Below are positions 1 through 64,000 of a stretch of 64,000 nucleotides of DNA, one piece after another. Positions within the stretch are counted from its first letter, which is position 1. Each line of letters begins with the position of its first letter. The stretch spans positions 1-64,000 of the forward strand of contig JBMFRC010000015.1 in NCBI GenBank assembly GCA_049968235.1. The letters run 5' to 3'. Under the pieces are notes generated by a model that saw nothing but the letters and a program-made list of their open reading frames with translations, ran no database searches and was not told the origin of the DNA. The position numbers and the translations under genes are program-made. This stretch comes from Candidatus Hydrogenedens sp. GTDB lineage: Bacteria > Hydrogenedentota > Hydrogenedentia > Hydrogenedentales > Hydrogenedentaceae.

Positions 1-35
1 ATGCGAAACAAACATTAGAGAGAGAGGTAGAGGAA

Positions 36-743
36 TTGAAAGAGAAATTAAAAAACGCTCCCAAAATGGAAAACATGAGAAGTTTAGAGAAACAATTATC
101 AGCAGCAAACACCGAAAATAAGAAATTAGAACAGAAAATACAAGAATTGATGCAGTTGAGGTCAGTAGTTTCTTTAGATGATATAAATCAGATGCGGGAA
201 ATTATTAAGAAGACATTTGAATCTATTGATAAAATAGAAGAGACCATTCGAACTGGAATATCCGAGCAGGAAAAAGTGATTCATGCTACTTCAACTATAC
301 TAAAACGGAAAAGGAAGCCAAATTTGGGAGAAATACTTCTTGCGGCTGGAATTATAGATGAACATCAGTTAGAAGAAGCATTGAAGATTCAAAAACAAAC
401 ACCGATGAAACACTTAGGTGATATTTTAGTCGAATTAGGTTTTGTTTCAGAATATGCAGTGGCACAATCTTTAGCGTGTCAGTGTGATGTTCCTTTCTCC
501 ATACTTACAGAAAAGGATATATCTTCTGAAGCAATAAATGCAGTTCCTCCACGGATTATGCGACAACATAATTGTATTCCAATGAGGGTTACAGAACGAA
601 CACTTACGGTGGCTCTTACCAATCCGATAGACCTTGTTGCTATAGAAGATTTGGAGCATGCTTCTGGAAAAAGGGTTGAAGTTGTGGTTTCCACTCCCAC
701 CGATATTAAGAATCTATTAGAAAAATTGGTTCCTGTTAGTTAA
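36..743 (+). CDS. GspE-N/MshEN-domain protein (putative c-di-GMP receptor) with an N-terminal coiled coil. The reading frame is open to the window edge, so it may be truncated at the 5' end.
   Basis: Two tandem 24-residue motifs, NLGEILLAAGIIDEHQLEEALKIQ and HLGDILVELGFVSEYAVAQSLACQ, are separated by a 5-residue spacer (KQTPM). This fits the MshEN consensus RLGxxLLxxGLIxxxxLxxxLxxQ, with N in place of R in copy 1. No ATPase domain follows. The frame has no stop back to nt 3. Confidence 0.6.
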   Translation: MKEKLKNAPKMENMRSLEKQLSAANTENKKLEQKIQELMQLRSVVSLDDINQMREIIKKTFESIDKIEETIRTGISEQEKVIHATSTILKRKRKPNLGEILLAAGIIDEHQLEEALKIQKQTPMKHLGDILVELGFVSEYAVAQSLACQCDVPFSILTEKDISSEAINAVPPRIMRQHNCIPMRVTERTLTVALTNPIDLVAIEDLEHASGKRVEVVVSTPTDIKNLLEKLVPVS

Positions 744-1924
744 TTGTTATTTAATATCCATTCTTCGTTAAACCATGCATGACGGATAGTTGAACCTTTT
801 ATACTTTCTTCGCGGCATGAATATGTACAGTGAATTAGTCCATCCCGTGTTTGTATTACGGAAGGATAAGAAAAAGAACCTTTATCCGGTTCTGCTGCTT
901 CTATAGACTTTTTCCATTTCCATGTTTGTCCTTCATCATCGGACAGATAAACACTTAATCTATGTCGTCCATTAATTGTATCATTGCATACCAAAACCCA
1001 TTTCCCATTTTTAAGAGAAATGCATTCGACACTTGACCCTGGGTTAGGTATATCGAGGACAGAAACATCGGACCATGTCATTCCCATATCACGGGAGTAA
1101 GCAGTTCGAACTCGTTTAGGAAGTCCATTGTCTCGCATAAATGCAACGATTGTTCCATCCTTTTTCTTTATGAAACTTGGCTGAATGTTTGAAATATTTT
1201 TTATTTCCTTATCTAAAATAGGATTGCTAAAAAACCAATGTTCTCCCCAATCCTCTGTAAATCCAGCCAGAGAGCAATTAAAAACATCTGAATATAAGCC
1301 CAACATAATTCTGTTATCGGTAACCATGATAGGATGAATACGAGTCATCCATCCTAATCGTTGTTGAAGTTTTGTTTGTGCAGATTTTTTGGCAGATTCT
1401 ATTTCCTCTTTTAATTTGGGTTCAATTGCAGATAAAGCATCAATAGCAGGTTGCCCTCTTTCAATAACTTCTAAAAATTTCTGTTCCAGATTTAAGGGGC
1501 GAGCATGAATAACATCCTGCCATTTCCACTGTGGGGGACCATCTTTCTCATAATCATTAGAAATACGATATTTGAGCAAAGAGCCTCCCCATTGATTATC
1601 CTGCACGGTTATCCAAAATAACCATAGAACTCCTCTGGGGTCAATAAAAAGAACCGGGTTGCAATCTGGAAGGTCTGGAGTATCTGCCATAACAAATGGG
1701 TCACACCATTGATTATTGCCCACTCTTTTGCGTGCTCCCTGAAGCATCACATCATCGCTGGTTCGTTCACCAGAACCGTGAAACCATACCGCTAAAAGAT
1801 TCCCTTCAGGAGTTTCTACAATACTCGACCCGTGATTATGTTTGTCATTGGGTGGAAAAATATTTTCCTTGACAAATACAGGCTGGGATATGACAGAACA
1901 TATAGTAAGAATTAAACAGAACAT
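740..1924 (-). CDS. BNR/Asp-box repeat glycoside hydrolase, sialidase (GH33)-like, secreted.
   Basis: Asp-box motifs SDDEGQTW and SRDMGMTW are present, plus a partial TEDWGEHW. The N-terminus is a hydrophobic signal peptide. Confidence 0.5.
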   Translation of the reverse strand: MFCLILTICSVISQPVFVKENIFPPNDKHNHGSSIVETPEGNLLAVWFHGSGERTSDDVMLQGARKRVGNNQWCDPFVMADTPDLPDCNPVLFIDPRGVLWLFWITVQDNQWGGSLLKYRISNDYEKDGPPQWKWQDVIHARPLNLEQKFLEVIERGQPAIDALSAIEPKLKEEIESAKKSAQTKLQQRLGWMTRIHPIMVTDNRIMLGLYSDVFNCSLAGFTEDWGEHWFFSNPILDKEIKNISNIQPSFIKKKDGTIVAFMRDNGLPKRVRTAYSRDMGMTWSDVSVLDIPNPGSSVECISLKNGKWVLVCNDTINGRHRLSVYLSDDEGQTWKWKKSIEAAEPDKGSFSYPSVIQTRDGLIHCTYSCREESIKGSTIRHAWFNEEWILNNN

Positions 1925-1944
1925 AACAGAACCTTTTTGTTACA

Positions 1945-2907
1945 TTAGATTTTAATGAATATAGATTTTATTTCAAGTATTTTAGCAACAGTATAGCATA
2001 TGAAAAGTATAACAAAAGCAGAAACAAAATGGGATAAATATATATTTTGTATTTTGTCTAATAAAAATACCGTTAATAAAAATATCAAGATAGCCTGTAA
2101 AAAATAAAGAACAAGTGGATTTTTTCCCATAGTTGTTAGAATATTTACAGTTAATTTAAGTTTCTCATTTATTATGTAGAAGATGGATAAAACGATAATG
2201 CATAAACCGGATGAAAAAATGGAATAGGAGGCACTCATTCCTTTTTGTGTAAAAGGTAGCCCCGATAATAATAGAGGTGTAGTTAAAATATAACCCAAAC
2301 CTGTTAGGAGTAATCCTATAGATAACCAATGAAATAATGTAGATGTCGTTATTTTATTTTTATCCTTTTCAAAAAGAACAGCGCAGAAAGCACCGGAGGC
2401 TAATATAAATGCCCAACTTAAGGGACCCAATGGTCCACCATCAATTGAATGAGACATAAGCCAATTTCCGTAAGGTGTGAGAGAGAATAACGCTTGATAA
2501 AGCAAAAGGTAGATAAATCCGAAAAGAAGAATAAAAAATTTATTCTTACCTATGAAGGGATATAACAATAATCCGGCAATACCTATATCTGTAAGAGCGT
2601 CCCATACGGATACATAGAAATCAAAAAAACCATATGAAAAACCTAAAAAAGTTAATATGATATATCTTTTAAGGAATTTTTTTCGCACCATTGATATAGG
2701 AGTATTTTCTATAGATTTCATAAAGGAAAGGCGATAAGAAAAACCTACAATAAAGATGAATGCGGGGGCAACGAAATCAGCAAAGGTAAATCCATAATTA
2801 TGATGCACAAGCCAATAAGGGGAATTGTTAAATTCACAAAATACATTAACAAGAATCATCCCCAATATAGCAAAACCTCTAAATTGGTCAATAAATTTCC
2901 ATCGCAT
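1945..2907 (-). CDS. DUF1624/HGSNAT-like integral membrane acyltransferase family protein.
   Basis: The N-terminus RWKFIDQFRGFAILGMILVN matches the RxxSxDxxRG signature of heparan-alpha-glucosaminide N-acetyltransferase-like proteins. About 9 hydrophobic segments are predicted. Confidence 0.45.
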   Translation of the reverse strand: MRWKFIDQFRGFAILGMILVNVFCEFNNSPYWLVHHNYGFTFADFVAPAFIFIVGFSYRLSFMKSIENTPISMVRKKFLKRYIILTFLGFSYGFFDFYVSVWDALTDIGIAGLLLYPFIGKNKFFILLFGFIYLLLYQALFSLTPYGNWLMSHSIDGGPLGPLSWAFILASGAFCAVLFEKDKNKITTSTLFHWLSIGLLLTGLGYILTTPLLLSGLPFTQKGMSASYSIFSSGLCIIVLSIFYIINEKLKLTVNILTTMGKNPLVLYFLQAILIFLLTVFLLDKIQNIYLSHFVSAFVILFICYTVAKILEIKSIFIKI

Positions 2908-3064
2908 TGAAAACTACTTTTTAATAGATAGGTTTGAATGGGTAAAGTCAGATAGTCGATGACAAATGAAATAGTGTGTATAATATATCAGAAAAAAAAG
3001 ATAATATCAAAGTCTATATTTATGGATTATTTTTCGTTTTAAGAGGAAGAATAGGAGAAAAAAT

Positions 3065-3451
3065 ATGTCTAAAAAATGTATAATAGTAAAAGATGCTCCA
3101 CCTGCTGTAGGTCCTTATTCACACGCTGTAAAAGCAGGACAATTTTTATTTGTTTCAGGGCAGGGTCCTTTTAATAGGGACGGTTCAGGGGTTGTAAAAG
3201 GAAACTTTTCGGAACAGGTAGAATATACAATGGAGAATTTGAAAATTATACTCAATGGATGTGGATGTAATTTTTCGGATATAGTCAAGATTACAGTATT
3301 TCTAACAGATATGAGTTTATTTTCAGAGTTTAATCAGGTTTATAGTAAATTTTTTGAGAAGGATTACCCTGCTCGCAGTTGTGTGCAGGTATCTCAATTG
3401 CCAGCAGGAATTCCTGTAGAAATTGAAGCCATTGCAATATGTAGAGAATGA
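3065..3451 (+). CDS. ridA: RidA/YjgF family reactive-intermediate deaminase.
   Basis: The RidA-type N-terminal segment APPAVGPYSHAVKAGQFLFVSGQ is present in a 128-aa protein. The gene overlaps the next gene by ATGA. Confidence 0.85.
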   Translation: MSKKCIIVKDAPPAVGPYSHAVKAGQFLFVSGQGPFNRDGSGVVKGNFSEQVEYTMENLKIILNGCGCNFSDIVKITVFLTDMSLFSEFNQVYSKFFEKDYPARSCVQVSQLPAGIPVEIEAIAICRE

Positions 3452-4722
3452 AAGAATTTATGATTAAGAATGGTTATTATTTAATAACTATCATCTATCT
3501 ATTTTTATTAGTGTCTTTTAATACTTTTGCATCTGAATCGATGGAGTTAAACAATCAGGGCGTGGAGGCATATAATCTCAAGGATTATGAGAAAGCGATT
3601 ATTTTGCTATCGCAAGCCATGGCATTAAATCCGGAGAGTGAAGTCATACGAAATAATTTATGTAATGCATTACAAGCACTGGCAGATGAAGAAAGCAAAA
3701 AAAATAATTTTAAGAAAGCAGTAGATTTAGTAGATAAAGCAATTAAAATAAACTCAAATAATTTTTTTGCACATCTTCAAAAGGGGGCTTTTTTATTGAA
3801 TATGGGTCAACTTGTGGATGCCATACGACATTTAGAAATGGCGGTGAAATTAAAACCCGGTTATCTTGATGCTCATGAATTATTAGGGGAGGCTTATTAT
3901 CGGGATAATGATATTTTATCTGCGAGGACGCAATGGGAGTATGTTTTACAGATGGACCCCAATCGAAAGCAATTGAAAGAGCGATATGATAAGGCTTGCC
4001 GTGAAGAAGTTGTGGAAAGTTCTTTCAACAAGACGGTTTCACAATCTCGCCATTTTAATCTGACATATCCTAAAGAAGTGACCTATCAAATTCGTTCATA
4101 TGTTCTTTCGGTATTAGAGCGGGCTTATCTCGAAATAGGAAGAAAATTAGGAGGTGTTTTCCCCTCAGGTCCTATTCAGGTTATTCTTTACGATACTCAA
4201 CAATTTAGATCTGTTGTTCAGATGGGGCAAACTGTAGGGGGTGTTTATGATGGCAAGATACGAATTCCTGTTATGAATGAAGAGGGTGAAGGCTTGTCAG
4301 ATGAAGAAATAAAACGGAGAATATATCACGAATATGTGCATGTGGTCGTTTTTGAGTTACTTAAAGATAAAGTGCCGTGGTGGGTAAATGAAGGGTTAGC
4401 AGAAACTTTCTCAAAAGAATTTTCAAATCGTGAAAAAATGATGTTAGAACAATTTATTAATAATAAGGGACTAATACCTTATAATAATCTTGAAAAAATA
4501 TCAATAAAAGACATGTTTGCGTCGGAGACGAAGATGTCTCAGGCGTATGTACAGTCTCATGCAACCATAAATATGTTATGGAGTAAATATGGACAGGGAC
4601 GATTTCTTAACTTTGTTCAAGCACTTAAACGCAGTGAACATGTGGAAGATGCGTTGCGAAATGTTTATCACCTGGATTATACAAGTTTGTCAAAGGGAGT
4701 TATACAATTTATCCAGAGATAA
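3448..4722 (+). CDS. Secreted TPR-repeat protein with a C-terminal MA-clan (gluzincin, M1-like / Peptidase_MA_2) zinc metallopeptidase motif.
   Basis: A signal peptide and TPR-like repeats are followed by HEYVH(x17)NEGLAE, which matches HExxH...NEGxA of M1-type gluzincins. Confidence 0.55.
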   Translation: MKEFMIKNGYYLITIIYLFLLVSFNTFASESMELNNQGVEAYNLKDYEKAIILLSQAMALNPESEVIRNNLCNALQALADEESKKNNFKKAVDLVDKAIKINSNNFFAHLQKGAFLLNMGQLVDAIRHLEMAVKLKPGYLDAHELLGEAYYRDNDILSARTQWEYVLQMDPNRKQLKERYDKACREEVVESSFNKTVSQSRHFNLTYPKEVTYQIRSYVLSVLERAYLEIGRKLGGVFPSGPIQVILYDTQQFRSVVQMGQTVGGVYDGKIRIPVMNEEGEGLSDEEIKRRIYHEYVHVVVFELLKDKVPWWVNEGLAETFSKEFSNREKMMLEQFINNKGLIPYNNLEKISIKDMFASETKMSQAYVQSHATINMLWSKYGQGRFLNFVQALKRSEHVEDALRNVYHLDYTSLSKGVIQFIQR

Positions 4723-4744
4723 TTTCATAAGTCAAAAAATAGGG

Positions 4745-6769
4745 TTGTATTTTTTCCTCTACTCTTTTATAGGGGTGTCCATTATAGCCTATTCCGATAA
4801 TTGTTCTGTAAAAGGTAGGGTAGTGGATAATAATAATCTTCCTGTAAAAAATGCAGAGGTTTATTGTGAACAAAATCTGATGAGTCCCTTAGTTCAGACT
4901 ATTACAGATAACGAGGGACAATTTAGTTTTTCGGGTCTAATGGAAGGTCCGACCGGTATTTTTGCTACTACGGAAGGTATGGCATGGTCAGGAATTCATA
5001 TCAATTTGCCCGCAGAAGAAAATATAACAGGTCTGGAAATTATTCTTATCCCGGCAAAATCTGTAAAAGGTAAAGTTGTTGTATTAAATGAAAAAGGAAA
5101 AGAAGAAAGTATTTCTGGGGCAGAAATAGACCGTTTTGCAATATTAGGTGTAGAGAAAGTTGCTATACCTTGTTCCAAACTTATTCCGTTTGGATATAAA
5201 AGAGTGATTTCAGATACAGAGGGAGTTTTTTTATTGGATAAAGTGCCAGTGGGCCATACAATATCTTTAAAAGTGGTTCATCCGGAATATGCAGTTACAA
5301 CAGTGGAAAATATTTCTTATGAAGCAGATGCAAAAATAACAATGTCGAAAGGTTGTGTCGTATTGGGTTCTGTATACACTATCCAGAACGATAATAAAGT
5401 AAAAGTTGCTAATTCAGATGTTACTATAAAAAATACCCAAGCCCCATACGAAAGCATATGTGTGAGAACCAATACAGAGGGAGAATTTACAATTCGGCTG
5501 AATCCGGGAGTTTACATGTGTAAAGCAGAAACAAATCAACTGTTAAGTGCGGGATGGGAAATTAAAAAGATTGCAAATTCAATCGGCGAGCATATTCAGG
5601 TGCAGGTATTTCCATCTGTTTATATTTCGGGGCAAATATTAGATGCTATTTCAGGTAAACCAGTTCCAGGGGCTAAAGTCTCTATTGAACAGGGTGGAAA
5701 AAAAGCATTATCTCTTACTACAGGAAGAACGGGGAAATTTCGGGGTAAGGTTGTTCATGGACAGGCTTATATAAAGTTTGAGGCTATTCCAGGCTATACA
5801 ATACCACAACCTTCACAATTAAGAGTTGTGGTAAGTGGAAAAGATGAAATTGTATTGCCCGGTGTATGGGTGAAAAAAGTGGATTCGTTGAAAGTTAAAC
5901 TTGTAGTCCTTCAACAAAAGGTATTAACAACAAATAGAGGAATTGTTTCTGTATTAAACCCTCAGCAATTAGGCTGGTATGCAGGGAATATTGATAATAC
6001 CTTTGAACTAAAACTATCATCAACTCCTGCGGAAGGGAAAATTGTTGGATATGCAGAGATTCCCGAAGAAAATATAGGCAATGTTTTTACGTTGGATAGT
6101 AAAGATATGGGAAAAGTCTGTGAAACAAATCTTTATACATTAGGTACAATAAAAGGTAGAGTCGTGAACAAAGAAAGAACCCCTATTTCTGATGGGATTA
6201 TTTCATGTGTATTGAAAGAAGTGGGAACAAGTCAGGAATATTTATTATGGCAGATACTTCTATCAGCAGATGGAACTTTTTATTGGAATTCTATTATTCC
6301 ATTCAAAACTCTTCTTTTTAAATTGTATGATAATAATGGTTCCTTATTATGGCAATCTTCTGAAATGCAATTTTTAGAAGGAGAGAATAAAGATATAGGT
6401 GATATTATAATAGAAAAGTCTGTGACTAGGAAAAATGTGAGTTCATTACTTCGTTCTAATTATAAAAATTTATGTGGAGGAAGTGAAATCGTAGATATGT
6501 TATTTAAAGGACCCTCTGTTCTTGTTTATGTTGATAGTGCAGAGGTTCTTTTTATGCAAGAAGTATTGGCGAATATAAGAAATATTTTCGGTAGTGGTAT
6601 AAATGTTGGGATGATACTTACCAATGAAATTGATTGTAATGATATAAGTATTCCAGTAATAACAGGGCAACGACCTTCATTAGCCACAACATATTTAATA
6701 GGTGAAGATGGTAATTTGATATGTGAAACTTTTGGTTTACCTTTAATGATACGGATGATAAAAAAGTAA
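4745..6769 (+). CDS. Secreted protein with multiple carboxypeptidase-regulatory-like (CarbopepD_reg) beta-sandwich domains and a C-terminal cysteine-less TlpA/redoxin-like fold.
   Basis: Repeated GRVVD.../GQILDA.../KGRVV modules are present. In the C-terminal segment, VLVYVDSAEVLFMQE sits where TlpA-like proteins have FWATWCPPC. The tracked ORF starts at 4589 and overlaps the upstream gene. The true start is probably TTG 4745 or GTG 4775, just before a hydrophobic stretch, but this is uncertain. Confidence 0.5.
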   Translation: MYFFLYSFIGVSIIAYSDNCSVKGRVVDNNNLPVKNAEVYCEQNLMSPLVQTITDNEGQFSFSGLMEGPTGIFATTEGMAWSGIHINLPAEENITGLEIILIPAKSVKGKVVVLNEKGKEESISGAEIDRFAILGVEKVAIPCSKLIPFGYKRVISDTEGVFLLDKVPVGHTISLKVVHPEYAVTTVENISYEADAKITMSKGCVVLGSVYTIQNDNKVKVANSDVTIKNTQAPYESICVRTNTEGEFTIRLNPGVYMCKAETNQLLSAGWEIKKIANSIGEHIQVQVFPSVYISGQILDAISGKPVPGAKVSIEQGGKKALSLTTGRTGKFRGKVVHGQAYIKFEAIPGYTIPQPSQLRVVVSGKDEIVLPGVWVKKVDSLKVKLVVLQQKVLTTNRGIVSVLNPQQLGWYAGNIDNTFELKLSSTPAEGKIVGYAEIPEENIGNVFTLDSKDMGKVCETNLYTLGTIKGRVVNKERTPISDGIISCVLKEVGTSQEYLLWQILLSADGTFYWNSIIPFKTLLFKLYDNNGSLLWQSSEMQFLEGENKDIGDIIIEKSVTRKNVSSLLRSNYKNLCGGSEIVDMLFKGPSVLVYVDSAEVLFMQEVLANIRNIFGSGINVGMILTNEIDCNDISIPVITGQRPSLATTYLIGEDGNLICETFGLPLMIRMIKK

Positions 6770-6797
6770 ACATTATGTATAAAATGGACTTACCTTT

Positions 6798-8663
6798 ATG
6801 AAAAAATGGATTTGTCTGTTTTTGTTTTTAACAGAAAGTTGTCTACTAAGTAATGTTGTATCTGCTTATGATATAAAAGGGATAGTATATCAGCCCAATG
6901 GGAAACCCGCTTCTGATGTAGATATATGGCTGGTTCATGCTATTCAAGGAACAGCAACAAAGAAGTCGGATAGAGAAGGAAACTTCATTTTTTCAAATTA
7001 TAATTTTGGAGAAGTAACTATTGTCGCGAGAGATAATAAACAACGGATAGGAGGAAGTTCTTTTGTTCTTATGCAGGATGAAAGAGAGATAAACATTTCA
7101 CTTATCGAGGGTGTAAAACAGAAATTGAAGGTTTATAATCACAATTTAAGTCCTATTTCAGGTGCTTATATTCGACGATTTTGGATAGGGGATAAATTTT
7201 GTATCCCTGCAGAAGAGTTGGCTGAGCAAGGGTATGGTTGGTTGCGGAGCAATGATGAAGGAGAAATTATTTTACCCTGTATGCCTATGAATGGGTTTAT
7301 CAAGATAGTTGTATCTCATGTGGATTATGCAGATGCCTATTTGCCATTTATTCCGGTGAATGAAAATAAAACTATGGATATAATTCTACAAAAAGGAACT
7401 TTAATACGGGGAAGAGTAGTTAAAGATGATAAAGGAATAAAAGACGCTTTGGTTATCCCTTTACAGAAAGGGGCTAATAACTTGCGTTTTATACTCCCTG
7501 TTAAAACTGATAAAGAAGGTTTATATCGCTGTCATCTTGATAGAGGAGAATATCGAATTTTTGCAACACATCCAGACTACCCCAATACAATTCCAAAAGA
7601 AATCTCTATTACAAATATTACGGAAGAAGAAATTGTGATTGACTTTACTTTTCAAAATCCGCTGTATTTACAGGGTAAAGTTTTACTATATGATGGAACT
7701 CCCTGCAAATTAGCGAAAATAACAACAATTGAGGAAAAGGGTGTAGAGGATTTTGTATTTACGAATGAAAAAGGGGAATATGTATTAAAATCAAATTCTG
7801 AAAAGTTAAAAGTAAAGATTCTACCTCCACCAGGCTATATTACAGAAGAATTGCCAGAGATTCCTGTTGATTTTAAGGGTGAAAAAAGAATCACAATGCC
7901 TCTGATTCGTGTGAAAAAATTGCCCGAGATTCAAGGGAAAATAATGTTTAATGATGGAAAAGAAGGTGACCGCGTTTTTATTTATAGCACAAATTTAGAG
8001 TTACCGTTTTATGCAATTACGGATAATGATGGAAAGTTCCAAATTTTGTTGGGTATAACTCCTGATGTAAACCCGGTTCATTTTGTGGCAGAGCATGCTT
8101 TGAGATTTGTTAAAAGTGAGTTTGTTGTGGATATGTATAAAGAAAATAAACCTTTAGATATTGTTCTAAACCCTTACGAACCTAATCAAGATAAATTTGT
8201 GAATAAAGAGCGTGAAAATCGTTTATTAACTTTAATAGATAAACCTGCACCGGATATAAAATGCCGTACATGGTTTAATTTTAAGGGTAACCAAAATCCT
8301 TTGCGTGATATGGAAGGGAAGGTCATTTTATTACTATTTTGGGGTGGATTTGACAGAACGCCATTGGGACGGAAACATATTGAAGAGATGCGTGCCTTAT
8401 TTGATTTATATAAAGGTATTTCTGATGTCCAGTTATTATCTATTCATGATGGCACTTTTGATGATGATGAAATACAAAATTATATAAAAGAATATGGGAT
8501 AGAATTTCCTGTAGGTGTAGATACGGATGATGCCAATACCTTTATCCAATATACAATAGACTTTATCCCCCAGTTTATACTTATTGATAAAAAAGGAATT
8601 ATCCGTTATTCCGATGTAGAAGGACGTGCTGTAGAACTTATTAAAGTATTAAGAAGATTATAA
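6798..8663 (+). CDS. Paralogous secreted CarbopepD_reg-domain protein with a C-terminal cysteine-less TlpA-like thioredoxin fold.
   Basis: The protein has a signal peptide (MKKWICLFLFLTESCLLSNVVSAYD). The C-terminus GKVILLLFWGGFDRTPLGRKHIEEM...EFPVGVDTD...FIPQFILIDKKGIIRY aligns with TlpA/ResA, but the CxxC is replaced by DRTP. Confidence 0.55.
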   Translation: MKKWICLFLFLTESCLLSNVVSAYDIKGIVYQPNGKPASDVDIWLVHAIQGTATKKSDREGNFIFSNYNFGEVTIVARDNKQRIGGSSFVLMQDEREINISLIEGVKQKLKVYNHNLSPISGAYIRRFWIGDKFCIPAEELAEQGYGWLRSNDEGEIILPCMPMNGFIKIVVSHVDYADAYLPFIPVNENKTMDIILQKGTLIRGRVVKDDKGIKDALVIPLQKGANNLRFILPVKTDKEGLYRCHLDRGEYRIFATHPDYPNTIPKEISITNITEEEIVIDFTFQNPLYLQGKVLLYDGTPCKLAKITTIEEKGVEDFVFTNEKGEYVLKSNSEKLKVKILPPPGYITEELPEIPVDFKGEKRITMPLIRVKKLPEIQGKIMFNDGKEGDRVFIYSTNLELPFYAITDNDGKFQILLGITPDVNPVHFVAEHALRFVKSEFVVDMYKENKPLDIVLNPYEPNQDKFVNKERENRLLTLIDKPAPDIKCRTWFNFKGNQNPLRDMEGKVILLLFWGGFDRTPLGRKHIEEMRALFDLYKGISDVQLLSIHDGTFDDDEIQNYIKEYGIEFPVGVDTDDANTFIQYTIDFIPQFILIDKKGIIRYSDVEGRAVELIKVLRRL

Positions 8664-8675
8664 TTTAGAGAGATT

Positions 8676-8942
8676 TTATAAGATGGCTTTATTTACGCGT
8701 TTCATTAATCGAGATTTTCTGCGGGCTGCCGAATTTTTATGAATGACCCCTTTGGAACATGCACGGTCTATTATTTGAATGGCTTTTTTAATTGCCATTT
8801 CTCTAAGGTTTTTATCATCGGCATTCAAACTTTGGTATGCCTTTTTAATCATGGTTTTCATGGCAGAACGAATAGAAGCATTTTTCATTCTTCTTTTTTC
8901 GTTTGTGATAATGCGTTTCTTTTGAGATTTAATGTTTGCCAT
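8676..8942 (-). CDS. rpsT: 30S ribosomal protein S20.
   Basis: MANIKSQKKRIITNEKRRMKNASIRSAMKTMIKK is a typical S20 N-terminus in an 88-aa basic protein. Confidence 0.9.
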   Translation of the reverse strand: MANIKSQKKRIITNEKRRMKNASIRSAMKTMIKKAYQSLNADDKNLREMAIKKAIQIIDRACSKGVIHKNSAARRKSRLMKRVNKAIL

Positions 8943-9104
8943 CGGTAAAAATAAAACTCCTTTTCGCTGTTATATTTCTTACATTTTGAGTAAATATTAT
9001 AACAAAAAAAGAAAATTTATTTCAAAGAACGAAGACAATTGTAAATGTGATATTATTAGTCAAAATTAGATATTTGAACTTTTGACCAATACTAAAGAAA
9101 TTTT

Positions 9105-10022
9105 ATGAATTATATATATAAATTTTTAATATTAATCATTTGCTATTCAGGTTTTGCTCCTGTTTTAGATATTTTCCCATCCAATAGGAAGAATAATTTT
9201 CTATATTTACATATAAGACAATCCATAATACTTTGGTCATGGCTATTTCTCATCGTATTGTTTATTGGTGTTTTTGCCTTATTATTGTCCTTTCTTGTAG
9301 TTTATTTCCCAGATTTTTATCAGAATTGGGATATTGAATTATGGTTTATTAGTATTACGCGGAAAATATTATTGTGCTGGCTTATTTTTTTTATATTTGG
9401 TTTTGGAAGTGCTCTATTAAGTTCTGTTCATTTATTGCCTTTTATTGCTTCATGGATGAAAAATAAATGGCTTTTGCTATTCTCAAAATTTGTAAATACT
9501 CTATTAATAATCATTGTGTCTTTTATAGGCGTAATAAATATATATGCTTATTTTTTGTTGTATCCGCGTGAGAATGTTCCAAAGGTTTATGTTCTATATG
9601 ACAATCTTGATTACCTGCCACAGTGTATCTTTAATATAGGTTTTTTCCGAATAATTACAACAGGTTGTCATATTTATGGAAGAGGAGGTGTAGCATTGAG
9701 AGTTGTGGATAAAGAGAGTTTTGCGGAATCACTTAAAAATGCAGAAATTATCTTTGTCGCCTCGCATGGATGGGAGGAAGGAATGTTGTCACATGAAGGA
9801 ATCATTAAGCCTGAGGATATTCAAAAAATGGAAATAAATAAACATTTAAAATTTATATATCTATCTGCATGTAAAAGTGGTGCTCAACGGGAGGCATGGG
9901 AAAGAGTTTTAAGCCCTGCAAAGGTATTAACTTATAAAAGGATGACCGCAACATTTGAACATGCATGGTGGTTCTGGAAGAATGCCCCAAGGGTAATTCG
10001 GGGAGAATATAAAGAGGAGTAG
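9105..10022 (+). CDS. Membrane protein (4 predicted TM helices) with a C-terminal caspase/clan-CD-like His-Cys dyad module.
   Basis: The C-terminal ~110 aa contain IIFVASHGWEEG (His221) and KFIYLSACKSG (Cys256). Each catalytic residue follows a hydrophobic block, and the two are 35 aa apart, as in caspases (SHGEEG ... QACRG) and CHAT domains. Confidence 0.35.
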   Translation: MNYIYKFLILIICYSGFAPVLDIFPSNRKNNFLYLHIRQSIILWSWLFLIVLFIGVFALLLSFLVVYFPDFYQNWDIELWFISITRKILLCWLIFFIFGFGSALLSSVHLLPFIASWMKNKWLLLFSKFVNTLLIIIVSFIGVINIYAYFLLYPRENVPKVYVLYDNLDYLPQCIFNIGFFRIITTGCHIYGRGGVALRVVDKESFAESLKNAEIIFVASHGWEEGMLSHEGIIKPEDIQKMEINKHLKFIYLSACKSGAQREAWERVLSPAKVLTYKRMTATFEHAWWFWKNAPRVIRGEYKEE

Positions 10023-10023
10023 A

Positions 10024-10674
10024 TTATGAGTTCGGTAAGTGTAATTTAGAAATTAATTTTAAGTATTGTTCTTCTGATAACACACAGGGTTTACAAATCA
10101 AGTGAGTTAGAAATAATATTTTAGCGGAATGCTCTACTCGTTCAAGATAAGAATATGCTTGATTTAAATCTTTTCCTACCGTAATTACTCCATGTGATTT
10201 TAGAATGAGGGCGTTATGATTGCGTATCCATGGTTTTATGATTTCTGCACCTTCTTTACTTCCCGGTGTCGCATAATCTGTGGTTGGAACTTCACCTAAT
10301 GTCATTATGAGTTCTGGTAAAATGGGTGTACACATGGATATATCTACAATAGATAAGGCTATACTGTATGCAGGGTGAGCATGGACTACTGCATGAACAT
10401 CTTCCCGTTCATCATAAGCGGATAGATGTGTATAAAATTCGGAAGAAACAGACCCTTTCCCCTCTAAAATTTCACATTTATTGTTGGTAAGGATTATTTG
10501 TTTGGGATGTAAATCTCCTTTGGTTACATTACTGGGGGTGCATAGAAATAAATTCTTGGCTATTCGAATACTTATATTTCCATCGGTAGAAGAAATGTAC
10601 CCATTTTGATACATTTTTTTTCCTATTTCGCAAATGAGTTTTTTATGTTTATCGTATTTATTGAGTTTGGACAT
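10024..10674 (-). CDS. Class II aldolase/adducin family protein, of the L-fuculose-phosphate aldolase / MtnB dehydratase / ribulose-5-P 4-epimerase type.
   Basis: STDGNISIR and HAHPAY-type zinc-binding His motifs are present in a 216-aa protein. Confidence 0.7.
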   Translation of the reverse strand: MSKLNKYDKHKKLICEIGKKMYQNGYISSTDGNISIRIAKNLFLCTPSNVTKGDLHPKQIILTNNKCEILEGKGSVSSEFYTHLSAYDEREDVHAVVHAHPAYSIALSIVDISMCTPILPELIMTLGEVPTTDYATPGSKEGAEIIKPWIRNHNALILKSHGVITVGKDLNQAYSYLERVEHSAKILFLTHLICKPCVLSEEQYLKLISKLHLPNS

Positions 10675-10676
10675 GA

Positions 10677-10970
10677 TTAATCTCGATTTTTAGTGGGCAA
10701 TTTATAAATAAAAGTCCAAATAATAAGACAAATTGCAAAAGTTAAAAATAAATGTATTGAAAGGACAATAATTAATTCAACAGTTATTTTTCCCTTAAAT
10801 AAACTTAAATAACATTCCCACAAAGGAACTGAACGCACCTTTTGACCATTTACCGTAATTTCTAATAAAGAAAAAGGCAGGGTAATAATTAGAAGCAAAA
10901 GATAGTTGAACCAAAACCAATGTAAAGACAGAATGTTTAAAATAATATGAAGAAAAGAAGGCTTATTCAC
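10677..10970 (-). CDS. Small hypothetical membrane protein (2 TM).
   Basis: The ORF is tightly packed between ilvE and the aldolase gene. It overlaps ilvE by 8 nt and sits 2 nt from the aldolase. Two hydrophobic helices are predicted. Confidence 0.35.
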   Translation of the reverse strand: MNKPSFLHIILNILSLHWFWFNYLLLLIITLPFSLLEITVNGQKVRSVPLWECYLSLFKGKITVELIIVLSIHLFLTFAICLIIWTFIYKLPTKNRD

Positions 10971-11898
10971 AGGGAACTACTGTGCACCAATTTGAATATT
11001 TTTCATTTTCACCCTGAACAATCTGAAAATATATTTCCTGTAATTTTTTCGTAATAGGACCGGGTTGTCCATTTCCTATAATTCTACGGTCCACGGAACG
11101 CACGGGTGCGACCTGAGCCCCTGTTCCACAGAAGAAAATCTCATCAGCAACATAAAGTTCCGTTCGGGCAATCGGTCTTTCGATTATATTGAGACCCAGT
11201 TCTTTTTTTACCAGTTCAATTACAGTGTTTCGTGTAATTCCCACAAGAATGCTTTCAGAACGGGGAGGAGTTATCAACTCTCCTTGATGCACCAGGAAAA
11301 TATTCATGGCACTTCCCTCGACAACCATTCCATTTTCGTTCAAAAAGATAGCCTCACTAAAACCGGCTTGTTTGGCTTCAGATGAGGCTAATGCAGAATT
11401 AATATAACTTCCTGTTGCTTTAACACGACTTGGGATAGCATTATCTGTTAAACGACGCCATGAAGATACACAAACATCTAAACCGGAGGTTATATCACAA
11501 TAATCTCCTAATTTAATTACATAACAACACAATTTGCTTTCTATACCTTTTAATAGCGGACCTAATGACAATTCACTTTTATAAATGATAGGTCGTATGT
11601 AAACCCCTTCCTTGAAACCACTTTTTTTTACAAGTTCTATACAAATCTTTTCAATGTCTTCAGGTGTTTCTGGGATTTCCATACAAAGAATGCTACAATT
11701 CCTTACGAGACGGTCCACATGTTCCTTCAAACGGAAAATAAGAATTGCCTTTTTCTTTTCAGAGTAATAACCACGGATTCCTTCAAATAAACCAGTTCCG
11801 TAATTAAATGCATGTGTCATTATGCTTATTTTTGCATCTTCTATAGGGACATAAGTTCCTTCAAAGTATGCAAATTTTCCAGGAAACATTTGTGCCAT
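10963..11898 (-). CDS. ilvE: Branched-chain amino acid aminotransferase.
   Basis: MAQMFPGKFAYFEGTYVPIEDAKISIMTHAFNYGTGLFEGIRGY is a fold-type IV PLP BCAT signature. The protein is 311 aa. Confidence 0.85.
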   Translation of the reverse strand: MAQMFPGKFAYFEGTYVPIEDAKISIMTHAFNYGTGLFEGIRGYYSEKKKAILIFRLKEHVDRLVRNCSILCMEIPETPEDIEKICIELVKKSGFKEGVYIRPIIYKSELSLGPLLKGIESKLCCYVIKLGDYCDITSGLDVCVSSWRRLTDNAIPSRVKATGSYINSALASSEAKQAGFSEAIFLNENGMVVEGSAMNIFLVHQGELITPPRSESILVGITRNTVIELVKKELGLNIIERPIARTELYVADEIFFCGTGAQVAPVRSVDRRIIGNGQPGPITKKLQEIYFQIVQGENEKYSNWCTVVPCE

Positions 11899-11955
11899 TG
11901 GACATACTCCTTAAAATAAAAAGAACTCAGTTCATTTTAATACAAACTGAGTTCT

Positions 11956-12510
11956 TTACTCAAAAAGATAGTTTGAAGTTATTTTTATATTTTGTAGGAG
12001 TTGAGCAACTGGGTCAGGTGTTATATCTGTATTTTCAACGATTACACGATTTGAAGAGATACGCCACACAGGTTGATGGGCATTTTCATAATATATATCG
12101 TTTATTCTTCTTAATAATTCTTTAGATTCAGTCAAATCGGATTCTATTAAGTCTCTCATAGATAGCAAGCCAATTACTTGCTTATTCTCATCTACCATGA
12201 TGAGATGTCGCACACCATTCATAAACATCAACATTTTTGCTATTTTTATGTCTTCGTTTTCGTCCACATATATAAGTCGTGTATTCATTATTTCTTTTAT
12301 GTATACTGTTTTTGGGTCTAAATTCTTATATACGACTTTTCGGACAATGTCTTTTTCAGAAATTATCCCGATTATGTTCCCTTCATCATTAGATACCATG
12401 GTGGCACTTATGTTGTGGTCACAAAAAAACTTTACAGCGTCTTGTACTGTTTTATTCTGGTTGATGGGCAAATGTGCCCTGAGTTTAATATTATCTTTTA
12501 ATGGTGCCAT
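11956..12510 (-). CDS. CBS-domain pair protein.
   Basis: Two CBS motifs are present in 184 aa, for example IIGIISEKDIVRKV and VIGLLSMRDLIES. Confidence 0.6.
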   Translation of the reverse strand: MAPLKDNIKLRAHLPINQNKTVQDAVKFFCDHNISATMVSNDEGNIIGIISEKDIVRKVVYKNLDPKTVYIKEIMNTRLIYVDENEDIKIAKMLMFMNGVRHLIMVDENKQVIGLLSMRDLIESDLTESKELLRRINDIYYENAHQPVWRISSNRVIVENTDITPDPVAQLLQNIKITSNYLFE

Positions 12511-12634
12511 TGTTTTACCCTTTCTCGTTTTATTTCATGTTTCTAATTTGGTAAACAAATATAATTATTGATATATTCCTAATATCACAATTAAAGTAAA
12601 ATTAAAAAATTATCTATTTGTAAGGAGGATAGAT

Positions 12635-14188
12635 ATGGCAAAGGTAGTAACAGCAGATGAAGTAGTGAGGCTTATTCCTGATGGTTCCGCAGTATTGATT
12701 GTTCCCATGCCTTCGGAAGAGGTGTACCCTGCGTTTGCTCGTGTATATCAGGAGACTGGACATCCCAAAGACTTAACCGTAATATGGGCAGCGGGATTAG
12801 GTCCTTTAAGTGAAGAACCAAAGGGGATGAATCATTTTGCAGTGCCAGGTATGGTAAAAAGGATTATTGCTGGACATTGCGGTTTAAACCATAAGATTAT
12901 GAAATTTATAGCAAGTAATCAGGTTGAAGCCTATAATATTCCTCAGGGGACGATGTGTGAGTTATATCGTGAGATGGCAGGAGGGAGACCGGGACTTCTG
13001 ACTAGCGTAGGATTAGGGACATTTGTTGACCCAAGATATGGCGGAGGAAAAGTTAACGAAAGAACAAAATCATGCGAGGACCTGTCGGAGATAGTTACTA
13101 TTGGTGGAAAGGAGTATATACTATATCATTCGCTTCCGTGTAATGTTGGAATTATCCGCGGGACAACAGCAGACCCAAGTGGAAATATTACAGTTGAGAA
13201 AGAGGCATTGATAATGGAAATATTAGAAGGAGCAATGGCAGTAAAAAATAACGGTGGCTTTGTTATTGCTCAAGTAGAAAGAATAAGTGATGAACCTGCC
13301 AGACCCTGTGATGTGCGTGTGCCGGGTATTTTTGTGGATTATATTGTAGTAGCCCAATCTCCAGAAGCACATCCTCAAACTCTTTTCGTCCAGTATGACC
13401 CCTCTTTTTGTGGACATGTTCGGGCAAATCTTGAAGATGAATTGGAACCGATGCCATTAAATTTTGAAAAAGTAATTGCACGAAGAGCATTTATGGAACT
13501 AAAACCATGTATGGTAATAAATTTAGGTTTTGGAATTCCTATGGGTGTCGCTAAAGTGGCATTTGAAGAGGGGGTGTTTAATAAGCTTACCATGACTACA
13601 GAAATAGGTGTTATTGGCGGCGTTCCTGAAGCAGGTAAGAATTTTGGTCCTGCCAAAAATCCTCAAGCATTTCTTTCTCAATCTGCAATGTTTGATTTTT
13701 ATGATGGTGGTGGGTTAGATATGACCTGTGTAGGTATGGCTCAGGTGGATGCACAGGGAAATATCAATGTTAGCAAAGTAGGACCTTTTGCAATAGGTCC
13801 GGGAGGTTTTATTAACTTAACACAATCTGCCAAAAAGTTGGTTTTCTGTGGCGAGTTTACCGCAATAGGAAGTAAAGTGGAGGTTAGTGATGGGAAAATA
13901 AATATCATAAGTGAAGGGAAAGTAAAGAAGTTTATACAAAAAGTAGAACAAGTAACTTTTAGTGGAAAGTTTGCCATAGAAAATCATCGAGATGTTACTT
14001 ATGTAACAGAAAGATGTGTCTTTAAACTTATTCCCGAAGGGCTTATGCTAACAGAAATTGCACCCGGAGTTGATTTGGAAAAGAATATTTTAAGTCAAAT
14101 GGAATTTAAGCCTATTATTCCGAATGAGATAAAAACAATGGATACAAAATTGTTTCTTCCTGAACCAATGAAAATAAAATTTGAATAG
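12635..14188 (+). CDS. Acyl-CoA:acetate/propionate CoA-transferase (fused alpha/beta family I CoA-transferase, Pct-like).
   Basis: The protein is 517 aa. An AAGGAGG Shine-Dalgarno sequence lies 7 nt upstream. The N-terminus VTADEVVRLIPDGSAVLIV resembles propionate CoA-transferases. TEIG is a candidate active-site Glu region. Confidence 0.6.
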   Translation: MAKVVTADEVVRLIPDGSAVLIVPMPSEEVYPAFARVYQETGHPKDLTVIWAAGLGPLSEEPKGMNHFAVPGMVKRIIAGHCGLNHKIMKFIASNQVEAYNIPQGTMCELYREMAGGRPGLLTSVGLGTFVDPRYGGGKVNERTKSCEDLSEIVTIGGKEYILYHSLPCNVGIIRGTTADPSGNITVEKEALIMEILEGAMAVKNNGGFVIAQVERISDEPARPCDVRVPGIFVDYIVVAQSPEAHPQTLFVQYDPSFCGHVRANLEDELEPMPLNFEKVIARRAFMELKPCMVINLGFGIPMGVAKVAFEEGVFNKLTMTTEIGVIGGVPEAGKNFGPAKNPQAFLSQSAMFDFYDGGGLDMTCVGMAQVDAQGNINVSKVGPFAIGPGGFINLTQSAKKLVFCGEFTAIGSKVEVSDGKINIISEGKVKKFIQKVEQVTFSGKFAIENHRDVTYVTERCVFKLIPEGLMLTEIAPGVDLEKNILSQMEFKPIIPNEIKTMDTKLFLPEPMKIKFE

Positions 14189-14211
14189 ATTTTACAAAAA
14201 AGGTTGAAAAT

Positions 14212-15060
14212 ATGATTAAAGAAGATTGGTTTAAAATAGATGAAGAGAAATTTTATCGTCGAACTTGGTTTTCAGAAATTACTCCAACGATAGCCAATAT
14301 TGTATTAATCCATGGTTATGGGGAACATTGTTCGAGATATGATTATGTCGCAGAACAAATGAACAAACAGGGGATAAATGTATTCTCTTTTGACCAACGA
14401 GGGTTTGGACATTCTCCAGGTAAAAGAGCATGGATAAATCGTTTTGAAGATTTACTTTCAGATTTAGATGTATTTCTTAAGGCAATTGCAAAGGAAATAG
14501 AAGAACTTCCTGTATTTTTTATGGGTCATAGTATGGGAGGAATGGTGCTTGCTCGTTATATGCAAACAAGACAAAATCTTCCAGTAAAAGGTCTTATTTT
14601 TTCAAGTCCTTTCCTTGCTATAAATGATGATGTTCCAGAATTTTTGTTAAAACTATCTGGAATATTAGCAAAGTATTTACCCTGGCTACCTGTATCAAAA
14701 GTAGATAATTCAGGATTGGCTAAAGATATTGAAGTAGTAAAAAAAGCTGATGAAGACCCATTATGCTATCATGGAAGTGTTAAAGCACATACGGGATATG
14801 TGTTTTATCAGGTAATTAAAGAAATTCATAATAATTTTCATTTAATTCATCAGCCTGTAATTATAATACACGGGAAAAAGGATAGAGTGGTCCCATATTT
14901 AGGTAGTGTTGCTTTGTATGAAGGTATTTCTTCGACAGATAAAGTGATTCATTTGTTTGAAGAGGGCTATCATGAAATATGGAATGATTATGAGAAAGAT
15001 GAGATGATAGCAAAAGTTTATGGTTGGGTTATGGAACGGGCACAAAATACGAATAAGTAA
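14212..15060 (+). CDS. Alpha/beta hydrolase, lysophospholipase / monoacylglycerol lipase-like.
   Basis: The HGYGEHCSRY...FDQRGFGHSPG hydrolase_4 pattern is present, with a GHSMGG nucleophile elbow. Confidence 0.75.
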   Translation: MIKEDWFKIDEEKFYRRTWFSEITPTIANIVLIHGYGEHCSRYDYVAEQMNKQGINVFSFDQRGFGHSPGKRAWINRFEDLLSDLDVFLKAIAKEIEELPVFFMGHSMGGMVLARYMQTRQNLPVKGLIFSSPFLAINDDVPEFLLKLSGILAKYLPWLPVSKVDNSGLAKDIEVVKKADEDPLCYHGSVKAHTGYVFYQVIKEIHNNFHLIHQPVIIIHGKKDRVVPYLGSVALYEGISSTDKVIHLFEEGYHEIWNDYEKDEMIAKVYGWVMERAQNTNK

Positions 15061-15144
15061 AAGTTGTGGTATTTTATAAACTTTCTTAAATGTTTTAAAA
15101 TAATAGAAAGATTATTCTTAAACAAACAAAGAGAAGCATATTTT

Positions 15145-15894
15145 ATGGTAAATAGAAAAAGTACACAATCAGCAGACCCACGCGAAATAATGCAGTGGAC
15201 TCGTAGATATGCACAAAGCAGAACGATATATTTCCTGGTGCAATGGTGTTTAATCGTTTTTGTTATCTGCATAATTGGGTTGGTTGCCAGTTTAACACAG
15301 CAGGCATATATAGCAGGTAACAAATCATTATTTTATATTTCAGTCGTTTTTCTTGCTATCACTTTCTTTTTTTTCATATGGATTTCTGTATCTCGTTGGA
15401 CAGCGGAGGTTATATGGCAAATTACATTATGGTTTTATGGAAGAGAAGGATTTGTATCTCCGGAAGATAACGCTCATTCTAAACAATTACCTCGATGGGT
15501 AATTGCTATAATTGGTTTGATGTTGGTTTATCATATTTTGGGTGCATTACTTATTTCATTCCGATATCTTCATCTCCAATATTTACAGCCTTTTTCTGCA
15601 ATTATTTTAGTTCCTGTTTTGTGTGTTCTTATTTATTATCAAGGATTAGGTTTTTGGGCATGGTTCTGGCCTGTATTGTATGGATTACATGCTATATTAT
15701 TGGTAGCAGGAGTTCCTATAAGTTTCCCTTCTCCATGGTATTTATTAAATATTATGGTTCCTATTTTTGGATATGGATTAATTGCTATCCTTGTTGGACA
15801 TATTTATAGTCGTTATGCCTTGTGGAAATTAAAAACAGTAACACGACAGGGACTTGAAATAGATAATGATGACACAATCTCAGAAGAGAAATAA
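15145..15894 (+). CDS. Hypothetical polytopic membrane protein.
   Basis: About 6 hydrophobic helices are predicted. The tracked ORF begins at TTG 15064. The first ATG (MVNRKST) is at 15145. No family was recognised. Confidence 0.35.
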   Translation: MVNRKSTQSADPREIMQWTRRYAQSRTIYFLVQWCLIVFVICIIGLVASLTQQAYIAGNKSLFYISVVFLAITFFFFIWISVSRWTAEVIWQITLWFYGREGFVSPEDNAHSKQLPRWVIAIIGLMLVYHILGALLISFRYLHLQYLQPFSAIILVPVLCVLIYYQGLGFWAWFWPVLYGLHAILLVAGVPISFPSPWYLLNIMVPIFGYGLIAILVGHIYSRYALWKLKTVTRQGLEIDNDDTISEEK

Positions 15895-15924
15895 TATATT
15901 TTAGAACAAAGGTTTGCTATAAAA

Positions 15925-16230
15925 ATGACGGAACTTGACCGACTCATACATGAACCTGCACGTTTAAGGATTTTAACAATTCTTGCAGGGGTAGAGGCGG
16001 CTGATTTTAATTTTTTATTAAACACATTAGGTTTGACTAAAGGGAATCTTTCTTCACATATGGACCGACTTGAAAAAGCAGGATATGTGAAAGTTGAAAA
16101 ATCATTTAACGGACGCGTTCCTCATACCGAGTTTCAAATTACACCTCAAGGGAAAGAAGCATTAGAGGAATACTGGAGACAGTTAGATAGTATTAGGAAT
16201 TTAAATACAAAATCTGAAGATAAAGATTAA
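15925..16230 (+). CDS. Winged-helix transcriptional regulator, ArsR-like.
   Basis: The HEPARLRILTIL recognition-helix region and the GYVKVEK...FQITPQGKEALEEY wing are present in a 101-aa protein. Confidence 0.5.
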   Translation: MTELDRLIHEPARLRILTILAGVEAADFNFLLNTLGLTKGNLSSHMDRLEKAGYVKVEKSFNGRVPHTEFQITPQGKEALEEYWRQLDSIRNLNTKSEDKD

Positions 16231-16253
16231 TTCAAACTTTTATGTATTCATTC

Positions 16254-17306
16254 TCAATGAATTATTTTGACCAGATTTTCCAGTAGAATAGCACACTGTT
16301 CTTTTGTCCCAATTGTAATTCGTAGTGCATTCTCTAATCGTCTCATAGGAAAGTAGCGAACAAATATATTTTTCTCTTTTAATTTTAAATATATATCTTT
16401 AGCAGAGGGGGTTCCATTCCAAATAGCAAGTAAAAAGTTAGATTGTGAATTGGGAACGATAAAACCAAGTTTTTGTAATTCTTTTTGCAGAAAACTCCGT
16501 GTCGTTTTAATAGTTTCAATATGGTTTGTTACTTGATTGTAATTTTCTAATGCCCTTATACCTATTTTTTGGGTTAGGACATTTATATTATATGAGTCTT
16601 TTACTTTGAACATATCGGATATAAGTTCAGGGTTTCCTACTGCAAAACCCAAACGAACCCCTGCGAGGCTAAATGATTTAGAGAAAGTTCTGCCTACAAT
16701 TACATTGGGGTAGTTTTTTACCCAGGAAATGTAACTAAAATCACAAAAATCTACATACGCTTCATCAATAAATATTACTTGTTCTTGATTCCTGCAGATA
16801 TCTTTCATTACTTCAGGAGGAGTCGGAACTCCACTGGGAGCATTGGGATGCGTGATTAATAGTAGTTTCGAGGAATTCCATGTGAAAGGCGGAGTTATAT
16901 TAAAGTTTTCATCCAAATCGTGATATTGGAATTTACACCCATGCAAATCTGCAAGGACTTCATATAACGAATATGTAGGATAGGTGGCGGATATTGTTTC
17001 ATGATAATCAACAAAGGTTCGTATTAGTATCGAAAGAATTTCATCCATACCGTTTCCTGCAATGACCCATTCTGCACCAGGAATATCGTATATACATGCA
17101 ATTTTTTGACGAAGTTCAAGTGCAAGGGGGTCTGGATATTTCCGTAATTGTTCTGAAGAAATTTCTTTTAATGCTTGTAAGATCTCAATAGGAGGGGTAA
17201 ATGGATTTTCATTTGTATTTAATTTTATAACATCGGAATTTTTGGGTTGTTCGCCTGGTGTGTAGCCCTCTATCTTGTTTAATCTCTGAATACAATATCT
17301 ACTCAT
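16254..17306 (-). CDS. hisC: Histidinol-phosphate aminotransferase.
   Basis: The IKLNTNENPFTPP motif is present. The protein is a class II aminotransferase of the expected size. It overlaps hisD by 8 nt. Confidence 0.85.
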   Translation of the reverse strand: MSRYCIQRLNKIEGYTPGEQPKNSDVIKLNTNENPFTPPIEILQALKEISSEQLRKYPDPLALELRQKIACIYDIPGAEWVIAGNGMDEILSILIRTFVDYHETISATYPTYSLYEVLADLHGCKFQYHDLDENFNITPPFTWNSSKLLLITHPNAPSGVPTPPEVMKDICRNQEQVIFIDEAYVDFCDFSYISWVKNYPNVIVGRTFSKSFSLAGVRLGFAVGNPELISDMFKVKDSYNINVLTQKIGIRALENYNQVTNHIETIKTTRSFLQKELQKLGFIVPNSQSNFLLAIWNGTPSAKDIYLKLKEKNIFVRYFPMRRLENALRITIGTKEQCAILLENLVKIIH

Positions 17307-18639
17307 AACGGGTATCCCTTCGGTTTCCTGTGCGAATTTCTACGGAAAACGCATGAGCGGTTAATCCTTCAATTTCTGCGAAAGATATAATATCATTTGC
17401 TTGACTTAATAATCGGCTTTGTGAATAAAAAATGTAATTTGAAACTTTTCGAAAGTCTTCTACTGTTAATGGAGAACTGAAACGGGCTCTTCTACCAGTA
17501 GGTAGAATATGATTGGGACCTGCAATATAATCTCCTACTGCCACCGGGGTCATACTACCAAGCATAATAGCCCCTGCATTTTTTACTCTGTCCTCAATTT
17601 TGCGGGGGAATTCTGTTTGGATATTTAAATGTTCCGGTGCAAAGTAATTGGTTATTTCAATAACTTCGTCCCAATCTCTGGCTATAATATATGTTCCATA
17701 ATTATTTAATGATTTTTCAATAATATCTTTTCTTTTAAGGGTTTCTAAACATTGATATAATTTTTTGTCGACTTCAAAGATAATATCTTTATCGGATTGG
17801 GTGGTAATTAAGACGGAACATGCATTCTCATCATGTTCTGCTTGAGCAAGTAATTCAGAAATTACAAAATCAGGATTTGCATTTTTATCTGCAATAACGA
17901 GGACTTCCGAAGGTCCTGCTTCACAGTCTATATCAACAATTTCTCTTACCATGGCTTTCGCTGTAGCCACATATATATTTCCGGGACCGGTAATTTTATC
18001 TACAGCAGGAATATATTCTGTCCCATAAGCAAGCCCTGCAATGGATTGTGCACCCCCTATGCGGAATATTCGTGTTACCCCTGCTAAATGTGCTGTTGCT
18101 AAAACTACGGGATGTATTGTTCCGTTGTAGGAGGGGGGGGAGACCATTATGATTTCTTTTACACCGGCTACTTGTGCTGGAATTACATTCATTAATACGG
18201 ATGATGGATAAAATGCTTTTCCACCCGGAACATATACACCTACTTTTTCAATAGGTGTGATTTTTTGTCCAATAATGGTTCCGTCTTCAAGGGTTTCTTC
18301 CCATGAATTTCTTAGGTTTTTTGAATGAAAATAACGAATATTTTCCGCGGAAGTCTCTATAATTCTTAATATTTCGGGGTCTAAGGCATTAAAACTTTTT
18401 ATAATTTCCTGTTTTGGAATTTCAAATTCTTCGGGAGTAAGAGAAACGCCGTCGAATCGTGATGTAAATTCTGAAATAGCACTATCACCGTTTTTCTTTA
18501 CGGTATTAACAATCCATTGTACCGTTTTTATAACTGAATTGGTACTGTCCTGCGAGACTTTTTCTGATGAATAGCGAAAATTAATCCACTGTTTAAGTTT
18601 ATTTAAGTCGGAATCGTTTTTAATTTCAAATGTTCTCAT
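17299..18639 (-). CDS. hisD: Histidinol dehydrogenase.
   Basis: The protein is 446 aa and carries conserved HisD blocks, for example RIGGAQSIAGLAYGTE and EHLNIQ. Confidence 0.85.
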   Translation of the reverse strand: MRTFEIKNDSDLNKLKQWINFRYSSEKVSQDSTNSVIKTVQWIVNTVKKNGDSAISEFTSRFDGVSLTPEEFEIPKQEIIKSFNALDPEILRIIETSAENIRYFHSKNLRNSWEETLEDGTIIGQKITPIEKVGVYVPGGKAFYPSSVLMNVIPAQVAGVKEIIMVSPPSYNGTIHPVVLATAHLAGVTRIFRIGGAQSIAGLAYGTEYIPAVDKITGPGNIYVATAKAMVREIVDIDCEAGPSEVLVIADKNANPDFVISELLAQAEHDENACSVLITTQSDKDIIFEVDKKLYQCLETLKRKDIIEKSLNNYGTYIIARDWDEVIEITNYFAPEHLNIQTEFPRKIEDRVKNAGAIMLGSMTPVAVGDYIAGPNHILPTGRRARFSSPLTVEDFRKVSNYIFYSQSRLLSQANDIISFAEIEGLTAHAFSVEIRTGNRRDTRYE

Positions 18640-18644
18640 TATAT

Positions 18645-19904
18645 TTACTCCTCATGAATACGCTGTATATCAGCACCAAGACTGGCAAGTCGTTCCTCAA
18701 TTCTTTCATATCCTCTATCTAAATGATAAACACGGGATATAATGGTTTCTCCTTCTTTAGCCATAAGGCCTGCAATAACAAGAGCAGCGCTGGCTCTCAA
18801 ATCAGAAGCCATAACCGGTGCACCATAAAGTTGTTTTACTCCCCGTATAATCGCAGTATTTCCTTCCAAACTAATATCTGCACCCATTCGTATTAGTTCC
18901 GCTGTATGAAGAAACCTATTTTCAAAAACGGTTTCTTTTATAATGCTTGTCCCTTCTACACAAGTAAGAAGAGCCATTGTTTGTGCCTGTAAATCCGTGG
19001 GGAAGCCGGGGTAGGGGAGAGTAGTTATATTTATTGCCTTTAGAGGCTTAACGGGAGATTTAACACGGATAGAATGTGTTCCTAATTGAATATCTGCTCC
19101 CATTTCATTTAGTTTTGTAATAAATGTATGGAGGTGCTCTGGAATTACATTATTTACCTGGACATCGCCATTTGTAGCCAAACCCGCAATAAGAAAGGTT
19201 CCTGCTTCAATTCGGTCAGGAATGACATGATGTTCTGCACCATTTAAGGATTTTGTTCCCTTTATTGTAATAACTTCAGTTCCTGCTCCTTCTATTTTGG
19301 CACCGAGTTTATTGAGGAAATTGGCTAAATCTACTATTTCAGGTTCCTGTGCTGGATTAAATAAACGGGTAATTCCTTTTGCACGAGTTGCAGACATCAT
19401 AAGGTTTTCGGTAGCACCGACACTTGGGAAATCTAAATAGATATCAGCACCTTTTAGTTTTCCCTCTGCAATAACATAACCTTCTTCCAATCGTATAGAT
19501 GCCCCTAATTGTTCTAATCCCTTCAAATGTATATCAACGGGACGAGTTCCAATAGCACAACCTCCGGGTAAGGAAACTCGGGCTTTTCCATATCGGGCTA
19601 ATAAAGGACCTAATATGAAAAAAGAAGCACGCATTTTGCGGACAAGGTCATAAGGTGCTACTGGCGAAATCTTATCAGGGACGGATATTGTCATGTATCG
19701 TCCTGTGAACTCTATCTGGACGCCCATCTGGGTTAATAATTTATCCATCGTAAATACATCGTGCAGGCAGGGAACATTATGAAGAGTACAGGGTGATTCT
19801 GCAAGAATTGATGCTGCCATTAATGGTAATACAGCATTCTTTGCACCATGGATCTGAATTTTGCCTCGTAGTGGATTATTACCGTGAATGATTATTTTAT
19901 CCAT
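18645..19904 (-). CDS. murA: UDP-N-acetylglucosamine 1-carboxyvinyltransferase.
   Basis: The N-terminus MDKIIIHGNNPLRGKIQIHGAKNAVLPLMAASIL is diagnostic of MurA. The protein is 419 aa. Confidence 0.9.
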   Translation of the reverse strand: MDKIIIHGNNPLRGKIQIHGAKNAVLPLMAASILAESPCTLHNVPCLHDVFTMDKLLTQMGVQIEFTGRYMTISVPDKISPVAPYDLVRKMRASFFILGPLLARYGKARVSLPGGCAIGTRPVDIHLKGLEQLGASIRLEEGYVIAEGKLKGADIYLDFPSVGATENLMMSATRAKGITRLFNPAQEPEIVDLANFLNKLGAKIEGAGTEVITIKGTKSLNGAEHHVIPDRIEAGTFLIAGLATNGDVQVNNVIPEHLHTFITKLNEMGADIQLGTHSIRVKSPVKPLKAINITTLPYPGFPTDLQAQTMALLTCVEGTSIIKETVFENRFLHTAELIRMGADISLEGNTAIIRGVKQLYGAPVMASDLRASAALVIAGLMAKEGETIISRVYHLDRGYERIEERLASLGADIQRIHEE

Positions 19905-20015
19905 AGTATTAAAATATTCTTAAAAGTTATAAAAGGAAAAATTTTCAATCTCTATTTTACTAAAATCATTAGCCCTTTTATAATAAATGATAATCGAATA
20001 AAAAATGATAACTTC

Positions 20016-20507
20016 TTAATTAGAGGTAGGTGTTTCAGAAGGGGCTTTTTCTCCTTCAGGGGATTGAGTATTATTTGGAGGAGTTACAGTTGTTTCTATA
20101 GGTGGCGTATTCGCTTTATTGTTATCCACAGTTACGGGAGTTGATGTATTGGGAGTTTTATTATCAAATAAAGCATCTAACTCTTTATTTTGTTGAGTGG
20201 ATATTTCGTTTGTAACTAATTCAGGAGCGGGACCCTTGCCGACTTTTCCCGATATTGTTGAAAGCAGTATAGCAAGAACCATAAAAATACCGGCACTAAT
20301 ATATGTTAGTTTTTGCGGTAAAGTTCGTGCCAATTTGGGGCCAAAAACAGATTCAGAGCCGGGGCTTAATCCAAATGCTCCAGCGAAACCTGCTCCTTTA
20401 CCTTTTTGAAGTAGTACAATAGTGATTAGTGCAACACAACAAGGTAAGTATATAAGTACCAGTAATACCCACCAGAGTGTTGTTAACGAAAAGATAGTTT
20501 CTAACAT
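20016..20507 (-). CDS. secG: Preprotein translocase subunit SecG with an extended Pro/Thr-rich C-terminal tail.
   Basis: The N-terminal TM helix and the LLQKGKGAGFAGAFG motif are present, and there is a second TM. At 163 aa the protein is about 60 aa longer than a typical SecG. Confidence 0.75.
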   Translation of the reverse strand: MLETIFSLTTLWWVLLVLIYLPCCVALITIVLLQKGKGAGFAGAFGLSPGSESVFGPKLARTLPQKLTYISAGIFMVLAILLSTISGKVGKGPAPELVTNEISTQQNKELDALFDNKTPNTSTPVTVDNNKANTPPIETTVTPPNNTQSPEGEKAPSETPTSN

Positions 20508-20540
20508 AGGCTTGTTAAAATATCCTTTTAGGTTTAAAAT

Positions 20541-21296
20541 TTATATACATGCCTTTATTATTTGTGCAAAACTGTCTGCTTTTAAAGAAGCCCCACCTAC
20601 AAGAAATCCATTAACATCAGGTTGGGATATAAGTTCTTTTGCATTTTCAGGTTTTACACTTCCACCATATTGAATGGCAATATTTTCTGCTGTTGGTTTT
20701 CCGAATTCCCGTTCTATAAGTGAGCGTATAAATGCATGGGCTTCCTGTGCTTGTTCTTTTGTAGCATTTTTACCTGTTCCAATAGCCCACACAGGTTCAT
20801 AAGCAATTACAATATTCTTTAACTGGTCTGAAGTCAAATCGCGAAGCCCCTCAATAATTTGTCTTCTTAATACCGATTCAGTCTGATTTTCCTCTCTTTC
20901 TTCAAGGGTTTCCCCAACGCAGAACATAATTTTTAGCCCGGTTTCTACCACATATTTTAATTTCTGATTAAGCAAAGAATCTGTTTCATTAAAATATTGT
21001 CTCCTTTCACTATGACCAATGATAGTCCATTGGCATCCGACATCCAGTAACATCTGTGGGGCTATTTCACCTGTGTAAGCACCGGATTCTTTTAAGTAAC
21101 AATTTTGTCCACCTAATTGTATATTGGTTCCTTTTATAATCTCCGCTACAGGGTAAAGGCTTGTAAAGGGAGGACAAACGATTATATCAACTTGATTTAT
21201 ATTTTCAACTAAAATTTTTAAGTTTTTTACCAGTTCTATGGCTTCATTTACCTTTTTATTCATCTTCCAGTTACCCGCAATAACAGGCTTAATCAT
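20541..21296 (-). CDS. tpiA: Triosephosphate isomerase.
   Basis: The AGNWKMN motif and the IIGHSERR catalytic region are present. tpiA next to secG is classic synteny. Confidence 0.9.
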   Translation of the reverse strand: MIKPVIAGNWKMNKKVNEAIELVKNLKILVENINQVDIIVCPPFTSLYPVAEIIKGTNIQLGGQNCYLKESGAYTGEIAPQMLLDVGCQWTIIGHSERRQYFNETDSLLNQKLKYVVETGLKIMFCVGETLEEREENQTESVLRRQIIEGLRDLTSDQLKNIVIAYEPVWAIGTGKNATKEQAQEAHAFIRSLIEREFGKPTAENIAIQYGGSVKPENAKELISQPDVNGFLVGGASLKADSFAQIIKACI

Positions 21297-21409
21297 GTAG
21301 CAAATTCCTTATAATTTAACTTTTTAGTTTAAACAAAAATAACTTTATCTAAATTTTATCTCGGGAATGGATATATAGAATATCACAAAATAATGTTATA
21401 TATCAAAAC

Positions 21410-24400
21410 CTATTTAGCAGATAAGGTTCTCTGTTTTGAAGATGTTAAGATTTTAATAGAAGAAAAACATTTCATAAGTATATTGGATATATCTTCTGTG
21501 TAGGTGTAGAACAGTGGAACGACTACAAGCGTTAAGATTGTTCCTAAAATTAATCCTCCTACGAGGGCTTTTCCTAAACCTGAAAACATAACTGCACCTC
21601 CTGTTTTTGCGGTAGCTAATGGAACAAGTCCAAGAATAGTGGTTAATGCGGTCATCATCACCGGTCGGAGTCGGTCTTTACTTGCTTCAATGATTATATC
21701 TGTTAATTCTTTATTTTCTTTCTTCCGCAGGAAGTTAATATGGTCAACAATTACGATACCATTATTGACAATGACACCTACCATAAGGACGCAACCGATA
21801 AGAGTAATCATATCCCAATATGAATTTGTGAAGTAGAGTGTCCATGATGACCCGACAAGTGAAAGAGGAACGGTCGTTAAAATGACAAGAGGGAGAAGAA
21901 TGGATTCAAAAGTAGCACACATCACGATGTAAATTAATACGATAGCCATACTCATCGTTATTGCAAAATTAGTTAGATTCGTCTGTATTTCTTCTAACTC
22001 AATACCATAATTAAGGTTATATCCATCAGGTAATTCAAGACGAGATATGATTTCTGTTAAGTCTTTTTTTATACGGGTTAAGTCTTCTGTGTTCGCTTTT
22101 GCCCGAAAGTTAATAACATTCCTCCCATTATATCTTTTGACTACATCTGGTCCTGGTTTCCGTTCATAAGTTACTACTTGATGTAAAGGAATTAATCCTC
22201 CTTTACTGGAAATAACCATTAAATTATCTAAATTAGATTTAGTTTTTCTATCTTCCTCCTTATATTGAAGCCATACAGGTATTTCGCGTGTTCCCTCTTT
22301 TAAGTAGGGAAGTTGGGCTCCTCTCAATGCGGTATCAATGGTTTGGGCTATTGTAAAGGGATTAACTCCCTGTTCGTCTATTTGCCATTCGTTCATAGAT
22401 ACACGCATCTCCTGTTTTTTTTGTTCAACATCCATTGTTATATCTGTAAAGATGGGATTCTCTTGCAGTATGGATTTTATCCTTTGTGCTTGTTCATAAA
22501 GAATAGTATTATCTTTGCCTGTTAACCGTAAGGTTACTTCTCGTGATGTTCCAGATTCACCGGTATCTGCAATAGAGAATTCTAATTTTCCACCAGGAAT
22601 TTGAGAAGGTAAAGTATTTTTTACAATAGTCAAAGCCTCTTCTGTAGTACAAGGAGGATTTTCGCCAATTTCACCATCATCTTCTGTGTATAAATAAACA
22701 TGAATTTCTCCTCCATTATCTCCATGAAAAAGAAGAATATTTTTTATAGCAATGGCATCTCTAAGGGATTCCAATTTTTGTGAAAGTTGGTCAAATAAAT
22801 CTCTTACGCGGTTTGACTCAAAATTCTGGTCGAGAGTTACTTTTATATCTACTTCGCGTGTGTCTAATTTAATCAGGTCTTTCATACCTACGGATTTTAC
22901 AGGAATTAAATATGAGACTATTAAGAAGATAGATAAGCCAATAAGGAAAGATAATCTGTTTTTGAGAGACCATCTCAAACAAAGTTCTAATAAAAAGTAA
23001 ATTTTCTCTAATATTTTGAAACTTCCCGCTTTATCCCGGACAAAAATTAATATTTTACTTAGTGATATGAATATTTTGTTCTGCGAAATAATTTTATTTG
23101 AGGGGAATCCAAAATTTAATATCAGTGGAACAATAGTAAGAGCAATGACTAAACTTCCCAATAAAGCAACAATTAAAGGACCGCCTAATTGTTGCATAAA
23201 AATTGACATTCGTCCCGCTTCCAGATAATACATAGGCAGAAATACAACAATGGTTGTTAGTGTTGATGCCGAAATGGCTACTCCTACTTCAGATGCCCCC
23301 CGAGTAGAACTTGTCGTTTTATCATAACCTAACTGCTGATAACGGATGATATTTTCAACAACAACAATAGCATTGTCTACTAACATACCTACTGAAATAA
23401 TAAGGGATGCCATTGTTATTATATTGAGGGACATATCTGCAAAATACATAAAAATGATACCAATCATTAAAGAAGAGGGTATAGCAAAAGCAACAATAGT
23501 GGTAGGAATTATGCGATGTAAAAACAATAAAAGGACAATAAAAGCCATTATTCCACCATAAATCCCCTCTCCGAAAAGATTATTAAGTGCACGATTTATT
23601 AAGTCCGATTGGTCAAAAAATATTTTTGTTGAACTTCCGGAAAATGCATCTTCGGTTAGAATGTTATCCAGTTCTCTTTTAATACGGTCACAAACTGCTA
23701 CTGCATTCGCTTCCGATTCTTTTATCACTAATAGGACAACACCTCCTTTGCCATCCAGAGCTACCCGTTGAGACTTTTCACGAGAGCCAAATTGGACTGT
23801 AGCAATATCTTTCAATCGCATTCCATCTCTATTGATTACAAGATTTTCGATTTCTGAGAGGTTTCGGTACTCACCTGATAAACGAGCAAAGTATTTTCTA
23901 TTATTTTGAGTTACAGAACCGAGGGATATGTTTATAGATGAGGAACGAAGTGTATTAAGGAGAGAAACTATAGGGATGTTAAGGCTATTCAGTCGGTCTT
24001 GAGAAACCTCAATAAGTACTTCTTTTTCAGGAATGGGTGAGATTATTTGTATATCTGCAACTCCATCTAACCTTCTAAGACGGGGAATGAGAGATGTCCT
24101 GACCAGATACACATAATTTTCTTCATCGCCCGATTTAAAAAGACCAACTGCAAAGACAGGAATAGAACCTGAACTAAATCGTTGTATAATGATTCGTTGA
24201 ACTTCTTCCGGTAAAGTCATCTTTAATCGTTCTATACGGTCACGCACTTCTGCTGTTGCAAAAGTCATATCAGTATCAAGATTAAACCACATATTCACAG
24301 TACAACCATTGGAAGAACTGGTAGTTGCGATACTTCTTAACCCGGGGATAGTTCGAAATTCACCTTCTACGGGGATGGCTATTTGCTGTTCGACCTGTTC

Positions 24401-24574
24401 CGGCGAACCTCCGGGATATGGGATAAAACAACCTATGAAAGGACGGTCTACTTTAGGAAGGAATTTTAAAGGAATACGATACCACGAGATAACCCCTAAT
24501 ACCAGGATTGATATAGAAATCATAATCATAGTAATAGGTCGGTTAATGGCTAATTTGGGTAACGACCAATTCAT
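21410..24574 (-). CDS. RND efflux permease (HAE1/AcrB-MdtC family).
   Basis: The protein is 1054 aa with 12-TM architecture and two large periplasmic loops. The start codon directly abuts the stop codon of the upstream RND gene. Confidence 0.85.
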   Translation of the reverse strand: MNWSLPKLAINRPITMIMISISILVLGVISWYRIPLKFLPKVDRPFIGCFIPYPGGSPEQVEQQIAIPVEGEFRTIPGLRSIATTSSSNGCTVNMWFNLDTDMTFATAEVRDRIERLKMTLPEEVQRIIIQRFSSGSIPVFAVGLFKSGDEENYVYLVRTSLIPRLRRLDGVADIQIISPIPEKEVLIEVSQDRLNSLNIPIVSLLNTLRSSSINISLGSVTQNNRKYFARLSGEYRNLSEIENLVINRDGMRLKDIATVQFGSREKSQRVALDGKGGVVLLVIKESEANAVAVCDRIKRELDNILTEDAFSGSSTKIFFDQSDLINRALNNLFGEGIYGGIMAFIVLLLFLHRIIPTTIVAFAIPSSLMIGIIFMYFADMSLNIITMASLIISVGMLVDNAIVVVENIIRYQQLGYDKTTSSTRGASEVGVAISASTLTTIVVFLPMYYLEAGRMSIFMQQLGGPLIVALLGSLVIALTIVPLILNFGFPSNKIISQNKIFISLSKILIFVRDKAGSFKILEKIYFLLELCLRWSLKNRLSFLIGLSIFLIVSYLIPVKSVGMKDLIKLDTREVDIKVTLDQNFESNRVRDLFDQLSQKLESLRDAIAIKNILLFHGDNGGEIHVYLYTEDDGEIGENPPCTTEEALTIVKNTLPSQIPGGKLEFSIADTGESGTSREVTLRLTGKDNTILYEQAQRIKSILQENPIFTDITMDVEQKKQEMRVSMNEWQIDEQGVNPFTIAQTIDTALRGAQLPYLKEGTREIPVWLQYKEEDRKTKSNLDNLMVISSKGGLIPLHQVVTYERKPGPDVVKRYNGRNVINFRAKANTEDLTRIKKDLTEIISRLELPDGYNLNYGIELEEIQTNLTNFAITMSMAIVLIYIVMCATFESILLPLVILTTVPLSLVGSSWTLYFTNSYWDMITLIGCVLMVGVIVNNGIVIVDHINFLRKKENKELTDIIIEASKDRLRPVMMTALTTILGLVPLATAKTGGAVMFSGLGKALVGGLILGTILTLVVVPLFYTYTEDISNILMKCFSSIKILTSSKQRTLSAK

Positions 24575-27500
24575 TTATTTTCTTCCCCTGTGGAACATAC
24601 TCGAAAACATATAATTTGCCATAGGGATTATCCAGAGTGTTAGAAGAGTACTCGAAGAAAGTCCTGCCATAACAGTTAATGCCAGAGGTTGTCTTAATTC
24701 AGAACCTTCACCATGTGATAATAACATGGGCAGTAAACCGAGAACCGTTGTTAATGTTGTCATCAATATAGGTCTGAGACGAACCACCGCTGCCTGTACG
24801 ATAGCATCATGTGTAGAAAGCCCTCTTGAAACAAGTTGGTTGGTATAGTCAATTAGAACAATAGCATTGTTTACTACTATTCCTGCAAGAACTATAGAAC
24901 CTAAAAAAACCATTACATTTAAATTTGTATTTGTCCAGAATAGCACCAAGACAACACCAATAAAGGCAAGTGGAACAGAAAACATAATCAAGATAGGCAA
25001 CCAGATAGATTCAAATTGACATGCCATAACTACATAAACAAGAAAAACAGCTAACAATAATGCGAAACGTAAACTTTGATAGGAAGTTGATAGTTCACGA
25101 TTTTGACCACCAAGTGTAATAAAGAATTCGCGTGGTTTTTCTACTTCTCGTAATGATTCTAAAACTTCATTAGATACACTGGCTAAATCCCTTCCCTCAA
25201 TATTTGCTGTAATCAGGGCGACTCTTTTTTGCCCTATTCTTCGAATATCACTGGGTCCTGTATCCTCTATAATTCGGGCTACATCACAAAGACGAATGGG
25301 TGTTGTTCCTTCTACTATGGATAACTGCTTTAAGTCTTCTATGCTTTGTAAATAGGTTTGGTCTGTACGTACACGAATATCTATCTTGTCTCCTCCCCGA
25401 TTGAATTTGGTGGCAATTTCCCCTTGGATTTCTCTTCTTAATTTATTTGCTACTTCCATTGGAGTTAGCCCTTTTTCAGCAAGAAGTTCTCTATCCAACT
25501 GAATAAGTAGTTCAGGATACCCCGACTGTATAGAAATATCAGCATCTTTTATCCCCTTTATAACTTTTACTTTTTGAAGACATTTTCCGCCAACACTTTT
25601 TAATATGTTCAAATCATCACCAAAAATTTGGACTTCTAAATCGTTTTTCATTGTAAAGAGTGTAGGTAACGAAAAAACTATAGATTCCTCTGGAAGGGGT
25701 ACTATAGAAGAACGAATTTCATCAATAATTTTGTCTTGTATCCTTGCTGTTTGATTTCGATTTTTCAACAAAACAGTAAATGATGCTTTGTTTTCATTTT
25801 TCCCTTTACTTTCCGATTTGGAACTTTCAGTTCCCACCTGTAATGTAACTCGTTCAACTAAGGGATGCTCTTTAAGTACTTTTTCGATTCTTGATGCTTT
25901 TTGTAAAGTCTGTTCTAATTTAGTTCCTGCACGCGTTTCAAAAAGAATATTAAATTCCCCCTGTTTCATTGCAGGGATAACTTCCTGTCCAAGGGTGGGT
26001 AGTATCTTTAATGTGTAAATAAAAAGGACTACAGCAAGAAGTATGAAAATAGGTGAAAATTTCAAACTATAAGAAAGTGAAATTCTATAAAAATATTGAA
26101 AACTTTCAAATCCGATATGAAAGATTTGGAGGGGTATATAAAGTGTCCAATGGATAACTTTCTTCAAAATAAAAAACAGTATAAGTATGATGACAAAAAT
26201 AGGGAGAGAGAAAAGAATTGAGAAGAAGATGATGGGATAAAGAATAAAATTTAATATCAACCATGAAGTAAGTTTTAACAAAAGATTAAAAGGAAAGAAA
26301 ACAATTCTAATTATATCTTTGATTGTAGATTGTGAAAGTCTAAATTTGAATATATCAAGAAAATGTTTTTTAGATTTTCTAAAATGTCTTTTTATTATGA
26401 AGATTAAAGCATATAAAAACGAAGATATTGTCTTTTTCTGCTTTACATTTTTATAAAATAGAAATGTACGCACAGGATGGAAAATATATTGAGTATTTTC
26501 GGATATAAAGTGTGTTTTTGATACAACCAGTGGATTAAAGAATAAAGCAACAAACAATGAAGCAAGGAGTGAAAAGGTAACAGTTAATGCAAGGTCCCCA
26601 AAAATTTGTCCTGCTATCCCTTCTACAAAAGCCACCGGGAAAAATACCGCTACAGTCGTTAGTGTTGAAGCGATTACAGCAGAACTTACTTCTGATGTCC
26701 CGCGAATGGCAGAATCGACGACAGAATCTCCCTCTTCTCTACATCGAGCAATGCTTTCTAATACTACGATAGAATTATCCACTAACATACCGATACCTAA
26801 TGCAAGTCCTCCCAATGACATAATATTAAGAGAAATATCTCTCATGAACATGGGTATAAAAACGGTAATAATAGAAATAGGAATGGCAAAACCTATTGTA
26901 AGAGTACTTCGTAATTCACGAAGGAAAAGATAGAGAATGAGTAATGCTAATATACCTCCATTAATAGCAGAATTTTGAACTTCCTGTATAGAACTGATAA
27001 TAAACTGTGACTGGTCGCTAATGATATGAATTTTTGCATCAGCGGGGAGTGAACTAAGCAAATTCTTTTTCTTAAACAATTCTTTCCGTGATTTTGGGTC
27101 CTCAAGAGTATGTTGGCCATCAGCATCTTTAGCAACAGGTTGAAGTCCAAAGGACATCTGCTCATCTATTAATTCAGATAAACTTTTCTTCCTTTCAATT
27201 CCTAACAAATCTTTTATAAGATTACAAACTGTAACTGTATTTGAATCCCCTTCTTTGTAAATCTCTATTTCTATAGCATCTTCACCATTAATTCGGATAA
27301 TTGTATCTCTTTCTTTATTTCCCCACCGGACAGTAGCAACATCTTTTAATTTAATAGGAACTGATTTTTTCTGCACATTAGATATACTTTGAGAAGAAGT
27401 TGATAACGATTTTATGGGTAAATTGGATATCGGATTGGAATCCAGAGTAGGTATGCCAATAGATGAGGAAATAATTACATTTTTAATATCTTCAATATCC

Positions 27501-28255
27501 TTAAATTCTTTAAGGGTCCGCACAATATATTCCGTTTTCCCTTCAACTAATTTTCCCCCCGCAACATTAATATTCTGACTTGCCAGACTTTGAGTAATAT
27601 CATCTAATGACAATCCTAATGATTTAAGCATTTTGCTATCTACCAGAATTTGTATCTCTTCTTCCTGCCCTCCTTTTACTACAACCTGTGCAATCCCTGT
27701 TTCTGCCTCCAAATCACTTTTGAGTTTTCTTTGGACAGATTCGCGAAGTGTTGTTAAATATTCATTTTTTTCCTCTGAATCTAAATTATTTGGCGGAGTA
27801 ATTCCTACACGAATTACAGGGTCTAAATTTGGATTAAATCTTAGAATAACAGGTTTTTTAGTTACCTCTTTGGGTGGTTCAAATAAGTCCAATCGGTCAC
27901 GCACATCTTGTTGGGCAACATTCATATCTGTGTTCCAGAGGAATTCCAGAGTTATTTCAGAAAGTCCGACAGATGAAACACTACTAATTTCAACAAGTCC
28001 ACTAACAATACTTAACATTTCTTCAAGAGGACGAGTAACCAACTTTTCTACATCTTCGGGTGCTGCTCCCTCAAATTCTGTTTGTATGGTCAGAGAAGGA
28101 TATGAGATTTCAGGCATCAGATTAATAGGGAGTTTTTGATAAGAACGCCAACCGAAAACAATAATAGTAGTGAATATCATTAATGTTGTTACGGGACGGT
28201 ATATGGGAAAAGATATTAAGGACGATGTCGTTTGTTTTATTGGTTGTTCGCTCAC
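24575..28255 (-). CDS. RND efflux permease (AcrB/MdtB-like) with an atypical ~150-aa hydrophobic insertion between TM6 and TM7.
   Basis: The protein is 1226 aa and carries RND TM2-6 and TM8-12 blocks. There are extra hydrophobic segments after TM6 (...IVFFPFNLLLKLTSWLILNFILYPIIFFSILFSLPIFVIILILFFILKKV...). Confidence 0.8.
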   Translation of the reverse strand: MSEQPIKQTTSSLISFPIYRPVTTLMIFTTIIVFGWRSYQKLPINLMPEISYPSLTIQTEFEGAAPEDVEKLVTRPLEEMLSIVSGLVEISSVSSVGLSEITLEFLWNTDMNVAQQDVRDRLDLFEPPKEVTKKPVILRFNPNLDPVIRVGITPPNNLDSEEKNEYLTTLRESVQRKLKSDLEAETGIAQVVVKGGQEEEIQILVDSKMLKSLGLSLDDITQSLASQNINVAGGKLVEGKTEYIVRTLKEFKDIEDIKNVIISSSIGIPTLDSNPISNLPIKSLSTSSQSISNVQKKSVPIKLKDVATVRWGNKERDTIIRINGEDAIEIEIYKEGDSNTVTVCNLIKDLLGIERKKSLSELIDEQMSFGLQPVAKDADGQHTLEDPKSRKELFKKKNLLSSLPADAKIHIISDQSQFIISSIQEVQNSAINGGILALLILYLFLRELRSTLTIGFAIPISIITVFIPMFMRDISLNIMSLGGLALGIGMLVDNSIVVLESIARCREEGDSVVDSAIRGTSEVSSAVIASTLTTVAVFFPVAFVEGIAGQIFGDLALTVTFSLLASLFVALFFNPLVVSKTHFISENTQYIFHPVRTFLFYKNVKQKKTISSFLYALIFIIKRHFRKSKKHFLDIFKFRLSQSTIKDIIRIVFFPFNLLLKLTSWLILNFILYPIIFFSILFSLPIFVIILILFFILKKVIHWTLYIPLQIFHIGFESFQYFYRISLSYSLKFSPIFILLAVVLFIYTLKILPTLGQEVIPAMKQGEFNILFETRAGTKLEQTLQKASRIEKVLKEHPLVERVTLQVGTESSKSESKGKNENKASFTVLLKNRNQTARIQDKIIDEIRSSIVPLPEESIVFSLPTLFTMKNDLEVQIFGDDLNILKSVGGKCLQKVKVIKGIKDADISIQSGYPELLIQLDRELLAEKGLTPMEVANKLRREIQGEIATKFNRGGDKIDIRVRTDQTYLQSIEDLKQLSIVEGTTPIRLCDVARIIEDTGPSDIRRIGQKRVALITANIEGRDLASVSNEVLESLREVEKPREFFITLGGQNRELSTSYQSLRFALLLAVFLVYVVMACQFESIWLPILIMFSVPLAFIGVVLVLFWTNTNLNVMVFLGSIVLAGIVVNNAIVLIDYTNQLVSRGLSTHDAIVQAAVVRLRPILMTTLTTVLGLLPMLLSHGEGSELRQPLALTVMAGLSSSTLLTLWIIPMANYMFSSMFHRGRK

Positions 28256-28324
28256 GATTTCTCCCTACGGCTTTATTTAATGGATTTTACTTTTCTGAAA
28301 GGTAGAAATTTACATATAAGAAAT

Positions 28325-29500
28325 TCATGTATTTGATGTATTATTATCCGAATTCAGTATTTTTTCTAGTGATGTTACTTCAACAATAGAACCCGGCTTT
28401 AAATTCATTTGCCCTAAGGTAATTACAAGAGTATGTTCATCAATACCTTTTAATACTTCATAATAAGAACTATCTTCAAGACCGACCTGAATTTCTACTT
28501 TCTGTGCAGTAAATTGTATTGATTTGTTTTTAATTTCATTATAATCAAGTTTCTTTATATCTTCCGTATCTTTTGTTTGTGCCGTAAAAATATACTTTTT
28601 CCCACTTTCTTCTAAAACAGCATCTTTGGGTATAACAATTACCTGGGGGTGCACTTCCATGACCAGTTTTACTCTTGCAAATGCAGAATCTTTAATGCAG
28701 GTATTTTTGTCATTTTCAAGAAACTGCAGAGTCGTTTTTATTGTCCCGGATGAAGGGTCGATCGTAGGACTAATTCGGAATACAGTTGCGATAAAGTTTT
28801 CGGAAGGACAGGAATCAACTATAACTTCTGCTTTTTGATTTATATACACTCTGGAAATTTCGCGTTCAGGAATGTTTATTGGTAATACATAAGAATCCGG
28901 GTCCACAATAGAGAATACAGGCATGCCTGTACTTACCAGAACACCTTTCTGTATATTTTTTCGTGTGATTATTCCACTGATAGGTGCAGTTATGGTTTGA
29001 TTTTTTAATTGTAATTGTTGAATTTTAAGGGTGGCTTCCGCAGCGTCTAATGCAAAACGTGCATTATCTCTTTCTACTTTTGAACCAATACCTTCTTTCA
29101 AACTGTTTTCTGCAATTATAAGCGCAGATTTACATTTTTCAATATTTACCCTCGTTTGTAAAATTTGAGTTTCAACTTCTGATGTATCCAGTTTCGCTAA
29201 AATTTGTCCCTCTTTTGCATAATCTCCTTCTTCAACAAATATCTCTTCACAAATTCCCATCCCTTTAGATATTACATCTACTTTTTTTTCCGCCGTAATT
29301 CTTGTAGTAGTTTCAAAATATTTACTTATATCCTTTTTACTAGGGAATACTGCTTCAACGGGAGATGCCATTGGTTTGGTTGTATTTATTTGTGCATCAT
29401 CGTTCGCATCCACTTTTTTATTCAGTGAACAACTATGAATAAATAGCGTTCCTATAACTATTACGAACAATATCCCGAAATTATACAATCTTGTTTTCAT
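28325..29500 (-). CDS. RND efflux periplasmic adaptor (membrane fusion protein, HlyD/AcrA family).
   Basis: The protein has a lipoprotein-type N-terminus (LFIHSC) and coiled-coil, lipoyl and beta-barrel segments. It is 391 aa and lies directly upstream of the two RND permeases. Confidence 0.75.
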   Translation of the reverse strand: MKTRLYNFGILFVIVIGTLFIHSCSLNKKVDANDDAQINTTKPMASPVEAVFPSKKDISKYFETTTRITAEKKVDVISKGMGICEEIFVEEGDYAKEGQILAKLDTSEVETQILQTRVNIEKCKSALIIAENSLKEGIGSKVERDNARFALDAAEATLKIQQLQLKNQTITAPISGIITRKNIQKGVLVSTGMPVFSIVDPDSYVLPINIPEREISRVYINQKAEVIVDSCPSENFIATVFRISPTIDPSSGTIKTTLQFLENDKNTCIKDSAFARVKLVMEVHPQVIVIPKDAVLEESGKKYIFTAQTKDTEDIKKLDYNEIKNKSIQFTAQKVEIQVGLEDSSYYEVLKGIDEHTLVITLGQMNLKPGSIVEVTSLEKILNSDNNTSNT

Positions 29501-29658
29501 AATAACTTTCTATTTCATTTATATTATAAAAGAATCTTTTAGTTAACAAAAAGTTAAAGTACATTTATATTATATTACTAATTTGACCAATTTTTATTAC
29601 ATTTTGTAACACTTTTTTGCAATTATTTTTGAAAATTCAATTTTACAAAAATAAAAAC

Positions 29659-29687
29659 TTGTAAATAATTTCTTGACAATTTATAAT
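29659..29687 (+). promoter_or_regulatory. Putative sigma70-type promoter for the PKD lipoprotein gene.
   Basis: A TTGTAA hexamer (29659-29664) is followed by a 17-nt spacer and then TATAAT (29682-29687). This lies in the 228-bp AT-rich divergent intergenic region. Confidence 0.3.
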
Positions 29688-29776
29688 AAAAGTGGCATTA
29701 TTATAAAGTGATATAATTCATGTTATAATTGTATACTATTGTTGTGAACAATAAGAGCACAACTGGAGAAATTTAT

Positions 29777-32700
29777 ATGAGAAAATCTGTATATTTTTTG
29801 TGTTTTCAAAGCATCCTATTTTTCACAATATTGTTGACAATTACAGGTTGTCCTCGAGAAGAAGTGGGAGGTTATTTAATTGTAGAACCGACATCGGTGG
29901 ATTTGGGTTCTAATGATGATAGTGCAGACATTCTGGTATGGAAAAATACAACGACCAGTTCTATAGGTCCAATTGTTGTTGAATCCCAAATTCCGTGGAT
30001 TTCTGTGGAAGGTTGTGCTACTGTTAATGATGAATGTTATAGTTTGGGACCTTTGGATAAAAAACGCATACGGATAAGAATAGACAGGGAAAAAACAGAC
30101 CTCGGACCTAATTCAGGAAATATAATCGTTCGGGCTACGAATGCTCCTTCAACAACGGTCCTGATAACTTTAATTGATTTAATAAAAGTGGATTTTGATG
30201 CTTCGAGTAAATTTACGACAGTAAACGAGGCAATTAGATTTTTTAATCAAAGTGCAGTTCAATCAGGGACTATACGAAAAGTAACATGGGATTTTGGAGA
30301 TGGTCAAACCTCTAATGATTATAATCCAACATATTTCTATCAGAAACCCGGTAATTATACAGTTACCTTGACTGTAGAGACTGATAAAGGTATTGAGAAA
30401 AGAGTAAAAGAGAATTTTATAAATGTAATTAGTGGTAACCTTACTGTTGATTTTTCTGCAAGTTCTCAGATAGTTCTATTGGGCGAGGAAGTTCAGTTAA
30501 TAGATAGAAGTCGTTCCGAAAAAGAAAATATTATTAATCGTTTCTGGGATTTCGGAGATGGAAAAACCAGTAATGAAGTAAATCCAAGGCATAAATATGA
30601 AAATCCTGGAATTTATTCCGTTACTTTAACTGTATATACAGAGAATCAAAATAAATCATTAACTAAAGAAGGGTATATAACTGTTCAAGAAGGTGTGCCT
30701 CCTAAAGCAAAATTCTCTGTTAGTCAAATCAAACCATTTATATATATTCCGGTTCAATTTTCTGATTTATCGGAAGCAGGAAGTTCGCCTATTACTGACT
30801 GGTTATGGGATTTTGGCGATGGAAACACTTCAACAGAACAAAATCCGCAATATGCGTTCACAAGGATTGGGAATCAGCAAATAAAATTAACAGTTAAGAA
30901 CAAGTTCGGTATTAGTTCCTTTTCACTGCCTGTAGAAGTTATTTATCTACCTCCTACCGCAGAATTTTCTGCTGAACCACTTGTTTTGTATGAAGGAGAA
31001 TCGGTTTTCTTTGCTGATTTATCCATAAAGGGGACAGAACGAATCATTCGCTGGTTGTGGAATTTTGGAGATGGTGGTACCGAGACCATAGAATATCAAC
31101 CCTATTCTCATGAGAATGGGAATACAAGATATGCCTATGCACAACCCGGTATTTATTCCGTATCTCTAACGGTAAATACAAGCACAACTTCAAATAATGA
31201 AAGTAGTATTACAAAAAGTTCTTATATTACAGTTCACAAACCACCTGTGCCCCAATTAAGTGTTTCTACAAGAAGCCCTGTAATACAGAAAGAAGTGCTT
31301 TTCCTCAATCGAACAGCAATAGGAACAGAGACAGAGTTGACTTTTGAATGGAATTTTGGCGATGGGTCTCCTGTCAAAACTATGAACACTACGGATTCTG
31401 TTTCACATATTTATTCAGAAGCCGGAGTTTATGATGTTACATTAAAGGTAAAAACGCCATTAAAAACATTCGAAAGTGAACCTGTTAAAGTTTATGTAGA
31501 TGCTCCACCTATTCCAGATTTTGAGTATACCCCCAAACGGATAACAGTAGAAGATTTAGTACAGTTTACGGATTTGTCTAACTCTGAAGGAACTCGACCT
31601 ATAATAGGTTGGGTATGGTCATTTGGCGATGGTTCTGGTGTATCAACCATGCAAAACCCAACACATCGCTTTGAAAGTCCCGGAAAATATAAAGTAGAGT
31701 TGTATTTAGTATTTACCCATTCCAAGAGTGGAGAGCAACTTAAAACATCTGCAGTTTCAAAAACATTGACCATCGGTTCTGCAATTCCTCCAACAGCCGG
31801 ATTTAAAATTGAAAGTCCTTGTGCCATTGTAGGAAGTGAAGTAAAGTTTTACGACCAATCAAAAACGGGAACAGCACCCATTGTCAGTTGGGAATGGGAT
31901 TTTGGTGATGGTGAAACTTCAAATGACCCATCACCAATACATGTATATTCTACTCCAGGAACTTATACCGTAAAATTAAAAGTTCAAACAGAAGGGGGAC
32001 TTGAATCAGAAGTCGTAAAACAAGATTGCATAGACGTAAGTAATTATGCAAGTCCTTTAGATATATTTGTAAGAGAACGCGACTCTGAATATACATGGAC
32101 AACGCCGGTAGAATATCCTGTAAATTATACCTCAGGTTCAGTTTCTATACGATTAGCGACCGCATATATAACGCGAATGACATCACAAGCCTGGCGCGAG
32201 GCAGATGATTTGTATAGTGGAAGAATATGGAAACATAATTTGGCCATTATTGTTCCAGAACGAAAACGAAATAATACCGCCTTATTATTCATTGATGGAG
32301 GTAACATCAATAGTAATCCACCTAATGAATCAGAAAGACTGTTCTTTGGTGAACTTGCCGCTTTATCCGGCTCTGTAATTGTTCATATAGACAATGTTCC
32401 TAACCAGCCTATTGTATTTATCGATGACTACGATGCAGAAAGGAATGTTATTCTTAAGTCGCGTACAGAGGATGACATTATTGCTTATAGTTATGACAAG
32501 TATATGAATGAATATAAGAATGGTAACGACGATTATCATTGGCCATTATTACTGGCAATGGCAAAATCTGCTGTCCGTGCTATGGATACAACCCAATTTA
32601 TATTGGAAGATAATGCACCATCGGAATTTATTATATCAGGAGGTTCGAAACGCGGATGGACTACATGGTTAACAGGATTAACAGACTGTCGTATAAAAGC

Positions 32701-34540
32701 AATAGCTCCACTTGTTATAGATGTCCTGAATATGGACAAGCAAATGGAACATCATAAAAATGTCTACGGTTATTGGGCACCTTCTATTTATGCCTATGCA
32801 CAGATGAAAGTTTTTGACAGACTTATTCCTGACGGCGGAAATCTGTTACCTGAAGCAGAGGCTCTTCTAAAACTTATAGACCCGTATGAGTATTTGGAAA
32901 GAATGCAGAATATTCCCAAGTTTATTTTAAATTCATCCTGCGATGAATTCTTTGTACCCGATTCTTCTTTATGGTATTTCAAGGATTTGTTGGGAGAGAA
33001 ATATCTAAATTATGTTCCTAATGTCTCTCATGGACTTGGGAATGAATTTAGTTTTGAGACAGATGCGGTGCAAAATTTGTTCGCATGGTTTTTAGCAAAA
33101 ACTCAAAATATTCAATTACCCACTTTCACATGGCAGAAGGTTACAAATGGAAATGCAAATACATTACAGGTGGTTGTAAATAGCCAGTTTACATCTTTAA
33201 TAAAAGAAGTAAAACTATGGCAATGCAATAATCCATATGCAAGAGATTTTAGAAAATACAAGATTGATAGCATTGGAGTTCAGTATCAAAGTGAAATATT
33301 ACAACCTGTAACCCCGGGCGTTTATCAAGCAACGGTAAATACCCCTTCACAGGGCTATACGGCGTATTTTATTCAGTTAACATTTAATAATCCAGCAAGA
33401 TTTCAAATGGCGGTTCCGGGGCTAACAGTTCCTTCATTAGTCTATACAACTTCTATTTATATCACTCCGGAAACTTATCCTGAATACACCTCGGAGAGAT
33501 ACACAAATTACAAATATCCATATTTAGTTCTTCGTGGTTCTCCTTACGAAATGGGTAGAGACTATGGAGATTTAATGAGAAATGAAATCATAAACCATGC
33601 TAATTATGTGTTGAGCAATTTAGGGAGATTTGGTGTTACTCAGACAAATCTTGATAACGCGTGGAGTATTCAACAAGGAAATCTTGATGAGAGAATACAA
33701 CAAGAATTGCAGGGTATTTCAGATAGCACAGGAATTAATTATGACGCATTAGGGAAACTGCAATTGGTTGAATGCCTGAGTCCGTATTCGACCACAAAAT
33801 CTTCGGGGTCTTTATTATGGTCAACGGCTACCAATATGCCTTCATTCTTCGATTACGCCCCATTAATTCAAACTTATTCATTAAATAGACAGTTGTATAA
33901 TGGTGGACAACAAACCTACCCGGTGGTTATATTTTATATACCTGAACATGGATTTCCCCATGTGTTATTCACTTTCGCCGGAATGGTTGTTAGTAGAGCA
34001 GGAGTTAATGTGGCAGGATTAACATATGGAGATATACCTGTATCTGGTGAAAGTGTCGTGCTGAATGAGAATATGCTAACTGCATTTCGTAGTGCAATGT
34101 ATGATGTCAATAGACTAAATTCACTTATAGAATGGACGGATATGTCTTCGTTAGGTAGATTGCACTCCTATTTATTAGGAGATGGAAGATACGAATTAAG
34201 AGGTGCAAAATATCTGGTCAAATCATCATCAAGGTTGTTAGTAAGAGATAATGATACAAATGATGATTATCGACCTAATATCTTACCAAATATTGTTTAT
34301 GATGCTGATACGGCAACGAGGGCAAATAATATTTATACATTAATCCGAGATAACTATGGACAATTAGTTATATCTGGGCTATATACCTTATCACAAAGGG
34401 GAGCCGTTGCTAATTCAAACTTGATGAATCTTGTAATTGATGCTACCGCTTTGAAGGGATATATTGCTGTTGCGAATGGGACACAAGGCGCCTCTACACA
34501 AACATTTGAAATCTATGATTTTCAATCTATTTTACCGTAA
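29777..34540 (+). CDS. Giant lipoprotein. It has an N-terminal Ig-like region, seven PKD domains, a central domain of uncertain family and a C-terminal peptidase-C45 (acyl-CoA:6-APA acyltransferase-like) Ntn-hydrolase-like domain.
   Basis: The tracked ORF starts at 29729. The lipoprotein signal MRKSVYFLCFQSILFFTILLTITGC begins at 29777. Seven W(D/N/S)FGDG PKD motifs are present. The C-terminal segment YLVLRGSPYEMGRDYGDLM...ECLSPYS parallels the N-terminus of C45/AAT proteins and a Cys-Thr/Ser nucleophile site. Confidence 0.6.
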   Translation: MRKSVYFLCFQSILFFTILLTITGCPREEVGGYLIVEPTSVDLGSNDDSADILVWKNTTTSSIGPIVVESQIPWISVEGCATVNDECYSLGPLDKKRIRIRIDREKTDLGPNSGNIIVRATNAPSTTVLITLIDLIKVDFDASSKFTTVNEAIRFFNQSAVQSGTIRKVTWDFGDGQTSNDYNPTYFYQKPGNYTVTLTVETDKGIEKRVKENFINVISGNLTVDFSASSQIVLLGEEVQLIDRSRSEKENIINRFWDFGDGKTSNEVNPRHKYENPGIYSVTLTVYTENQNKSLTKEGYITVQEGVPPKAKFSVSQIKPFIYIPVQFSDLSEAGSSPITDWLWDFGDGNTSTEQNPQYAFTRIGNQQIKLTVKNKFGISSFSLPVEVIYLPPTAEFSAEPLVLYEGESVFFADLSIKGTERIIRWLWNFGDGGTETIEYQPYSHENGNTRYAYAQPGIYSVSLTVNTSTTSNNESSITKSSYITVHKPPVPQLSVSTRSPVIQKEVLFLNRTAIGTETELTFEWNFGDGSPVKTMNTTDSVSHIYSEAGVYDVTLKVKTPLKTFESEPVKVYVDAPPIPDFEYTPKRITVEDLVQFTDLSNSEGTRPIIGWVWSFGDGSGVSTMQNPTHRFESPGKYKVELYLVFTHSKSGEQLKTSAVSKTLTIGSAIPPTAGFKIESPCAIVGSEVKFYDQSKTGTAPIVSWEWDFGDGETSNDPSPIHVYSTPGTYTVKLKVQTEGGLESEVVKQDCIDVSNYASPLDIFVRERDSEYTWTTPVEYPVNYTSGSVSIRLATAYITRMTSQAWREADDLYSGRIWKHNLAIIVPERKRNNTALLFIDGGNINSNPPNESERLFFGELAALSGSVIVHIDNVPNQPIVFIDDYDAERNVILKSRTEDDIIAYSYDKYMNEYKNGNDDYHWPLLLAMAKSAVRAMDTTQFILEDNAPSEFIISGGSKRGWTTWLTGLTDCRIKAIAPLVIDVLNMDKQMEHHKNVYGYWAPSIYAYAQMKVFDRLIPDGGNLLPEAEALLKLIDPYEYLERMQNIPKFILNSSCDEFFVPDSSLWYFKDLLGEKYLNYVPNVSHGLGNEFSFETDAVQNLFAWFLAKTQNIQLPTFTWQKVTNGNANTLQVVVNSQFTSLIKEVKLWQCNNPYARDFRKYKIDSIGVQYQSEILQPVTPGVYQATVNTPSQGYTAYFIQLTFNNPARFQMAVPGLTVPSLVYTTSIYITPETYPEYTSERYTNYKYPYLVLRGSPYEMGRDYGDLMRNEIINHANYVLSNLGRFGVTQTNLDNAWSIQQGNLDERIQQELQGISDSTGINYDALGKLQLVECLSPYSTTKSSGSLLWSTATNMPSFFDYAPLIQTYSLNRQLYNGGQQTYPVVIFYIPEHGFPHVLFTFAGMVVSRAGVNVAGLTYGDIPVSGESVVLNENMLTAFRSAMYDVNRLNSLIEWTDMSSLGRLHSYLLGDGRYELRGAKYLVKSSSRLLVRDNDTNDDYRPNILPNIVYDADTATRANNIYTLIRDNYGQLVISGLYTLSQRGAVANSNLMNLVIDATALKGYIAVANGTQGASTQTFEIYDFQSILP

Positions 34541-34599
34541 GTAAAAAGTTTTGTATAGGGTTACTAAAACTAACGGGCATAATAAGTGGAGTAGTATAA

Positions 34600-35598
34600 A
34601 TGACAGAATTAGTTAAATGTATTTCCCGTGGAAATAATGTTCTTGAAAAACTGAGTGAATTAAGAGGGAAAACTTTAGTCGTTTCAATGGATATCCCATG
34701 GAAAGGTGTTCAAAAATATATTTCATGGGAACCTACAGAGATTATCTGGGCACAGGAGATGGGATTAAATATTATTGAAAATCTGGAAAAGAAACTGGCT
34801 GATTTTGATTGGGTAGTCGGAATAGGTGGAGGCGTAAGTTGTGACCTCGCAAAGTATATTGCATGGAAGAGAAACATCCCATTAGTATTAGTTCCAACCA
34901 TAGTTTCTGTAGATGCCCCATTTACACCATCCATTGCAATAAGAGAAGATAATGTAGTCCGTTATATCGGAAACATTATCCCAAATCATATATTTGTAGA
35001 TTATCGAATAATTCAAGATGCTCCCCCTCATCTAAATAGGGCAGGAGTTGCAGACTTATTAAGTATTCATACTGCATTGTGGGATTGGAAGTGTTCCGCA
35101 GAGAATAACAACGAAAAATATGACGCCCAAATCGCCCATGAAGCAGAGGAATGTCTAATAGAAATAGATAAGATGGCAGAGGAAATATATAATGTTACCC
35201 CTCAAGGAATAGATACAATTGTGAATTTATATTGTAAAGAGGTAGAATTGTGCAATACATTTGGAAATGCACGACCCGAAGAAGGTTCCGAACATATTGT
35301 TGCCTATCATGTAGAGTATTTAACCAAAAGACAATTTCTACATGGAGATTTGGTAGGTATGGGTATTTTTTGTATGAGCAGATTACAGGAAAATAAAGTC
35401 GAATGGATAACGAATTTATTGAAAAGATGTGGTGTTAAATTTCAAGTTGATGGTTTATCAAAAGATGAAATATTACAAACTTTATTAGGGTTAAAAAAAT
35501 TTAAAGATGATACAGGATTATTTTATAGTGTAATTGATGTAAAAACGATTACAAATGAATTTGCAAACAATATATTAAATGAACTTAACTTAATATAA
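34600..35598 (+). CDS. sn-glycerol-1-phosphate dehydrogenase (AraM/EgsA)-like protein of the dehydroquinate-synthase-like / iron-ADH superfamily.
   Basis: VVGIGGGVSCDLAKYIAWKRNIPLVLVPTIVSVDAPFTPS matches the G1PDH motifs GGGxxxDxAKY and IPxxxVPTxxSxD. The protein is 332 aa. Confidence 0.5.
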   Translation: MTELVKCISRGNNVLEKLSELRGKTLVVSMDIPWKGVQKYISWEPTEIIWAQEMGLNIIENLEKKLADFDWVVGIGGGVSCDLAKYIAWKRNIPLVLVPTIVSVDAPFTPSIAIREDNVVRYIGNIIPNHIFVDYRIIQDAPPHLNRAGVADLLSIHTALWDWKCSAENNNEKYDAQIAHEAEECLIEIDKMAEEIYNVTPQGIDTIVNLYCKEVELCNTFGNARPEEGSEHIVAYHVEYLTKRQFLHGDLVGMGIFCMSRLQENKVEWITNLLKRCGVKFQVDGLSKDEILQTLLGLKKFKDDTGLFYSVIDVKTITNEFANNILNELNLI

Positions 35599-35613
35599 AA
35601 GAAGGAAAGGGAT

Positions 35614-38037
35614 ATGGAAAAGATGATAGTAATAATTATGATTTCATTGATTTTGTTACTCGGAATATCAATGAAAACCTTGGCAGATGCGAAAACTTTT
35701 ATAGAAGGAAAGCCTATCTGGTTAAAAGAACGAACAAAGGTGATGAATGATTTTGCAGGATTTCGAGCTATTTTCAGCGTGGATAATACAGAGAATGTTC
35801 TATTACGTTGTGCTGGACATGATTTTTACAGAGTTTATATCAATGGTACATTTGTGCTCTACGGTCCTGCAAGAGGACCACATGGTTTCCATCGCGTAGA
35901 TGAAATAAATATATCGAATCATTTACAAAAAGGAGAAAATATTCTTGCCATAGAAGCAATTGTATATAATGTAAATGGATATGGTATTACCAACCAGCCG
36001 GGGTTTATTCAAGCAGAGGTTATACAGGGAAAGAAGGTTTTATGTGCAACAGGCTCAGAAAAACATCCCTTTATGGGTTTCGATTTAAATTATAAGTTCA
36101 AAAAGGTAGAGCGTTATAGTTTCCAGAGAGGTTTCTCAGAAGCCTATCGTCTAACCCCACAATCATTGGATTGGATAATGAAAAAGGAAAATGCCCCTAC
36201 TCCTTATGAAATAGAAATTTTAGAAAACAAAGCACTTATTTCTCGAGGTGTTCCCATGCCCACATTTGAAAAAATATTACCTGAAAAAGTGATTATTGAA
36301 GGTAAAGTGAATTTACAAAAACCTATAGAAAAACCATGGATTAATAAGAGTGTTGAACCAAGAGCAGATTTTCTCGGGTATCCCTTTGACCAACTTGAAT
36401 ATTCCCCTCCGAAAGATTTTCAAAAAATGACTATTGAAAAGGGAGAACGAAAAGAACAATCAGTAAATTTTCCACTTTCCATCAATGCAGAAACTTATAA
36501 TATATTTGATTTTGGAAGAAGTATGACAGGCTTTGTCTGTTTGAAAATAAAGGTAGATGAACCCACAAAGGTATTTATCACTTTCGATGAAATGTTAAGA
36601 AATGAAACTGTGGACTGGAAACGATTGGGTTGCCATAATGTTATAGCATTACATTTATCCGAGAAGGGAGAATATAATTTTGAATCTATTGAGCCTTATA
36701 CATTTAGATACATGCAAATTTCTAATACAAATACATCGAGTACAATTATATCAACAGGTATAAAACTTTATGAAAATCCAGAAGCCAAAAAAGCAAAGTT
36801 TCTATGTTCTGATGAACGATTGAACCGAATTTTTGAAGCAGGTAGAGCCACGTTTGCTCAAAATGCCGTAGATATTTTTATGGATTGCCCTCACAGAGAA
36901 AGAGCGGGTTGGTTATGTGATTCATTCTTTACATCACGGGCAGGTCTCGTTTTGACGGGTAATACAACAGTAGAAAAAAATTTCTTTGAAAACTTTATGC
37001 TCCCTCCTAAATTCGAGTTCTTGCCGGATGGAATGTTACCTATGTGTTATCCTTCGGACCATAATAATGGACAATTTATCCCCAATTGGGCTATGTGGTT
37101 TGTTATTCAACTCGGCGAATATGCAAAAAGAAGCAACGATTGGGATCTGGTAAATGCTCTTAAACCTAAAGTGTTAGCATTGGTTAAATTTTTTGACGCC
37201 TACAAAAATTCTGATGGACTATTAGAAAAATTGCCCAGTTGGGTTTTCATTGAGTGGTCAAAAGCCAATGATTTTGTTCAGGATGTGAATTATCCATCGA
37301 ATATGTTATTTGCAGGTGTCCTTGATACTGTGGCTGAATTATATAAACTGCCCGAATATAAACAAGAGGCAGAAAAAATTAGAGATACCATACGCAAACA
37401 ATCTTTTGATGGAACTTTCTTTGTAGATAATGCAGTTCGTAAAGATGGAAAATTAGAAGTTACTCGTAATCGCACTGAAGTATGCCAGTATTTCGCCTTC
37501 TTCTTTAAAGTCGCAACGAGAGAAACTCATCCCGATTTGTGGAATATATTAAGAAATGATTTCGGACCACATCGGAAAGAGAATAACAAATACCCCGAAA
37601 TTCATCTGGCGAATTCATTTATAGGAAATGTTCTCCGTGCTGAATTATTAACATTGAGTGGAGAAGGTGATAAGGTCCTTGACGAATCCGTAGGCTATCT
37701 GGATTACATGGCTCAAAGAACTGGAACTTTGTGGGAAAATGTTGATGATGGAGCCAGTCTAAATCATGGTTTCGCTTCCCATGTTGTATATATTTATGAC
37801 AGGGTAGCGATGGGTATTAGCGAATATAACCCTGTTAATAAAAAGGTAAAAATTGTATTCCGTCCATTATCATTAAAATACTGTGAAGGAGAAATTCCTG
37901 TAGCCAATAATCAAAGTATAAAAATTAAGTGGCAACAGGATGATAACACAATAAGATATCTCATAAGTGTGCCAGATGATTATTCCATTGAAATAGAAAA
38001 CCTAACAGGTAAAAATTTGGTTAAAGAAACGAATTAA
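35614..38037 (+). CDS. GH78 alpha-L-rhamnosidase-like glycoside hydrolase, secreted.
   Basis: The protein has a signal peptide and the N-terminal rhamnosidase-domain pattern FYRVYINGTFVLYGPARGP. The six-hairpin catalytic-domain motif FMDCPHRERAGWLCD aligns with the GH78 DCPxREkxGWxGD block. Confidence 0.6.
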   Translation: MEKMIVIIMISLILLLGISMKTLADAKTFIEGKPIWLKERTKVMNDFAGFRAIFSVDNTENVLLRCAGHDFYRVYINGTFVLYGPARGPHGFHRVDEINISNHLQKGENILAIEAIVYNVNGYGITNQPGFIQAEVIQGKKVLCATGSEKHPFMGFDLNYKFKKVERYSFQRGFSEAYRLTPQSLDWIMKKENAPTPYEIEILENKALISRGVPMPTFEKILPEKVIIEGKVNLQKPIEKPWINKSVEPRADFLGYPFDQLEYSPPKDFQKMTIEKGERKEQSVNFPLSINAETYNIFDFGRSMTGFVCLKIKVDEPTKVFITFDEMLRNETVDWKRLGCHNVIALHLSEKGEYNFESIEPYTFRYMQISNTNTSSTIISTGIKLYENPEAKKAKFLCSDERLNRIFEAGRATFAQNAVDIFMDCPHRERAGWLCDSFFTSRAGLVLTGNTTVEKNFFENFMLPPKFEFLPDGMLPMCYPSDHNNGQFIPNWAMWFVIQLGEYAKRSNDWDLVNALKPKVLALVKFFDAYKNSDGLLEKLPSWVFIEWSKANDFVQDVNYPSNMLFAGVLDTVAELYKLPEYKQEAEKIRDTIRKQSFDGTFFVDNAVRKDGKLEVTRNRTEVCQYFAFFFKVATRETHPDLWNILRNDFGPHRKENNKYPEIHLANSFIGNVLRAELLTLSGEGDKVLDESVGYLDYMAQRTGTLWENVDDGASLNHGFASHVVYIYDRVAMGISEYNPVNKKVKIVFRPLSLKYCEGEIPVANNQSIKIKWQQDDNTIRYLISVPDDYSIEIENLTGKNLVKETN

Positions 38038-38050
38038 TTATTCATTGTAG

Positions 38051-38962
38051 TTAACCAATAAAATATTGAAAATTCTTATCAATAAGAGGCTCTATATCTT
38101 TCTTATAGATAATCGGTTCACTCACTTCATTTTTATGTTGTTCCCAAAAAGATTTCCACTCTTCTATATTATCAATTTTTTTATTGTTTAATTCTATTTT
38201 CCACAGGTTATTTAATGCTTCTTTACTCGAATTGGCAATTCTTGGTTCTGGATGGCTAAGGTTTTCTATAAGAACAGGTGTTACAGATTTTAATCCTACA
38301 TGGGCTATTGCATAATTTGTTATGATACATACATCGATATCCGGGTCAACTAACCCACGAATAATTAAATTATAACTTTCTGTATCTTTTGCAATGGCTA
38401 AAAGTTCAATGGCTTTTCCACGTACTGTCGGTGCGGAATCAAGAATTTTATCTCTTAAAATTTTTATCGTTTTATCTTTATTTATCTTATATAAAATTTC
38501 TAAAATATGCGGTGTGATTGTAGGGGAATAAGAGGGAAGATAGTATTCTAAATAAGGGAAGATATCCATTGTTTTTTGAAGTTCTAATAATCCATTTTTA
38601 GCAGTAACACGGTCAACTTCTTCGCCCCATTGAATTCTACTAATTAGTGCTTCAACCTGTGCTCGTTGGTCTTTATTTAATCCCGTTTTTTCGGTAAGTA
38701 ATTTGTCTTTTTCTTCCCATTCCTTTTTTGCTTCATCTAAATTTATTTCACCTGTTTTATCGTTTTTTTGGATGTTAGCAATTTCGTCTTTTGTGTATTT
38801 AAATATTTTCTTCCCTACCTGTATCGTGTAAATTCCATCGGCTGATTCATCAACGATTTGCCCATCAAAAGTAATACCACTTTTTAAGGTAAAGGTATCT
38901 GGAAAAGTGAAAATACATATAAAAGACGCGAACAAAAAAGCAAAAATGAACCTTATACCCAT
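38051..38962 (-). CDS. HEAT/PBS-lyase-repeat protein with an N-terminal signal or anchor.
   Basis: HEAT-like repeats are present (for example PTVRGKAIELLAIAKD..., DPDIDVCIITNYAIAHVG, PEPRIANSSKEAL). The gene lies 33 nt downstream of the GspK-like gene on the same strand. Confidence 0.45.
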   Translation of the reverse strand: MGIRFIFAFLFASFICIFTFPDTFTLKSGITFDGQIVDESADGIYTIQVGKKIFKYTKDEIANIQKNDKTGEINLDEAKKEWEEKDKLLTEKTGLNKDQRAQVEALISRIQWGEEVDRVTAKNGLLELQKTMDIFPYLEYYLPSYSPTITPHILEILYKINKDKTIKILRDKILDSAPTVRGKAIELLAIAKDTESYNLIIRGLVDPDIDVCIITNYAIAHVGLKSVTPVLIENLSHPEPRIANSSKEALNNLWKIELNNKKIDNIEEWKSFWEQHKNEVSEPIIYKKDIEPLIDKNFQYFIG

Positions 38963-38995
38963 TTTAATCCTCCTATAAAAGATATTTATTAAAAA

Positions 38996-41326
38996 TTATT
39001 GGAAGTAGAATGCAATTTTTCTATAACTAACGACATTAGGGTCGGTAATTTCAAGAAATCTCCGTACACGCGGGTCATAATACATTGTTAAACCAATACC
39101 AACACCATTGTTCGCAGGAACAAATACTCCTAAATCTGCTGAGACTATACCACCACGAACAATCATTTTCCCGTATGTGTTGGAATTATGTCTTGTTTTA
39201 CTTCTCACGATACACCAGATAGAGTTGTTGCTATATAGAAGACCATCGAATTGGAATGGTCGCCCCGAATCGGGACGACTTAATTCATCTTTAAACCAGA
39301 TGCGCCGTAGAGTATCTTCGCTAATCCAGTTCATATCAGGATTACAATAGTGATAAGTAGCACGAGTTAAGATATCCAGTGGCAATCCTTTTTGAATTAG
39401 GTAATCACGTAGTAGTTTTACCCCGGCTTCGTTATACTTTACCGCATGTTCATCAGTTGCATCGTAAATATAAATTTTATCCGGTTGACTTGCCCGTAAG
39501 CCATAAAAACGAGGAGTATAATTGGGGTCTGCTAATGCTTTCTGTAATTCCATACGATTAAAAAGTTTTAATTCCGAGGTAGTGAAACTAAATTGTTGTC
39601 CTTTTCTTCCAGCCACAATTTGACCTGCATCTACTGAATCAGGGTCAAAATATCCCCAACGCAAAGTTTCTGTTACATTATTAATTGTCACCTTATTTGT
39701 TCTGTTTGCATTTCTGGTATCAATGCTATATTGAGTCCATAGGGGGTATTTTTCATTATTTCTTGCACTATGGTTAACACCACGAACGGTTAGGTAATCA
39801 CCAACCATAATACTTCCCCCTGCAACGAGTGCAAAGGCATTGGTAGTTCCATCTTCTGCTTTTCCAAATTCACCCGGAGCATCCGCATAGGTTACATCTC
39901 CAACAACATAAACATTTCCCCTTACCAGTAACTGTCCTTCACCTTTAATTTTACCTGCAATAACTAAATCTCCATTTACAGCAACGGTTCTTTCTATCTG
40001 TATGGGGTCTTGTTCCGTGCCGATAAGTATGAGATTACCATCATAAGTTCCTGTCGTTGATAGACTATTGATAGCAGAATTCGACGCGGTAGGTAATGGA
40101 TTATTTATATTCGCAGGTATATATACAGAACCACGAGGAACACCGTAGGCAACACCGGAAGTTATTTGTCCTGGTGGTGGGGCTTCTCCTTCTACTATTG
40201 TATTATCAAAATGAACTCTTCCATTGGCAGTATTCAAAACCACCTGGAATTCCTCATCATCAACAATTCGATTATTATTATCATCCGGAAATGGAGCCGG
40301 AAAGTTATTAGGCACGATCCCATCTGTTTGAGCTTGCTCATCCGTAGGATAATTCATATATAGGTTTGCAAATTGAACGAGGTCCCCATTAGGAGTTCTC
40401 CCTGCATTTTGTAAGTTTGTAATTATCATGTTCCCAGAAGAGTCTTGAACAATTTTACCATTGTTATTATTAATACGATATGATTTCAGAGTTGAACTTT
40501 GGAGTTCTGAAACAGAAAATGGGGTTCCATCAGGTTTATAAACACGACCTCTTGTATATAATGTACCTGCAGCACGACTATCTGCCTCTGTTGGTCTTAC
40601 TAACATAGATTCCAGAGATGCAACCTTAATACGGTCAAAAGTATTATAATTTGCAGGGTCAGTATTTCTAAACAAGTCTAAGGACTGAAATTCAGCATGA
40701 CATAGAATACAACTTATATTATTTGCAAGAACGGCAAATTCTGTATGAGGACTCGCTCTGCCCCCAATATTAACAACCTGAACCGCTGTTTTTGCAATAC
40801 CATTCCGTCTCGCAGTGGATGTTATTGTAAGGAATGAACGAGACCATTCATCATATCTTGCAATATGAACACTTTCAATTTGTGCTACTTCTTGGTTATT
40901 GTTAGGGTCCCTTAACACAATGGGTTGATTAATCAAAGCCCAACCTCTCCGGTCATATCCAGCAGGATAGGTTTCAAAAATACCGTTCCCATTTCCCGTT
41001 TCATCAATATCTTTGGTCCCATTAAAATTCAGGTCTTCATTTATTGGGATCCCTAAATTATTATCAAGATAGTACCGATAAGAAGCCCAATTTTTTGTTG
41101 TATTTCCACTTGTTTCTATATAATCGTCCCAGAGCCTTTTTAATGCTAGGTCTATACCTGCTTGCGATGCTTCCCTGAGAATAATATCATCTGCAGAAAA
41201 ATCCGTTTCTCTCTTGTTATTTACAACTATCGCGGAAATAACTCCTATAGCACCCAAAATTACAATTATAGAAATCGTGGTAAAAATTAACGCTATACCA
41301 GATTCTTTTTTTCTTACATTACGCAT
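38996..41326 (-). CDS. Large (776 aa) GspK-like minor pseudopilin or pilus-tip protein candidate.
   Basis: The N-terminus ESG|IALIFTTISIIVILGAIG is prepilin-like and lacks Glu+5, as in GspK. The gene is the third in an operon after two bona fide prepilin-type genes. The long C-terminal region is beta-rich. Confidence 0.4.
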   Translation of the reverse strand: MRNVRKKESGIALIFTTISIIVILGAIGVISAIVVNNKRETDFSADDIILREASQAGIDLALKRLWDDYIETSGNTTKNWASYRYYLDNNLGIPINEDLNFNGTKDIDETGNGNGIFETYPAGYDRRGWALINQPIVLRDPNNNQEVAQIESVHIARYDEWSRSFLTITSTARRNGIAKTAVQVVNIGGRASPHTEFAVLANNISCILCHAEFQSLDLFRNTDPANYNTFDRIKVASLESMLVRPTEADSRAAGTLYTRGRVYKPDGTPFSVSELQSSTLKSYRINNNNGKIVQDSSGNMIITNLQNAGRTPNGDLVQFANLYMNYPTDEQAQTDGIVPNNFPAPFPDDNNNRIVDDEEFQVVLNTANGRVHFDNTIVEGEAPPPGQITSGVAYGVPRGSVYIPANINNPLPTASNSAINSLSTTGTYDGNLILIGTEQDPIQIERTVAVNGDLVIAGKIKGEGQLLVRGNVYVVGDVTYADAPGEFGKAEDGTTNAFALVAGGSIMVGDYLTVRGVNHSARNNEKYPLWTQYSIDTRNANRTNKVTINNVTETLRWGYFDPDSVDAGQIVAGRKGQQFSFTTSELKLFNRMELQKALADPNYTPRFYGLRASQPDKIYIYDATDEHAVKYNEAGVKLLRDYLIQKGLPLDILTRATYHYCNPDMNWISEDTLRRIWFKDELSRPDSGRPFQFDGLLYSNNSIWCIVRSKTRHNSNTYGKMIVRGGIVSADLGVFVPANNGVGIGLTMYYDPRVRRFLEITDPNVVSYRKIAFYFQ

Positions 41327-41336
41327 ACGCTATCTC

Positions 41337-42002
41337 CTAATTTTCTAATTTAACTATCCCGCTGAGTTCGGCGCGAATTAAGGGTCCTTCTCCCGGACCC
41401 ATTCGTTTCGTTCCTTCTAAACGAATGTATAACAAAGTAGGGGTATTTTCACTATCACTTCTATCAGGTAATAATTGAAACTCTACATTACTAATACAAT
41501 TTGCACTCCCTATTACGCGTCTATTATTCCCCTGAACCATTACTAATCTTCTTGTTAATGCCCTATCTCCATTTGTATCTTCACCTGCATCTAAAATGGC
41601 ATTCGGAGGAACTCCTTCAGAAGAACGGTCTTCATTTTCATATTGAACAAGAATCTGTTGGGATGATTGGACAAATGCAGGTGTGTTGACGGGTACGGGG
41701 ACAAAAAATCGCAAGCCCCGTCCATCATTTTGGACTTGAATTGCCTCTGCCCCTGCAGGTGCTATAGGAGGAGTAACATTCGTAGTAACTTCTGTATATG
41801 CCTGTTTTACTAATTCTGAAAGTTCATTAAATGTATTTCGCAAATCAGAATCGATTTCATTTTGAGCATAAGAAAGTGATGAGGATTTTACAGAAGATTG
41901 TAACGCCAGAAAACTCAGTAAGGAAATGATACCCATCAATGCAACGGATATAGTTACTTCTATTAAAGTAAATCCAAAAATTCTTTTTTTCATATCACAC
42001 AT
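41337..42002 (-). CDS. Type IV pilin-like / T2SS pseudopilin (GspH/I/J-like) with a class III signal peptide.
   Basis: The KKRIFG|FTLIEVTISVALMGIISLL prepilin-peptidase cleavage and methylation motif is present. The real start is probably the fourth-residue Met, at 41993. Confidence 0.7.
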   Translation of the reverse strand: MCDMKKRIFGFTLIEVTISVALMGIISLLSFLALQSSVKSSSLSYAQNEIDSDLRNTFNELSELVKQAYTEVTTNVTPPIAPAGAEAIQVQNDGRGLRFFVPVPVNTPAFVQSSQQILVQYENEDRSSEGVPPNAILDAGEDTNGDRALTRRLVMVQGNNRRVIGSANCISNVEFQLLPDRSDSENTPTLLYIRLEGTKRMGPGEGPLIRAELSGIVKLEN

Positions 42003-42011
42003 AGCCTTATT

Positions 42012-42476
42012 TTATATTGAAGTTAATATCGTAGCAACTGTATCTCTTATGGGATGCCCACTGAGGGATGTCCATGTGGCAGTTACATAAACCTGAACAG
42101 GATTATTTGTCCCACCGGCGGGTTCACCATTCATATTTCTGCAGACTACATTTATTTGTAAGTCTGGTATGGGTATAGGATGTCCTTCTACTGATACCAT
42201 TGTTAACCAATCATTGGATGTTTTCCCGTTTATCCATGCATAAAAACCTTCCCAGTTGAAATTCTCATTACTTACAGAAAAGTCCTTCCTTTTTTCGCGA
42301 ATGGCTTCAATTACAGCACGACAAGCATGTAAAGCCTGTATCCGTTCCCTCTGGATTTGTAGATTGTTGTGGGAAGAAACCAATATAACTGAAGTTACTC
42401 CTACCACAAAAGCAAATATAGCCACTGCAATCATAATTTCTATTAATGTTAAGCCCTCATTTCCTTTTTTACTCAT
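42012..42476 (-). CDS. Type IV pilin-like / T2SS major-pseudopilin-like protein (GspG-like).
   Basis: The KKGNEG|LTLIEIMIAVAIFAFVVG N-terminal prepilin motif is present in a 154-aa protein. Confidence 0.7.
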   Translation of the reverse strand: MSKKGNEGLTLIEIMIAVAIFAFVVGVTSVILVSSHNNLQIQRERIQALHACRAVIEAIREKRKDFSVSNENFNWEGFYAWINGKTSNDWLTMVSVEGHPIPIPDLQINVVCRNMNGEPAGGTNNPVQVYVTATWTSLSGHPIRDTVATILTSI

Positions 42477-42660
42477 ATATCCAAATCCTGCATTTTTATT
42501 TGTCTAATACAATATATTTATCATCTTTTTAGAATTATAACATAAAAATATGGAAAATATTTCAAAAAAATGTGAAAGTCCGCATTAAATATGGAATATT
42601 TCTCGCAGAAAAAGGAGGATTCGTAGTTACTTTTTCATTAACTACTTATGTCAGTATATT

Positions 42661-43836
42661 TTATAGAGATTGTTTTAAAATCCTTGCTCCATCGGATGGT
42701 GGAGAAATAATATAAGAGCCATTTCTTCCAGTAAGAGAATTGTATTTTTCAATTAGTAGTTTGACAAAATTTTCAATATGTTTTGTTTCTACTAAATTTA
42801 TTGTGCAACCGCCAAAACCAGCCCCGGTCATTCTTGCCCCTTTACATCCCTCTATGTTTCTTGCTATTTCTGTCATTAATTCTAACTCCTGATTAGTAAC
42901 TTCGTAGTTTTTTTGCAGGCTTAAATCTGATTCATTTAGCAAATCCCCCACTTTAGAGATATTTCCATTTTTGAGTGCCTCAATACAGAAAAGAACTCGA
43001 TCATTTTCAGATAGAACATGGAAAGCCCGTTTATAAGATACAGGATGCATTATATTTTTTGTTTGGAGTAGTTCCTCAATAGTGAAATCTCTCAAATGTG
43101 TAGCGGATTTTTTATAGAATTTATTTAAAGTATCTAATGCATCATTACATTCCGCTACTCGTTCATTATATTTTGAACCTGTAAGCCCTCTTGGGCAGTT
43201 TGTATTTGCTATCACAAAAGTATATTCAAGTAAATCAATAGGAGTTAATTCGTATTTTAGTGTTCTGCAATCCAAGAACAAAGCATGTCCTTTTTTCCCA
43301 CATCTCGAAATAAATTGGTCCATGATACCTGATTTTAATCCAAGGAATTCATTTTCAACGCGTTGCCCTAACTTTGCAGACTCCACATCGTTTAAATTGA
43401 AGTTGCCCATTGCTTCAAATAACTTTAAGATAGCCATTTCAAGGGATGCGGAGCTACTAAGCCCACATGCCATAGGAACATCACCAAATATGACACCATC
43501 TATACCTGTAAGGGGAAGACCCAATTTTTTTAATTCATACGAAACCCCCATAACATAATCCATCCATGGGTCAATAGGATTACGAGATGGATAGTTTATA
43601 TCTGCAATACTTTGACGGTTGGTATTCAATGCATAAAAATTTAACAACGAATCATGTCTTTTTTTCCCAGCAATATAAGTCCCTTGTTCCAGTGCCATTG
43701 GAAGCACATAACCATGGTTGTAATCGGTGTGTTCCCCGATAATATTTACCCTACCCGGAGCCTTTACAATGACATCCGGAATCGTATTAAAAAAGTGCAA
43801 AAATTGTTTTTCTAAGTATTGCAGAATATCTCCCAT
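42661..43836 (-). CDS. galK: Galactokinase.
   Basis: The galactokinase signature GRVNIIGEHTDYNHGYVLPMAL and the GHMP kinase motif ARMTGAGFGGC are present. Confidence 0.9.
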   Translation of the reverse strand: MGDILQYLEKQFLHFFNTIPDVIVKAPGRVNIIGEHTDYNHGYVLPMALEQGTYIAGKKRHDSLLNFYALNTNRQSIADINYPSRNPIDPWMDYVMGVSYELKKLGLPLTGIDGVIFGDVPMACGLSSSASLEMAILKLFEAMGNFNLNDVESAKLGQRVENEFLGLKSGIMDQFISRCGKKGHALFLDCRTLKYELTPIDLLEYTFVIANTNCPRGLTGSKYNERVAECNDALDTLNKFYKKSATHLRDFTIEELLQTKNIMHPVSYKRAFHVLSENDRVLFCIEALKNGNISKVGDLLNESDLSLQKNYEVTNQELELMTEIARNIEGCKGARMTGAGFGGCTINLVETKHIENFVKLLIEKYNSLTGRNGSYIISPPSDGARILKQSL

Positions 43837-43876
43837 AGATAATGTACTCCTGATAGTAGATTGAGATTAGAAATAT

Positions 43877-44980
43877 TTATATGATGGCTTGTTCTGTTAC
43901 AGGGTCAAAAAAATGAATTTTTTCAATGTTTATATTTACAATAAAAGGTTCACCTATAGAGGGCTCTTTATCTAACTTCAGTTTTGCTGTAATCGTATTC
44001 ATTCCAGTATTTAAGTACAGATTCATTTCAGAGCCCATAGGTTCAACCACATCAACAATTGCTGATATTGAAATACCTTTTTGAGGGGTTTGACTTTGAT
44101 TAATTATAAAATCTTCTGGGCGAATACCTAAAATTGTTTTTTGATTAATAAAATTTTTTAGATGTTCTTGTAAATTCTCTGGGACAAGAATCTCGATATT
44201 TTTATTATCAGAAAAATATAACTTTTCGTCTTGAAATATAATACTGCCTTCAATCATATTCATAGGTGGACTTCCTATAAAACCTGCCACAAATTTATTT
44301 ACAGGCTTGTTATACAATTCCAGAGGAGTTCCTATTTGCTGAACCGTCCCATTATTCATAACAACAATACGGTCACCCATTGTCATGGCTTCAATTTGGT
44401 CATGGGTTACATAAATAATGGTGGCTTTTAATTGATGGTGTAATTTTGATATTTCTGCACGCATCTGGACGCGCATTTTAGCATCCAGATTGGAAAGAGG
44501 TTCATCAAAAAGGAAAACTTTCGGATTACGAACAATGGCTCTACCCACCGCAACTCTTTGTCTTTGTCCTCCAGAAAGAACTCTTGGTTTAGCATTTAAA
44601 TACTCAGTCAGACCTAATATCTCAGCTGCTTCTCGAACTCGTTTATCAATCTCTTGTCTGGAGACCCCTCTCAACATTAAACCAAATGCCATGTTTTTAT
44701 ACACTGTCATATGCGGATATAACGCATAATTTTGAAAAACCATAGCAATATCACGGTCTTTGGGGTGAACATTATTTACCAATTTACCATCAATTAAAAT
44801 ATTCCCAGAACTAATTTCTTCAAGACCCGCCACCATCCGTAATGTTGTCGTTTTCCCACACCCCGAAGGTCCTACAAGCACAACAAACTCTGTATCCTCT
44901 ATTGTTATTGTTACATCTTTCACTGCGATAAAACCATTGGGATAAATTTTCGTTAAATGTATTAATTCAACTTTTGCCAT
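43877..44980 (-). CDS. Sugar ABC transporter ATP-binding protein (MalK/UgpC/MsmK family) with a C-terminal TOBE domain.
   Basis: Walker [10 protein letters not shown], the signature LSGGQRQR and Walker [12 protein letters not shown] are present in a 367-aa protein. No cognate permease was found in the window. Confidence 0.85.
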
Positions 44981-45009
44981 CTTTACTTTTCCTGTTTCTA
45001 AATGTATAT

Positions 45010-45744
45010 TTATATTGTATTTTGTTTCATATCATTGATTAAACTTGTCCGAAAATCTTCGGGTATATCCATGTTATTAATAATAAGTGAATTGATAATA
45101 CATTCCAGGATGTATGTGTAATCTGAAGACACATTCTCAGATTGTTTGTTAAAATAAAAATGCTTCGGTGTATTTATTTTTATTTTCTGAGGTTCAAGAT
45201 TTTGAGTAATTACGATTCTAACTTTTTCTATAGAGATAGAACGAATACTTCGGGTCATTCCTACATTTGAATATAGTTCTTTTTTTAATATTTTTAATAG
45301 AGAACCTATGTTAGTTCCTTTACCCGGAATATAATATAAGTTTAGTTGCAAATTATCTATATATATGTCATAGTTTATTTTAAAATTGGAAGAGATAGAT
45401 GCCTTTGTCTGTATATGTTCCGATTGTAAAACAGGTTCGTCGGGGAAGGGGACAAGATTTTTTACATAAAAATTCTTAAAAGTAATAGAAAAATCCCAAA
45501 GATTTACATAAGCCTTGTCAAAGTAAAAAGTGATATTCGACGACCGTGTTAAATATTTTTCAGCGATTTTAGTAATAAGAAATGTCCGAGTATATGGGTA
45601 AAATACAGAAACACCACACAAAAGAAATAACAAACTACCTGTAAAAGTCATAGCATAAAAAACTTTTTGTTTGAAGGTAGTTTTTACTTTTTTCTTTTTA
45701 GTGGTTCTTTTCTTGTTAGATTTTTTATTTGAAGTTTCAGTCAA
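45010..45744 (-). CDS. Hypothetical protein with a Lys-rich cytoplasmic N-terminus and a single TM anchor.
   Basis: [21 protein letters not shown] is followed by a TM helix. The gene overlaps the upstream gene by 8 nt. No family was recognised. Confidence 0.4.
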
Positions 45745-46471
45745 AGGTATGAGTCCAGTTTAATACCTTTTTATGAAGGGATTTCTGTTTTTTCTTTAAA
45801 TTCTCTTTACTGTCTTTTAACTTCATAGTAAGAGGGACTTCTACAGGCACCTGTTTTGGACTCCAGGAAAAACAGAAAAGGGTGTCATAACCGTTTAATA
45901 TAAGATATATCTTTACATTTTGAAGTCCTTCTTTAGGTACAAGGATTTCATTTGCGTTGTAAGGGAAAATAAGGGTAACCTTTCGTTTAAATCTGCGAAG
46001 GGTTCCCGATGGTATTTCTTCCAGCGATTTGTCAACAACAATCTGTGTAGGATGTATCTCTGTATTTTCATTCAAGAGCATATAAATATTAAACCCCCTT
46101 AAACTAACACTATCATAAGCAATACTCATATCCTGAAAGGAAGAATCCAATACAATTTCAATTGTAACTCCATGAGTTGTTGAAGAATTCGGTGACATCC
46201 ATACCGCCTGACTTTCAGGGTTAAATATTTTTGGATAAGGACCCCGCATACATTGAATATTTGAAACAGGATTATCCGGGACAAAAGGTATTAGTTCCCC
46301 TGCCGATACTGTTTCCTCCCCCTTCTTTTTATCTGCACTTGTTTTACAACTTATTCCGGAAACAAGAAAATAACTACATAAAATTAATGTAAATACAATA
46401 CTCGTGATACAATTAAAACTTAAATAAAAACAAGTGTAATTTTCTGAATATTTTATATTTCTGTTTGGCAT
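45737..46471 (-). CDS. Hypothetical exported protein or lipoprotein candidate.
   Basis: A hydrophobic N-terminal segment is followed by Cys. The protein is 244 aa. No family was recognised. Confidence 0.4.
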   Translation of the reverse strand: MPNRNIKYSENYTCFYLSFNCITSIVFTLILCSYFLVSGISCKTSADKKKGEETVSAGELIPFVPDNPVSNIQCMRGPYPKIFNPESQAVWMSPNSSTTHGVTIEIVLDSSFQDMSIAYDSVSLRGFNIYMLLNENTEIHPTQIVVDKSLEEIPSGTLRRFKRKVTLIFPYNANEILVPKEGLQNVKIYLILNGYDTLFCFSWSPKQVPVEVPLTMKLKDSKENLKKKQKSLHKKVLNWTHTFD

Positions 46472-46532
46472 ATCTTTATGAAACTTTGTTTTACTTATAT
46501 TAACAGATTTAATGAAGAATAAAAAATATACA

Positions 46533-47273
46533 TTACTTATTTTTTAATGGTTCTTTAGTCGAAACATCTACATGAGGTTTCGGTAAATTGGATTGATTAT
46601 CTTTTTTTAAAGGCAAATCAATGGCACTTCTGCTCTCGTCTCCACCTTTACCATATTTCATTAAAACCATTTCACCCTCAGTAGTGGATAATTTCACAAT
46701 ACCCAGAGGTTTTACCTCATCATTAAGCCAGATTTCTTTTGTTGTATTATCTTCACTAATTCTGTAATGTTTTGCTTTTATTTTACCATTCTTAAACTCA
46801 ATATCTTCTTCACCAATAAGGTTTTTCTTTGAAGGTGTATCCGTATTTCCTGACATAGTTTCAACATCAATATTTTGGGGGGGATTGGCTCCTTCACGAA
46901 CTACTATTTTGTGAATTTTCTCTTTCCCATTGTTATCATAAGAAATCAGAAAACGATATACAGAAGGAAATCCTTCCATAGGGATAATTTCCGATTCTAA
47001 CCACAATGCAGAGGTATTTTCATCTATTTTTTCTATTCCCGTTAATGCTTGCCTTAATAAAATATGTGTTTTTGTGGATTTATCCGTTATTTCATAAATA
47101 GCCCAAACACCCGGTTCGGATGATAGTATCTTCCCTTTAAATAAATCCTCTATAAAACTCTGGGTATTTCCTATTTTAGGGGAGAGAATATAAAGAAGAA
47201 ATATCTGGATATATAAAAATTTAGTCCAGAAAAAATATTTTTTTGTTCTTATAAAAGAAAAATTACAAAGCAT
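46533..47273 (-). CDS. Hypothetical secreted protein.
   Basis: The protein has a signal-peptide-like N-terminus and is 246 aa. The gene lies 12 nt downstream of the GHKL ATPase gene. Confidence 0.4.
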   Translation of the reverse strand: MLCNFSFIRTKKYFFWTKFLYIQIFLLYILSPKIGNTQSFIEDLFKGKILSSEPGVWAIYEITDKSTKTHILLRQALTGIEKIDENTSALWLESEIIPMEGFPSVYRFLISYDNNGKEKIHKIVVREGANPPQNIDVETMSGNTDTPSKKNLIGEEDIEFKNGKIKAKHYRISEDNTTKEIWLNDEVKPLGIVKLSTTEGEMVLMKYGKGGDESRSAIDLPLKKDNQSNLPKPHVDVSTKEPLKNK

Positions 47274-47285
47274 ATTTTATATAAA

Positions 47286-48527
47286 CTAAATTAATAGTTT
47301 TTGGATTTCAGTTTCTTTGTCTTCGGGTAAAGAAATAATCTCATTTACTATATGAGTAACTTTATTTGAATCTGTTTGTATCAAGGTGTAAAGAAGTTTC
47401 AGAATTAATTGCTGGGTTAATTTTGGGGCGTCATTGAGTTCACGAACCATCTGGAAAAGATGAGTGGCGTATATGTCAAATATTTTTATAGAAATACTGT
47501 TTTCCGGATTAGAAATCTCCTCAGGAGTTATAGGATAAATCCCATCATCTTTCCACTCCTGAATCATCAATTGTGTTTTTTCTGCTTCCCGAAGAATAAA
47601 ATGTTCACGAAGTCTTTTTTTGCAAAATTGAGTGAGAAAACGGACATCTTCACATAACTCGTCTGTTTGAAGTAGCCCTTGCTGGTCTAATAATTTGATA
47701 TATTCTGACTTAAAATATGCAGTATAACTAAATCCACGAAAATGTAATCGAGGGAAAGGAATAAATCTTGCAAATCCATTTTCATCGCAGAATAAAAGTC
47801 CCCGTCTTCCCGATGTGTTCCACTCTACAATAGTTAAGTCTGCATTGATTGTTTTACCACTGGGAACAACTATATCGTGGTATTTATATTCATACTGGTT
47901 TTTCTGAACATTTTGCGGGTCAATAGATATTCCATCGTATATAATTTTTACATTTGGGTATTGCGTTAAATAGGGTGCAAAAATATCAGTAATTTCTTCC
48001 ATTGCAAGTGTCCCACGTACAAGGGAAATGTTATCATTGGGTAAAGCAATTCGGACATACATACCTGTCGCGTTTTCATACTCTGTAACAGGTTCCGGTT
48101 CAGACACCTCAAATACAGATAAATTCTCAATATTTCCCTTAATATAGAAACAATAACGATTATTTCCCTCACAATAAATACTTTTCCATGTTACTTTGTT
48201 TCCCAAAGAAAAAGCACGAAATCGTCCTTTACCATATTTCCCATGCAGGATTCTCTTCTCATTGGGGGTAACATATTCTCCCTTTTTCCATGAACCACCT
48301 AAATTGCTGAAAGAAATTAGGGCATCTTCAAATCGCAATCCATTGCCATCATCAATAATGTCAATATAGTCCAATCCACTTAATTCATTCTCAACAAAAC
48401 GAACCTGGACATGTTTTGCCTCTGCATCGAGAGCGTTCCAGATTAATTCGACTATGGCATTTAGCGGACGAGTTTTACCTATGGTTTCAAGATGGTCTTC
48501 TTTAACCTGAATGTGTATTGTTCGCAT
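47286..48527 (-). CDS. Standalone GHKL (Bergerat-fold, HATPase_c_3-like) ATPase.
   Basis: The N-box ELIWNALDAEA and the G1-box IDIIDDGNGL are present, followed by KYGKGRFRAFSLG. There is no HisKA, receiver, MutL or Hsp90 context. The protein is 413 aa. Confidence 0.55.
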   Translation of the reverse strand: MRTIHIQVKEDHLETIGKTRPLNAIVELIWNALDAEAKHVQVRFVENELSGLDYIDIIDDGNGLRFEDALISFSNLGGSWKKGEYVTPNEKRILHGKYGKGRFRAFSLGNKVTWKSIYCEGNNRYCFYIKGNIENLSVFEVSEPEPVTEYENATGMYVRIALPNDNISLVRGTLAMEEITDIFAPYLTQYPNVKIIYDGISIDPQNVQKNQYEYKYHDIVVPSGKTINADLTIVEWNTSGRRGLLFCDENGFARFIPFPRLHFRGFSYTAYFKSEYIKLLDQQGLLQTDELCEDVRFLTQFCKKRLREHFILREAEKTQLMIQEWKDDGIYPITPEEISNPENSISIKIFDIYATHLFQMVRELNDAPKLTQQLILKLLYTLIQTDSNKVTHIVNEIISLPEDKETEIQKLLI

Positions 48528-48601
48528 TGTTTGACCTTATTTTAAATTCCCATGTTATTTTAATAAAAATGATACTTGCAAATAAATTATTAGTCATGGG
48601 C

Positions 48602-49924
48602 TTAAGTGATTTTTCGATGGTCTATAACCCTGCATGCTTTCCCTGTGGAACGTTCCAATGTATTTGGAGGCAATAACTCTATATTAACATGAATACCTGT
48701 AATTTCATTAATTTTACGAAGGACTCGGTCTCGTAAAGATTGCATCTCGCTCATCTTATCCGAAATATACCCTGCTTGTAATTCCACTTTTACCGATATT
48801 TCATCTAATATGCCAGGTCTTGTTACTTCAATAAGATAGTGTGGAGCAATGCCCGGAACTTGAAGAATGGCTTCTTCAATTTGAGATGGAAATACATTTA
48901 CGCCTCGAATGATAAGCATATCATCTGAGCGTCCTTTTACACGGGACATCCGTTTTGTTGTTCTTCCACAGGGACATGGACTGGTATCTAAACATGCCAG
49001 GTCCCTTGTTCTATAACGGATTATTGGGAACGCTTCCTTTGTTAAACTTGTAAATACCAGTTCACCGTATTCGCCTTCTTTTACTGGTTCAAGTGTAGAA
49101 GGATTTAAACATTCTACAATGAAATGGTCCTCCTGAATATGCATACCTTTCTGCAAATAACATTCACCACTTACTCCCGGTCCGATTACCTCGCTAAGTC
49201 CATAATTATTAAAAGCCTTAATTCCCAATTGCTCTTCTATTTCTTTTCGCATATCTTCAGTCCACATTTCACCCCCAAAATGTCCATATTTTAATGATAG
49301 ATTTTTAGGGTCTATCCCTGTTTGCTTTGCATGTTCTGCGATATTTAATGCATAACTGGGTGTACATATTAACACATCAGGTTTTAAATCTTGGATAAGC
49401 AAAATTTGTCTTGCCGTGTTACCGGACGCAGCAGGAATAATGGTAGCACCAACCTTTTCTGCTCCGTAATGTAATCCAAAACCACCTGTGAAAAGTCCAT
49501 AACCAAATGATATTTGCACAAAATGTTCTTTTCGTAACCCGCCTGCCACAAGAAACCGTGCACATAGATTTGCCCATGTCTCAATGTCTTTATGTGTATA
49601 TGCCACCAATGTGGGTTTGCCTGTTGTTCCAGAAGAACCATGGATTCGTGCCAGTTCATATTTAGGAACCGCAACCAATCCTAAAGGATAATTTTGCCTT
49701 AAATCTTCTTTTACAGTAAAAGGTAATCTTCTTAAATCATCAAGAGACTTTATATCCTCAGGTTTAACTTTGTATTTGTCGAAAGAGTTTTTATAGAAAG
49801 GAACGGTATTATAAACTCTTTCCACTACTTTTTTTAACAATTCTAATTGTAACTTGTGCCGTTCTTCCGGTTTAATTGTTTCCGCAGAGTCCCAGATAGA
49901 ATTTTCGAACGGTAACGAATTCAT
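48602..49924 (-). CDS. Phenylacetate-CoA ligase family (PaaK / coenzyme F390 synthetase-like aryl-CoA ligase).
   Basis: An AMP-binding core is present ([12 protein letters not shown]). The protein is ~440 aa with the family-typical C-terminus. Confidence 0.8.
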   Translation of the reverse strand: MNSLPFENSIWDSAETIKPEERHKLQLELLKKVVERVYNTVPFYKNSFDKYKVKPEDIKSLDDLRRLPFTVKEDLRQNYPLGLVAVPKYELARIHGSSGTTGKPTLVAYTHKDIETWANLCARFLVAGGLRKEHFVQISFGYGLFTGGFGLHYGAEKVGATIIPAASGNTARQILLIQDLKPDVLICTPSYALNIAEHAKQTGIDPKNLSLKYGHFGGEMWTEDMRKEIEEQLGIKAFNNYGLSEVIGPGVSGECYLQKGMHIQEDHFIVECLNPSTLEPVKEGEYGELVFTSLTKEAFPIIRYRTRDLACLDTSPCPCGRTTKRMSRVKGRSDDMLIIRGVNVFPSQIEEAILQVPGIAPHYLIEVTRPGILDEISVKVELQAGYISDKMSEMQSLRDRVLRKINEITGIHVNIELLPPNTLERSTGKACRVIDHRKIT

Positions 49925-49940
49925 TTGTATTTACCTTATA

Positions 49941-50381
49941 TTATTGATTGGCTTTTTCATATAATTGAACACTATCCAGAACATTAATTCCTTTCCCTTG
50001 CAATGCCTTTATAGCGATGTCAGGTTGGTCAAATCGAAAAACAATAACTGCTTTGTCCCCACTGCGGAAGGTAAATGCATACATATATTCTATATTTAAA
50101 CCTTCGTTCTCAATTACTTCCAGAATTTTGGCAAGTCCGCCGGGTTTGTCTTCAACTTCAGTAGCAACTACTTCTGTTGTATTGACAATAAACCCCTCCT
50201 GTTCAAGAACTTCTTTTGCCTTCTTCCAATCTTGAATAATAAGACGGAGAATTCCAAATTGTTGAGTATCTGCAAGTGATAAGGTAACTATGTTTATATT
50301 ATTCCGGGCTAATACCTTACATGGCTCACTAATTCTGCCGGGTTTGTTTTCTAAAAACATCGAAATCTGTTGTATTTTCAT
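49941..50381 (-). CDS. ACT-domain protein, of the PaaK-associated small regulatory type.
   Basis: The protein is 146 aa with two ACT-like beta-alpha-beta-beta-alpha-beta halves. It is flanked by two PaaK-family genes. Confidence 0.6.
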   Translation of the reverse strand: MKIQQISMFLENKPGRISEPCKVLARNNINIVTLSLADTQQFGILRLIIQDWKKAKEVLEQEGFIVNTTEVVATEVEDKPGGLAKILEVIENEGLNIEYMYAFTFRSGDKAVIVFRFDQPDIAIKALQGKGINVLDSVQLYEKANQ

Positions 50382-50396
50382 ATATTACTCCCTCAT

Positions 50397-50434
50397 AGTA
50401 AGTAAGTTTATTTATTTATTTATTTATTCATTCA
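50397..50434. repeat. Compound tetranucleotide microsatellite (AGTA)2-(TTTA)5-(TTCA)2 in the intergenic region.
   Basis: Read directly from the sequence: agtaagtaagtttatttatttatttatttattcattca. It lies between the ACT gene start and the stop of the paaK-2 gene. Confidence 0.8.
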
Positions 50435-50443
50435 TTATAAAAA

Positions 50444-51775
50444 TCATATTTTTCTTAAATCCACTACGCGTTTGGCTTTACCTTCGCTTCTGGGTATTGA
50501 ATGAGGTTCAACAAGTTTCACATTTGCTCTAATATTAATTATTCTCTCAATGGATTGCATAAACTTATTCTGAAGTTTTTCCATCTCACTAATACGGTCA
50601 CTAAACATTTCTTTGGTTACTTCAATTAAAATTTCCATCTGGTCTAACCCATGTTCACGGGTTAATTTTATTTGGTAGTGAGGTGTAGACCCTTCCACGG
50701 CGAGTAATGCAGTTTCTATCTGGCTTGGGAATACATTAACACCTCGAATGATAAACATATCATCACTTCTACGCGATATTTTCTTCATTTTTCGTATCGT
50801 TCTACCACAGGGACAGGGCTTGTCATAAAAAGCTGTTATGTCACGAGTTCTATAACGAATCATAGGCATGGCTTTTTTGCTAAGGGTTGTGAACACCAAT
50901 TCTCCCTCTTCACCATCAGGGAGAGGTTCTAATGTTTCAGGGTCTATAATTTCAGGGTAGAAATGGTCTTCAAAAATATGCAATCCATTCTGGCAAATAC
51001 ACTCATTTCCAACACCCGGTCCAATAATTTCCGAAAGTCCATATATGTCGTATGCCTTTATGTTCGCTTCCCTTTCTATGTATTCCCTCATGGCTTCGCT
51101 CCAGGGTTCTGCACCAAATATCCCAATTCGTAGAGGTAATGATTTCAGGTCAATACCTAATTCCCCAGCCCTTTCGATAATGTGAACAAAATAACTCGGG
51201 GTACAACAAATGACAGTTACTTTGAAATCTTTCATAATCATGATTTGACGGTCAGTATTTCCACCTGAAATAGGGATAACGGTTGCCCCCAGAGATTCTG
51301 CACCATAATGGAAACCTAATCCACCTGTGAATAATCCATACCCATAAGCATTCTGAACAATATCACCACGGTCTACCCCGCATGCGGATAGACTACGAAC
51401 CATAACATTACACCATACCTCAATATCTTCTTTTGTGTAAGCAACAACAATTGGCTTTCCAGTGGTCCCACTGGATGCATGAAGTCGTACAATTTCATGC
51501 ATAGGACTCGCAAATAGACCAAAGGGATAGGTATCTCTTAAATCTGTTTTGACCGTGAAAGGTAAATGCTTTATATCCTTAATAGAAAGAATATGTTCCG
51601 GTTTTACTTTGTGTTCATCCATTCGTTGTCGATAAAACGGAACATTCTCGTAAACCCGTTGAACTATCTTTTGCAAACGGTGTGATTGGATTTCTTCGAG
51701 AAAATTTTGTGGTAAATAGTCCACAGAACTAATCGGATTAAATTTGCTCCCTGCATCATGCCAAAAACAACTCAT
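50444..51775 (-). CDS. Phenylacetate-CoA ligase family paralog.
   Basis: [13 protein letters not shown] and the same architecture as 48602..49924 are present. The protein is 443 aa. Confidence 0.8.
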
Positions 51776-51856
51776 ACTACATTCCTTATACTACAAAATA
51801 AAAATTTAAAACTTTTTATTTAACAAAAACATGAGATAGTATAATGAGAAGATTAA

Positions 51857-54259
51857 TTGTTAGTCAAAAACATAAAAAAAGGAAGAAAAATGAAAGTGAA
51901 GATATATCAATTATATCTACTATCTTTTTGCTTATTATTTGCATTAATGTTTTTATCAATAAGTATACACGCAGAAACAAGTCGTCGTTCTATTGCTTCT
52001 CTTTCCACTGACTTATACGAAGTTCATCTTTTCAAGAATGGAACAATTAAGGTTTTTTTTGCAAATGGGTTGGAAGTTCTATCATTAGAAAGCCCTTCTG
52101 TTGTATATGCAGATTCGGATGAAATCGTTCCATTAAAACTTTCAGGATTAAATTGGTATAAAGAACCTGTTTCTAACCCATTGGGAGATGGAATAGGTCT
52201 ATACATTCAAGGGAAAAATCTGACATGGGTAGTAGAAATATATCCGGGAAAACCTTTTTTTACAGTTAGGTATCAGTATTTAAATAATTCAAAAAAAGAA
52301 CAGAAAATAAGGTCGTTAATATCCGTCCATGGAACATTAAATCAATATAGAAATGAAGAGATAAATGAAAATTCTATAGTTTGTCTTGGAAATGGAAATA
52401 TATTTGAATCTATGATGGATTTTCCCCAATGGGTAAATGGTTTTGACTTGAAATCCCAATGGAATCTGGCTATATATGACCGTAAAAGAGAGCAATCACT
52501 ACTGGCAGGATTTTTAACCTGTGATAAAGCCTATGGACAAATTACTCTTGCCAGAAATGAGAAAAAAAAGACAGTCCAGATAAAGTCCGAAAGTGTTTTT
52601 GATGCTCCAATTCAATTATTACCAGGAAAAACAATAAATGCAGAAGTTCTCTATTTTTCCTTAGGGGAGCAAAGTCCGCATAATTGTTTAGAGCGCTATG
52701 GTCGGGCTATTGCAGTTATGAATAAATTGAGTAAAAATAATGCTTTTCTGCCTCATGGCTGGGATAGTTGGAGTACTGCCCTTCATAAAGATGTTAACGA
52801 AAATGTAATCATGGAAAATATTCAGTTTGTGGATACTTATCTTAAAAAGTATGGCTGGAATCAGATTGCTATTGACGCAGGATGGGAACGAGGTCCAGCA
52901 GATTGGGAACCACATCCTGAAAAATTTCCTCATGGTCTTAAACCTATTGTAGAAGAATTGCATAATCGGGGTATGAAAGCAGGATTGTGGATTGACCTAT
53001 TTACAATACCTGTAGATTCAAAACTGGCGAAAGAATATTCTGAATGGTTGGTTTCCCCAGATGCACGAGGTAAGTTATTGTTAGGAAAAGATAAAAAGGT
53101 TTTGGATGTTACTATCCCTGAAGCGTATAATTATGTTCGAGATACATGTAAAAAAATATCCCATGAATGGGGTTTTGATGGTATAGTAGAAGCAGATTTC
53201 GTTTATCATTTATTATTAGGGGAAAAATATAAAGATGAAAGTTTAACTAAATTACAGGTATTAAGAAAAGGGTTGGAAGCCATTCGTGAAGGGTTGGGAA
53301 ATGATAAATTTCTAATGACAATGCTTCCGATTAATGTTTCCGGCATGTATGCAGATGGGATACGGATTGGTTTTGACAATAAACCTTTATGGTCATCGCC
53401 AACTCTCTCGGGAAATTGGGGTTGTGTAGAGTCTCTAAATAATTTCGCTCGCCGATATTATTTATTCCCTCATTTGGGAGTTCCAGACCAGGGCTGCATT
53501 TTTTTAGGGCATCCAGAAACGAATAAGAGATGGAATGTCCCAGAAGATAAAAAACTAACACAATCACAAATAGTAGCGTGGATTACTGGTACTGCCTTGA
53601 CAGGTGGAGTCTTTAAAATAGGGGAGGAGTTTACAAATCTATCTCCTTATGAACTCAATGTATTGAAAAAAATAATCCCAAAATCATCGCAATCAGCCCG
53701 TCCTGTGGATTTATTTGATAATCCATACCCCCAAATATGGTCTTTACCCCTTTCTGGACCTATGTTAGATATAAACATTGTGGCAGTTTTTAATTGGGAT
53801 ACAGAGAAAAACACAAAAGTATCCGTCTTTTTGGAAAAGTTAGGATTGGATGGAAATCAACTTTATACATTATATGATTTTTGGAATGAAAATTTTGTTG
53901 GTATTATTCAAAATGCCTTTATTATAGATTTGCCTCCTACTTCTGTTTCTTTATATGGTATTCGTCCTGTAGAAAAGAATCCCATATTTGTTGCATCAAA
54001 TCACCATATTACACAGGGTGTTTTCGATATTAAAGATTTGAAATATTCTCCAATAAATAAGGAAATGACAGGAGTAATGAAAGTAATTGAGGATACAGAG
54101 TATAAATTAACATTTTTTGACCCTGAAAAGAGAAAAGTTCAAATAAATGGAATCAATTTCACCAATGTTTCCTTACAACAAAAAGAAGGTATTATTACCC
54201 TTCAGTTTATTACTCCAAAGGATGTAAATGAGTTAAAATGGAGTATGATGTTTGATTAA
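51857..54259 (+). CDS. Secreted clan GH-D (GH27/GH36-like) alpha-galactosidase-family glycoside hydrolase.
   Basis: The protein has a signal peptide. The melibiase-type block LPHGWDSWSTALHKDVNENVIMENIQFVDTYLKKYGWNQIAIDAGWE corresponds to GWNSWN...IDDGW. Confidence 0.55.
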   Translation: MLVKNIKKGRKMKVKIYQLYLLSFCLLFALMFLSISIHAETSRRSIASLSTDLYEVHLFKNGTIKVFFANGLEVLSLESPSVVYADSDEIVPLKLSGLNWYKEPVSNPLGDGIGLYIQGKNLTWVVEIYPGKPFFTVRYQYLNNSKKEQKIRSLISVHGTLNQYRNEEINENSIVCLGNGNIFESMMDFPQWVNGFDLKSQWNLAIYDRKREQSLLAGFLTCDKAYGQITLARNEKKKTVQIKSESVFDAPIQLLPGKTINAEVLYFSLGEQSPHNCLERYGRAIAVMNKLSKNNAFLPHGWDSWSTALHKDVNENVIMENIQFVDTYLKKYGWNQIAIDAGWERGPADWEPHPEKFPHGLKPIVEELHNRGMKAGLWIDLFTIPVDSKLAKEYSEWLVSPDARGKLLLGKDKKVLDVTIPEAYNYVRDTCKKISHEWGFDGIVEADFVYHLLLGEKYKDESLTKLQVLRKGLEAIREGLGNDKFLMTMLPINVSGMYADGIRIGFDNKPLWSSPTLSGNWGCVESLNNFARRYYLFPHLGVPDQGCIFLGHPETNKRWNVPEDKKLTQSQIVAWITGTALTGGVFKIGEEFTNLSPYELNVLKKIIPKSSQSARPVDLFDNPYPQIWSLPLSGPMLDINIVAVFNWDTEKNTKVSVFLEKLGLDGNQLYTLYDFWNENFVGIIQNAFIIDLPPTSVSLYGIRPVEKNPIFVASNHHITQGVFDIKDLKYSPINKEMTGVMKVIEDTEYKLTFFDPEKRKVQINGINFTNVSLQQKEGIITLQFITPKDVNELKWSMMFD

Positions 54260-54282
54260 CCATTAAAAGAGGGTATTGCATT

Positions 54283-54924
54283 ATGTTTCATAAGGCTCAA
54301 AATTGGGTTGAAAAGAAAATAAATGAATATTGTCAAAAGTCACAAGAATGTGTAGATTTAGGTATGAAAGTACTTACGGGCTGTATCGATGTAGATGATT
54401 GTGATAAATGGAAAGAAACCACATCGGCGGTTCATAGAGCAGAAAGCAAAGCAGATGATTTGCGACGAGAAATAGAATATTTCATATTTGAACGCTCTCT
54501 ATTTCCAGAATCAAGAGGAGATATTCTGGCTCTACTTGAAATTCTTGACCGGATACCTAATCAGGTTCAGCAAACGGTTAAGATGATTGTAGAACAACAA
54601 ATTCACATACCTAAAATGATAAAAAACGAAGTTATTTCTATATCTACTATTACACAAAAATGCGTAAAAATTACAGTGCAAGGGGTTGAAATGCTATTCT
54701 CAGATTTTCGTGAAGTCCTTGAGATTTTAGGACAAATTGACGCTCTTGAAAGTGAAGTAGATAAGATTCAATCGGATGCCATTACAAAAGTATTTCAATC
54801 GGATATTGAACCATTTAGAAAACTTCTTTTGCGAGATTTAATAAATTCCATAAGCGAAGTAACAAATCATGCTGAAAAAGCGGGAGACTTCATGAGAATT
54901 ATAATAGTCAAAAGGATGATGTAA
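54283..54924 (+). CDS. DUF47 / PhoU-like phosphate transport regulator (TIGR00153 family).
   Basis: The protein is a 213-aa helical protein. The gene is overlapped by 1 nt with a PiT transporter gene, which is the usual gene pair. Confidence 0.6.
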   Translation: MFHKAQNWVEKKINEYCQKSQECVDLGMKVLTGCIDVDDCDKWKETTSAVHRAESKADDLRREIEYFIFERSLFPESRGDILALLEILDRIPNQVQQTVKMIVEQQIHIPKMIKNEVISISTITQKCVKITVQGVEMLFSDFREVLEILGQIDALESEVDKIQSDAITKVFQSDIEPFRKLLLRDLINSISEVTNHAEKAGDFMRIIIVKRMM

Positions 54925-55865
54925 TGGGAATATTATTGGTAGTTGTAACATCAGCCCTATTAGGTTTGACTTTAGGAGGAAATGACGCTGGAAATGTATT
55001 TGGAACAGCGGTAGCAACACGATTTGTTCGTTTCAGGACAGCGGGTTTATTAACTTTTTTCTTTGTTATAGCAGGTGCTGTTTTACAGGGTAGCAAGGGA
55101 ATTGATACATTAAGTGGAATTACAACACAAAGTTTAAATACATCCATATTGGTAGGATTGGTGGTAAGTGGGGTAGGGCTTATCCTTACCTTACTGGGAC
55201 AGCCAATAAGTCTTTCTCAATCTGTCGTGGGTGGACTTATTGGGCTGGGTTTAACACAAAACGATGTTCAATGGAAAATGTTATGGAAAGTTTTAATTTG
55301 TTGGGCTTTTACACCTATCGGAGCAGGATTAATAGCGATTATTTGTTATAAAATAATGCTTACTTTCTTTTCTCATATCAAGGTGGGAATACTTACAAGA
55401 GAGACATTAATAAGAAGAGGATTAATTATATCTGGAATTATCGGTGCTTATGCATTGGGGGCAAATAATGTGGCAAATACAGTAGGAATGTTTGCAGGAA
55501 CGATAAAAGGAGTTTCGAATACAGAACTGGCATTATTAGGCGGTTTCTTTATTGGGACTGGTGTTTTACTTTTTAGCAAACCTGTAATGATGAATATCGG
55601 AAAAGGAATAGTACTTTTAGATGGATTTTCAGCCTTGGTTGTGGTTCTATCTTCAGGAATTACAGTATATATTTTTTCATTGGTCGGAGTTCCTGTAAGC
55701 ACAACACAGGCGGTTGTCGGTGCTATTATTGGAATTGGTATCCACCATGGAGTTCATACATTAAAATTAAAAATCATAAGGGACATTTTATTAAGTTGGT
55801 TGATTGCGCCAATAGCCAGCCTCATTTTTACATCAGCAGGTTATGCTATTTTTCTAAACAAATAA
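54924..55865 (+). CDS. Inorganic phosphate transporter, PiT family.
   Basis: The duplicated GGNDAGNVFGTAV and GANNVANTVG signature motifs are present. The protein has about 10 TM helices. Confidence 0.85.
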   Translation: MGILLVVVTSALLGLTLGGNDAGNVFGTAVATRFVRFRTAGLLTFFFVIAGAVLQGSKGIDTLSGITTQSLNTSILVGLVVSGVGLILTLLGQPISLSQSVVGGLIGLGLTQNDVQWKMLWKVLICWAFTPIGAGLIAIICYKIMLTFFSHIKVGILTRETLIRRGLIISGIIGAYALGANNVANTVGMFAGTIKGVSNTELALLGGFFIGTGVLLFSKPVMMNIGKGIVLLDGFSALVVVLSSGITVYIFSLVGVPVSTTQAVVGAIIGIGIHHGVHTLKLKIIRDILLSWLIAPIASLIFTSAGYAIFLNK

Positions 55866-55936
55866 ATTTTAATAAAATTTTGTGAAAAAGATAAATTTAA
55901 ATGCTATAATAGGATAAGAAATAAGGAAGTATCGTT

Positions 55937-56122
55937 ATGGATACAATAAACATAAACCCGCAAGTAGGGTTGAAAACAGCCCAAATAAGTATGGAATATT
56001 ACGCAAAAGTCCTGAATATGCGGAAAAGTGTTATGCAACAACAAGGAGATATGGCTATAAAATTAATACAATCCGCAGTACTTCCTCCGACACAGGGACA
56101 GAATCTAGATGTGAAAGTCTAA
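55937..56122 (+). CDS. YjfB-like small protein (putative motility protein family).
   Basis: The 61-aa protein ends ...VLPPTQGQNLDVKV, which resembles Bacillus YjfB-family C-termini (...GxxIDIKA). The N-terminus is Met/Gln-rich. Confidence 0.35.
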   Translation: MDTININPQVGLKTAQISMEYYAKVLNMRKSVMQQQGDMAIKLIQSAVLPPTQGQNLDVKV

Positions 56123-56137
56123 TCCCGTAGCATTTTT

Positions 56138-59100
56138 TTACCATCGAATATCTATAACAACCTTTTCATTTTCAAGAACTGTAATAGATTGTCTTAATAA
56201 AACCGTTATTAAATTTGTTTTATATAATTCATCTTGCTGAATTATCCCTATTTTTTCAGTAATGGGTATAGAATTATCCCCCTTGATTATGGACATATTC
56301 ATTTGATTAAATCTCAACTTTTCAGCAGGTAAACTGATTCTTGAGATTTCTAATTTCCCATAATGGGGTATGATGGTTACAGTTGTTTTACGAGGGCCAC
56401 TATTAAACTCAAATATCCCCCATGAGGTACCTGTGGAAAAGAAGAATGAAGAAGGGTTCTCTTTTACACGGGGAGTTATTTTAATTTTTCCCTTGTCAAA
56501 ATTAAAACCAGAACCGGCAATAAGCATTGAATAGGCAGACATTGCACGAGCATAATGCCCTCCGCATTCAATTTCGCTCCATGGGTTCTTACGATTTCCC
56601 TGATAGCGAGAACGAGCTCCACTAACTATTTCCACAGCTTTATCCCAGTCTCCTTCAAAAATACTAAGTCCAGCAACTTCGTATTCCATTCCTGTCCATA
56701 TCTCATCACAGTAAAGAATGGGGGATTCAGGTCTTCCACCTTTAGGCCAGGTGCACATTAATAGTCCGGGTTCATCATCTTCAGCAAAACGACGTGGTGA
56801 TTGAACATGGTCATAAAAATTTTTCCGCCAGTTATTTTTGTATATAGAATTAAGTGTAGTTTTGATATATGGTTCGGGGAATAAATACCCAAGCCCTAAA
56901 ATGTGAGACCACCATTGCCCTAATAATTGGTCTGAATGACACCCCGGTCCATAACAATTCATTTGATTATAAACCTCCGAACCAACATCAGGAGCATCAA
57001 ATGCATTGATGAAATACTCTTCATTCCAGCAGGTTTCAATGTATTTTTTCCTACCCGATTCATACCTTTTCTGACATTCTAAAATTAGATTTGGGTCAGG
57101 AGAACCTAATTCTTTTAACATTATTTCCATCGCCTTTAATGTGGCAAGATATAAAGTGCCAATAAATGTATTGGAACCATATAAATGTGTATCATAAGTA
57201 TTCGGTTGTTCGCCCCGAATAATCCCTTCTCCTGTCGGGTCATGTTTTTCTAAAATGTGTTGGAACACTTTAATTGCATTGTGCCAGATAGGTTCCAGCC
57301 ATTTTTTATCCGGAGAAAGTTTATATTCACGATATAGTTTCAGAAGGGTTCCTAACTCACCATCTAAAGCATGATGAAAAGGTCCTCCAATCTCATTTTT
57401 CAATTGAGGTTCTGACGGTGGAACTATAAAACGATGTGGAATGTAAAATTCTGTCTTATCCATCATATAGAACAACTCCTGGTAGCGTATTCTTTGTTCT
57501 AATATGGGGAATAAAAACGGAAGAGTTTGTGCATAATTATATACATGAGTGCAATTCATAGGACAGCAGTTATCTGTCCCTTCAAAACCACCAACAGTAC
57601 CATCTTCTAAATATATATAAATAGGTGTGTGAAGTGTGGCAATATTAGCAGAGATGGCTTCTAACATAACAGGTGGAAGTGTGGATGAGAAGAAATCTTT
57701 GTGAAACTGAGATGTCTGACTTAATAAATAGGGAAAATTATCTATACAATAATTTGTTACTTCCATTGCGTTCTTAAAATAATTATTGTAGTAATTCCCT
57801 AACCGATAGTCATATCGTAAAGGAGGAAGCGTCCAATAATACTGATTTCCACGAGTGCGATTGGGAAAATACCATGCTAGGATAAAAGTAATATCTTCTT
57901 TTTCGCCCGGTGATAGGTCAAATGGGTATGCAATTGTTCCATTCCATGTATATCCAGGATTGCTGGGTTCCATACTTTCGGGTTGTGGCAATATCCCGTT
58001 TTTTGAAAAATACTGCCAGAAATAATTGAAATCGCTCCATTGAGGACATGTTTGAGGTTCATTTTTCCCAAATGTTTTCAGAGAAAAAACCATATTTCCC
58101 CATAAAGGATGTTGAGAGTCAAGTCCCTTCTCGTAAATATATGGAACATTTGTGGTTAATGCAATCAAAGATGCAATCCAACGTCTCTTATATTCAGGAG
58201 CAATCCAATCCGTTATCTTCCCATTACACCATACGACAGAGCCTTTACCTATTTTTTTTCTGATAATTAGTGGAATACCTGTATCTGTTTTTAAGAATAC
58301 CTCACTTTGTTTGGTAGAGATATTCGGTGTTGTTTTATAAATCTTATTTGTAACCAGTATAGCATCTTTCAAATTGGGAAATAGTCCACCTAATTTTACA
58401 TTATACTTGCTATTTATCCAATTCCCTTTTATAGAAGCCATAGGTAGCCACTTTTGTAATGTCTTATATGAATTCTTATCTATAGGGTAGTCATTCGTAA
58501 AAACTATCTCATCTATTAAAATATGTCCCCATCCATCGGAGGCATTATCTACGATTTCTATATGTGCTTTTTTACCTATATATTCTGCAACATTCCATAT
58601 AACTTTCTTTAATGTTTCAGAGTTTGAGCCAGTAGATGATAATATTTTTTCCCCTTCAATAATGAGTGCTATATATGTGTTATCGGGTTTATTTCCTCCA
58701 CCGATACGAAAATGAATAAAAGAATGTTGAATAGTAAATTCTTTAGATATTGCAGTCCCGGTTTTTTTATCATCACCATTGTAGGAGTTTACAAAGTATT
58801 TTCCTTCATAGCCCAAGATATCTGTTTGCATAGGAAATTTATCATTGGCAGGTTTATCTCCGAAAGCATCACCTGTGATTGTCCATAAGTTATATGTGCC
58901 AGATTCAAAGTTATCAAATACATGCTCTTTTTTATGGCTCTTTTTGGCTCTATTTATTGCTACTAACCAATCAAAAATAGAATTTGTATCCCCACTAACA
59001 ATTAAATGAGCTCCATTTTGTATTTTTTTATTAAGTTTCTCTATGTTATCCGATGATAATACTTTTTCAGAGGGTCCTAACCAATAAACACAAGTATCAC

Positions 59101-59968
59101 CTTGTTTTTCTTCATTATCAGGATTAATATTATCTTGATAATTTATATTAATACCTCTCAAAAATCGTAATGGTTGTGCACAGTCATATAAATTGGTAAA
59201 AAACTGGATATTCTCTTTAAATTCTTCTTTTCCGGTTGAAGTAATACCCATATCAATAGATACTGTATCTATTTCTTTTTTTATTGTATTGATGTTATAT
59301 CCCAATTCAGGATGATAAATGGCATGAACTTGTTTGCCATCTTTTGTATAGGAGGAACTTAATAATTCTCCATAACCATCCCAACCTACAATATTAGGAA
59401 TAGTTCCTGCTAAAGAACCTCGAATATTTTTTGTTCCATAATTTTTTAATGTAAAAGTAAAAAAAACTACAGGGAGGGATGAATTTTTTTCATCTAAAGG
59501 GATAAAAGGTGAGAAACACTCCATCGACAGGTCCAGATCTGGAGAAAAGTCTCCAAAAATAAGTTTCGCAAATGGAAACTCTCCTATAAAATCTATTTTA
59601 TTTACCCCCTCACCAGGTAAACTTGGATTTAATTGTAAAATATAGGCTTTGGATTGTTCCCCATCTTCTGTATAAATGGAGAAAAAAGCATCGGAAACAT
59701 TAGCATTGGAATTAAAATTATTCGTAATCTCCCATGGGCTTAATTTCCCATTACCACGAATGTATATTTGTCCTCCACCAAATCCACCTAAAGGAAATGC
59801 AATTTCTTTTAAATTTTCATCTTTATAGACCTTATTGATAATGTACCTATTGCTCGAATTATTGTTTTGATTATCGCAGTATACATAGTTCTGAATAAAA
59901 AAAATTACAAATAGACATAACATTAGGAACACATTCTTCCCCCAACACATACTCATATCCTTTCCCAA
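56138..59968 (-). CDS. GH116 family glycoside hydrolase (GBA2-type beta-glucosidase / glucosylceramidase) with a ~700-aa N-terminal extension, secreted.
   Basis: Blocks IIRGEQPNTYDTHLYGSNTFIGTLYLATLKAMEIM, HSDQLLGQWWSHILGLG and DEIWTGMEYEVAGLSIFEG align with GBA2 blocks GGYADQTYDGW...GGLWLAAV, MSDQCAGQWF...GLG and DEVWVGVVYGLAATMIQEG. A signal peptide is present. Confidence 0.65.
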   Translation of the reverse strand: MGKDMSMCWGKNVFLMLCLFVIFFIQNYVYCDNQNNNSSNRYIINKVYKDENLKEIAFPLGGFGGGQIYIRGNGKLSPWEITNNFNSNANVSDAFFSIYTEDGEQSKAYILQLNPSLPGEGVNKIDFIGEFPFAKLIFGDFSPDLDLSMECFSPFIPLDEKNSSLPVVFFTFTLKNYGTKNIRGSLAGTIPNIVGWDGYGELLSSSYTKDGKQVHAIYHPELGYNINTIKKEIDTVSIDMGITSTGKEEFKENIQFFTNLYDCAQPLRFLRGININYQDNINPDNEEKQGDTCVYWLGPSEKVLSSDNIEKLNKKIQNGAHLIVSGDTNSIFDWLVAINRAKKSHKKEHVFDNFESGTYNLWTITGDAFGDKPANDKFPMQTDILGYEGKYFVNSYNGDDKKTGTAISKEFTIQHSFIHFRIGGGNKPDNTYIALIIEGEKILSSTGSNSETLKKVIWNVAEYIGKKAHIEIVDNASDGWGHILIDEIVFTNDYPIDKNSYKTLQKWLPMASIKGNWINSKYNVKLGGLFPNLKDAILVTNKIYKTTPNISTKQSEVFLKTDTGIPLIIRKKIGKGSVVWCNGKITDWIAPEYKRRWIASLIALTTNVPYIYEKGLDSQHPLWGNMVFSLKTFGKNEPQTCPQWSDFNYFWQYFSKNGILPQPESMEPSNPGYTWNGTIAYPFDLSPGEKEDITFILAWYFPNRTRGNQYYWTLPPLRYDYRLGNYYNNYFKNAMEVTNYCIDNFPYLLSQTSQFHKDFFSSTLPPVMLEAISANIATLHTPIYIYLEDGTVGGFEGTDNCCPMNCTHVYNYAQTLPFLFPILEQRIRYQELFYMMDKTEFYIPHRFIVPPSEPQLKNEIGGPFHHALDGELGTLLKLYREYKLSPDKKWLEPIWHNAIKVFQHILEKHDPTGEGIIRGEQPNTYDTHLYGSNTFIGTLYLATLKAMEIMLKELGSPDPNLILECQKRYESGRKKYIETCWNEEYFINAFDAPDVGSEVYNQMNCYGPGCHSDQLLGQWWSHILGLGYLFPEPYIKTTLNSIYKNNWRKNFYDHVQSPRRFAEDDEPGLLMCTWPKGGRPESPILYCDEIWTGMEYEVAGLSIFEGDWDKAVEIVSGARSRYQGNRKNPWSEIECGGHYARAMSAYSMLIAGSGFNFDKGKIKITPRVKENPSSFFFSTGTSWGIFEFNSGPRKTTVTIIPHYGKLEISRISLPAEKLRFNQMNMSIIKGDNSIPITEKIGIIQQDELYKTNLITVLLRQSITVLENEKVVIDIRW

Positions 59969-60019
59969 ATGTTTGTAAAAATGTATTATAAAATTACATA
60001 AATTTTATTGGCGAATAAT

Positions 60020-60259
60020 TTATTTTTGTTCTTCTGCTTTTGCTTTTTCTACAAGGTCTTCTAATACTTGAAGAAGCACATCCGTTTCTACGCCGTAAGC
60101 CATACATACTTGCTCTATTGTTTCAAAACGGCTAATTCCGCAATGGGCACATCCTCCAAGATGAAATGCAGCAAAAACTTCTGCAACTCGTGGATGAACT
60201 GCCATTGCCTCTGCTACGGGCATATCTGGATAAAAATTTTTGTTTTCTTTTTCAGACAT
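60020..60259 (-). CDS. DUF1858-type small redox-disulfide protein (hybrid-cluster-protein-associated family).
   Basis: The protein is 79 aa with GGCAHCG (a CxxC motif) in the conserved position. Confidence 0.5.
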   Translation of the reverse strand: MSEKENKNFYPDMPVAEAMAVHPRVAEVFAAFHLGGCAHCGISRFETIEQVCMAYGVETDVLLQVLEDLVEKAKAEEQK

Positions 60260-60371
60260 TTATATTCCTTTCTTAACATATTTATTGTTATTCTAAATAA
60301 AAAGAATAATACAATAATTCAGTTAAAAACAACATATTAAAAAGGTATATTATTTCAATAAAAGAAAGGTA

Positions 60372-60707
60372 GTGTTTGTGGAGCGGATAAAAATTGCTAC
60401 TATTGATGAATTGGATAAGAAAAAACAAATTTTTAAAAAATTTCTCGGTAAAAATTATTTGATAAGAAAAAAAGATAATAGTTATGTAGTTTTTGAATAT
60501 ATGTGCCGACATCAAGGGGCAGACCTTTCTTTAGGGAAAGAAGAAAATGGAGTAGTAACCTGTCCAAGACATCAATGGAAGTATAAAATAGACTCTGGCG
60601 AAAATATAAAAGGGGATGGGAGACCCATAAAACAATGTCCTATCGAAATTAAAGGGAGGGATATTTTTATAATTTTAAGTTTATGTAATCAAAAGGAGGA
60701 ATATTAA
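60372..60707 (+). CDS. Small Rieske [2Fe-2S] domain protein.
   Basis: CRHQG...(17 aa)...CPRHQW gives the CxH...CxxH Rieske ligands. The protein is 111 aa and uses a GTG start. Confidence 0.65.
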   Translation: MFVERIKIATIDELDKKKQIFKKFLGKNYLIRKKDNSYVVFEYMCRHQGADLSLGKEENGVVTCPRHQWKYKIDSGENIKGDGRPIKQCPIEIKGRDIFIILSLCNQKEEY

Positions 60708-61439
60708 TCCAATTTCAATGATGAAATGGCAAAAAAATGCCATAAGATTATTTTCTTTTTTTTGAGACCAGATACATGCCACGACTGAAAAAATAAACAT
60801 CCCTAATATTTCCAGCATCGGTTTAAAAATGTGGTATATAGTCTCTGTAATGGTTACGAAAAACCAGCCAGAACCTTTAGATAATTGCCGGCATGCCCTT
60901 AAAAGAAGGTGTCGGTTCAGAAATTCCCAACCAGGTAACCAGGAAATAACCCAAAAGAATCGCTGAAGAAAGAATTGTATTTTTTGACTTAAAGGAATTA
61001 CTCCTGCCCCTGGATAAAACATTCGTAATGTAGGGGAAAGAATTACAAAAATTAATGAAAGAAGGCAGAGAAAACAAAAGAATAAAAATAAAAGATAATC
61101 TTGTTTTTGCCAGTATTTTAAAGAAAACCATTTAAAATCAATAAACCTGTTGAACAATATAAACGGTAAAATCAACCAGAAAATAAACTTATATAAATCA
61201 AAACCATCAAATATCGTAATGTAAGTAGAATGTTTTAATATAGGGAATTTTAATAGCACATCTGATAAACTGAAATTTAATACTCCCCATGAAAAGATAA
61301 ATGTTGTATCAAAGGTTATTAGTAAATCAATAAATAGAACAGAAATCGAGTAGATAATTATAAAAATTGGCAGTAAAGAAGATGTTTCGCTATATGTGTC
61401 AATATTATCTTTTTTTATATCTTCATTAATTGTTGTCAT
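60681..61439 (-). CDS. Hypothetical polytopic membrane protein, possibly a CPBP-type intramembrane protease.
   Basis: About 6 TM helices are predicted. GWEFLNRHLL and AFFCHFIIE loosely resemble CPBP motifs 1 and 2. The 3' end overlaps the Rieske gene by 27 nt. Confidence 0.3.
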   Translation of the reverse strand: MTTINEDIKKDNIDTYSETSSLLPIFIIIYSISVLFIDLLITFDTTFIFSWGVLNFSLSDVLLKFPILKHSTYITIFDGFDLYKFIFWLILPFILFNRFIDFKWFSLKYWQKQDYLLFLFFCFLCLLSLIFVILSPTLRMFYPGAGVIPLSQKIQFFLQRFFWVISWLPGWEFLNRHLLLRACRQLSKGSGWFFVTITETIYHIFKPMLEILGMFIFSVVACIWSQKKENNLMAFFCHFIIEIGLIFLLLIT

Positions 61440-62104
61440 TTGTTATCTTTATTTAATTTTTTGTAAAAATTACAATGTTTATTAATTATACAAAAGTTAC
61501 ATTTCGGATTGCGTGCAAGACAAATGTTTCTACCATGAAAAACAAGTAAATGAGAAAATAATGTCCATTTTTTTTCAGGTAAAATTTGCATCAAATCTTG
61601 TTCTATTTTTTGGGGATTATCAGAAGAAGTTAATCCTAATCTTCGGGTTAATCTTCCACAATGAGTGTCAACAATAATTCCTGGCGTATTGAAACATTCA
61701 CCAAGGATGACATTGGCGGTTTTTCTACCTACCCCTTGTAGTTTTAGTAAGTCATTCATTGTATTTGGAACTTTTCCGTCATATTTTTCAATTAATAGTT
61801 TACAAGTATTAATGATATGTTGTGCCTTGTTTTTGTAAAACCCTACAGGTCGGATTCGATTTTCTAATTGTTTTTGTCCAAGATTGATAAAGTCATGAGG
61901 GGATTTTAATTTCTGAAATAAAGACATACATACTTTATTTACCCGTTCATCTGTGCATTGTGAAGCAAGAATCGTCATAATAAGTAATTCAAAAGGGGAA
62001 TGATAATTCAAAGTACAGTGAGCATCAGGATAAAGTTGAAGTAGTTTGTCGTATATCTTTTTTGCCTTTTCTTTATTTCTTTTTATGACTTCATTTTGAA
62101 CCAA
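61436..62104 (-). CDS. nth: Endonuclease III.
   Basis: The HhH-GPD motif LQGVGRKTANVIL and the C-terminal 4Fe-4S cluster loop CLARNPKCNFCIINKHC are present. Confidence 0.9.
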   Translation of the reverse strand: MVQNEVIKRNKEKAKKIYDKLLQLYPDAHCTLNYHSPFELLIMTILASQCTDERVNKVCMSLFQKLKSPHDFINLGQKQLENRIRPVGFYKNKAQHIINTCKLLIEKYDGKVPNTMNDLLKLQGVGRKTANVILGECFNTPGIIVDTHCGRLTRRLGLTSSDNPQKIEQDLMQILPEKKWTLFSHLLVFHGRNICLARNPKCNFCIINKHCNFYKKLNKDNK

Positions 62105-63792
62105 TCTTTAAAATCCTCAACATTTTTGCAATTTAAAATTTCATCAGGTTTTAAAATCCCTTTTCGTGCTATATAAATACCGTATTTTATGTCTTCTATC
62201 CCTTCTATGTTATGTGCATCTACAGAAAGGGTATATTTTATATTGTATTGTTTAAATTTGTAAATGTTTCTCCAATCAATGTCTAATCTCTGAGGGTTTG
62301 CATTAATCTCAATGGAAACATTACGAACCGAACAGGCTTTTAATAGGGTATCAATTTCCAGAGGATATCCATTTCGTGAGAGAAGAAGTCTCCCACTTAT
62401 ATGTCCTAATACATCCAGATAAGGATTTTCGATGGCTTTTAATAAACGCTGAGTAGCATAGGTTTTATCCATATCCAATTTTGTGTGTATAGAGCCAATA
62501 ACTACATCAAAAGAATCCAGTATCTCATCCGGGTAATCCAGAGTACCATCCGATTTAATATCACACTCAATTCCTTTTAAGATTTGAAATGGTTTGTATA
62601 TCTTATTCAAACTTTCTATTTCATCATGTTGTTTTTTTATATCATCGATTGATAAGCCATTCGCATAGCCTGCGGATTGGCTATGGTCACAAATGACGAT
62701 GTAATGAAATCCTTTATGGATACAATACTCTGCAAGTTCAGCAATTGAATTGTATCCGTCACTGTATATTGTATGGCAATGAACAACTCCCTGTATATCT
62801 TCTGGTTGAATGAGATTATCTGCATTCTCATAAACGAAATCCATGTTGTCATAGACATTTCTTAATTCTGGTGATAAATGAGTAAATCCAATCGATTTAA
62901 AAAACTTTTCTTCTGTATTAGATTTGATTAGAACCCCATTACGATTAAACAAACCCTGTCGAGAAAAAGAGAGATTATTTCGGTTACAATGTTGGATTAA
63001 TAAATCAATAAACTCTTTTGAGCCTGTATTAAAAACGAATCGAGTTCCAAAGTCTTCTTTATCCGCAAAATCGATTAAAACCGGAATGTCAAAACAATCT
63101 AATCGGATAAAAGGCTCTATATTATCTTCTTTTTTTTCAGGAAAAACTGTCAGTAAATTTCGTTTTAATGTCTCTGTATTCTCTGTGAGCAATAAAAGAT
63201 TTATGTTTCGCACTGTTTCCTCATATCTTCTCAAACTTCCAGAAATATATATATTCTCCCTATTTAATATGGTTTCTAATTTCTCGATTATTTTCTCTGC
63301 TATATTAAATCCATGGGATAATAAAAATTGCCCTTTCCACTGGTTTAACAAATCAATACTTTTAATAATTTTGTTTTCTATTTTCTTATTAAACCCTGGA
63401 AGTGTGGAGACCTTACCTTCCAGACATGCTTTGTATAGTTCTTCGAGATTTGTTATATGAAGATTGTCAAACAAACTGCGTATTCGTTTGGCTCCAAGAG
63501 ATTGAACAGAAAAAAGTTCAAGCAAAGATGAAGGGTATTTACTTTTGACTTTTTCCAATGCAGGCACAGGTTCATCGTGATACCATGCTAAAATTTTTTT
63601 TTCTATGGCTTCACCAATTCCCTCTAAGTGTCGTAAAGTTCCCGATTTTATAAGAGTGTCAATAGGTTCTTGAATATGCTCCAATATTTCTGCAGATTTT
63701 AAATAAGAACGAATTTTAAATGGATTTTCTCCCTCTAATTCAAGATACTGAGCCAGTTCCTTCAATGAGCGTATGATTCCATCTTTATTCAT
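62083..63792 (-). CDS. polX: DNA polymerase/3'-5' exonuclease PolX (Pol beta-like nucleotidyltransferase plus PHP domain).
   Basis: The N-terminus has HhH and Pol-beta fingers (GIGEAIEKKI). The C-terminal PHP motifs are VHCHTIYSDG and ICDHSQ. The protein is 569 aa. Confidence 0.8.
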   Translation of the reverse strand: MNKDGIIRSLKELAQYLELEGENPFKIRSYLKSAEILEHIQEPIDTLIKSGTLRHLEGIGEAIEKKILAWYHDEPVPALEKVKSKYPSSLLELFSVQSLGAKRIRSLFDNLHITNLEELYKACLEGKVSTLPGFNKKIENKIIKSIDLLNQWKGQFLLSHGFNIAEKIIEKLETILNRENIYISGSLRRYEETVRNINLLLLTENTETLKRNLLTVFPEKKEDNIEPFIRLDCFDIPVLIDFADKEDFGTRFVFNTGSKEFIDLLIQHCNRNNLSFSRQGLFNRNGVLIKSNTEEKFFKSIGFTHLSPELRNVYDNMDFVYENADNLIQPEDIQGVVHCHTIYSDGYNSIAELAEYCIHKGFHYIVICDHSQSAGYANGLSIDDIKKQHDEIESLNKIYKPFQILKGIECDIKSDGTLDYPDEILDSFDVVIGSIHTKLDMDKTYATQRLLKAIENPYLDVLGHISGRLLLSRNGYPLEIDTLLKACSVRNVSIEINANPQRLDIDWRNIYKFKQYNIKYTLSVDAHNIEGIEDIKYGIYIARKGILKPDEILNCKNVEDFKDWFKMKS

Positions 63793-63797
63793 AATAG

Positions 63798-64000
63798 TTA
63801 TTTAGTAGTGTCAATTCCGAGAGCGATTTTTAATACTTCATTTATATGGGATACCCAATAAATTTTTATTTTCTTCTGTATTGATTTTGGAACTTCTTCC
63901 AGGTCATTTTTATTTTTTTCAGGGAGGATGATTTTTTTTATACCTGCTCTTGTTCCTGCCAACACTTTTTCTTTTATCCCTCCAACGGCTAAAACGCTTC
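63798..64000 (-). CDS. lon: ATP-dependent Lon protease, C-terminal fragment (the gene continues past the window end).
   Basis: Manual reverse-strand translation gives ...SVLAVGGIKEKVLAGTRAGIKKIILPEKNKNDLEEVPKSIQKKIKIYWVSHINEVLKIALGIDTTK*. This matches the Lon C-terminus GGIKEKVLAAHRAGIK...LP..N..DLEEIP...V.H..EVL..AL. Confidence 0.85.
   Translation of the reverse strand, partial: SVLAVGGIKEKVLAGTRAGIKKIILPEKNKNDLEEVPKSIQKKIKIYWVSHINEVLKIALGIDTTK

Follow-up and report, generated by a model that had tools for sequence, protein, structure and literature searches.

The first gene in a 64,000-nucleotide stretch of DNA from a Candidatus Hydrogenedens species (hereafter the window) encodes a complete MshEN domain, and the resemblance is far beyond chance. 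The gene as it stands in the window is predicted, from its full-length orthologues, to be the last third (246 of about 730-762 residues) of a cytoplasmic helical rod protein. The explanation that best accommodates these features is a non-enzymatic scaffold or adaptor that depends on c-di-GMP, in which a coiled-coil rod ends in a C-terminal MshEN sensor, and we consider this role rather likely. The c-di-GMP field has described many enzymes of synthesis and breakdown and too few receptors, and the gap is widest in uncultivated phyla. Fusions of MshEN to varied partners are already known, as the domain is promiscuous. What is new here is a known receptor domain on an uncharacterised, non-enzymatic family of scaffolds with a site signature of its own.

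The MshEN gene runs in frame 3 of the plus strand, which is open from base 3 to a TAA at 741-743. The features of this end of the window are as follows.

3-743, plus strand: coiled-coil/MshEN gene, 3'-terminal 246 codons and stop; the rest of the gene, its 5' two-thirds, falls outside the contig and the window
3-302, plus strand: last ~100 residues of the helical rod, comprising a coiled-coil segment, a proline break at 'NAPK' and then less regular helix
303-320, plus strand: basic linker KRKRKP (residues 101-106), from the sequence; AlphaFold2 models coil at 102-107
321-392, plus strand: MshEN motif I, NLGEILLAAGIIDEHQLEEALKIQ (residues 107-130), from the match to NF053729
393-410, plus strand: spacer KQTPMK, six residues (131-136), by direct count
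411-482, plus strand: MshEN motif II, HLGDILVELGFVSEYAVAQSLACQ (residues 137-160), from the match to NF053729
489-728, plus strand: C-terminal alpha/beta subdomain of MshEN (T2SSE_N1-like), residues 163-242, from Pfam PF05157, AlphaFold2 and Foldseek
740-1924, minus strand: BNR_2 sialidase-like gene, a convergent neighbour whose stop overlaps that of the MshEN gene by 4 nt; context only
1945-2907, minus strand: HGSNAT/Acyl_transf_3 gene, neighbour

A database entry from a 74.8-kb contig, P0001 ('hypothetical protein, partial, Candidatus Hydrogenedens sp.'), has exactly the same 246 residues, so the window most likely begins at a contig end and the truncation of the gene stems from assembly, not biology. 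The preliminary description of this DNA had noted that the reading frame is open to the window edge, and the extended gene found in another assembly of the same species (L002) bears this out: its MshEN reading frame is longer by 40 coiled-coil residues, with the 5' end still open. This locus and a second same-species assembly were reached through a look-up of the adjoining sialidase-like protein. At about 9070-9080 of L001, from another assembly of this species (GCA_049971155.1) and equivalent to window 25-26, GG is replaced by T, which creates an in-frame TAG in the coiled coil; owing to this TAG the MshEN gene is called there from an internal start, with a length of 222 aa. As the site is near a contig end, it may reflect an assembly error rather than a pseudogene.

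The complete protein is seen in other species. A scan of one genome per species recovered four syntenic orthologues (L003-L006) with 63-88% identity, including one from Ca. Hydrogenedens terephthalaticus. Another locus from the same scan, L007, is a secretin that was matched only through the word 'DIKNLLEK', a false lead. The reading frames of the four orthologues are listed at 748-762 aa, or about 730-762 aa when counted from the likeliest start codons. Each lies downstream of a stop codon and a gap between genes, and in the three loci whose upstream sequence is long enough (L004-L006) the gene across that gap is a divergent HTH_17 gene. Each protein consists of an N-terminal head of ~85 aa, a proline-segmented, coiled-coil-like helical stretch of ~500 aa, a basic linker and the C-terminal MshEN domain. 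In the orthologue alignment, the first ~85 residues form a conserved helical head. A crude heptad score is positive across about residues 85-570 of an orthologue, and the rod is interrupted by single prolines at 'SNPEE', 'NAPK', 'ILPT', 'EAPDK' and 'NAPK'. Indels within the rod measure 7, 7, 14 and 30 aa among the orthologues, three of the four being whole heptads.

In the AlphaFold2 model of the 757-aa orthologue (L004), residues 6-611 are ~97% helix, arranged as about ten long helices of moderate confidence (pLDDT 50-82); pLDDT exceeds 95 in MshEN, and the overall pTM is 0.35. When the full-length model was submitted to Foldseek, only the MshEN portion gave significant matches. In the window fragment, the end of the rod is modelled as helices at residues 2-17, 22-55 and 58-101 (pLDDT about 85-93), and Pro106 terminates the rod helix immediately ahead of motif I. 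The preliminary description had pictured a small freestanding receptor, with a larger upstream portion left as a caveat. That picture is an artefact of the contig edge, since only the last third of the protein is visible in the window and the whole is long, with a conserved head and a rod.

Database searches relate the domain most closely to PilB, PilF and MshE, and the gene could on that account be read as the N-terminal part, or a fragment, of an ordinary GspE/PilB/MshE secretion ATPase. However, the stop codon lies directly after the domain, where the convergent gene overlaps, and the upstream sequence supplied by the four full-length orthologues holds coiled-coil-like sequence only. Neither a Walker A motif nor PF00437 was found in these four proteins, and no in-frame GspE/PilB ATPase precedes the domain. 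Their Pfam matches amount to the C-terminal MshEN and weak hits of coiled-coil type, without any catalytic domain such as an ATPase, transferase or receiver. The full-length orthologues thus rule out the ATPase fragment, to which we assign next to no probability, and the earlier observation that the gene lacks a T2SS/T4P ATPase or other output domain is upheld.

MshEN is defined by two 24-residue motifs (PMC5013675). Residues 107-160 (window 321-482) read NLGEILLAAGIIDEHQLEEALKIQ, KQTPMK and HLGDILVELGFVSEYAVAQSLACQ, and the 54 residues from Asn107 to Gln160 divide as 24 + 6 + 24. Motif I retains L2, G3, L6, G10, L17, L21 and Q24 and begins with Asn107, while motif II retains L2, G3, L6, G10, L21 and Q24, begins with His137 and has Val at position 17. 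For L2, G3, L17, L21 and Q24 taken over both motifs, nine of ten residues are identical, the exception being this Val. Arg at position 1, or any of R/K/L, is absent from both motifs. The relaxed search motif of Wang and colleagues accepts [RKPN] at position 1, which admits Asn and excludes His (PMC5013675).

NCBIfam NF053729, a 53-position model of the MshE-related c-di-GMP motif, matches residues 108-160 with 62.6 bits (cutoff 38, E 2e-17), and Pfam PF05157 (T2SSE_N) matches residues 163-242 with 65 bits (cutoff 23.1, E 6e-18). A sequence search of the PDB matched PilF, PilB and MshE at E 5e-28 to 2e-14, and the top NCBIfam full-protein match for the window fragment is E. coli NfrB. The AlphaFold2 model, built with 80 family sequences as input, has a mean pLDDT of 92.6 and shows four short helices (residues 108-160) and then an alpha/beta region (175-242); pLDDT over the alpha/beta subdomain (163-242) is 96-98. 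Its best Foldseek match is c-di-GMP-bound V. cholerae MshE (5HTL; rmsd 2.1 Å, 30% identity), followed by c-di-GMP-bound PilF GSPII-B. The same two-subdomain fold is shared with MshEN of 5HTL and with Thermus PilF GSPII-B/C, at target-normalised TM of 0.85 and 0.8, respectively. Further matches are 7LKM (PilB-N with PilZ) and 2BH1 (EpsE-N1 with EpsL).

The tandem MshEN motif that the preliminary description had placed in the first gene is therefore secure, as NF053729, PF05157 (the HMM comparison it had proposed), the PDB matches and the AlphaFold2/Foldseek results agree. Its finer points need amendment. The motif had been called near-perfect, whereas Asn and His stand in place of the two position-1 arginines and II-17 is Val instead of Leu. 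The spacer had been given as exactly five residues and counts six (KQTPMK), and the end coordinate of 486 lies about one codon past the true motif end at 482. A five-residue spacer, which had been taken to define c-di-GMP binding, also fails as a strict rule, since the spacer of the proven binder NfrB has four.

The protein belongs to a widespread family. HMMER was run exhaustively against 1.84 billion cluster representatives and returned 15,493 matches at E <= 1e-3, and 158 proteins, nearly all of them top matches of this search, were analysed. A single MshEN at the extreme C-terminus, preceded by >100 aa and unaccompanied by Walker A, is found in 94 of the 158. Many members are 460-530 aa long, with Ala- or Glu-rich coiled-coil N-terminal regions and a common 'KGTKSxLAxQLAEAL' segment. 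The members that were looked up come from metagenomes or MAGs only, and their proteins are unnamed or 'hypothetical'. Word-indexed homologue searches gave few matches, named only 'hypothetical protein', and the cluster look-up was likewise uninformative. Literature searches on MshEN/T2SSE_N with coiled coil, and on Hydrogenedentes with c-di-GMP, found no characterised member, and the coiled-coil/MshEN architecture is absent from Supplementary Table 4 of Wang et al. 2016 (PMC5013675). In one relative, P0178 (763 aa, ENA metagenome), a transmembrane helix at the N-terminus is joined to a long coiled coil, MshEN and a C-terminal PilZ, so that two different c-di-GMP receptor domains share one rod.

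The departures from the canonical motif recur throughout this family. In an alignment of 80 members, the spacer has six residues in 76 and Pro at its fourth position in 65, while II-1 is His in 54 and II-17 is Val or Ile in 76. Gly3 is kept in 77 (motif I) and 79 (motif II) of the 80, and Gln24 in 77 and 78; the nearly invariant columns of the family include G3, L6 and Q24 in both repeats. As the deviations are common across the family, they are better regarded as family signatures than as decay. The best-conserved columns correspond to the ligand contacts of MshE, and on this pattern of conservation the ligand site appears to be under selection.

Judged from its residues, the MshEN of the window gene probably binds c-di-GMP. 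MshEN holds its ligand through two three-leucine clusters and the backbone amides of Gly3 and residue 4, and Arg1 only stacks on guanine (PMC5013675). The changes in the non-binder XpsE are G11V, L29R, G40L, L54H, L58C and Q61V (PMC5013675), and the positions lost there are all intact in the window protein, save for the conservative Val at II-17. A five-residue spacer and Arg at position 1 have not proved strictly necessary in characterised binders. PilF GSPII-B has Lys and Leu as its position-1 residues and still binds at 6 nM, and the consensus there was accordingly extended to R/K/L (PMC11731258). E. coli NfrB, a proven c-di-GMP binder (PMC8669469), has Pro at I-1 and a four-residue spacer in its sequence, and the spacer of Geobacter PilB has seven residues. 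His at II-1 falls outside both the R/K/L and the [RKPN] sets and counts against binding, although His137 could plausibly stack on guanine in place of Arg. An engineered PilF GSPII-A lost binding altogether with Ser at II-1 (PMC12002112). PilF GSPII-A with a perfect consensus still did not bind, its alpha1 being extended N-terminally and its subdomains tightly packed (PMC12002112); in the window protein, Pro106 and the modelled coil at 102-107 would remove the obstacle of an N-terminally extended alpha1.

The chief alternative is a degenerate, ligand-blind MshEN comparable to XpsE and PilF GSPII-A, which would serve as a docking module only, with c-di-GMP uninvolved. The loss of Arg from both position-1 sites and the non-canonical spacer are in keeping with this idea, as is the lesson of PilF GSPII-A that consensus sequence alone is no guarantee of binding (PMC12002112), and MshEN-type docking has precedents in PilB-N/PilZ (7LKM) and EpsE-N1/EpsL (2BH1), both of which are fold matches of the window protein. 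The preserved XpsE positions and an NF053729 score well above the cutoff argue against it, however, and so does the near invariance of G3 and Q24 in both motifs across a diverse family. An invariant G3 is hard to explain without a ligand, because this residue serves the backbone hydrogen bonds to guanine and not the fold. We therefore treat ligand blindness as a real but lesser possibility; were it true, the protein would be another hypothetical coiled-coil protein with a docking domain. It is very unlikely that the site is tuned to another cyclic dinucleotide, such as 3'3'-cGAMP, by His at II-1, the Pro spacer and Val at II-17. MshEN does bind cGAMP weakly (PMC5013675), and the family signature is consistently unlike that of canonical binders, but the guanine-recognising backbone amides (G3 and residue 4) are kept in both half-sites and the sporadic neighbours of family members are GGDEF and HD-GYP genes, not CD-NTase genes.

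Set beside MshE and PilF, the window protein has the same tandem 24-residue motif (L2, G3, L6, G10, L17, with Val in motif II, L21 and Q24), and a basic patch precedes motif I in both it and MshE (PMC5013675). It differs from them in the residues of position 1 (Asn and His, against Arg in MshE and Lys and Leu in PilF-B) and in a spacer of six residues with Pro rather than five. Its MshEN is C-terminal on a non-enzymatic rod, whereas theirs is N-terminal to a T2SSE/PilB hexameric ATPase, and its gene stands outside any pil, msh or gsp operon. E. coli NfrB shares with it a C-terminal MshEN whose spacer is non-canonical and whose position 1 is not Arg (Pro in NfrB). NfrB, however, is a GT2 glycosyltransferase with an allosterically activated GT domain and transmembrane helices, and the window protein has no enzymatic domain. 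The Myxococcus proteins FrzS and AglZ consist of a receiver domain and a coiled coil and serve motility machines as localisation or adaptor factors. They offer an analogy of layout, without any claim to sequence kinship, in that a small signalling domain is mounted on a long non-enzymatic rod; their sensor is an N-terminal pseudo-receiver, whereas that of the window protein is a C-terminal MshEN.

Under the favoured reading of a c-di-GMP-dependent scaffold, the rod would dimerise and bring two MshEN domains together at one end. Each MshEN would bind one c-di-GMP in the manner of MshE and PilF, with the guanines resting on the Leu/Val clusters, hydrogen bonds from the backbone NH groups of Gly3 and residue 4, and His137 stacking. 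Binding may then reorient the two subdomains, as in PilF GSPII-B, and this reorientation would switch partner binding or self-assembly of the rod. Because the protein has no catalytic domain, the signal is expected to be read out through binding or assembly. The leading guess for a partner is a platform protein of a type IV filament or T2SS-type machine, since GspL/EpsL docks on the alpha/beta subdomain (2BH1) and PilZ on the N-domain of Xanthomonas PilB (7LKM). Gene neighbourhoods favour such a partner at a single locus, L005, where a pilin-like cluster is found directly upstream.

If binding holds, the family would be a sizeable group of receptors without enzymatic activity (the layout is shared by 94 of the 158 analysed proteins) that read out c-di-GMP through a coiled-coil scaffold. 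The MshEN consensus would then extend to His at II-1 and a six-residue spacer, with better genome-wide prediction of receptors as a result. A bolder version, which we think unlikely, is a c-di-GMP-gated cytoskeletal or tethering element whose paired MshEN domains control polymerisation, polar anchoring or partner capture. Such an element would be a rod tens of nanometres long with a purely structural read-out of c-di-GMP, its hosts would include Hydrogenedentota and, by gene neighbourhoods, planctomycete-like bacteria, and its MshEN would represent a new site subtype with His stacking and a six-residue Pro spacer.

The genes around MshEN give little direction. The preliminary description had set the gene beside a sialidase/acyltransferase pair, and the neighbours are as it described, with the adjacency kept in L001-L006; a functional meaning does not follow, as the orientation is convergent and the arrangement is confined to close Hydrogenedentes relatives. 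A partnership with these two genes, in which the protein might for instance regulate glycan processing, has the conserved adjacency in its favour. It is nonetheless highly improbable, because convergent genes are not co-transcribed, the loci that share the arrangement are all close relatives, and family members from other lineages have unrelated neighbours. The functional link was rejected on the convergent orientation and on the loss of the pairing beyond close relatives. Across eight family gene contexts no conserved operon partner was found, and the output of the protein is a guess for that reason. The REC, REC-HD-GYP, REC-PAS-GGDEF and HATPase_c_3 genes that occur in these contexts are all sporadic.

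Of the eight members, three are near c-di-GMP or receiver genes. L004 (198-1589, minus strand) and L006 (180-1571, minus strand) each have a REC-PAS-GGDEF gene 3 kb upstream, its GGDEF motif intact. A REC-HD-GYP-type gene (L013 2365-3468, minus strand) is divergent to the family member P0026, and a single-domain REC gene is convergent to another, P0044. A small HTH_17 protein of excisionase type with an acidic C-terminal tail is encoded in L004 (4041-4421), L005 (3909-4259) and L006 (4025-4444), on the minus strand in each. This gene is divergent to the MshEN gene in all three loci with upstream sequence, even in the differing context of L005, and it may be a local regulator. A scan for promoters and terminators in the orthologous locus gave fewer matches than shuffled sequences and was uninformative.

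Within the 64-kb window, no GGDEF, EAL, PilZ or T2SSE ATPase gene was found; its content includes housekeeping genes, glycoside hydrolases and a pilin-like cluster at 38-42.5 kb. Placement in a gsp, pil or msh cluster was not observed, as the immediate neighbours of the MshEN gene are BNR_2 and acyltransferase genes, with HTH_17 on the other side in the orthologous loci, and the pilin-like cluster is 38 kb away in the window. In this cluster (38051-42476, minus strand), the products of 42012-42476 and 41337-42002 carry prepilin N-terminal methylation motifs. A 776-aa protein (38996-41326) has a pilin-like hydrophobic N-terminus and no Pfam match, and a HEAT-repeat protein is encoded at 38051-38962. 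In L005 (115-3402), an orthologue of the 776-aa protein (84% identical) and the HEAT gene are found directly upstream of the HTH and MshEN genes.

Elsewhere in the window, a 412-aa HATPase_c_3 protein (47286-48527, minus strand) is followed by three ORFs of ~245 aa (region 45010-48527), for which neither Pfam nor PADLOC gave a match. PADLOC returned no defence-system match for the MshEN protein or the HATPase_c_3 cluster. Over its full length, this HATPase_c_3 protein shares 48% identity with the product of L012 2625-3854, a gene on an unrelated metagenome contig that is divergently adjacent to the family member P0042; the recurrence could be coincidence or a weak recurring association. At 21410-29500 (minus strand), two tandem AcrB-type RND genes (1054 and 1226 aa) accompany an HlyD-type membrane-fusion gene, and in the second RND protein the N-terminal extension is unusually long, the best ACR_tran stretch beginning at residue 647. 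A 1603-aa protein encoded at 29729-34540 (plus strand) contains seven PKD repeats and a PhoPQ-activated pathogenicity-related (PF10142) domain. Finally, a TPR/Peptidase_MA gene (3448-4722) and a CarboxypepD_reg-repeat ORF (4589-6769), both on the plus strand, overlap by 134 nt as listed; the 702-aa call in L001 suggests that the true start of the latter lies further downstream.

Follow-up and report, generated by a model that had tools for sequence, protein, structure and literature searches.

A conserved pair of predicted exported beta-sandwich proteins in Hydrogenedentota, one of which carries a cysteine-less TlpA-type domain

The locus described here lies in a 64,000-nucleotide stretch of DNA from Candidatus Hydrogenedens sp. 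(contig JBMFRC010000015.1), referred to below as the window. In agreement with the original prediction of four genes running in the same direction, the open reading frame (ORF) list of the window contains four co-directional ORFs at positions 3065-3451 (g1), 3448-4722 (g2), 4589-6769 (g3) and 6798-8663 (g4), all located on the + strand, as are all features given below. No terminator-like sites were detected between g1 and g4 in a scan of the window, in which the numbers of promoters and terminators equaled those expected for shuffled sequence and are uninformative. Gene g1 (3065-3451) encodes a 128 aa protein of the Rid family of enamine/imine deaminases (PF01042, 136 bits, E = 7.5e-40), which scored 147 bits against TIGR00004, above the curated threshold of 106.25. 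No signal peptide is visible in its sequence. The earlier RidA call is thus upheld at the level of the family; since the score against the equivalog model NF008490 is below the cutoff (103 versus 222), g1 is a Rid-family member and not a proven RidA orthologue. The ORF of g2 starts at position 3448 and the predicted ATGA overlap between g1 and g2 is present in the window. In relatives, however, the RidA gene ends with TAA and g2 starts at the ATG equivalent to window position 3460, which is the start conserved among them, and the overlap, which is specific to the window, is therefore probably incidental.

Gene g2 (3448-4722) encodes a predicted exported protein composed of TPR repeats (TPR_2, 1.7e-17; about aa 31-176) and a Peptidase_MA_2 domain (PF13485, 3.3e-13, 50.4 bits versus a cutoff of 32.4; about aa 233-419). 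The HExxH plus downstream Glu (WxNEG) arrangement of gluzincins is present as HEYVH (aa 294-298) followed by WWVNEG, with E315 as the third ligand (positions 4327-4392). The motif HE[YT][VT]H-x16-WW.NEG is invariant in 24 out of 24 g2 relatives, down to 38% identity. These results agree with the TPR-gluzincin assignment made before and indicate that g2 is a predicted M1-like zinc peptidase with an intact motif, although a solved homologue of its peptidase domain was not detectable by sequence. The NCBIfam model of BepA matched g2 weakly and in the TPR region only (E = 0.0037). BepA of E. coli is a periplasmic protein consisting of TPR repeats and a zinc metallopeptidase. Like BepA, g2 is predicted to be exported and has both TPR repeats and an HExxH zinc peptidase, but its peptidase domain is of the Peptidase_MA_2 type (M1-like, WxNEG third ligand) instead of M48 and the domain order is reversed, the TPR repeats being at the N-terminus. 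Of the two proteins, BepA is the one linked to outer-membrane protein assembly.

According to the original prediction the four genes form a single cassette, in which two dead redoxin domains would capture substrates for the TPR-HExxH peptidase. Within the genus the genes are indeed co-oriented and tightly spaced, and in several orthologs the g3 ORF begins before g2 has ended. In 14 of 30 species-level loci RidA and g2 precede g3-g4, with RidA directly 5' of g2 in all 14 loci that have g2, and because the g2 proteins of linked loci share only 38-49% identity this linkage is older than the genus. The intact catalytic motif in all g2 relatives would also suit such a cassette. However, g2 was not present within at least 4-6 kb upstream in 16 of the 30 loci, so that the linkage of all four genes in the same order, as expected for a single operon or cassette, was observed in only 14 loci, and in loci L025 and L041 three opposite-strand genes separate RidA-g2 from g3. 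In addition, the convergent and functionally unrelated rpsT gene is retained beside g4 about as often (22 of 50 loci), which indicates that the conservation of the neighborhood is partly plain synteny, and there is no obvious place for RidA in the scheme. An ORF in which g2 and g3 are fused (P0023, on a JGI contig) was considered as a functional link and rejected; since the same species has separate genes (P0019), it is most simply explained as a frameshift or assembly artefact, which is the probable cause. Taken together, these data make substrate capture for the peptidase quite unlikely. Gene g3, on the other hand, is located directly upstream of g4 in 45 of 46 species-level loci, and given this adjacency versus 14 of 30 for RidA plus peptidase, the conserved unit is the g3-g4 pair and not a four-gene cassette. 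RidA and the TPR-M1-like peptidase would constitute a separate two-gene unit, an ancestral neighbor of g3-g4 that in the genus is co-oriented with the pair without an intervening terminator-like site but is not an obligatory part of it; the link between the pair and the nearby peptidase is loose. The adjacency of g3 and g4 could reflect co-regulation without physical interaction.

As predicted, g3 (4589-6769 as listed) and g4 (6798-8663) are paralogues (BLASTP 2e-20, 25% identity over about 460 aa), each containing several CarboxypepD_reg domains (1.7e-29 in four stretches for g3; 1.9e-18 for g4). Both the scores against PF13620, which are above threshold, and the fold identify these as transthyretin-like repeats. 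The AF2 model of g3 (mean pLDDT 71) contains six beta-sandwiches followed by a C-terminal alpha/beta domain; g4 has five beta-sandwiches (aa 24-456) followed by a C-terminal TlpA/DipZ-type thioredoxin-fold domain. Hydrophobic N-terminal segments, judged by eye, suggest that both proteins are exported. The true start of g3 is uncertain because the ATG used by its closest relative reads AGT in the window, at about position 4730. A candidate ATG at position 4661, which corresponds to the start of ortholog P0021, would produce a 62-nt overlap with g2; the NCBI call (GTG start, 664 aa) drops the hydrophobic N-terminus. In the g4 family the roughly 85 full-length representatives vary little in length (601-650 aa), and nearly all g3-g4 loci are labeled Hydrogenedentota, with g4 identities going down to about 28-30%. 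The g3 orthologues came from a genome scan; a homologue search with a g3 profile added none to them, and most of the proteins it recovered were generic CarboxypepD_reg proteins.

Structurally, the repeats best match pilins, adhesins and S-layer/scaffoldin domains (6fwv, 3phs, 3kpt and SlaB 8qox). Together with the uniform family length and the lack of an enzymatic domain, these matches would fit a purely structural role of g3 and g4 as stalk, adhesin or matrix, the thioredoxin-fold domain then being a stable cap or oligomerisation plug that binds no ligand. Against this, domain-model searches detected neither a signal for sorting or anchoring at the C-terminus nor any match to the PEP-CTERM or LPXTG families, and a T9SS-domain match in g3 (aa 294-317, E = 0.078, 13 bits versus a cutoff of 23) is sub-threshold and internal. 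Moreover, the ex-active-site loop, the residues following beta-2 and the cis-Pro loop of the g4 domain are the most conserved parts of the protein, which is unexpected for a mere cap. We therefore consider a purely structural role rather unlikely.

The thioredoxin-fold domain of g4 (aa 475-621; 8220-8660) is the most conserved part of this protein. It has the N-terminal hairpin and central insert of the TlpA/ResA fold and displays sequence homology to ResA (3e-10) and to 3eyt (2e-6). Alignment with the FWGTWCKPC sequence of ResA identifies FWGGFDRTPL (aa 514-523; 8337-8366) as the ex-active-site loop, in which D519 and L523 stand where ResA has its two CxxC cysteines. A catalytic CxxC was found in none of 87 representatives, the consensus at this position being FWGGF[D/A]. 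The original prediction had named the normal absence of the cysteines among homologs of a known non-redox family as an outcome that would speak against it; the cysteines are indeed absent throughout, though from a family that is not a named one. P591 is invariant across the 87 sequences and I590-P591-Q592 is kept, the cis-Pro state being predicted from the sequence. This domain contains 31 of the 64 positions of the protein that are conserved at 90% or more, W515-G-F518-D519, H550-D551, G573/D575, Y585 and I590-P591 being among the most conserved. When the three most conserved peptides were picked automatically, the ex-active-site loop and the cis-Pro loop accounted for two of them. As judged from the family alignment, the g4 domain is redox-dead and has been without CxxC since the origin of the family, and as such would therefore be unable to perform thiol-disulfide exchange. 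Since conservation is high even though the cysteines were lost long ago, the domain is probably a binder and not a redox catalyst. The conservation pattern fits a retained non-redox binding role, and this part of the binding or scaffolding role proposed earlier stands, whereas its coupling to the peptidase is weakly supported.

Another explanation is that the g4 domain is not dead but performs new chemistry through its lone conserved cysteine, Cys489 (8262-8264, in the N-terminal strand; a 1-Cys type mechanism), and/or through a His/Asp metal site formed by D519, H550, D551 and D575. H550 and D551 are nearly invariant and 83% of the family (69 of 83 members) retain Cys489, for which no consistent intramolecular partner was found. 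Nevertheless, the other 17% have G, T, V, I, L or A in place of Cys489, and about one fifth of the family has Ala in place of D519, which is unusual for catalytic or metal-ligand residues. In addition, Cys489 is off the peroxidatic position, there is no peroxidatic PxxxTxxC motif, and the match to the NCBIfam PrxU model was far below its cutoff (E = 0.028, 14 bits versus 270). New chemistry is consequently most improbable. Co-variation analysis gave no signal for an intermolecular disulfide between Cys489 and the cysteines of g3, Cys489 varying too little for this purpose.

Results obtained for the C-terminal alpha/beta domain of g3 (aa 575-681, numbered from nt 4724; 6446-6766) were less clear. 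The order of its AF2 elements, b-a-b-a-b-b-b-b-a, equals that of the g4 domain minus two helices. When alignments from 46 to 87 genomes were compared by hhalign, the g3 and g4 C-termini gave a co-linear match (P = 0.0094 and 0.0037) that was better than 100 out of 100 shuffles; with shallow alignments the match comprised only 12 columns (E = 0.13). A Pfam scan (E<=10) of the C-terminal 139 aa, both in g3 and in a distant orthologue, yielded only noise, and a profile of 45 g3 C-termini retrieved no redoxin among PDB sequences, its best match, TbtD (E = 0.12), being taken as chance. The domain may be a truncated thioredoxin-like fold without helix alpha-2. CxxC never occurs at the aligned position: the window reads YVDSAE there, within the YVDSAEVLF site (6527-6553), and a single Cys ('YC..EA') is present in 57% of the family. 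Mean conservation is 0.42, with three conserved positions, versus 0.61 for the g4 domain. Cys584 and Cys638 co-vary perfectly (both present in 26 sequences, neither in 20, none discordant). Hence, the claim that each protein ends in a Cys-less TlpA fold, and that dead redoxins had been duplicated, is clear for g4 only; for the g3 domain, a truncated derivative that evolves fast is the most that can be claimed.

The explanation that we favor, with about an even chance of being correct, is that g3 and g4 are a pair of predicted exported, rod-like stalks, g4 bearing a non-redox binding head and g3 acting as its partner module. The two would have arisen by an ancient tandem duplication and would be Sec-exported envelope proteins typical of Hydrogenedentota, each a chain of transthyretin-like beta-sandwiches, capped in g4 by the DipZ/TlpA-type domain. 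The groove of the latter (W515, F518, D519, H550, D551, D575, Y585 and cis-Pro591), on which purifying selection is stronger than elsewhere in the protein, would most likely make it a ligand- or peptide-binding head on the stalk. The C-terminal domain of g3 would be a shortened, rapidly evolving derivative of the g4 domain, held by a Cys584-Cys638 disulfide, and most likely a partner module in a g3-g4 hetero-oligomer. The presence of Ala at position 519 in about one fifth of the family indicates that the binding pocket is not strictly invariant, which counts against this proposal. A bolder version, which we regard as very doubtful, holds that the g4 domain does more than bind passively, having formed a new active or metal-binding center (D519, H550, D551, D575, Cys489) from the old redox groove; placed on a beta-sandwich stalk and accompanied by its degenerate paralogue g3, it would provide a new, Hydrogenedentota-specific envelope function, possibly together with the TPR-M1-like peptidase.

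To our knowledge, very few members of Hydrogenedentota have been cultured, and hardly any of their proteins have been characterized by experiment. A literature search for the CarboxypepD_reg plus redoxin architecture, Cys-less TlpA domains and Hydrogenedentes proteins found nothing relevant and no paper on CarboxypepD_reg plus redoxin proteins, in line with the statement that this is not a described system. On present evidence, though, g3-g4 is a modestly interesting, uncharacterized, phylum-specific family of familiar domains and not a new kind of system. Because the pair is present in essentially every sampled species, and the more so because a cysteine-less thioredoxin fold is its most conserved part, a core envelope function in the phylum is likely. 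The g4 protein appears to be a clean natural case in which a TlpA-type redoxin has become a pseudo-enzyme that is subject to strong purifying selection; with a degenerating paralogue next to it and CxxC-keeping relatives in other phyla, it should be useful for studying the re-use of redox folds. The name given by NCBI to a 100% identical protein, 'redoxin domain-containing protein [Candidatus Hydrogenedens sp.]', would overstate what g4 can do.

The nearest relatives of the g4 domain are the extracytoplasmic thiol-disulfide oxidoreductases TlpA, ResA and CcmG, particularly those of the DipZ-like branch (SPOA0173, 3eyt; the C-terminal domain of DipZ, 5cyy; YkuV, 2b5y; and the Trx-like domains of NHLRC2, 6gc1, and SOQ1, 7djk). 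The TlpA-type N-terminal 'AP...W.N' strand, the cis-Pro loop and the 'FPVG.D' and 'LIDK.G' motifs are kept in g4 and, as in NHLRC2, SOQ1 and DipZ, the domain forms part of a larger protein with several domains. Unlike TlpA, ResA and CcmG, g4 is fused behind five transthyretin-like sandwiches and has D and L in place of the CxxC cysteines in this protein, CxxC being absent from every family member; no gene for a partner reductase (DsbD/CcdA) was seen near g4. Redox-inactive thioredoxin folds lacking CxxC are kept as substrate- or client-binding modules in the multidomain proteins PDI (b/b' domains), CnoX/YbbN (SxxC thioredoxin domain) and UGGT (TRXL domains), and in UGGT they are combined with beta-sandwich domains, as in g4. 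These proteins act in protein folding quality control, and g4 is likened to them by general architecture only; it differs in belonging to another fold branch (TlpA/DipZ type) and in its stalk architecture. Extracytoplasmic sandwich chains with a TlpA-like end, as in g4, are found in CarboxypepD_reg plus TlpA-like proteins of Planctomycetota, Poribacteria and others (P0040, P0101, P0108 and P0131, for example), themselves uncharacterized. In contrast to g4, these are much longer (940-1230 aa), some have an N-terminal ECF sigma-70 region, and they lack a conserved paralogue pair. WCxPC is intact in P0101, P0108 and P0131 (WCAPC/WCGPC), unlike in g4, and partly or fully lost in P0031, P0040, P0042, P0047 and P0097, which are CarboxypepD_reg plus redoxin proteins of other phyla. 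Since the relatives in other phyla vary in the retention of WCxPC, loss of the cysteines recurs in this architecture.

Four co-directional ORFs occupy positions 3065-8663 (+) of the window, and their products are 100% identical to public proteins that NCBI attributes by name to a Candidatus Hydrogenedens sp. MAG. The first gene, g1 (3065-3451), encodes a Rid-family protein, RidA (PF01042, 7.5e-40; TIGR00004, 147 bits versus a cutoff of 106). The product of g2 (3448-4722) has an N-terminal hydrophobic segment, at least four TPR repeats (residues 31-176) and a Peptidase_MA_2 domain (3.3e-13). Across relatives with identities down to 38% its motif HEYVH-x16-WWVNEG never varies (24 of 24), and sequence searches detected no solved homologue of the peptidase domain. 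The proteins encoded by g3 (ORF 4589-6769) and g4 (6798-8663) each contain several CarboxypepD_reg beta-sandwich domains (1.7e-29 and 1.9e-18, respectively), and that of g4 also has a redoxin-type domain. The two genes are paralogues; they are co-linear over ~460 residues (BLASTP 2e-20, 25% identity), and cross-hits between them were seen again among relatives. No terminator-like site was found between the four genes, and a promoter scan across them gave background levels only.

The ATGA overlap of the original prediction is present between g1 and g2 (3448-3462) but is specific to the window. The RidA stop is TAA in four relatives, and the g2 start of the two closest (loci L001 and L004) is the ATG that corresponds to window position 3460; in this strain the TGA stop at the end of RidA therefore probably creates the overlapping ATG as a by-product. 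The start of g3 is likewise uncertain. Where the closest relative has ATG-CAA-AGG (L001 5925-5940) the window reads AGT-CAA-AAA (4724-4735), so that the NCBI call for the identical protein (P0013, GTG start, 664 aa) would drop the hydrophobic N-terminus. The reading frame is open upstream of the AGT position, and the orthologues P0017 (TTG start), P0019, P0020 and P0021 also begin upstream of it, the start of P0021 aligning with window ATG 4661, which overlaps g2. Either this in-frame ATG would be used, or g3 would be start-damaged in this MAG. On a JGI contig of 7016 bases, a 527-aa ORF (P0023) joins a complete g2 TPR-peptidase in frame to the start of g3; this fusion is probably a frameshift or assembly artefact, because the genes are separate in the same lineage (P0019). 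In the Candidatus Hydrogenedens terephthalaticus assembly (L003 / L010 5932-7972) g3 is split into ORFs of 425 and 263 aa, indicating a frameshift or sequencing error.

The proposal that g4 ends in a TlpA-type fold lacking its cysteines was confirmed. Residues 475-621 match AhpC-TSA (1.1e-11), Redoxin and Thioredoxin_8, the NCBIfam ResA model (1.8e-11) and ResA structures (4nmu, 3.2e-10). HMMER aligns FWGGFDRTPL with FWGTWCKPC, so D519 and L523 stand in for both cysteines. An AlphaFold model built from a 14-sequence alignment has the full TlpA-type succession of elements (mean pLDDT 86), and its top structural neighbours presumably belong to the DipZ-like branch of the TlpA family. An exhaustive profile search, taking one representative per 50%-identity cluster, gave ~85 full-length family members of uniform length (601-650 aa). 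CxxC was found in the active-site stretch of none of 87 aligned sequences (83 representatives, the window protein and three longer relatives), the consensus being FWGGF[D/A]xxxxG, so that the cysteine-less state is ancestral for the family.

The redoxin-type domain is also the most conserved part of g4, with a mean commonest-residue frequency of 0.61 versus 0.47-0.52 for the sandwiches, and contains 31 of the protein's 64 positions that are conserved at >=90%. These include W515, G517, F518, D519, H550, D551, V572, G573, D575, F582, Y585, I590, P591, D597 and G600, and the former active-site loop and the cis-Pro loop are two of the three top-conserved peptides that an automatic choice supplied for the genome scan. 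Such conservation suggests that the former active site still has a function and is no decaying relic. Around H550, D551, D519 and Cys489 a new site, catalytic or metal-binding, is conceivable. We disfavour this reading, since about one family member in five has another residue in place of Cys489, and about as many have one in place of D519; Cys489 is a lone cysteine that 83% of members conserve, and it has no regular partner. Redox-inactive thioredoxin domains are known from PDI b', CnoX and UGGT TRXL, and by analogy with these, together with the conservation pattern, a non-redox binding role is the most likely one for g4.

The original prediction placed a dead redoxin fold in both paralogues; it holds for g4, but is not established for g3, whose C-terminal domain is not a recognisable redoxin. 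Neither the window protein nor a 31%-identical orthologue gave a Pfam match in this region at E<=10, and a 45-sequence profile of g3 C-termini found no redoxin among PDB sequences at E<=10. The domain is nevertheless placed as in g4 within the co-linear paralogue. Alignment by hhalign of 46 g3 C-termini with 56 or 87 g4 domains was co-linear over 68-76 columns (P 0.0094 and 0.0037), the first score (19.7) lying above all 100 column-shuffled controls (maximum 18.4). In an AF2 model (pLDDT ~78-88) strands and helices are ordered as in g4 (E581-584, H587-595, E598-602, H605-622, E627-632, E645-647, E656-659, E665-670, H676-680; residues counted from nt 4724), without helix alpha-2 and one short helix. 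A further point in favour is that the residue aligned with g4 D519, the position of the first CxxC cysteine, is Cys in 57% of the g3 family (context 'YC..EA'), although V or A in the genus Hydrogenedens. We consider a thioredoxin-derived origin fairly probable. The partial co-variation of the aligned cysteine with Cys532 in the sandwich before it (22/8/4/12) suggests that its role is structural. Cys584 and Cys638 (nt 6473-6475 and 6635-6637) co-vary perfectly among 46 species (26 with both, 20 with neither, 0 discordant), indicating an intradomain disulfide. Unlike its g4 counterpart, the domain is less conserved than any other part of g3 (mean 0.42, three conserved positions).

One genome per GTDB species was scanned, and 57 loci matched g4 substantially. 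The majority carry the label Hydrogenedentota, Hydrogenedentes or Hydrogenedens; the others are 'uncultured bacterium' MAGs with no such label, co-assembly MAGs given as Nitrospirales or Nitrospiraceae, and one given as Rhodothermaeota. Since the whole neighbourhood (MshEN, BNR_2, HGSNAT, g1-g4, rpsT and onward) is syntenic within the genus, conservation at that level says little. For the counts of gene order, the four products were compared with all loci by tblastn. The g3 gene lies directly upstream of g4 in 45 of the 46 loci with enough upstream DNA, but among the 30 with >=3.5 kb of upstream sequence just 14 have RidA-g2 upstream of g3; RidA adjoins g2 in 14/14 loci. These counts speak against a four-gene cassette: the invariant unit is the g3-g4 pair, and RidA-g2 is a second unit, an old and often lost neighbour. 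Where linked, the gap between RidA-g2 and g3 ranges from overlap up to 2.7 kb. It holds a small lipoprotein gene in L019 and L055 and another in L032, and in L025 and L041 three opposite-strand genes, one encoding a GGDEF response regulator and one a protein that by eye appears HDOD-like. A convergent rpsT follows g4 in 22/50 loci. The gene order also weakens the proposal that g3 and g4 capture substrate for the HExxH peptidase g2, leaving it a less likely alternative.

We favour a model of the g3-g4 pair itself, in which both proteins would be exported and stalk-like. The g4 protein would display a head of TlpA/DipZ-type origin that binds without redox chemistry, and g3 would bear a degenerate, disulfide-stabilised version, probably as partner module of a hetero-oligomer. 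The hetero-oligomer is suggested by the fact that both paralogues are universally kept, and kept next to each other.

Several other genes of the window were inspected. In a 305-aa protein (9105-10022, +) several membrane helices at the N-terminus are followed by a C-terminal domain bearing the motifs 'ASHG' and 'SACKSG'; the protein's only Pfam match is a faint one to CHAT (caspase-like; E 0.11), and homologues lie near g3-g4 in distant Hydrogenedentota too (L008, L019, L037, L038, L055). A 1603-aa protein (29729-34540, +) combines seven PKD domains with a PhoPQ-activated pathogenicity-related domain (PF10142), and a 776-aa ORF (38996-41326, -) matched no Pfam family at E<=1e-5. Transporter and glycosidase ORFs at 21410-28255 (-), 35614-38037 (+), 51857-54259 (+) and 56138-59968 (-), namely two tandem AcrB-type transporters (1054 and 1226 aa), a rhamnosidase, a melibiase-type alpha-galactosidase and a GH116 glycosidase, together with the genes for a BNR_2 sialidase-like protein and HGSNAT that precede RidA, suggest a glycan-degrading lifestyle.

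CarboxypepD_reg chains with a terminal TlpA-like domain also occur in other phyla, often at much greater length and in some cases joined to an ECF sigma-70 region. Among such proteins P0101, P0108 and P0131 keep WCAPC or WCGPC, P0031 and P0276 keep SRPC, and P0040, P0042, P0047 and P0097 have lost the CxxC motif. This mixture shows recurrent cysteine loss on the architecture, and a plausible ancestor would be a reductase displayed on a beta-sandwich stalk. Three of these proteins (P0040, P0108, P0131; ~1230 aa) carry an N-terminal sigma-70/ECF region before the chain and the TlpA-like domain; P0108 and P0131 have an intact CxxC, whereas P0040 has lost it. Such an architecture may link envelope redox sensing to transcription.

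A literature search found no paper on this architecture or on the g3/g4 family, which is real, ancient and phylum-wide but consists of familiar parts; cysteine-less thioredoxin folds are common. In fold and sequence the g4 domain is a member of the TlpA-like superfamily, and the database name 'redoxin domain-containing protein' is right structurally but misleading functionally. Because the defining catalytic feature is missing, neither thiol-disulfide oxidoreductase nor peroxiredoxin is a suitable label for the domain, and we class g4 as a thioredoxin-fold module, inactive in redox chemistry, on a stalk of repeats.

Follow-up and report, generated by a model that had tools for sequence, protein, structure and literature searches.

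Within the 64,000-nucleotide stretch of Candidatus Hydrogenedens sp. DNA analysed here (hereafter the window; AT-rich, 34.6% GC), one gene raises the question of whether a caspase-like His-Cys dyad can be housed in a small domain fixed to the membrane. The gene (9105..10022, + strand) is a complete ORF of 305 codons plus stop in the ORF list, as first described, and encodes an N-terminal membrane domain (aa 1-152; 9105..9560, +) followed by a soluble, putative catalytic domain (aa 161-305; 9585..10019, +; delimited on AlphaFold models). The four-helix anchor proposed in the initial annotation was recovered by both Kyte-Doolittle hydropathy and the AlphaFold model as four long hydrophobic helices within aa 1-152. 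Both motifs of the dyad were also found where they had been placed, with H221 and C256 35 residues apart: IIFVASHGWEEG (aa 215-226; 9747..9782, +) comprises strand 3 and the His-Gly motif, with the putative catalytic His221 in IIFVASHG (CAT codon, 9765-9767, +), and KFIYLSACKSG (aa 249-259; 9849..9881, +) comprises strand 4 and the Cys motif, with the putative nucleophile Cys256 in KFIYLSAC (TGT codon, 9870-9872, +). The size of the soluble module required correction: it had been put at ~110 aa, but is in fact ~145 aa and begins at about aa 159-161 (PKVYVLYD, strand 1), with the first two strands and first two helices of the domain falling in the omitted aa 161-212.

Homologues were collected first by a word-indexed search and then with an HMMER profile run exhaustively against 1.84 billion cluster representatives. 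The former returned 14 relatives with 45-99% identity (best full-length match, E 1e-191), including a 99%-identical fragment from a 'Candidatus Hydrogenedens sp.' MAG, deposited under the label hypothetical protein, and three proteins when queried with the domain alignment. The latter detected 217 clusters (50% identity) at E ≤ 1e-3, 88 of them at E ≤ 1e-30. Nearly all 217 clusters are 290-340 aa long and align with the query from end to end, which makes the two-domain architecture the family norm. For conservation analysis, we aligned 123 full-length representatives; most of them share 18-30% identity with the window protein, and identity per alignment column averages 16%.

AlphaFold2 models were obtained for the full-length protein (15 sequences; pLDDT 85.5, pTM 0.77) and for the isolated domain (aa 155-305; 39 sequences; pLDDT 91.9). 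The full-length model contains membrane helices at 3-22, 31-67, 77-104, and 121-152, and the secondary-structure elements of the soluble domain are identical in the two models (β1 161-165, α1 173-191, β2 196-200, α2 203-212, β3 215-219, hairpin 226-234, β4 250-253, α4 260-268, β5 273-276, and α5 283-299). The domain core is predicted to be a three-layer α/β/α structure with parallel strands ordered 2-1-3-4-5. Structure prediction had been suggested as a check on the fold, and in the models His221-Gly222 comes directly after strand 3 and Cys256 after strand 4, which places the dyad at the C-terminal ends of adjacent strands of a β-α-β sandwich; the hydrophobic β-strand expected ahead of each motif was likewise predicted (215-219 and 250-253). 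A His after strand 3 and a Cys after strand 4 is the arrangement by which the clan-CD peptidases, with their caspase-hemoglobinase fold, are defined. A sixth antiparallel strand or p10 equivalent is absent from both models, the protein ending 6 residues past α5, and thus there is no caspase-type dimer interface.

Fold comparison gave scores of 12.1 for SAVED-CHAT (8tl0_A; 141 residues, 2.9 Å), 11.1 for RgpB, 11.0 for Kgp, 10.3 and 10.2 for TPR-CHAT, 9.3-8.9 for three separases, 8.9 for both Csx29 and Raptor, and 8.8 for DdvA. The Foldseek comparison against the PDB that had been recommended was equivocal: it placed CHAT among the best matches (TPR-CHAT 8d9h_E, E 4.4e-3, TMq 0.57), but level with flavodoxin-like domains (E 2e-3, TMq 0.54-0.59), and gave no match at E ≤ 1e-3. 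The caspase fold minus strand 6 has the flavodoxin-like 2-1-3-4-5 topology, and because that strand is absent here, Foldseek fails to separate the domain from flavodoxin-like folds. This tie means that structure alone is no proof of homology. An alternative is a flavodoxin-like or Rossmann-like domain unrelated to clan CD, with a convergent resemblance to caspases, whose Cys and His would carry out different chemistry: they might form a ligand-binding or redox site, or belong to a thiol-dependent hydrolase or acyltransferase with lipids or the cell wall as its substrate. We regard this reading as unlikely and set it aside, while keeping it as a rival.

The sequence comparisons that bear on homology all fall in the sub-threshold range. 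Individual Pfam scans of the 123 members identified CHAT (24/123, best E 7.4e-4), Peptidase_C25 (18/123, best E 8.2e-4), Peptidase_C13 (5/123), and, weakly, SoxD (10/123, best E 0.012, far under its cut-off) as the families recurring in the soluble domain. CHAT, Peptidase_C25, and Peptidase_C13 all belong to clan CD. The window protein itself scored 12.4 bits against CHAT (E 0.11; cut-off 24), with aa 202-262 on profile positions 131-204, whereas Peptidase_C14, the Pfam family of caspases, metacaspases, and orthocaspases, had no match to it. The consensus of the domain HMM matched only C25 (E 7.5e-5, 22.6 bits, cut-off 23; profile positions 219-281 of 374) and CHAT (E 1.4e-4, 21.8 bits, cut-off 24) in Pfam, both matches spanning the His-to-Cys segment. 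Every one of these scores, whether of the window protein, the members, or the consensus, remained below the curated Pfam threshold, and no profile in Pfam (2025 copy), NCBIfam (2026), or PADLOC recognises the family; nor is it described in the literature that we searched. Profile searches of PDB sequences with three family alignments found no clan-CD chain, and the weak matches that they returned (helical membrane proteins and the 'AHG' motif of phosphoglycerate mutase) were attributed to chance.

Profile-profile alignment with hhalign used the RgpB sequence from the PDB or an 18-sequence C25 alignment as the template, 26 C25 relatives having been collected. SHG was placed on GH211G and LKFIYLSAC on LPFIFDVAC244 of RgpB, equating H221 with His211 and C256 with Cys244. 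The P value was 0.001 for the 123-sequence domain alignment against the 18-sequence C25 alignment, and 0.02 with RgpB alone as the template or with the 39-sequence family alignment; the reversed-template control gave P 0.15-0.2, the value for the 123-sequence alignment being 0.2, and the hhalign probability for C25/RgpB was 2-21%. Shuffling in 12-column blocks is a weak control for hhalign because the motif blocks survive it. Taken together, the recurrent CHAT, C25, and C13 matches and the alignment onto the RgpB dyad agree with the clan-CD-like His-Cys dyad proposed in the initial annotation, and the sequence evidence for clan CD is consistent but marginal.

Conservation of the two residues among homologues had been named as a further check, and this deep family retains them almost without exception. 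H221 and G222 are the sole invariant columns (123/123), and C256 is kept in 122/123 homologues. Conservation of at least 90% was also found for L164, Y165, P172, G192, P236, Y252, W265, R279, H286, W289, and P295; among these, Y252 (121/123), W265, H286, and W289 each occur in at least 118 of the 123 sequences, and G259 is present in 109/123. Position 166 is D or E in 109/123 members and position 167 is D, N, or E in 100/123 (Asp166-Asn167 in the window protein, at the C-terminal end of strand 1; 9600..9605, +), which makes this site a candidate for a third catalytic or S1-pocket residue. Some members carry variable insertions between His and Cys.

A second conserved cluster follows strand 5 (9939..9971, +) and comprises R279 (114/123), E285 (110/123), H286 (121/123), and W289 (118/123), being as conserved as the surroundings of the dyad. 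It is presumably located where caspases have their substrate-binding loop and is likely to line the substrate groove; it may contribute to substrate binding or supply an alternative or additional catalytic His. One family member (P0075; 862 aa, JGI metagenome) carries ~500 aa of TPR repeats joined directly to the end of its His/Cys domain, recalling the TPR-CHAT arrangement of Csx29, separase, and DdvA. As a single sequence on a 4-kb contig, P0075 may be an assembly or gene-calling artefact.

The conservation data also bear on a clan-CD homologue without protease turnover, namely a pseudo-enzyme, a Raptor-like sensor or scaffold, or a protein limited to a single autoproteolytic signalling event, as has reportedly been proposed for DdvA. 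The dyad usually decays in pseudo-enzymes, but here the His and Gly are invariant and the Cys is kept in all but one of the sequences, at only 18-30% identity, and Y252, W265, R279, E285, H286, and W289 are conserved around the dyad. Autoproteolytic signalling, in turn, is opposed by the absence of a sigma or anti-sigma partner beside the gene. Overall, we consider a homologue without turnover to be improbable.

The membrane domain is likely of the Tic20/HOTT (DUF4870) type. DUF4870 matched the family consensus at 17.9 bits (E 0.003; cut-off 25) and TIC20 at E 0.7 (cut-off 28.6 bits), both short of the cut-off, and among the 123 members the membrane part was weakly matched by DUF4870 in seven and by TIC20 in two. 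[quoted passage not shown] The resemblance here covers helices 1-3; the additional helix 4 (aa 121-152) connects to the soluble domain. Averaged over the 123 sequences, loop 1 (aa 23-39) contains 3.2 and loop 3 (aa 107-122) 3.45 K+R, while loop 2 (aa 68-87) is net acidic (1.7 K+R vs 2.3 D+E). By the positive-inside rule, loops 1 and 3 would be cytoplasmic, and hence loop 2 and the C-terminal domain periplasmic, a placement that holds for a membrane-spanning as well as a reentrant helix 1. The protease-like domain thus probably faces the periplasm, charge bias being the sole basis for this orientation. A precedent is DdvA of Myxococcus, a membrane-tethered protein with a reduced CHAT domain on the periplasmic side (PMC11506125).

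A cytoplasm-facing, membrane-tethered CHAT effector protease, regulatory or of the defence type, would require the opposite orientation. Many prokaryotic CHAT proteins are cytoplasmic defence effectors, and SAVED-CHAT and TPR-CHAT are top structural matches of the domain; however, the charge bias puts the C-terminal domain outside, and the gene does not sit in a defence-like setting. PADLOC returned no match, there is no paralogue elsewhere in the window, the 42 loci found in our genome scan come from 42 different MAGs, and the neighbours identified by Pfam (rpsT, class II aldolase, and class IV aminotransferase) are of the housekeeping kind and vary across the phylum. We therefore set the defence-system reading aside, and a cytoplasmic effector appears improbable.

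The scan behind these counts was pattern-based and covered one genome per GTDB species; as it relies on one peptide pattern from a narrower alignment, the restriction to one phylum that it shows is a lower bound. About two-thirds of the 42 loci are titled Hydrogenedentota, Hydrogenedentes, or Hydrogenedens, and the other titles are 'uncultured Nitrospirales bacterium' (11 loci), 'uncultured bacterium' (three), and 'metagenome' (one). The Nitrospirales titles, found among loci L004-L007, L016, L024, L029, L033, L035, and L038, look like mislabels or placeholders, and are doubtful because L004 (same contig as L002) is fully syntenic with the Hydrogenedens window. One distant family member is labelled Planctomycetota. 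The family is conserved across the uncultured phylum Hydrogenedentota.

Neighbourhood analysis took in 46 loci and found no conserved functional partner or substrate gene. The divergent rpsT gene (ribosomal protein S20; 8676..8942, - strand; Pfam Ribosomal_S20p, E 5.6e-28) does lie beside this gene as had been noted, but the arrangement is not family-wide, being seen in the five closest loci only; the two genes are clade-specific neighbours and are not functionally linked. Upstream of rpsT is a near-consensus sigma-70-type promoter (9025->8996, - strand; TTGAAA, 18-nt spacer, extended -10 TG-TATAAT; 11/12 matches), and the 162-bp intergenic region yielded no comparable plus-strand promoter for the family gene. 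Across the phylum, the neighbour that persists most often is the class II aldolase/adducin-family gene, which is convergent in the window (10024..10674, - strand; Pfam Aldolase_II, E 1.1e-44) and lies downstream, mostly immediately adjacent, in 24/42 loci; a class IV aminotransferase gene is downstream in 23/42. The aldolase gene is co-directional in eight loci (L010-L012, L014, L019, L022, L023, and L027) and convergent in the window and others, its adjacency to the family gene having outlived an inversion. This strand flip between clades means that co-transcription is not conserved, and the adjacency of the aldolase and aminotransferase genes is best read as inherited synteny. Recurrent neighbours in other clades, named by eye, look like housekeeping genes for M20 peptidase and SurE-, DapB-, and YicC-like proteins and vary by sub-clade, and distant family members occur in unrelated contexts. 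Overall, the neighbourhood of the family gene looks like a housekeeping one.

Two further features of this region were observed. A 97-aa hydrophobic ORF without a Pfam match (10677-10970, - strand) lies between the aldolase and aminotransferase genes, overlapping the latter by 8 nt; it is found beside the aminotransferase in at least eight related loci, mostly between it and the aldolase, and is likely a real small membrane protein. A conserved block (3448-8663, + strand), also present in L001, L002, L025, and L033, encodes a TPR/Peptidase_MA_2 protein and, after it, two large proteins with CarboxypepD_reg repeats; the latter of these two has an AhpC/TSA thioredoxin-fold domain at its end, an unusual combination. 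With its listed start, ORF 4589 shares 133 nt with the gene before it, and its true start thus probably lies further downstream.

A chance resemblance of motifs in a spurious or fast-evolving ORF, for which the shortness of each motif and the long ORFs favoured by AT-rich sequence might speak, is refuted by the 217 clusters that match over the full length, the confident models, and a dyad kept at 16% mean column identity with H221 and G222 invariant, which leaves it a negligible likelihood.

The initial annotation holds as an observation, the checks proposed with it came out mostly in its favour, and its interpretation is supported once the domain size and the rpsT linkage are corrected. We therefore favour a clan-CD-type Cys/His enzyme, to which we assign a probability of about 0.75; the full statement, which includes a protease working in the periplasm, is held with less assurance, as moderately probable. 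The tail of ~145 aa is probably among the smallest caspase/gingipain-type cysteine protease domains so far. It would represent a stripped-down caspase-hemoglobinase fold, without strand 6 and the p10-like part, and would act as a cysteine endopeptidase or transpeptidase in which C256, as the nucleophile, attacks the peptide bond and H221 serves as the general base. The D/E at position 166 after strand 1 would be a likely helper that orients the His or lines the S1 pocket, a role that we presume from the positions of legumain Asn42 and RgpB Glu152. Helix 4 would hold the catalytic domain at the periplasmic face of the inner membrane, where it may cleave or transfer exported or membrane proteins near the bilayer; the Tic20/HOTT-like helices would provide the anchor and possibly a site for substrate docking or hand-over, and the insertions between His and Cys in some members would shape specificity. 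The biological role of such an enzyme may lie in maturation, sorting, or quality control.

Clan CD also includes transpeptidases, such as PorU, GPI8, and legumain-type ligases, and a role in sorting or anchoring is therefore possible, though unsupported by gene context. In the strongest form of this idea, the protein would be a self-contained machine for sorting or maturation, with a Tic20/HOTT-type module covalently joined to a minimal transpeptidase of clan CD on the periplasmic side; the enzyme would cut a sorting signal from exported proteins, with possible transfer to a lipid or cell-envelope acceptor. This elaboration is speculative and we consider it a long shot. If true, it would be a counterpart of GPI transamidase, PorU, or sortase that is specific to Hydrogenedentota, and would offer the first functional handle on the uncharacterised HOTT family, whose superfamily is linked to protein translocation and membrane-protein assembly.

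If the clan-CD-type enzyme that we favour is active, the minimum size of a functional caspase/gingipain-type protease would drop to ~145 residues and five strands, which would help to show which parts of the fold are essential and be useful for protein engineering. Clan CD in bacteria is best known for virulence and defence, and an active enzyme would add to it a phylum-wide, housekeeping-type membrane protease. It would also provide the first link, in the literature checked, of a bacterial HOTT/DUF4870 domain to an enzymatic partner. The proposed activity gives what is annotated as a 'hypothetical protein' across an uncultured phylum a named function that can be tested.

Among known systems, the domain most resembles the CHAT and C25 peptidases, and structural scores for legumain/GPI8 (C13) and for caspases and metacaspases (C14) were much lower than those for these two. 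The protein scores below the gathering threshold of CHAT (PF12770; SAVED-CHAT 8tl0, TPR-CHAT/Csx29 7zoq and 7y83, separase 5u1t), and its domain of 145 aa is about half the length of the 289-position profile, without strand 6 or accessory helices; it differs further in its fusion to a multi-helix membrane domain and in lying outside a defence or cell-cycle context. The C25 catalytic domain is ~350 aa long, consists of two sub-domains, and is accompanied by Ig-like and C-terminal secretion domains, the proteins being secreted via the T9SS. Gingipains and PorU (C25, PF01364) are thus secreted rather than membrane-integral, and their ~350-aa unit contrasts with a whole soluble domain of 145 aa here, with the family consensus at 22.6 against 23 bits. 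Another known parallel is DdvA (PDB 8rot; PMC11506125), a membrane-spanning anti-sigma factor whose TPR-CHAT domain is periplasmic, but its single TM helix, cytoplasmic zinc-bound anti-sigma domain, large TPR region, and sigma partner are all absent here. As the protein fails the Pfam tests for CHAT, C25, and C14 and has no strand 6, we file it as a new clan-CD-like family. Membrane-tethered clan-CD proteins are already known as a category, whereas the pairing of a Tic20/HOTT-like membrane domain and a minimal caspase-like one appears to be new.

Follow-up and report, generated by a model that had tools for sequence, protein, structure and literature searches.

The operon analysed here encodes a periplasmic adaptor and two RND permeases and, judged by profile scores and phylogeny, falls outside the Mdt family; it belongs to a separate and widespread lineage of paired RND pumps that seems not to have been described before. 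Taking the evidence as a whole, we favour with moderate confidence a paired A/B exporter in which an enlarged linker of the A subunit forms a hairpin (6+2+6 topology) with an accessory role. The three genes lie on the minus strand of the window (the whole stretch of DNA analysed, 64 kb) and were delineated by ORF calling and Pfam searches:

28325–29500, minus strand: periplasmic adaptor (membrane fusion protein), 391 aa (Pfam, NCBIfam, hydrophobic N terminus)
24575–28255, minus strand: RND1, permease 1 ('A-type'), adjoining the adaptor, 1226 aa (ACR_tran)
21410–24574, minus strand: RND2, permease 2 ('B-type' partner), 1054 aa, with a linker of ordinary length (ACR_tran)

The adaptor matches HlyD_D23 (6.6e-20), HlyD_3 and Biotin_lipoyl_2 in Pfam, and its score against NCBIfam TIGR01730 (166.9 bits, cutoff 94.9) places it in the RND_mfp family. 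Its N-terminal hydrophobic signal, ending in ...FIHSC, makes it a possible lipoprotein. RND1 starts at a GTG codon preceded by an SD-like AGGGAG and matches Pfam ACR_tran (PF00873) at 3e-219 (730.8 bits, cutoff 28) in four separate stretches; RND2 matches it in one single stretch (2.2e-193, 645.2 bits, cutoff 28). Both matches are full-length and above the gathering score, assigning the two permeases to the AcrB/AcrD/AcrF family of the RND superfamily. A Candidatus Hydrogenedens sp. MAG has an annotated protein, P0001, that is identical to RND1. The stop codon of RND1 abuts the start codon of RND2 (...AGGGGAAGAAAA TAA ATG...), with a purine-rich SD-like stretch upstream. ORFs, Pfam matches and this junction agree with a sequence-only reading of the locus, which had described an adaptor gene followed by two RND permease genes with directly adjacent stop and start codons, as in heteromeric MdtBC-type pumps; as a description of layout, this is borne out. 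The same reading had seen neither an outer-membrane factor nor a TetR regulator in the window, and indeed Pfam searches of the ORFs of 150 aa or longer in the 64-kb window gave no match to OEP/TolC (the outer-membrane factor of a tripartite RND system) or TetR. A search around 80 related loci found no recurrent neighbour family. In several known pumps the gene for the outer-membrane factor lies elsewhere, and the outer-membrane channel may be encoded away from the present locus.

Likeness to MdtABC does not extend to family membership. Identical gene order, together with E. coli MdtB as the closest PDB sequence match of RND1 (9lyq_B, 2.3e-91; alignment split around the linker), could suggest an ortholog of E. 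coli MdtABC, Pseudomonas MuxABC or Stenotrophomonas SmeIJK. However, the permeases are 23–27% identical to MdtB and MdtC, which are 50% identical to each other, and A and B share 28%. Scores against the equivalog models for MdtB/MuxB (NF007798, cutoff 1584) and MdtC (NF007905, cutoff 1774) are 363 and 365 bits for RND1 and 284 and 324 bits for RND2, four to six times under the cutoffs. A neighbour-joining (NJ) tree of 997 columns recovers an A clade (support 85/100), a B clade (94/100), A+B (91/100), MdtB+MdtC (100/100) and AcrB+Mdt (100/100): A and B are sister clades outside AcrB+MdtB+MdtC, split from AcrB+Mdt with 91–100% bootstrap, a position at odds with descent from the MdtB/MdtC duplication. 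Branching inside A and inside B is broadly congruent. The proton relay of HAE-1 pumps of the AcrB/MexB/MdtB type consists of D407 and D408 (TM4), K940 (TM10) and R971 (TM11); the equivalent RND1 positions are D493–N494, N1129 and R1161, and RND2 also has D–N, N and R, so that only the first Asp and the Arg of the full relay are kept in either permease and the TM4/TM10 pattern is D–N/N rather than D–D/K. Finally, the Mdt clade (Gorecki & McEvoy 2020), which is 'Clade B' of PMC10872679, is described as proteobacterial (PMC7015380). We consider orthology with these pumps highly improbable and, on the equivalog scores and the tree, reject it.

The adaptor–A–B triad occurs in 80 species-representative genomes from more than 12 phyla, cultured Shewanella and Alteromonas among them. 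A distant Hydrogenedentota genome also has it, there flanked by other genes and with a 4-nt overlap. The order expected of a paired pump, an adaptor followed by two adjacent permeases, is found in the window and in 57–64 of 68 evaluable related loci: a B-type gene lies directly downstream of A in 57, and the number of loci with a B-type partner rises to ~64 when ORF-calling artefacts and the order B–adaptor–A are counted. An A-type gene without a partner nearby is seen at 4 of the 68. The adaptor is directly upstream of A at 62 of 72 loci, and at 26 of 54 the end of A and the beginning of B share 4 nt. Because the adaptor–A–B operon is kept in so many phyla, A and B most likely assemble as one heterotrimer, a proposal drawn from conserved adjacency, overlap and co-phylogeny. 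Alternatively, the permeases could remain unmixed, as two homotrimers with one adaptor and promoter in common, giving two pumps with different substrates. The putative relay residues are the same in both (D in TM4, N in TM10 and R in TM11), such that each could work alone, and the partnerless A-type genes would fit this arrangement. We nevertheless regard it as rather unlikely, given the strict conservation of order and adjacency over more than 12 phyla, the frequent 4-nt overlaps, the single adaptor per locus, the congruent branching of A and B after an ancient duplication, and the same pattern in MdtBC, the one characterised paired system, which is reported to be heteromeric (PMC7015380, PMC10872679).

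The second feature of the operon is the region between TM6 and TM7 of RND1. All 12 canonical helices are identifiable, and two extra hydrophobic helices (A and B) lie within the linker:

26060–26518, minus strand: expanded TM6–TM7 linker, aa 580–732, 153 aa (alignments to MdtB/ZneA and AcrB/MdtB/MdtC)
26345–26479, minus strand: two basic amphipathic helices of the linker, predicted cytoplasmic, aa 593–604 and 611–637 (AF2, composition)
26237–26305, minus strand: hydrophobic helix A, aa 651–673 (IVFFPFNLLLKLTSWLILNFILY), predicted first hairpin arm (hydropathy, AF2)
26165–26236, minus strand: hydrophobic helix B, aa 674–697 (PIIFFSILFSLPIFVIILILFFIL), predicted second hairpin arm (hydropathy, AF2)
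26060–26164, minus strand: conserved 'LWxPLxxF(D/N)...Y' segment and amphipathic helix, I-alpha equivalent, aa 698–732 (alignment)
25991–26059, minus strand: TM7, aa 733–755, then the PC1 start LGQEVIPAMKQGEF (anchors P761/G766, hydropathy)

The linker measures 153 aa, compared with about 40–45 aa in AcrB/MdtB. From the Pro at the end of TM6 to the Pro of PC1, the distance is 187 aa in RND1, 76 in AcrB, 72 in MdtB, 71 in MdtC and 86 in RND2; this amounts to a net gain of about 110 aa. The insertion proposed from the sequence is thus real, but its size of ~150 residues was too large; alignments place the linker that contains it at 26060–26518 (26035–26530 had been proposed for the insertion), and alignments and hydropathy agree that it is hydrophobic and lies in the TM6–TM7 I-alpha region. 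The remainder of the extra length of RND1 resides in two periplasmic inserts:

27362–27469, minus strand: Ser/Asn-rich periplasmic insert, aa 263–298 (alignment; pLDDT <50; dN/dS 0.52)
27062–27202, minus strand: charged periplasmic insert, aa 352–398 (alignments; dN/dS 0.057)

The former is restricted to genus-level relatives and is probably disordered; the latter is kept in Hydrogenedentes A-type proteins and is absent from RND2, MdtB, MdtC and AcrB. Within the linker, aa 593–637 are K/R-rich and modelled by AF2 as helices 577–588 and 593–619 (model numbering; add 16 for aa) with pLDDT 74–78. Helices A and B make up a 47-residue hydrophobic pair (aa 651–697). The following segment, aa 698–732, aligns with ZneA from residue 488 on, has a conservation pattern of strong alpha-periodicity (index 3.63 at 97 degrees) and is modelled with pLDDT 87–93; its 'LWxPLxxF(D/N)...Y' motif is kept in A-type subunits from other phyla.

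Each of the 78 full-length homologs aligned (at least 50% identity; independent NCBI, ENA, JGI and Logan assemblies) has the long linker, with a length of 153–214 aa (median 164). An artefact, whether misassembly, a frameshifted segment or chance read-through of AT-rich DNA, might be suspected from the low-complexity sequence and from the local GC content, which falls to 24% in 26000–26499 compared with about 35% around it, a drop that fits Phe/Ile/Leu/Lys-rich coding. We regard such an origin as next to inconceivable: the frame is open over 3.7 kb of AT-rich DNA, the linker recurs in relatives at 70–93% identity from other samples (P0002–P0012), homologs of 50–58% identity have the same linker architecture, and synteny is kept in two related loci (L004 and L086). 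Compared with L086, dN/dS is 0.117 for the linker, 0.099 for its hydrophobic part and 0.048 for the whole gene; at about 0.1, the linker is under purifying selection. Frameshift or misassembly, which the sequence-only reading had named as a possible refutation, is ruled out by this value and by the homologs from independent assemblies.

Nor is the insertion peculiar to a single gene: it typifies the first subunit of a family found in many phyla. Of 78 A-type subunits, 59 have an additional hydrophobic linker region of 19 aa or more (36 aa or more in 41), and none of 57 B-type subunits has one; RND2 likewise lacks it. Helix B contains the most hydrophobic 19-mer of RND1 (KD 3.1, Hessa-scale sum −4.08) and is followed by KK. 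Helix A, containing N657, K661 and N670, has a moderate hydrophobicity (KD 1.53, Hessa-scale sum 4.69), comparable to that of TM1, TM2 and TM4 of RND1. Across the family, mean KD is 2.11 for helix A and 2.43 for helix B, compared with 1.80 for TM6 and 1.66 for TM7; both helices lack acidic residues, are not amphipathic and have high column entropy (2.0–2.1 bits). The K+R count per sequence is 2.56 over the 15 aa that precede helix A, 1.37 over the 7 aa that follow helix B and 0.44 at the A–B junction. Because both linker ends must be cytoplasmic and the flanks are K/R-rich, the pair is most likely a membrane hairpin, and a 6+2+6 (14-helix) topology is the best, if unproven, reading of RND1. 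Two added helices would keep in/out parity, contrary to the suggestion that they alter the 6+6 topology. Foldseek gives TM-scores of 0.71–0.76 (normalised by target) to CmeB, CusA, AcrB and MdtB. Searches of solved structures (PDB sequence, Foldseek) and the literature found no extra helices at TM6–TM7 of RND pumps, as had been supposed for AcrB/MdtB-type pumps.

A different possibility, tenable but the less probable, is that the hydrophobic pair does not span the bilayer and forms a re-entrant hairpin or in-plane wedge in the cytoplasmic leaflet beside I-alpha, leaving 12 true helices. In A-type relatives the extra hydrophobic length is a continuum from 20 to 122 aa, and many, for example in Shewanella and Alteromonas, have just 20–40 residues, too few for two full crossings, which suggests that these versions are re-entrant or interfacial; since parity rules out a single crossing, they cannot span the bilayer. 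AF2 predicts the entire insert as helical (pLDDT 70–83 in two independent runs; 70–81 for helix A), and DSSP on both models assigns A and B to a single uninterrupted helix (61 residues in one model; in the other, part of a run of 110). The models therefore show no turn between the arms, and their packing is probably unreliable. Covariation in an antiparallel A/B register is weak (z = 2.6, rank 5), and the moderate hydrophobicity of helix A in RND1, with its Lys and two Asn residues, also speaks against a spanning hairpin. Against a non-spanning pair, the charge-free runs in Hydrogenedentes, of 21–31 and 24–28 residues, are both of sufficient length to cross a bilayer, and helices A and B exceed TM6 and TM7 in hydrophobicity without being amphipathic, helix B ranking first among RND1 segments.

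Under the preferred A/B exporter with a spanning hairpin, the locus would encode the inner-membrane and periplasmic components of a tripartite, proton-driven RND exporter employing two different permeases, A (RND1, adjoining the adaptor) and B (RND2), with the outer-membrane channel supplied from elsewhere. The pair would stem from an ancient duplication independent of MdtB/MdtC, the operon having been retained over many phyla; proton coupling is suggested by gene order, co-phylogeny and analogy. The loop between the six-helix repeats of A would have grown by about 110 aa, to run from two basic amphipathic helices through the 47-residue uncharged hydrophobic pair to the I-alpha helix and TM7, and the pair would enter the inner membrane as a helical hairpin. 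Because its sequence varies while its hydrophobicity is conserved, and because it occurs in the A subunit only, we infer that the pair may be an accessory element that faces the lipid and renders the trimer asymmetric, again by gene order, co-phylogeny and analogy. It is probably not part of the transport pathway, and could be a determinant of assembly or stoichiometry or, alternatively, a built-in counterpart of single-helix partners such as AcrZ or YajC.

More speculatively, the family might be an obligately paired, second ancient RND lineage of more than 12 phyla that forms asymmetric heterotrimers, with a membrane-spanning hairpin in the adaptor-proximal subunit (up to 4–5 helices in some phyla) that acts in an AcrZ-like manner or sets subunit stoichiometry and position in the trimer; its members would be the first 14-helix RND transporters. 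In a survey of 6205 RND proteins, tandem permease genes were confined to the proteobacterial MdtBC/MuxBC/SmeJK clade (PMC10872679). Heteromeric RND pumps have so far come from one clade, and the A/B family would be an independent second case, much wider taxonomically and with structural asymmetry between subunits built in: a natural system for asking why there are two kinds of protomer and how their stoichiometry is set. Should the insert span the membrane, it would also break the 12-helix architecture assumed to be universal among bacterial RND permeases. Culturable members (Shewanella, Alteromonas, Neptunicella, Aliiglaciecola and Acanthopleuribacter) open the family to genetics and cryo-EM.

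Among known systems, MdtABC (E. coli), MuxABC–OpmB (P. aeruginosa) and SmeIJK (S. maltophilia) resemble the locus in their adaptor–permease 1–permease 2 order with abutting or overlapping genes, in that the adaptor-adjoining and distal permeases each form a conserved orthologous group, and in a presumed heterotrimer. They differ in that A and B arose by an independent duplication (A–B identity 28%, compared with 50% for MdtB–MdtC), in the relay (D–N/N here, D–D/K there), in the ordinary Pro-to-Pro linkers of MdtB and MdtC (71–72 aa, without an extra hydrophobic segment) and in distribution, the A/B family spanning more than 12 phyla and the MdtABC group Proteobacteria only. AcrZ, YajC and WatS1 are partner proteins with one helix each; they bind the transmembrane domains of RND proteins and are thought to tune the permease rather than to transport (PMC10710835). 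AcrB with AcrZ/YajC and WatABO with WatS1 therefore resemble RND1 in having poorly conserved hydrophobic helices added at the transmembrane domain, whereas those of RND1 lie within the permease chain, between TM6 and I-alpha, and in one subunit type only. DHA2-type MFS transporters have two extra helices between their 6+6 repeats, and EmrB and QacA (14 helices) reach 6+2+6 via a cytoplasmic connector, as proposed for RND1 (PMC13139468). Superfamily and fold are unrelated to those of RND1, and the literature searched describes no 6+2+6 arrangement in RND proteins; we know of none. In NPC1, Patched and Dispatched the TM6–TM7 cytoplasmic connector is larger than in bacterial HAE-1 pumps; there it is a soluble cytoplasmic loop, unlike the hydrophobic hairpin predicted for RND1, and these proteins act as monomers or dimers and have neither an adaptor nor an outer-membrane partner.

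The operon consists of an adaptor gene followed by two RND permease genes, all three co-oriented on the minus strand, with a divergent neighbour:

28325-29500, minus strand: adaptor, 391 aa, with Pfam HlyD-type domains
24575-28255, minus strand: RND1, the adaptor-proximal A-type permease, 1226 aa, Pfam ACR_tran (3e-219) in four stretches, GTG start preceded by AGGGAG
21410-24574, minus strand: RND2, the B-type partner permease, 1054 aa, Pfam ACR_tran (2.2e-193) in a single stretch
29729-34540, plus strand: protein of 1603 aa, carrying seven PKD domains plus a PhoPQ-activated pathogenicity-related domain

The TAA stop of RND1 directly abuts the ATG start of RND2, with a purine-rich stretch upstream; together with the ORFs and Pfam matches, this bears out the layout described in the sequence-only reading, an adaptor plus two abutting permeases. 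As that reading also stated, the window contains no outer-membrane factor or TetR regulator, as judged by Pfam on ORFs of at least 150 aa across the 64 kb. Downstream lie tpiA, secG, an EPSP-synthase-family gene and hisD (Pfam). A Candidatus Hydrogenedens sp. MAG carries an annotated protein identical to RND1; a lookup in the contig index gave no entry for the exact window protein, and relatives took its place. Closer relatives are syntenic, and in relatives L004 and L086 the 1603-aa protein likewise adjoins the operon; a distant Hydrogenedentota genome keeps the triad among unrelated neighbours.

Three further minus-strand groups lie in the window. At 45010-47273, three consecutive ORFs of ~245 aa, none with a Pfam match, sit beside a 413-aa HATPase_c_3 protein (47286-48527), forming an uncharacterised cluster (45010-48527). 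In another cluster (38996-42476), which may be pseudopilin or type IV pilus-like, a pilin-like ORF bearing a prokaryotic N-terminal methylation motif (42012-42476) precedes 221-aa and 776-aa ORFs without Pfam match. Two nearly adjacent AMP-binding paralogues with AMP-binding_C_2 domains (48602-49924 and 50444-51775) are phenylacetate-CoA ligase-like.

RND1 had been read as carrying ~150 extra residues between TM6 and TM7. The location is confirmed, as the HMMER alignment to MdtB (RND1 398-580 with MdtB 315-497; RND1 756-1218 with MdtB 558-1023) breaks at the linker, and in HMMER alignments to solved structures ZneA residue 488 pairs with RND1 residue 702. The size is smaller. Measured in an E-INS-i alignment between two invariant prolines, P575 at the end of TM6 and P761 in PC1 (the periplasmic region after TM7), the Pro-to-Pro distance is 187 aa in RND1, 76 aa in AcrB, 72 aa in MdtB, 71 aa in MdtC and 86 aa in RND2. 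The alignment to MdtB and MdtC thus delimits a linker proper of 153 aa (aa 580-732, nt 26060-26518), a net gain of ~110 aa; the rest of the extra length resides in two periplasmic inserts, aa 263-298 and 352-398. From TM6 to TM7, the linker is built as follows:

aa 593-604 and 611-637: two basic amphipathic helices
aa 651-673: helix A
aa 674-697: helix B, followed by KK
after KK and before TM7: a conserved LWxPL...F...Y amphipathic segment, the equivalent of I-alpha (the amphipathic helix before TM7)
aa 733-755: TM7

Helix B is the most hydrophobic 19-mer of RND1 (hydropathy, KD, 3.1; Hessa-scale sum -4.08) and helix A is moderately hydrophobic (KD 1.53, similar to TM1, TM2 and TM4), so the hydrophobic character ascribed to the extra region holds. 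GC content is 24% at 26000-26499, owing to Phe, Ile, Leu and Lys codons.

RND1 residues 263-298 (27362-27469), a Ser/Asn-rich insert in the periplasmic docking/porter region, are found only in genus-level relatives, have pLDDT <50 and evolve under relaxed selection (dN/dS 0.52 against L086, a 93%-identical relative); they probably form a disordered loop. Every Hydrogenedentes A-type protein keeps the charged periplasmic insert of ~47 aa before TM2 (aa 352-398; 27062-27202; dN/dS 0.057), which RND2, MdtB, MdtC and AcrB lack.

Misassembly or a frameshift could have produced such an insertion, and both are rejected on the strength of homologues in independent assemblies, the shared linker architecture in 78 sequences and dN/dS. 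Of the best 120 RND1 homologues (to ~50% identity; NCBI, ENA, JGI and Logan assemblies), all but one, which is annotated as partial, measure 1166-1256 aa. Across 78 aligned homologues the linker keeps its architecture, though its sequence is poorly conserved, and measures 153-214 aa (median 164); in most Hydrogenedentes members roughly one basic residue separates two charge-free runs, of 21-31 and 24-28 residues. Comparison with L086 gives dN/dS values of 0.048 over the whole gene, 0.117 over the linker, 0.099 over the hydrophobic part of the linker and 0.004 over TM2-6, so that selection constrains the linker, though less than the core.

A search with the RND1 alignment through one genome per GTDB species yielded 80 loci, whose ORFs were called locally and classified by BLASTP. 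All 79 RND1-like ORFs are nearer RND1 than RND2, MdtB, MdtC or AcrB, and RND2 is nearest for 56 of the 61 second-type ORFs. In 57/68 evaluable loci A is immediately followed by a B-type gene (~64/68 with the inclusion of over-extended ORF calls, borderline classifications and two loci in B-adaptor-A order), and in 62/72 an adaptor immediately precedes A; in 26/54 loci the A stop overlaps the B start by 4 nt. Hosts include members of Hydrogenedentota, Calditrichota, Latescibacterota, Verrucomicrobiota, Planctomycetota, Myxococcota, Acidobacteriota (including the cultured Acanthopleuribacter pedis), Gemmatimonadota, Bacteroidota (Balneolaceae) and Gammaproteobacteria; among the last are the cultured Shewanella sp. 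AS1, Neptunicella marina, Alteromonas sp. 5E99-2 and Aliiglaciecola sp.

Within this family, the long linker marks the A subunit. The Pro-to-Pro distance has a median of 152 aa (73-320) in A-type proteins (n=78) and 65 aa (62-130) in B-type proteins (n=57). An extra hydrophobic region before TM7 (KD19 >=1.8) spans at least 19 aa in 59 A-type proteins and at least 36 aa in 41; no B-type protein has one. Many Gammaproteobacteria and Balneolaceae have 20-40 aa of such sequence, and Hydrogenedentota, Planctomycetota, Calditrichota and Verrucomicrobiota ~48-71 aa; some Opitutaceae, Latescibacterota and Gemmatimonadota have up to ~120 aa, split among several distinct segments. The A-type proteins of seven loci (L078, L075 and L077, Opitutaceae; L068 and L069, Latescibacterota; L071, Gemmatimonadota; and L073) reach 1273-1395 aa, with Pro-to-Pro distances of 268-320 aa; their linkers contain two to four hydrophobic regions totalling 65-122 aa, possibly four or more extra helices. 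A linker-only profile from Hydrogenedentes, run against 1.84 billion representatives, retrieved 21 proteins, including MAGs labelled Planctomycetota and Deltaproteobacteria, and detected no conservation of linker sequence beyond Hydrogenedentes and a few MAGs; the wide distribution is seen only when whole-gene relatives are collected and their linkers then measured. What the A linkers share is a property rather than a sequence, and the insert is a family trait of the A subunit, not a one-off.

The end of TM6 and the start of TM7 are both cytoplasmic, and membrane crossings within the linker must therefore be paired. Family-wide, helices A and B lack acidic residues and have mean KD values of 2.11 and 2.43 (TM6, 1.80; TM7, 1.66), with column entropies of 2.0-2.1 bits (TM6, 0.57). 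Lys and Arg together number 2.56 per sequence over the 15 residues leading into helix A, 1.37 over the 7 that follow helix B and 0.44 at the A-B junction, and the segment after helix B shows strong, I-alpha-like amphipathic periodicity throughout the family. This pattern fits a putative lipid-exposed helical hairpin with both ends inside, in a 6+2+6 topology. Two AlphaFold2 runs (the window protein, aa 17-1216, and homologue P0029) give a helical insert with pLDDT 70-83, in which DSSP assigns helices A and B to one unbroken helix, of 61 residues in one model and within a 110-residue run in the other. Read by pLDDT and DSSP only, the models therefore support helicity and give no reliable word on packing. 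Mean-field DCA (129 sequences, Meff 83) is dominated by gap and subfamily artefacts; APC-corrected mutual information (99 sequences) gives a weak antiparallel signal at the A-B junction (z = 2.6, rank 5 of all centres). The hydrophobic segments of some relatives are too short to span the membrane twice, so that, for these relatives at least, a re-entrant or interfacial element has to be taken seriously as an alternative.

For the helix pair we favour an accessory or assembly role, because the element is variable in sequence and length, hydrophobic and limited to one subunit type; the pair would make the trimer asymmetric. Alternatively, it could serve as an in-cis mimic of AcrZ, YajC and WatS1, small helices that are its proposed analogues (PMC10710835). 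A 14-helix topology and a heterotrimer, if true, would raise the interest of this pump above moderate.

The operon had been called MdtABC-like, which applies to its layout and not to family membership. RND1 and RND2 share 27.7% identity, RND1 is 25.6% and 26.7% identical to MdtB and MdtC, RND2 22.9% and 23.5%, and MdtB and MdtC 50.2% to each other. Scores against the NCBIfam MdtB/MuxB and MdtC equivalogs are 284-365 bits, where the cutoffs are 1584 and 1774. In a neighbour-joining tree (44 taxa, 997 columns, CusA outgroup, 100 bootstraps), support is 85 for the A clade, 94 for B, 91 for A+B, 100 for MdtB+MdtC and 100 for AcrB+Mdt; the branching orders inside the A and B clades broadly agree. 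It follows that the A/B duplication is old and separate from that of MdtB/MdtC; the Mdt clade is described as the product of one proteobacterial duplication (PMC7015380), and a 2024 survey placed tandem permease genes exclusively in that clade (PMC10872679). VexIJK of Vibrio cholerae, considered as a known paired-permease relative, was dismissed because it combines two adaptors with a single permease. In L017, L031 and L054 (Woeseiaceae and proteobacterial MAGs), the A/B pair is preceded by two adaptor genes, a feature that recalls VexIJK; the pump there would accordingly comprise two adaptors as well as two permeases.

The A/B family and its linker appear, provisionally, to be undescribed; public databases already list its proteins under generic names. 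Solved RND chains matched by sequence (1031-1069 aa, alignments split at the linker) and by Foldseek (1007-1058 aa) all lack an insert at this position, and the full-text literature searched, with incomplete coverage, describes neither extra helices in RND permeases nor paired permeases outside the Mdt clade, in line with the novelty claimed for extra TM6-TM7 helices in AcrB/MdtB-type pumps. The putative proton relay also departs from the textbook one. Where AcrB and MdtB have D407-D408 and K940, RND1 and RND2 have D-N and N (VDN in TM4 and VNN in TM10; in RND1, D493-N494 at 26774-26779 and N1129 at 24869-24871), keeping the first Asp and the TM11 Arg. This D-N / N / R set is common to 63/79 A-type and 54/61 B-type relatives, which sets the family's relay apart. 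In L028, L036, L042, L043 and L049 (Lysobacterales and other Gammaproteobacteria), the A-type protein has D-D / K / R and its B partner D-N / N / R, so that two subunits of one pump would differ in relay chemistry. For the insertion itself, a formal precedent exists in the DHA2 group of MFS transporters, in which two helices are inserted between the 6+6 repeats (PMC13139468).
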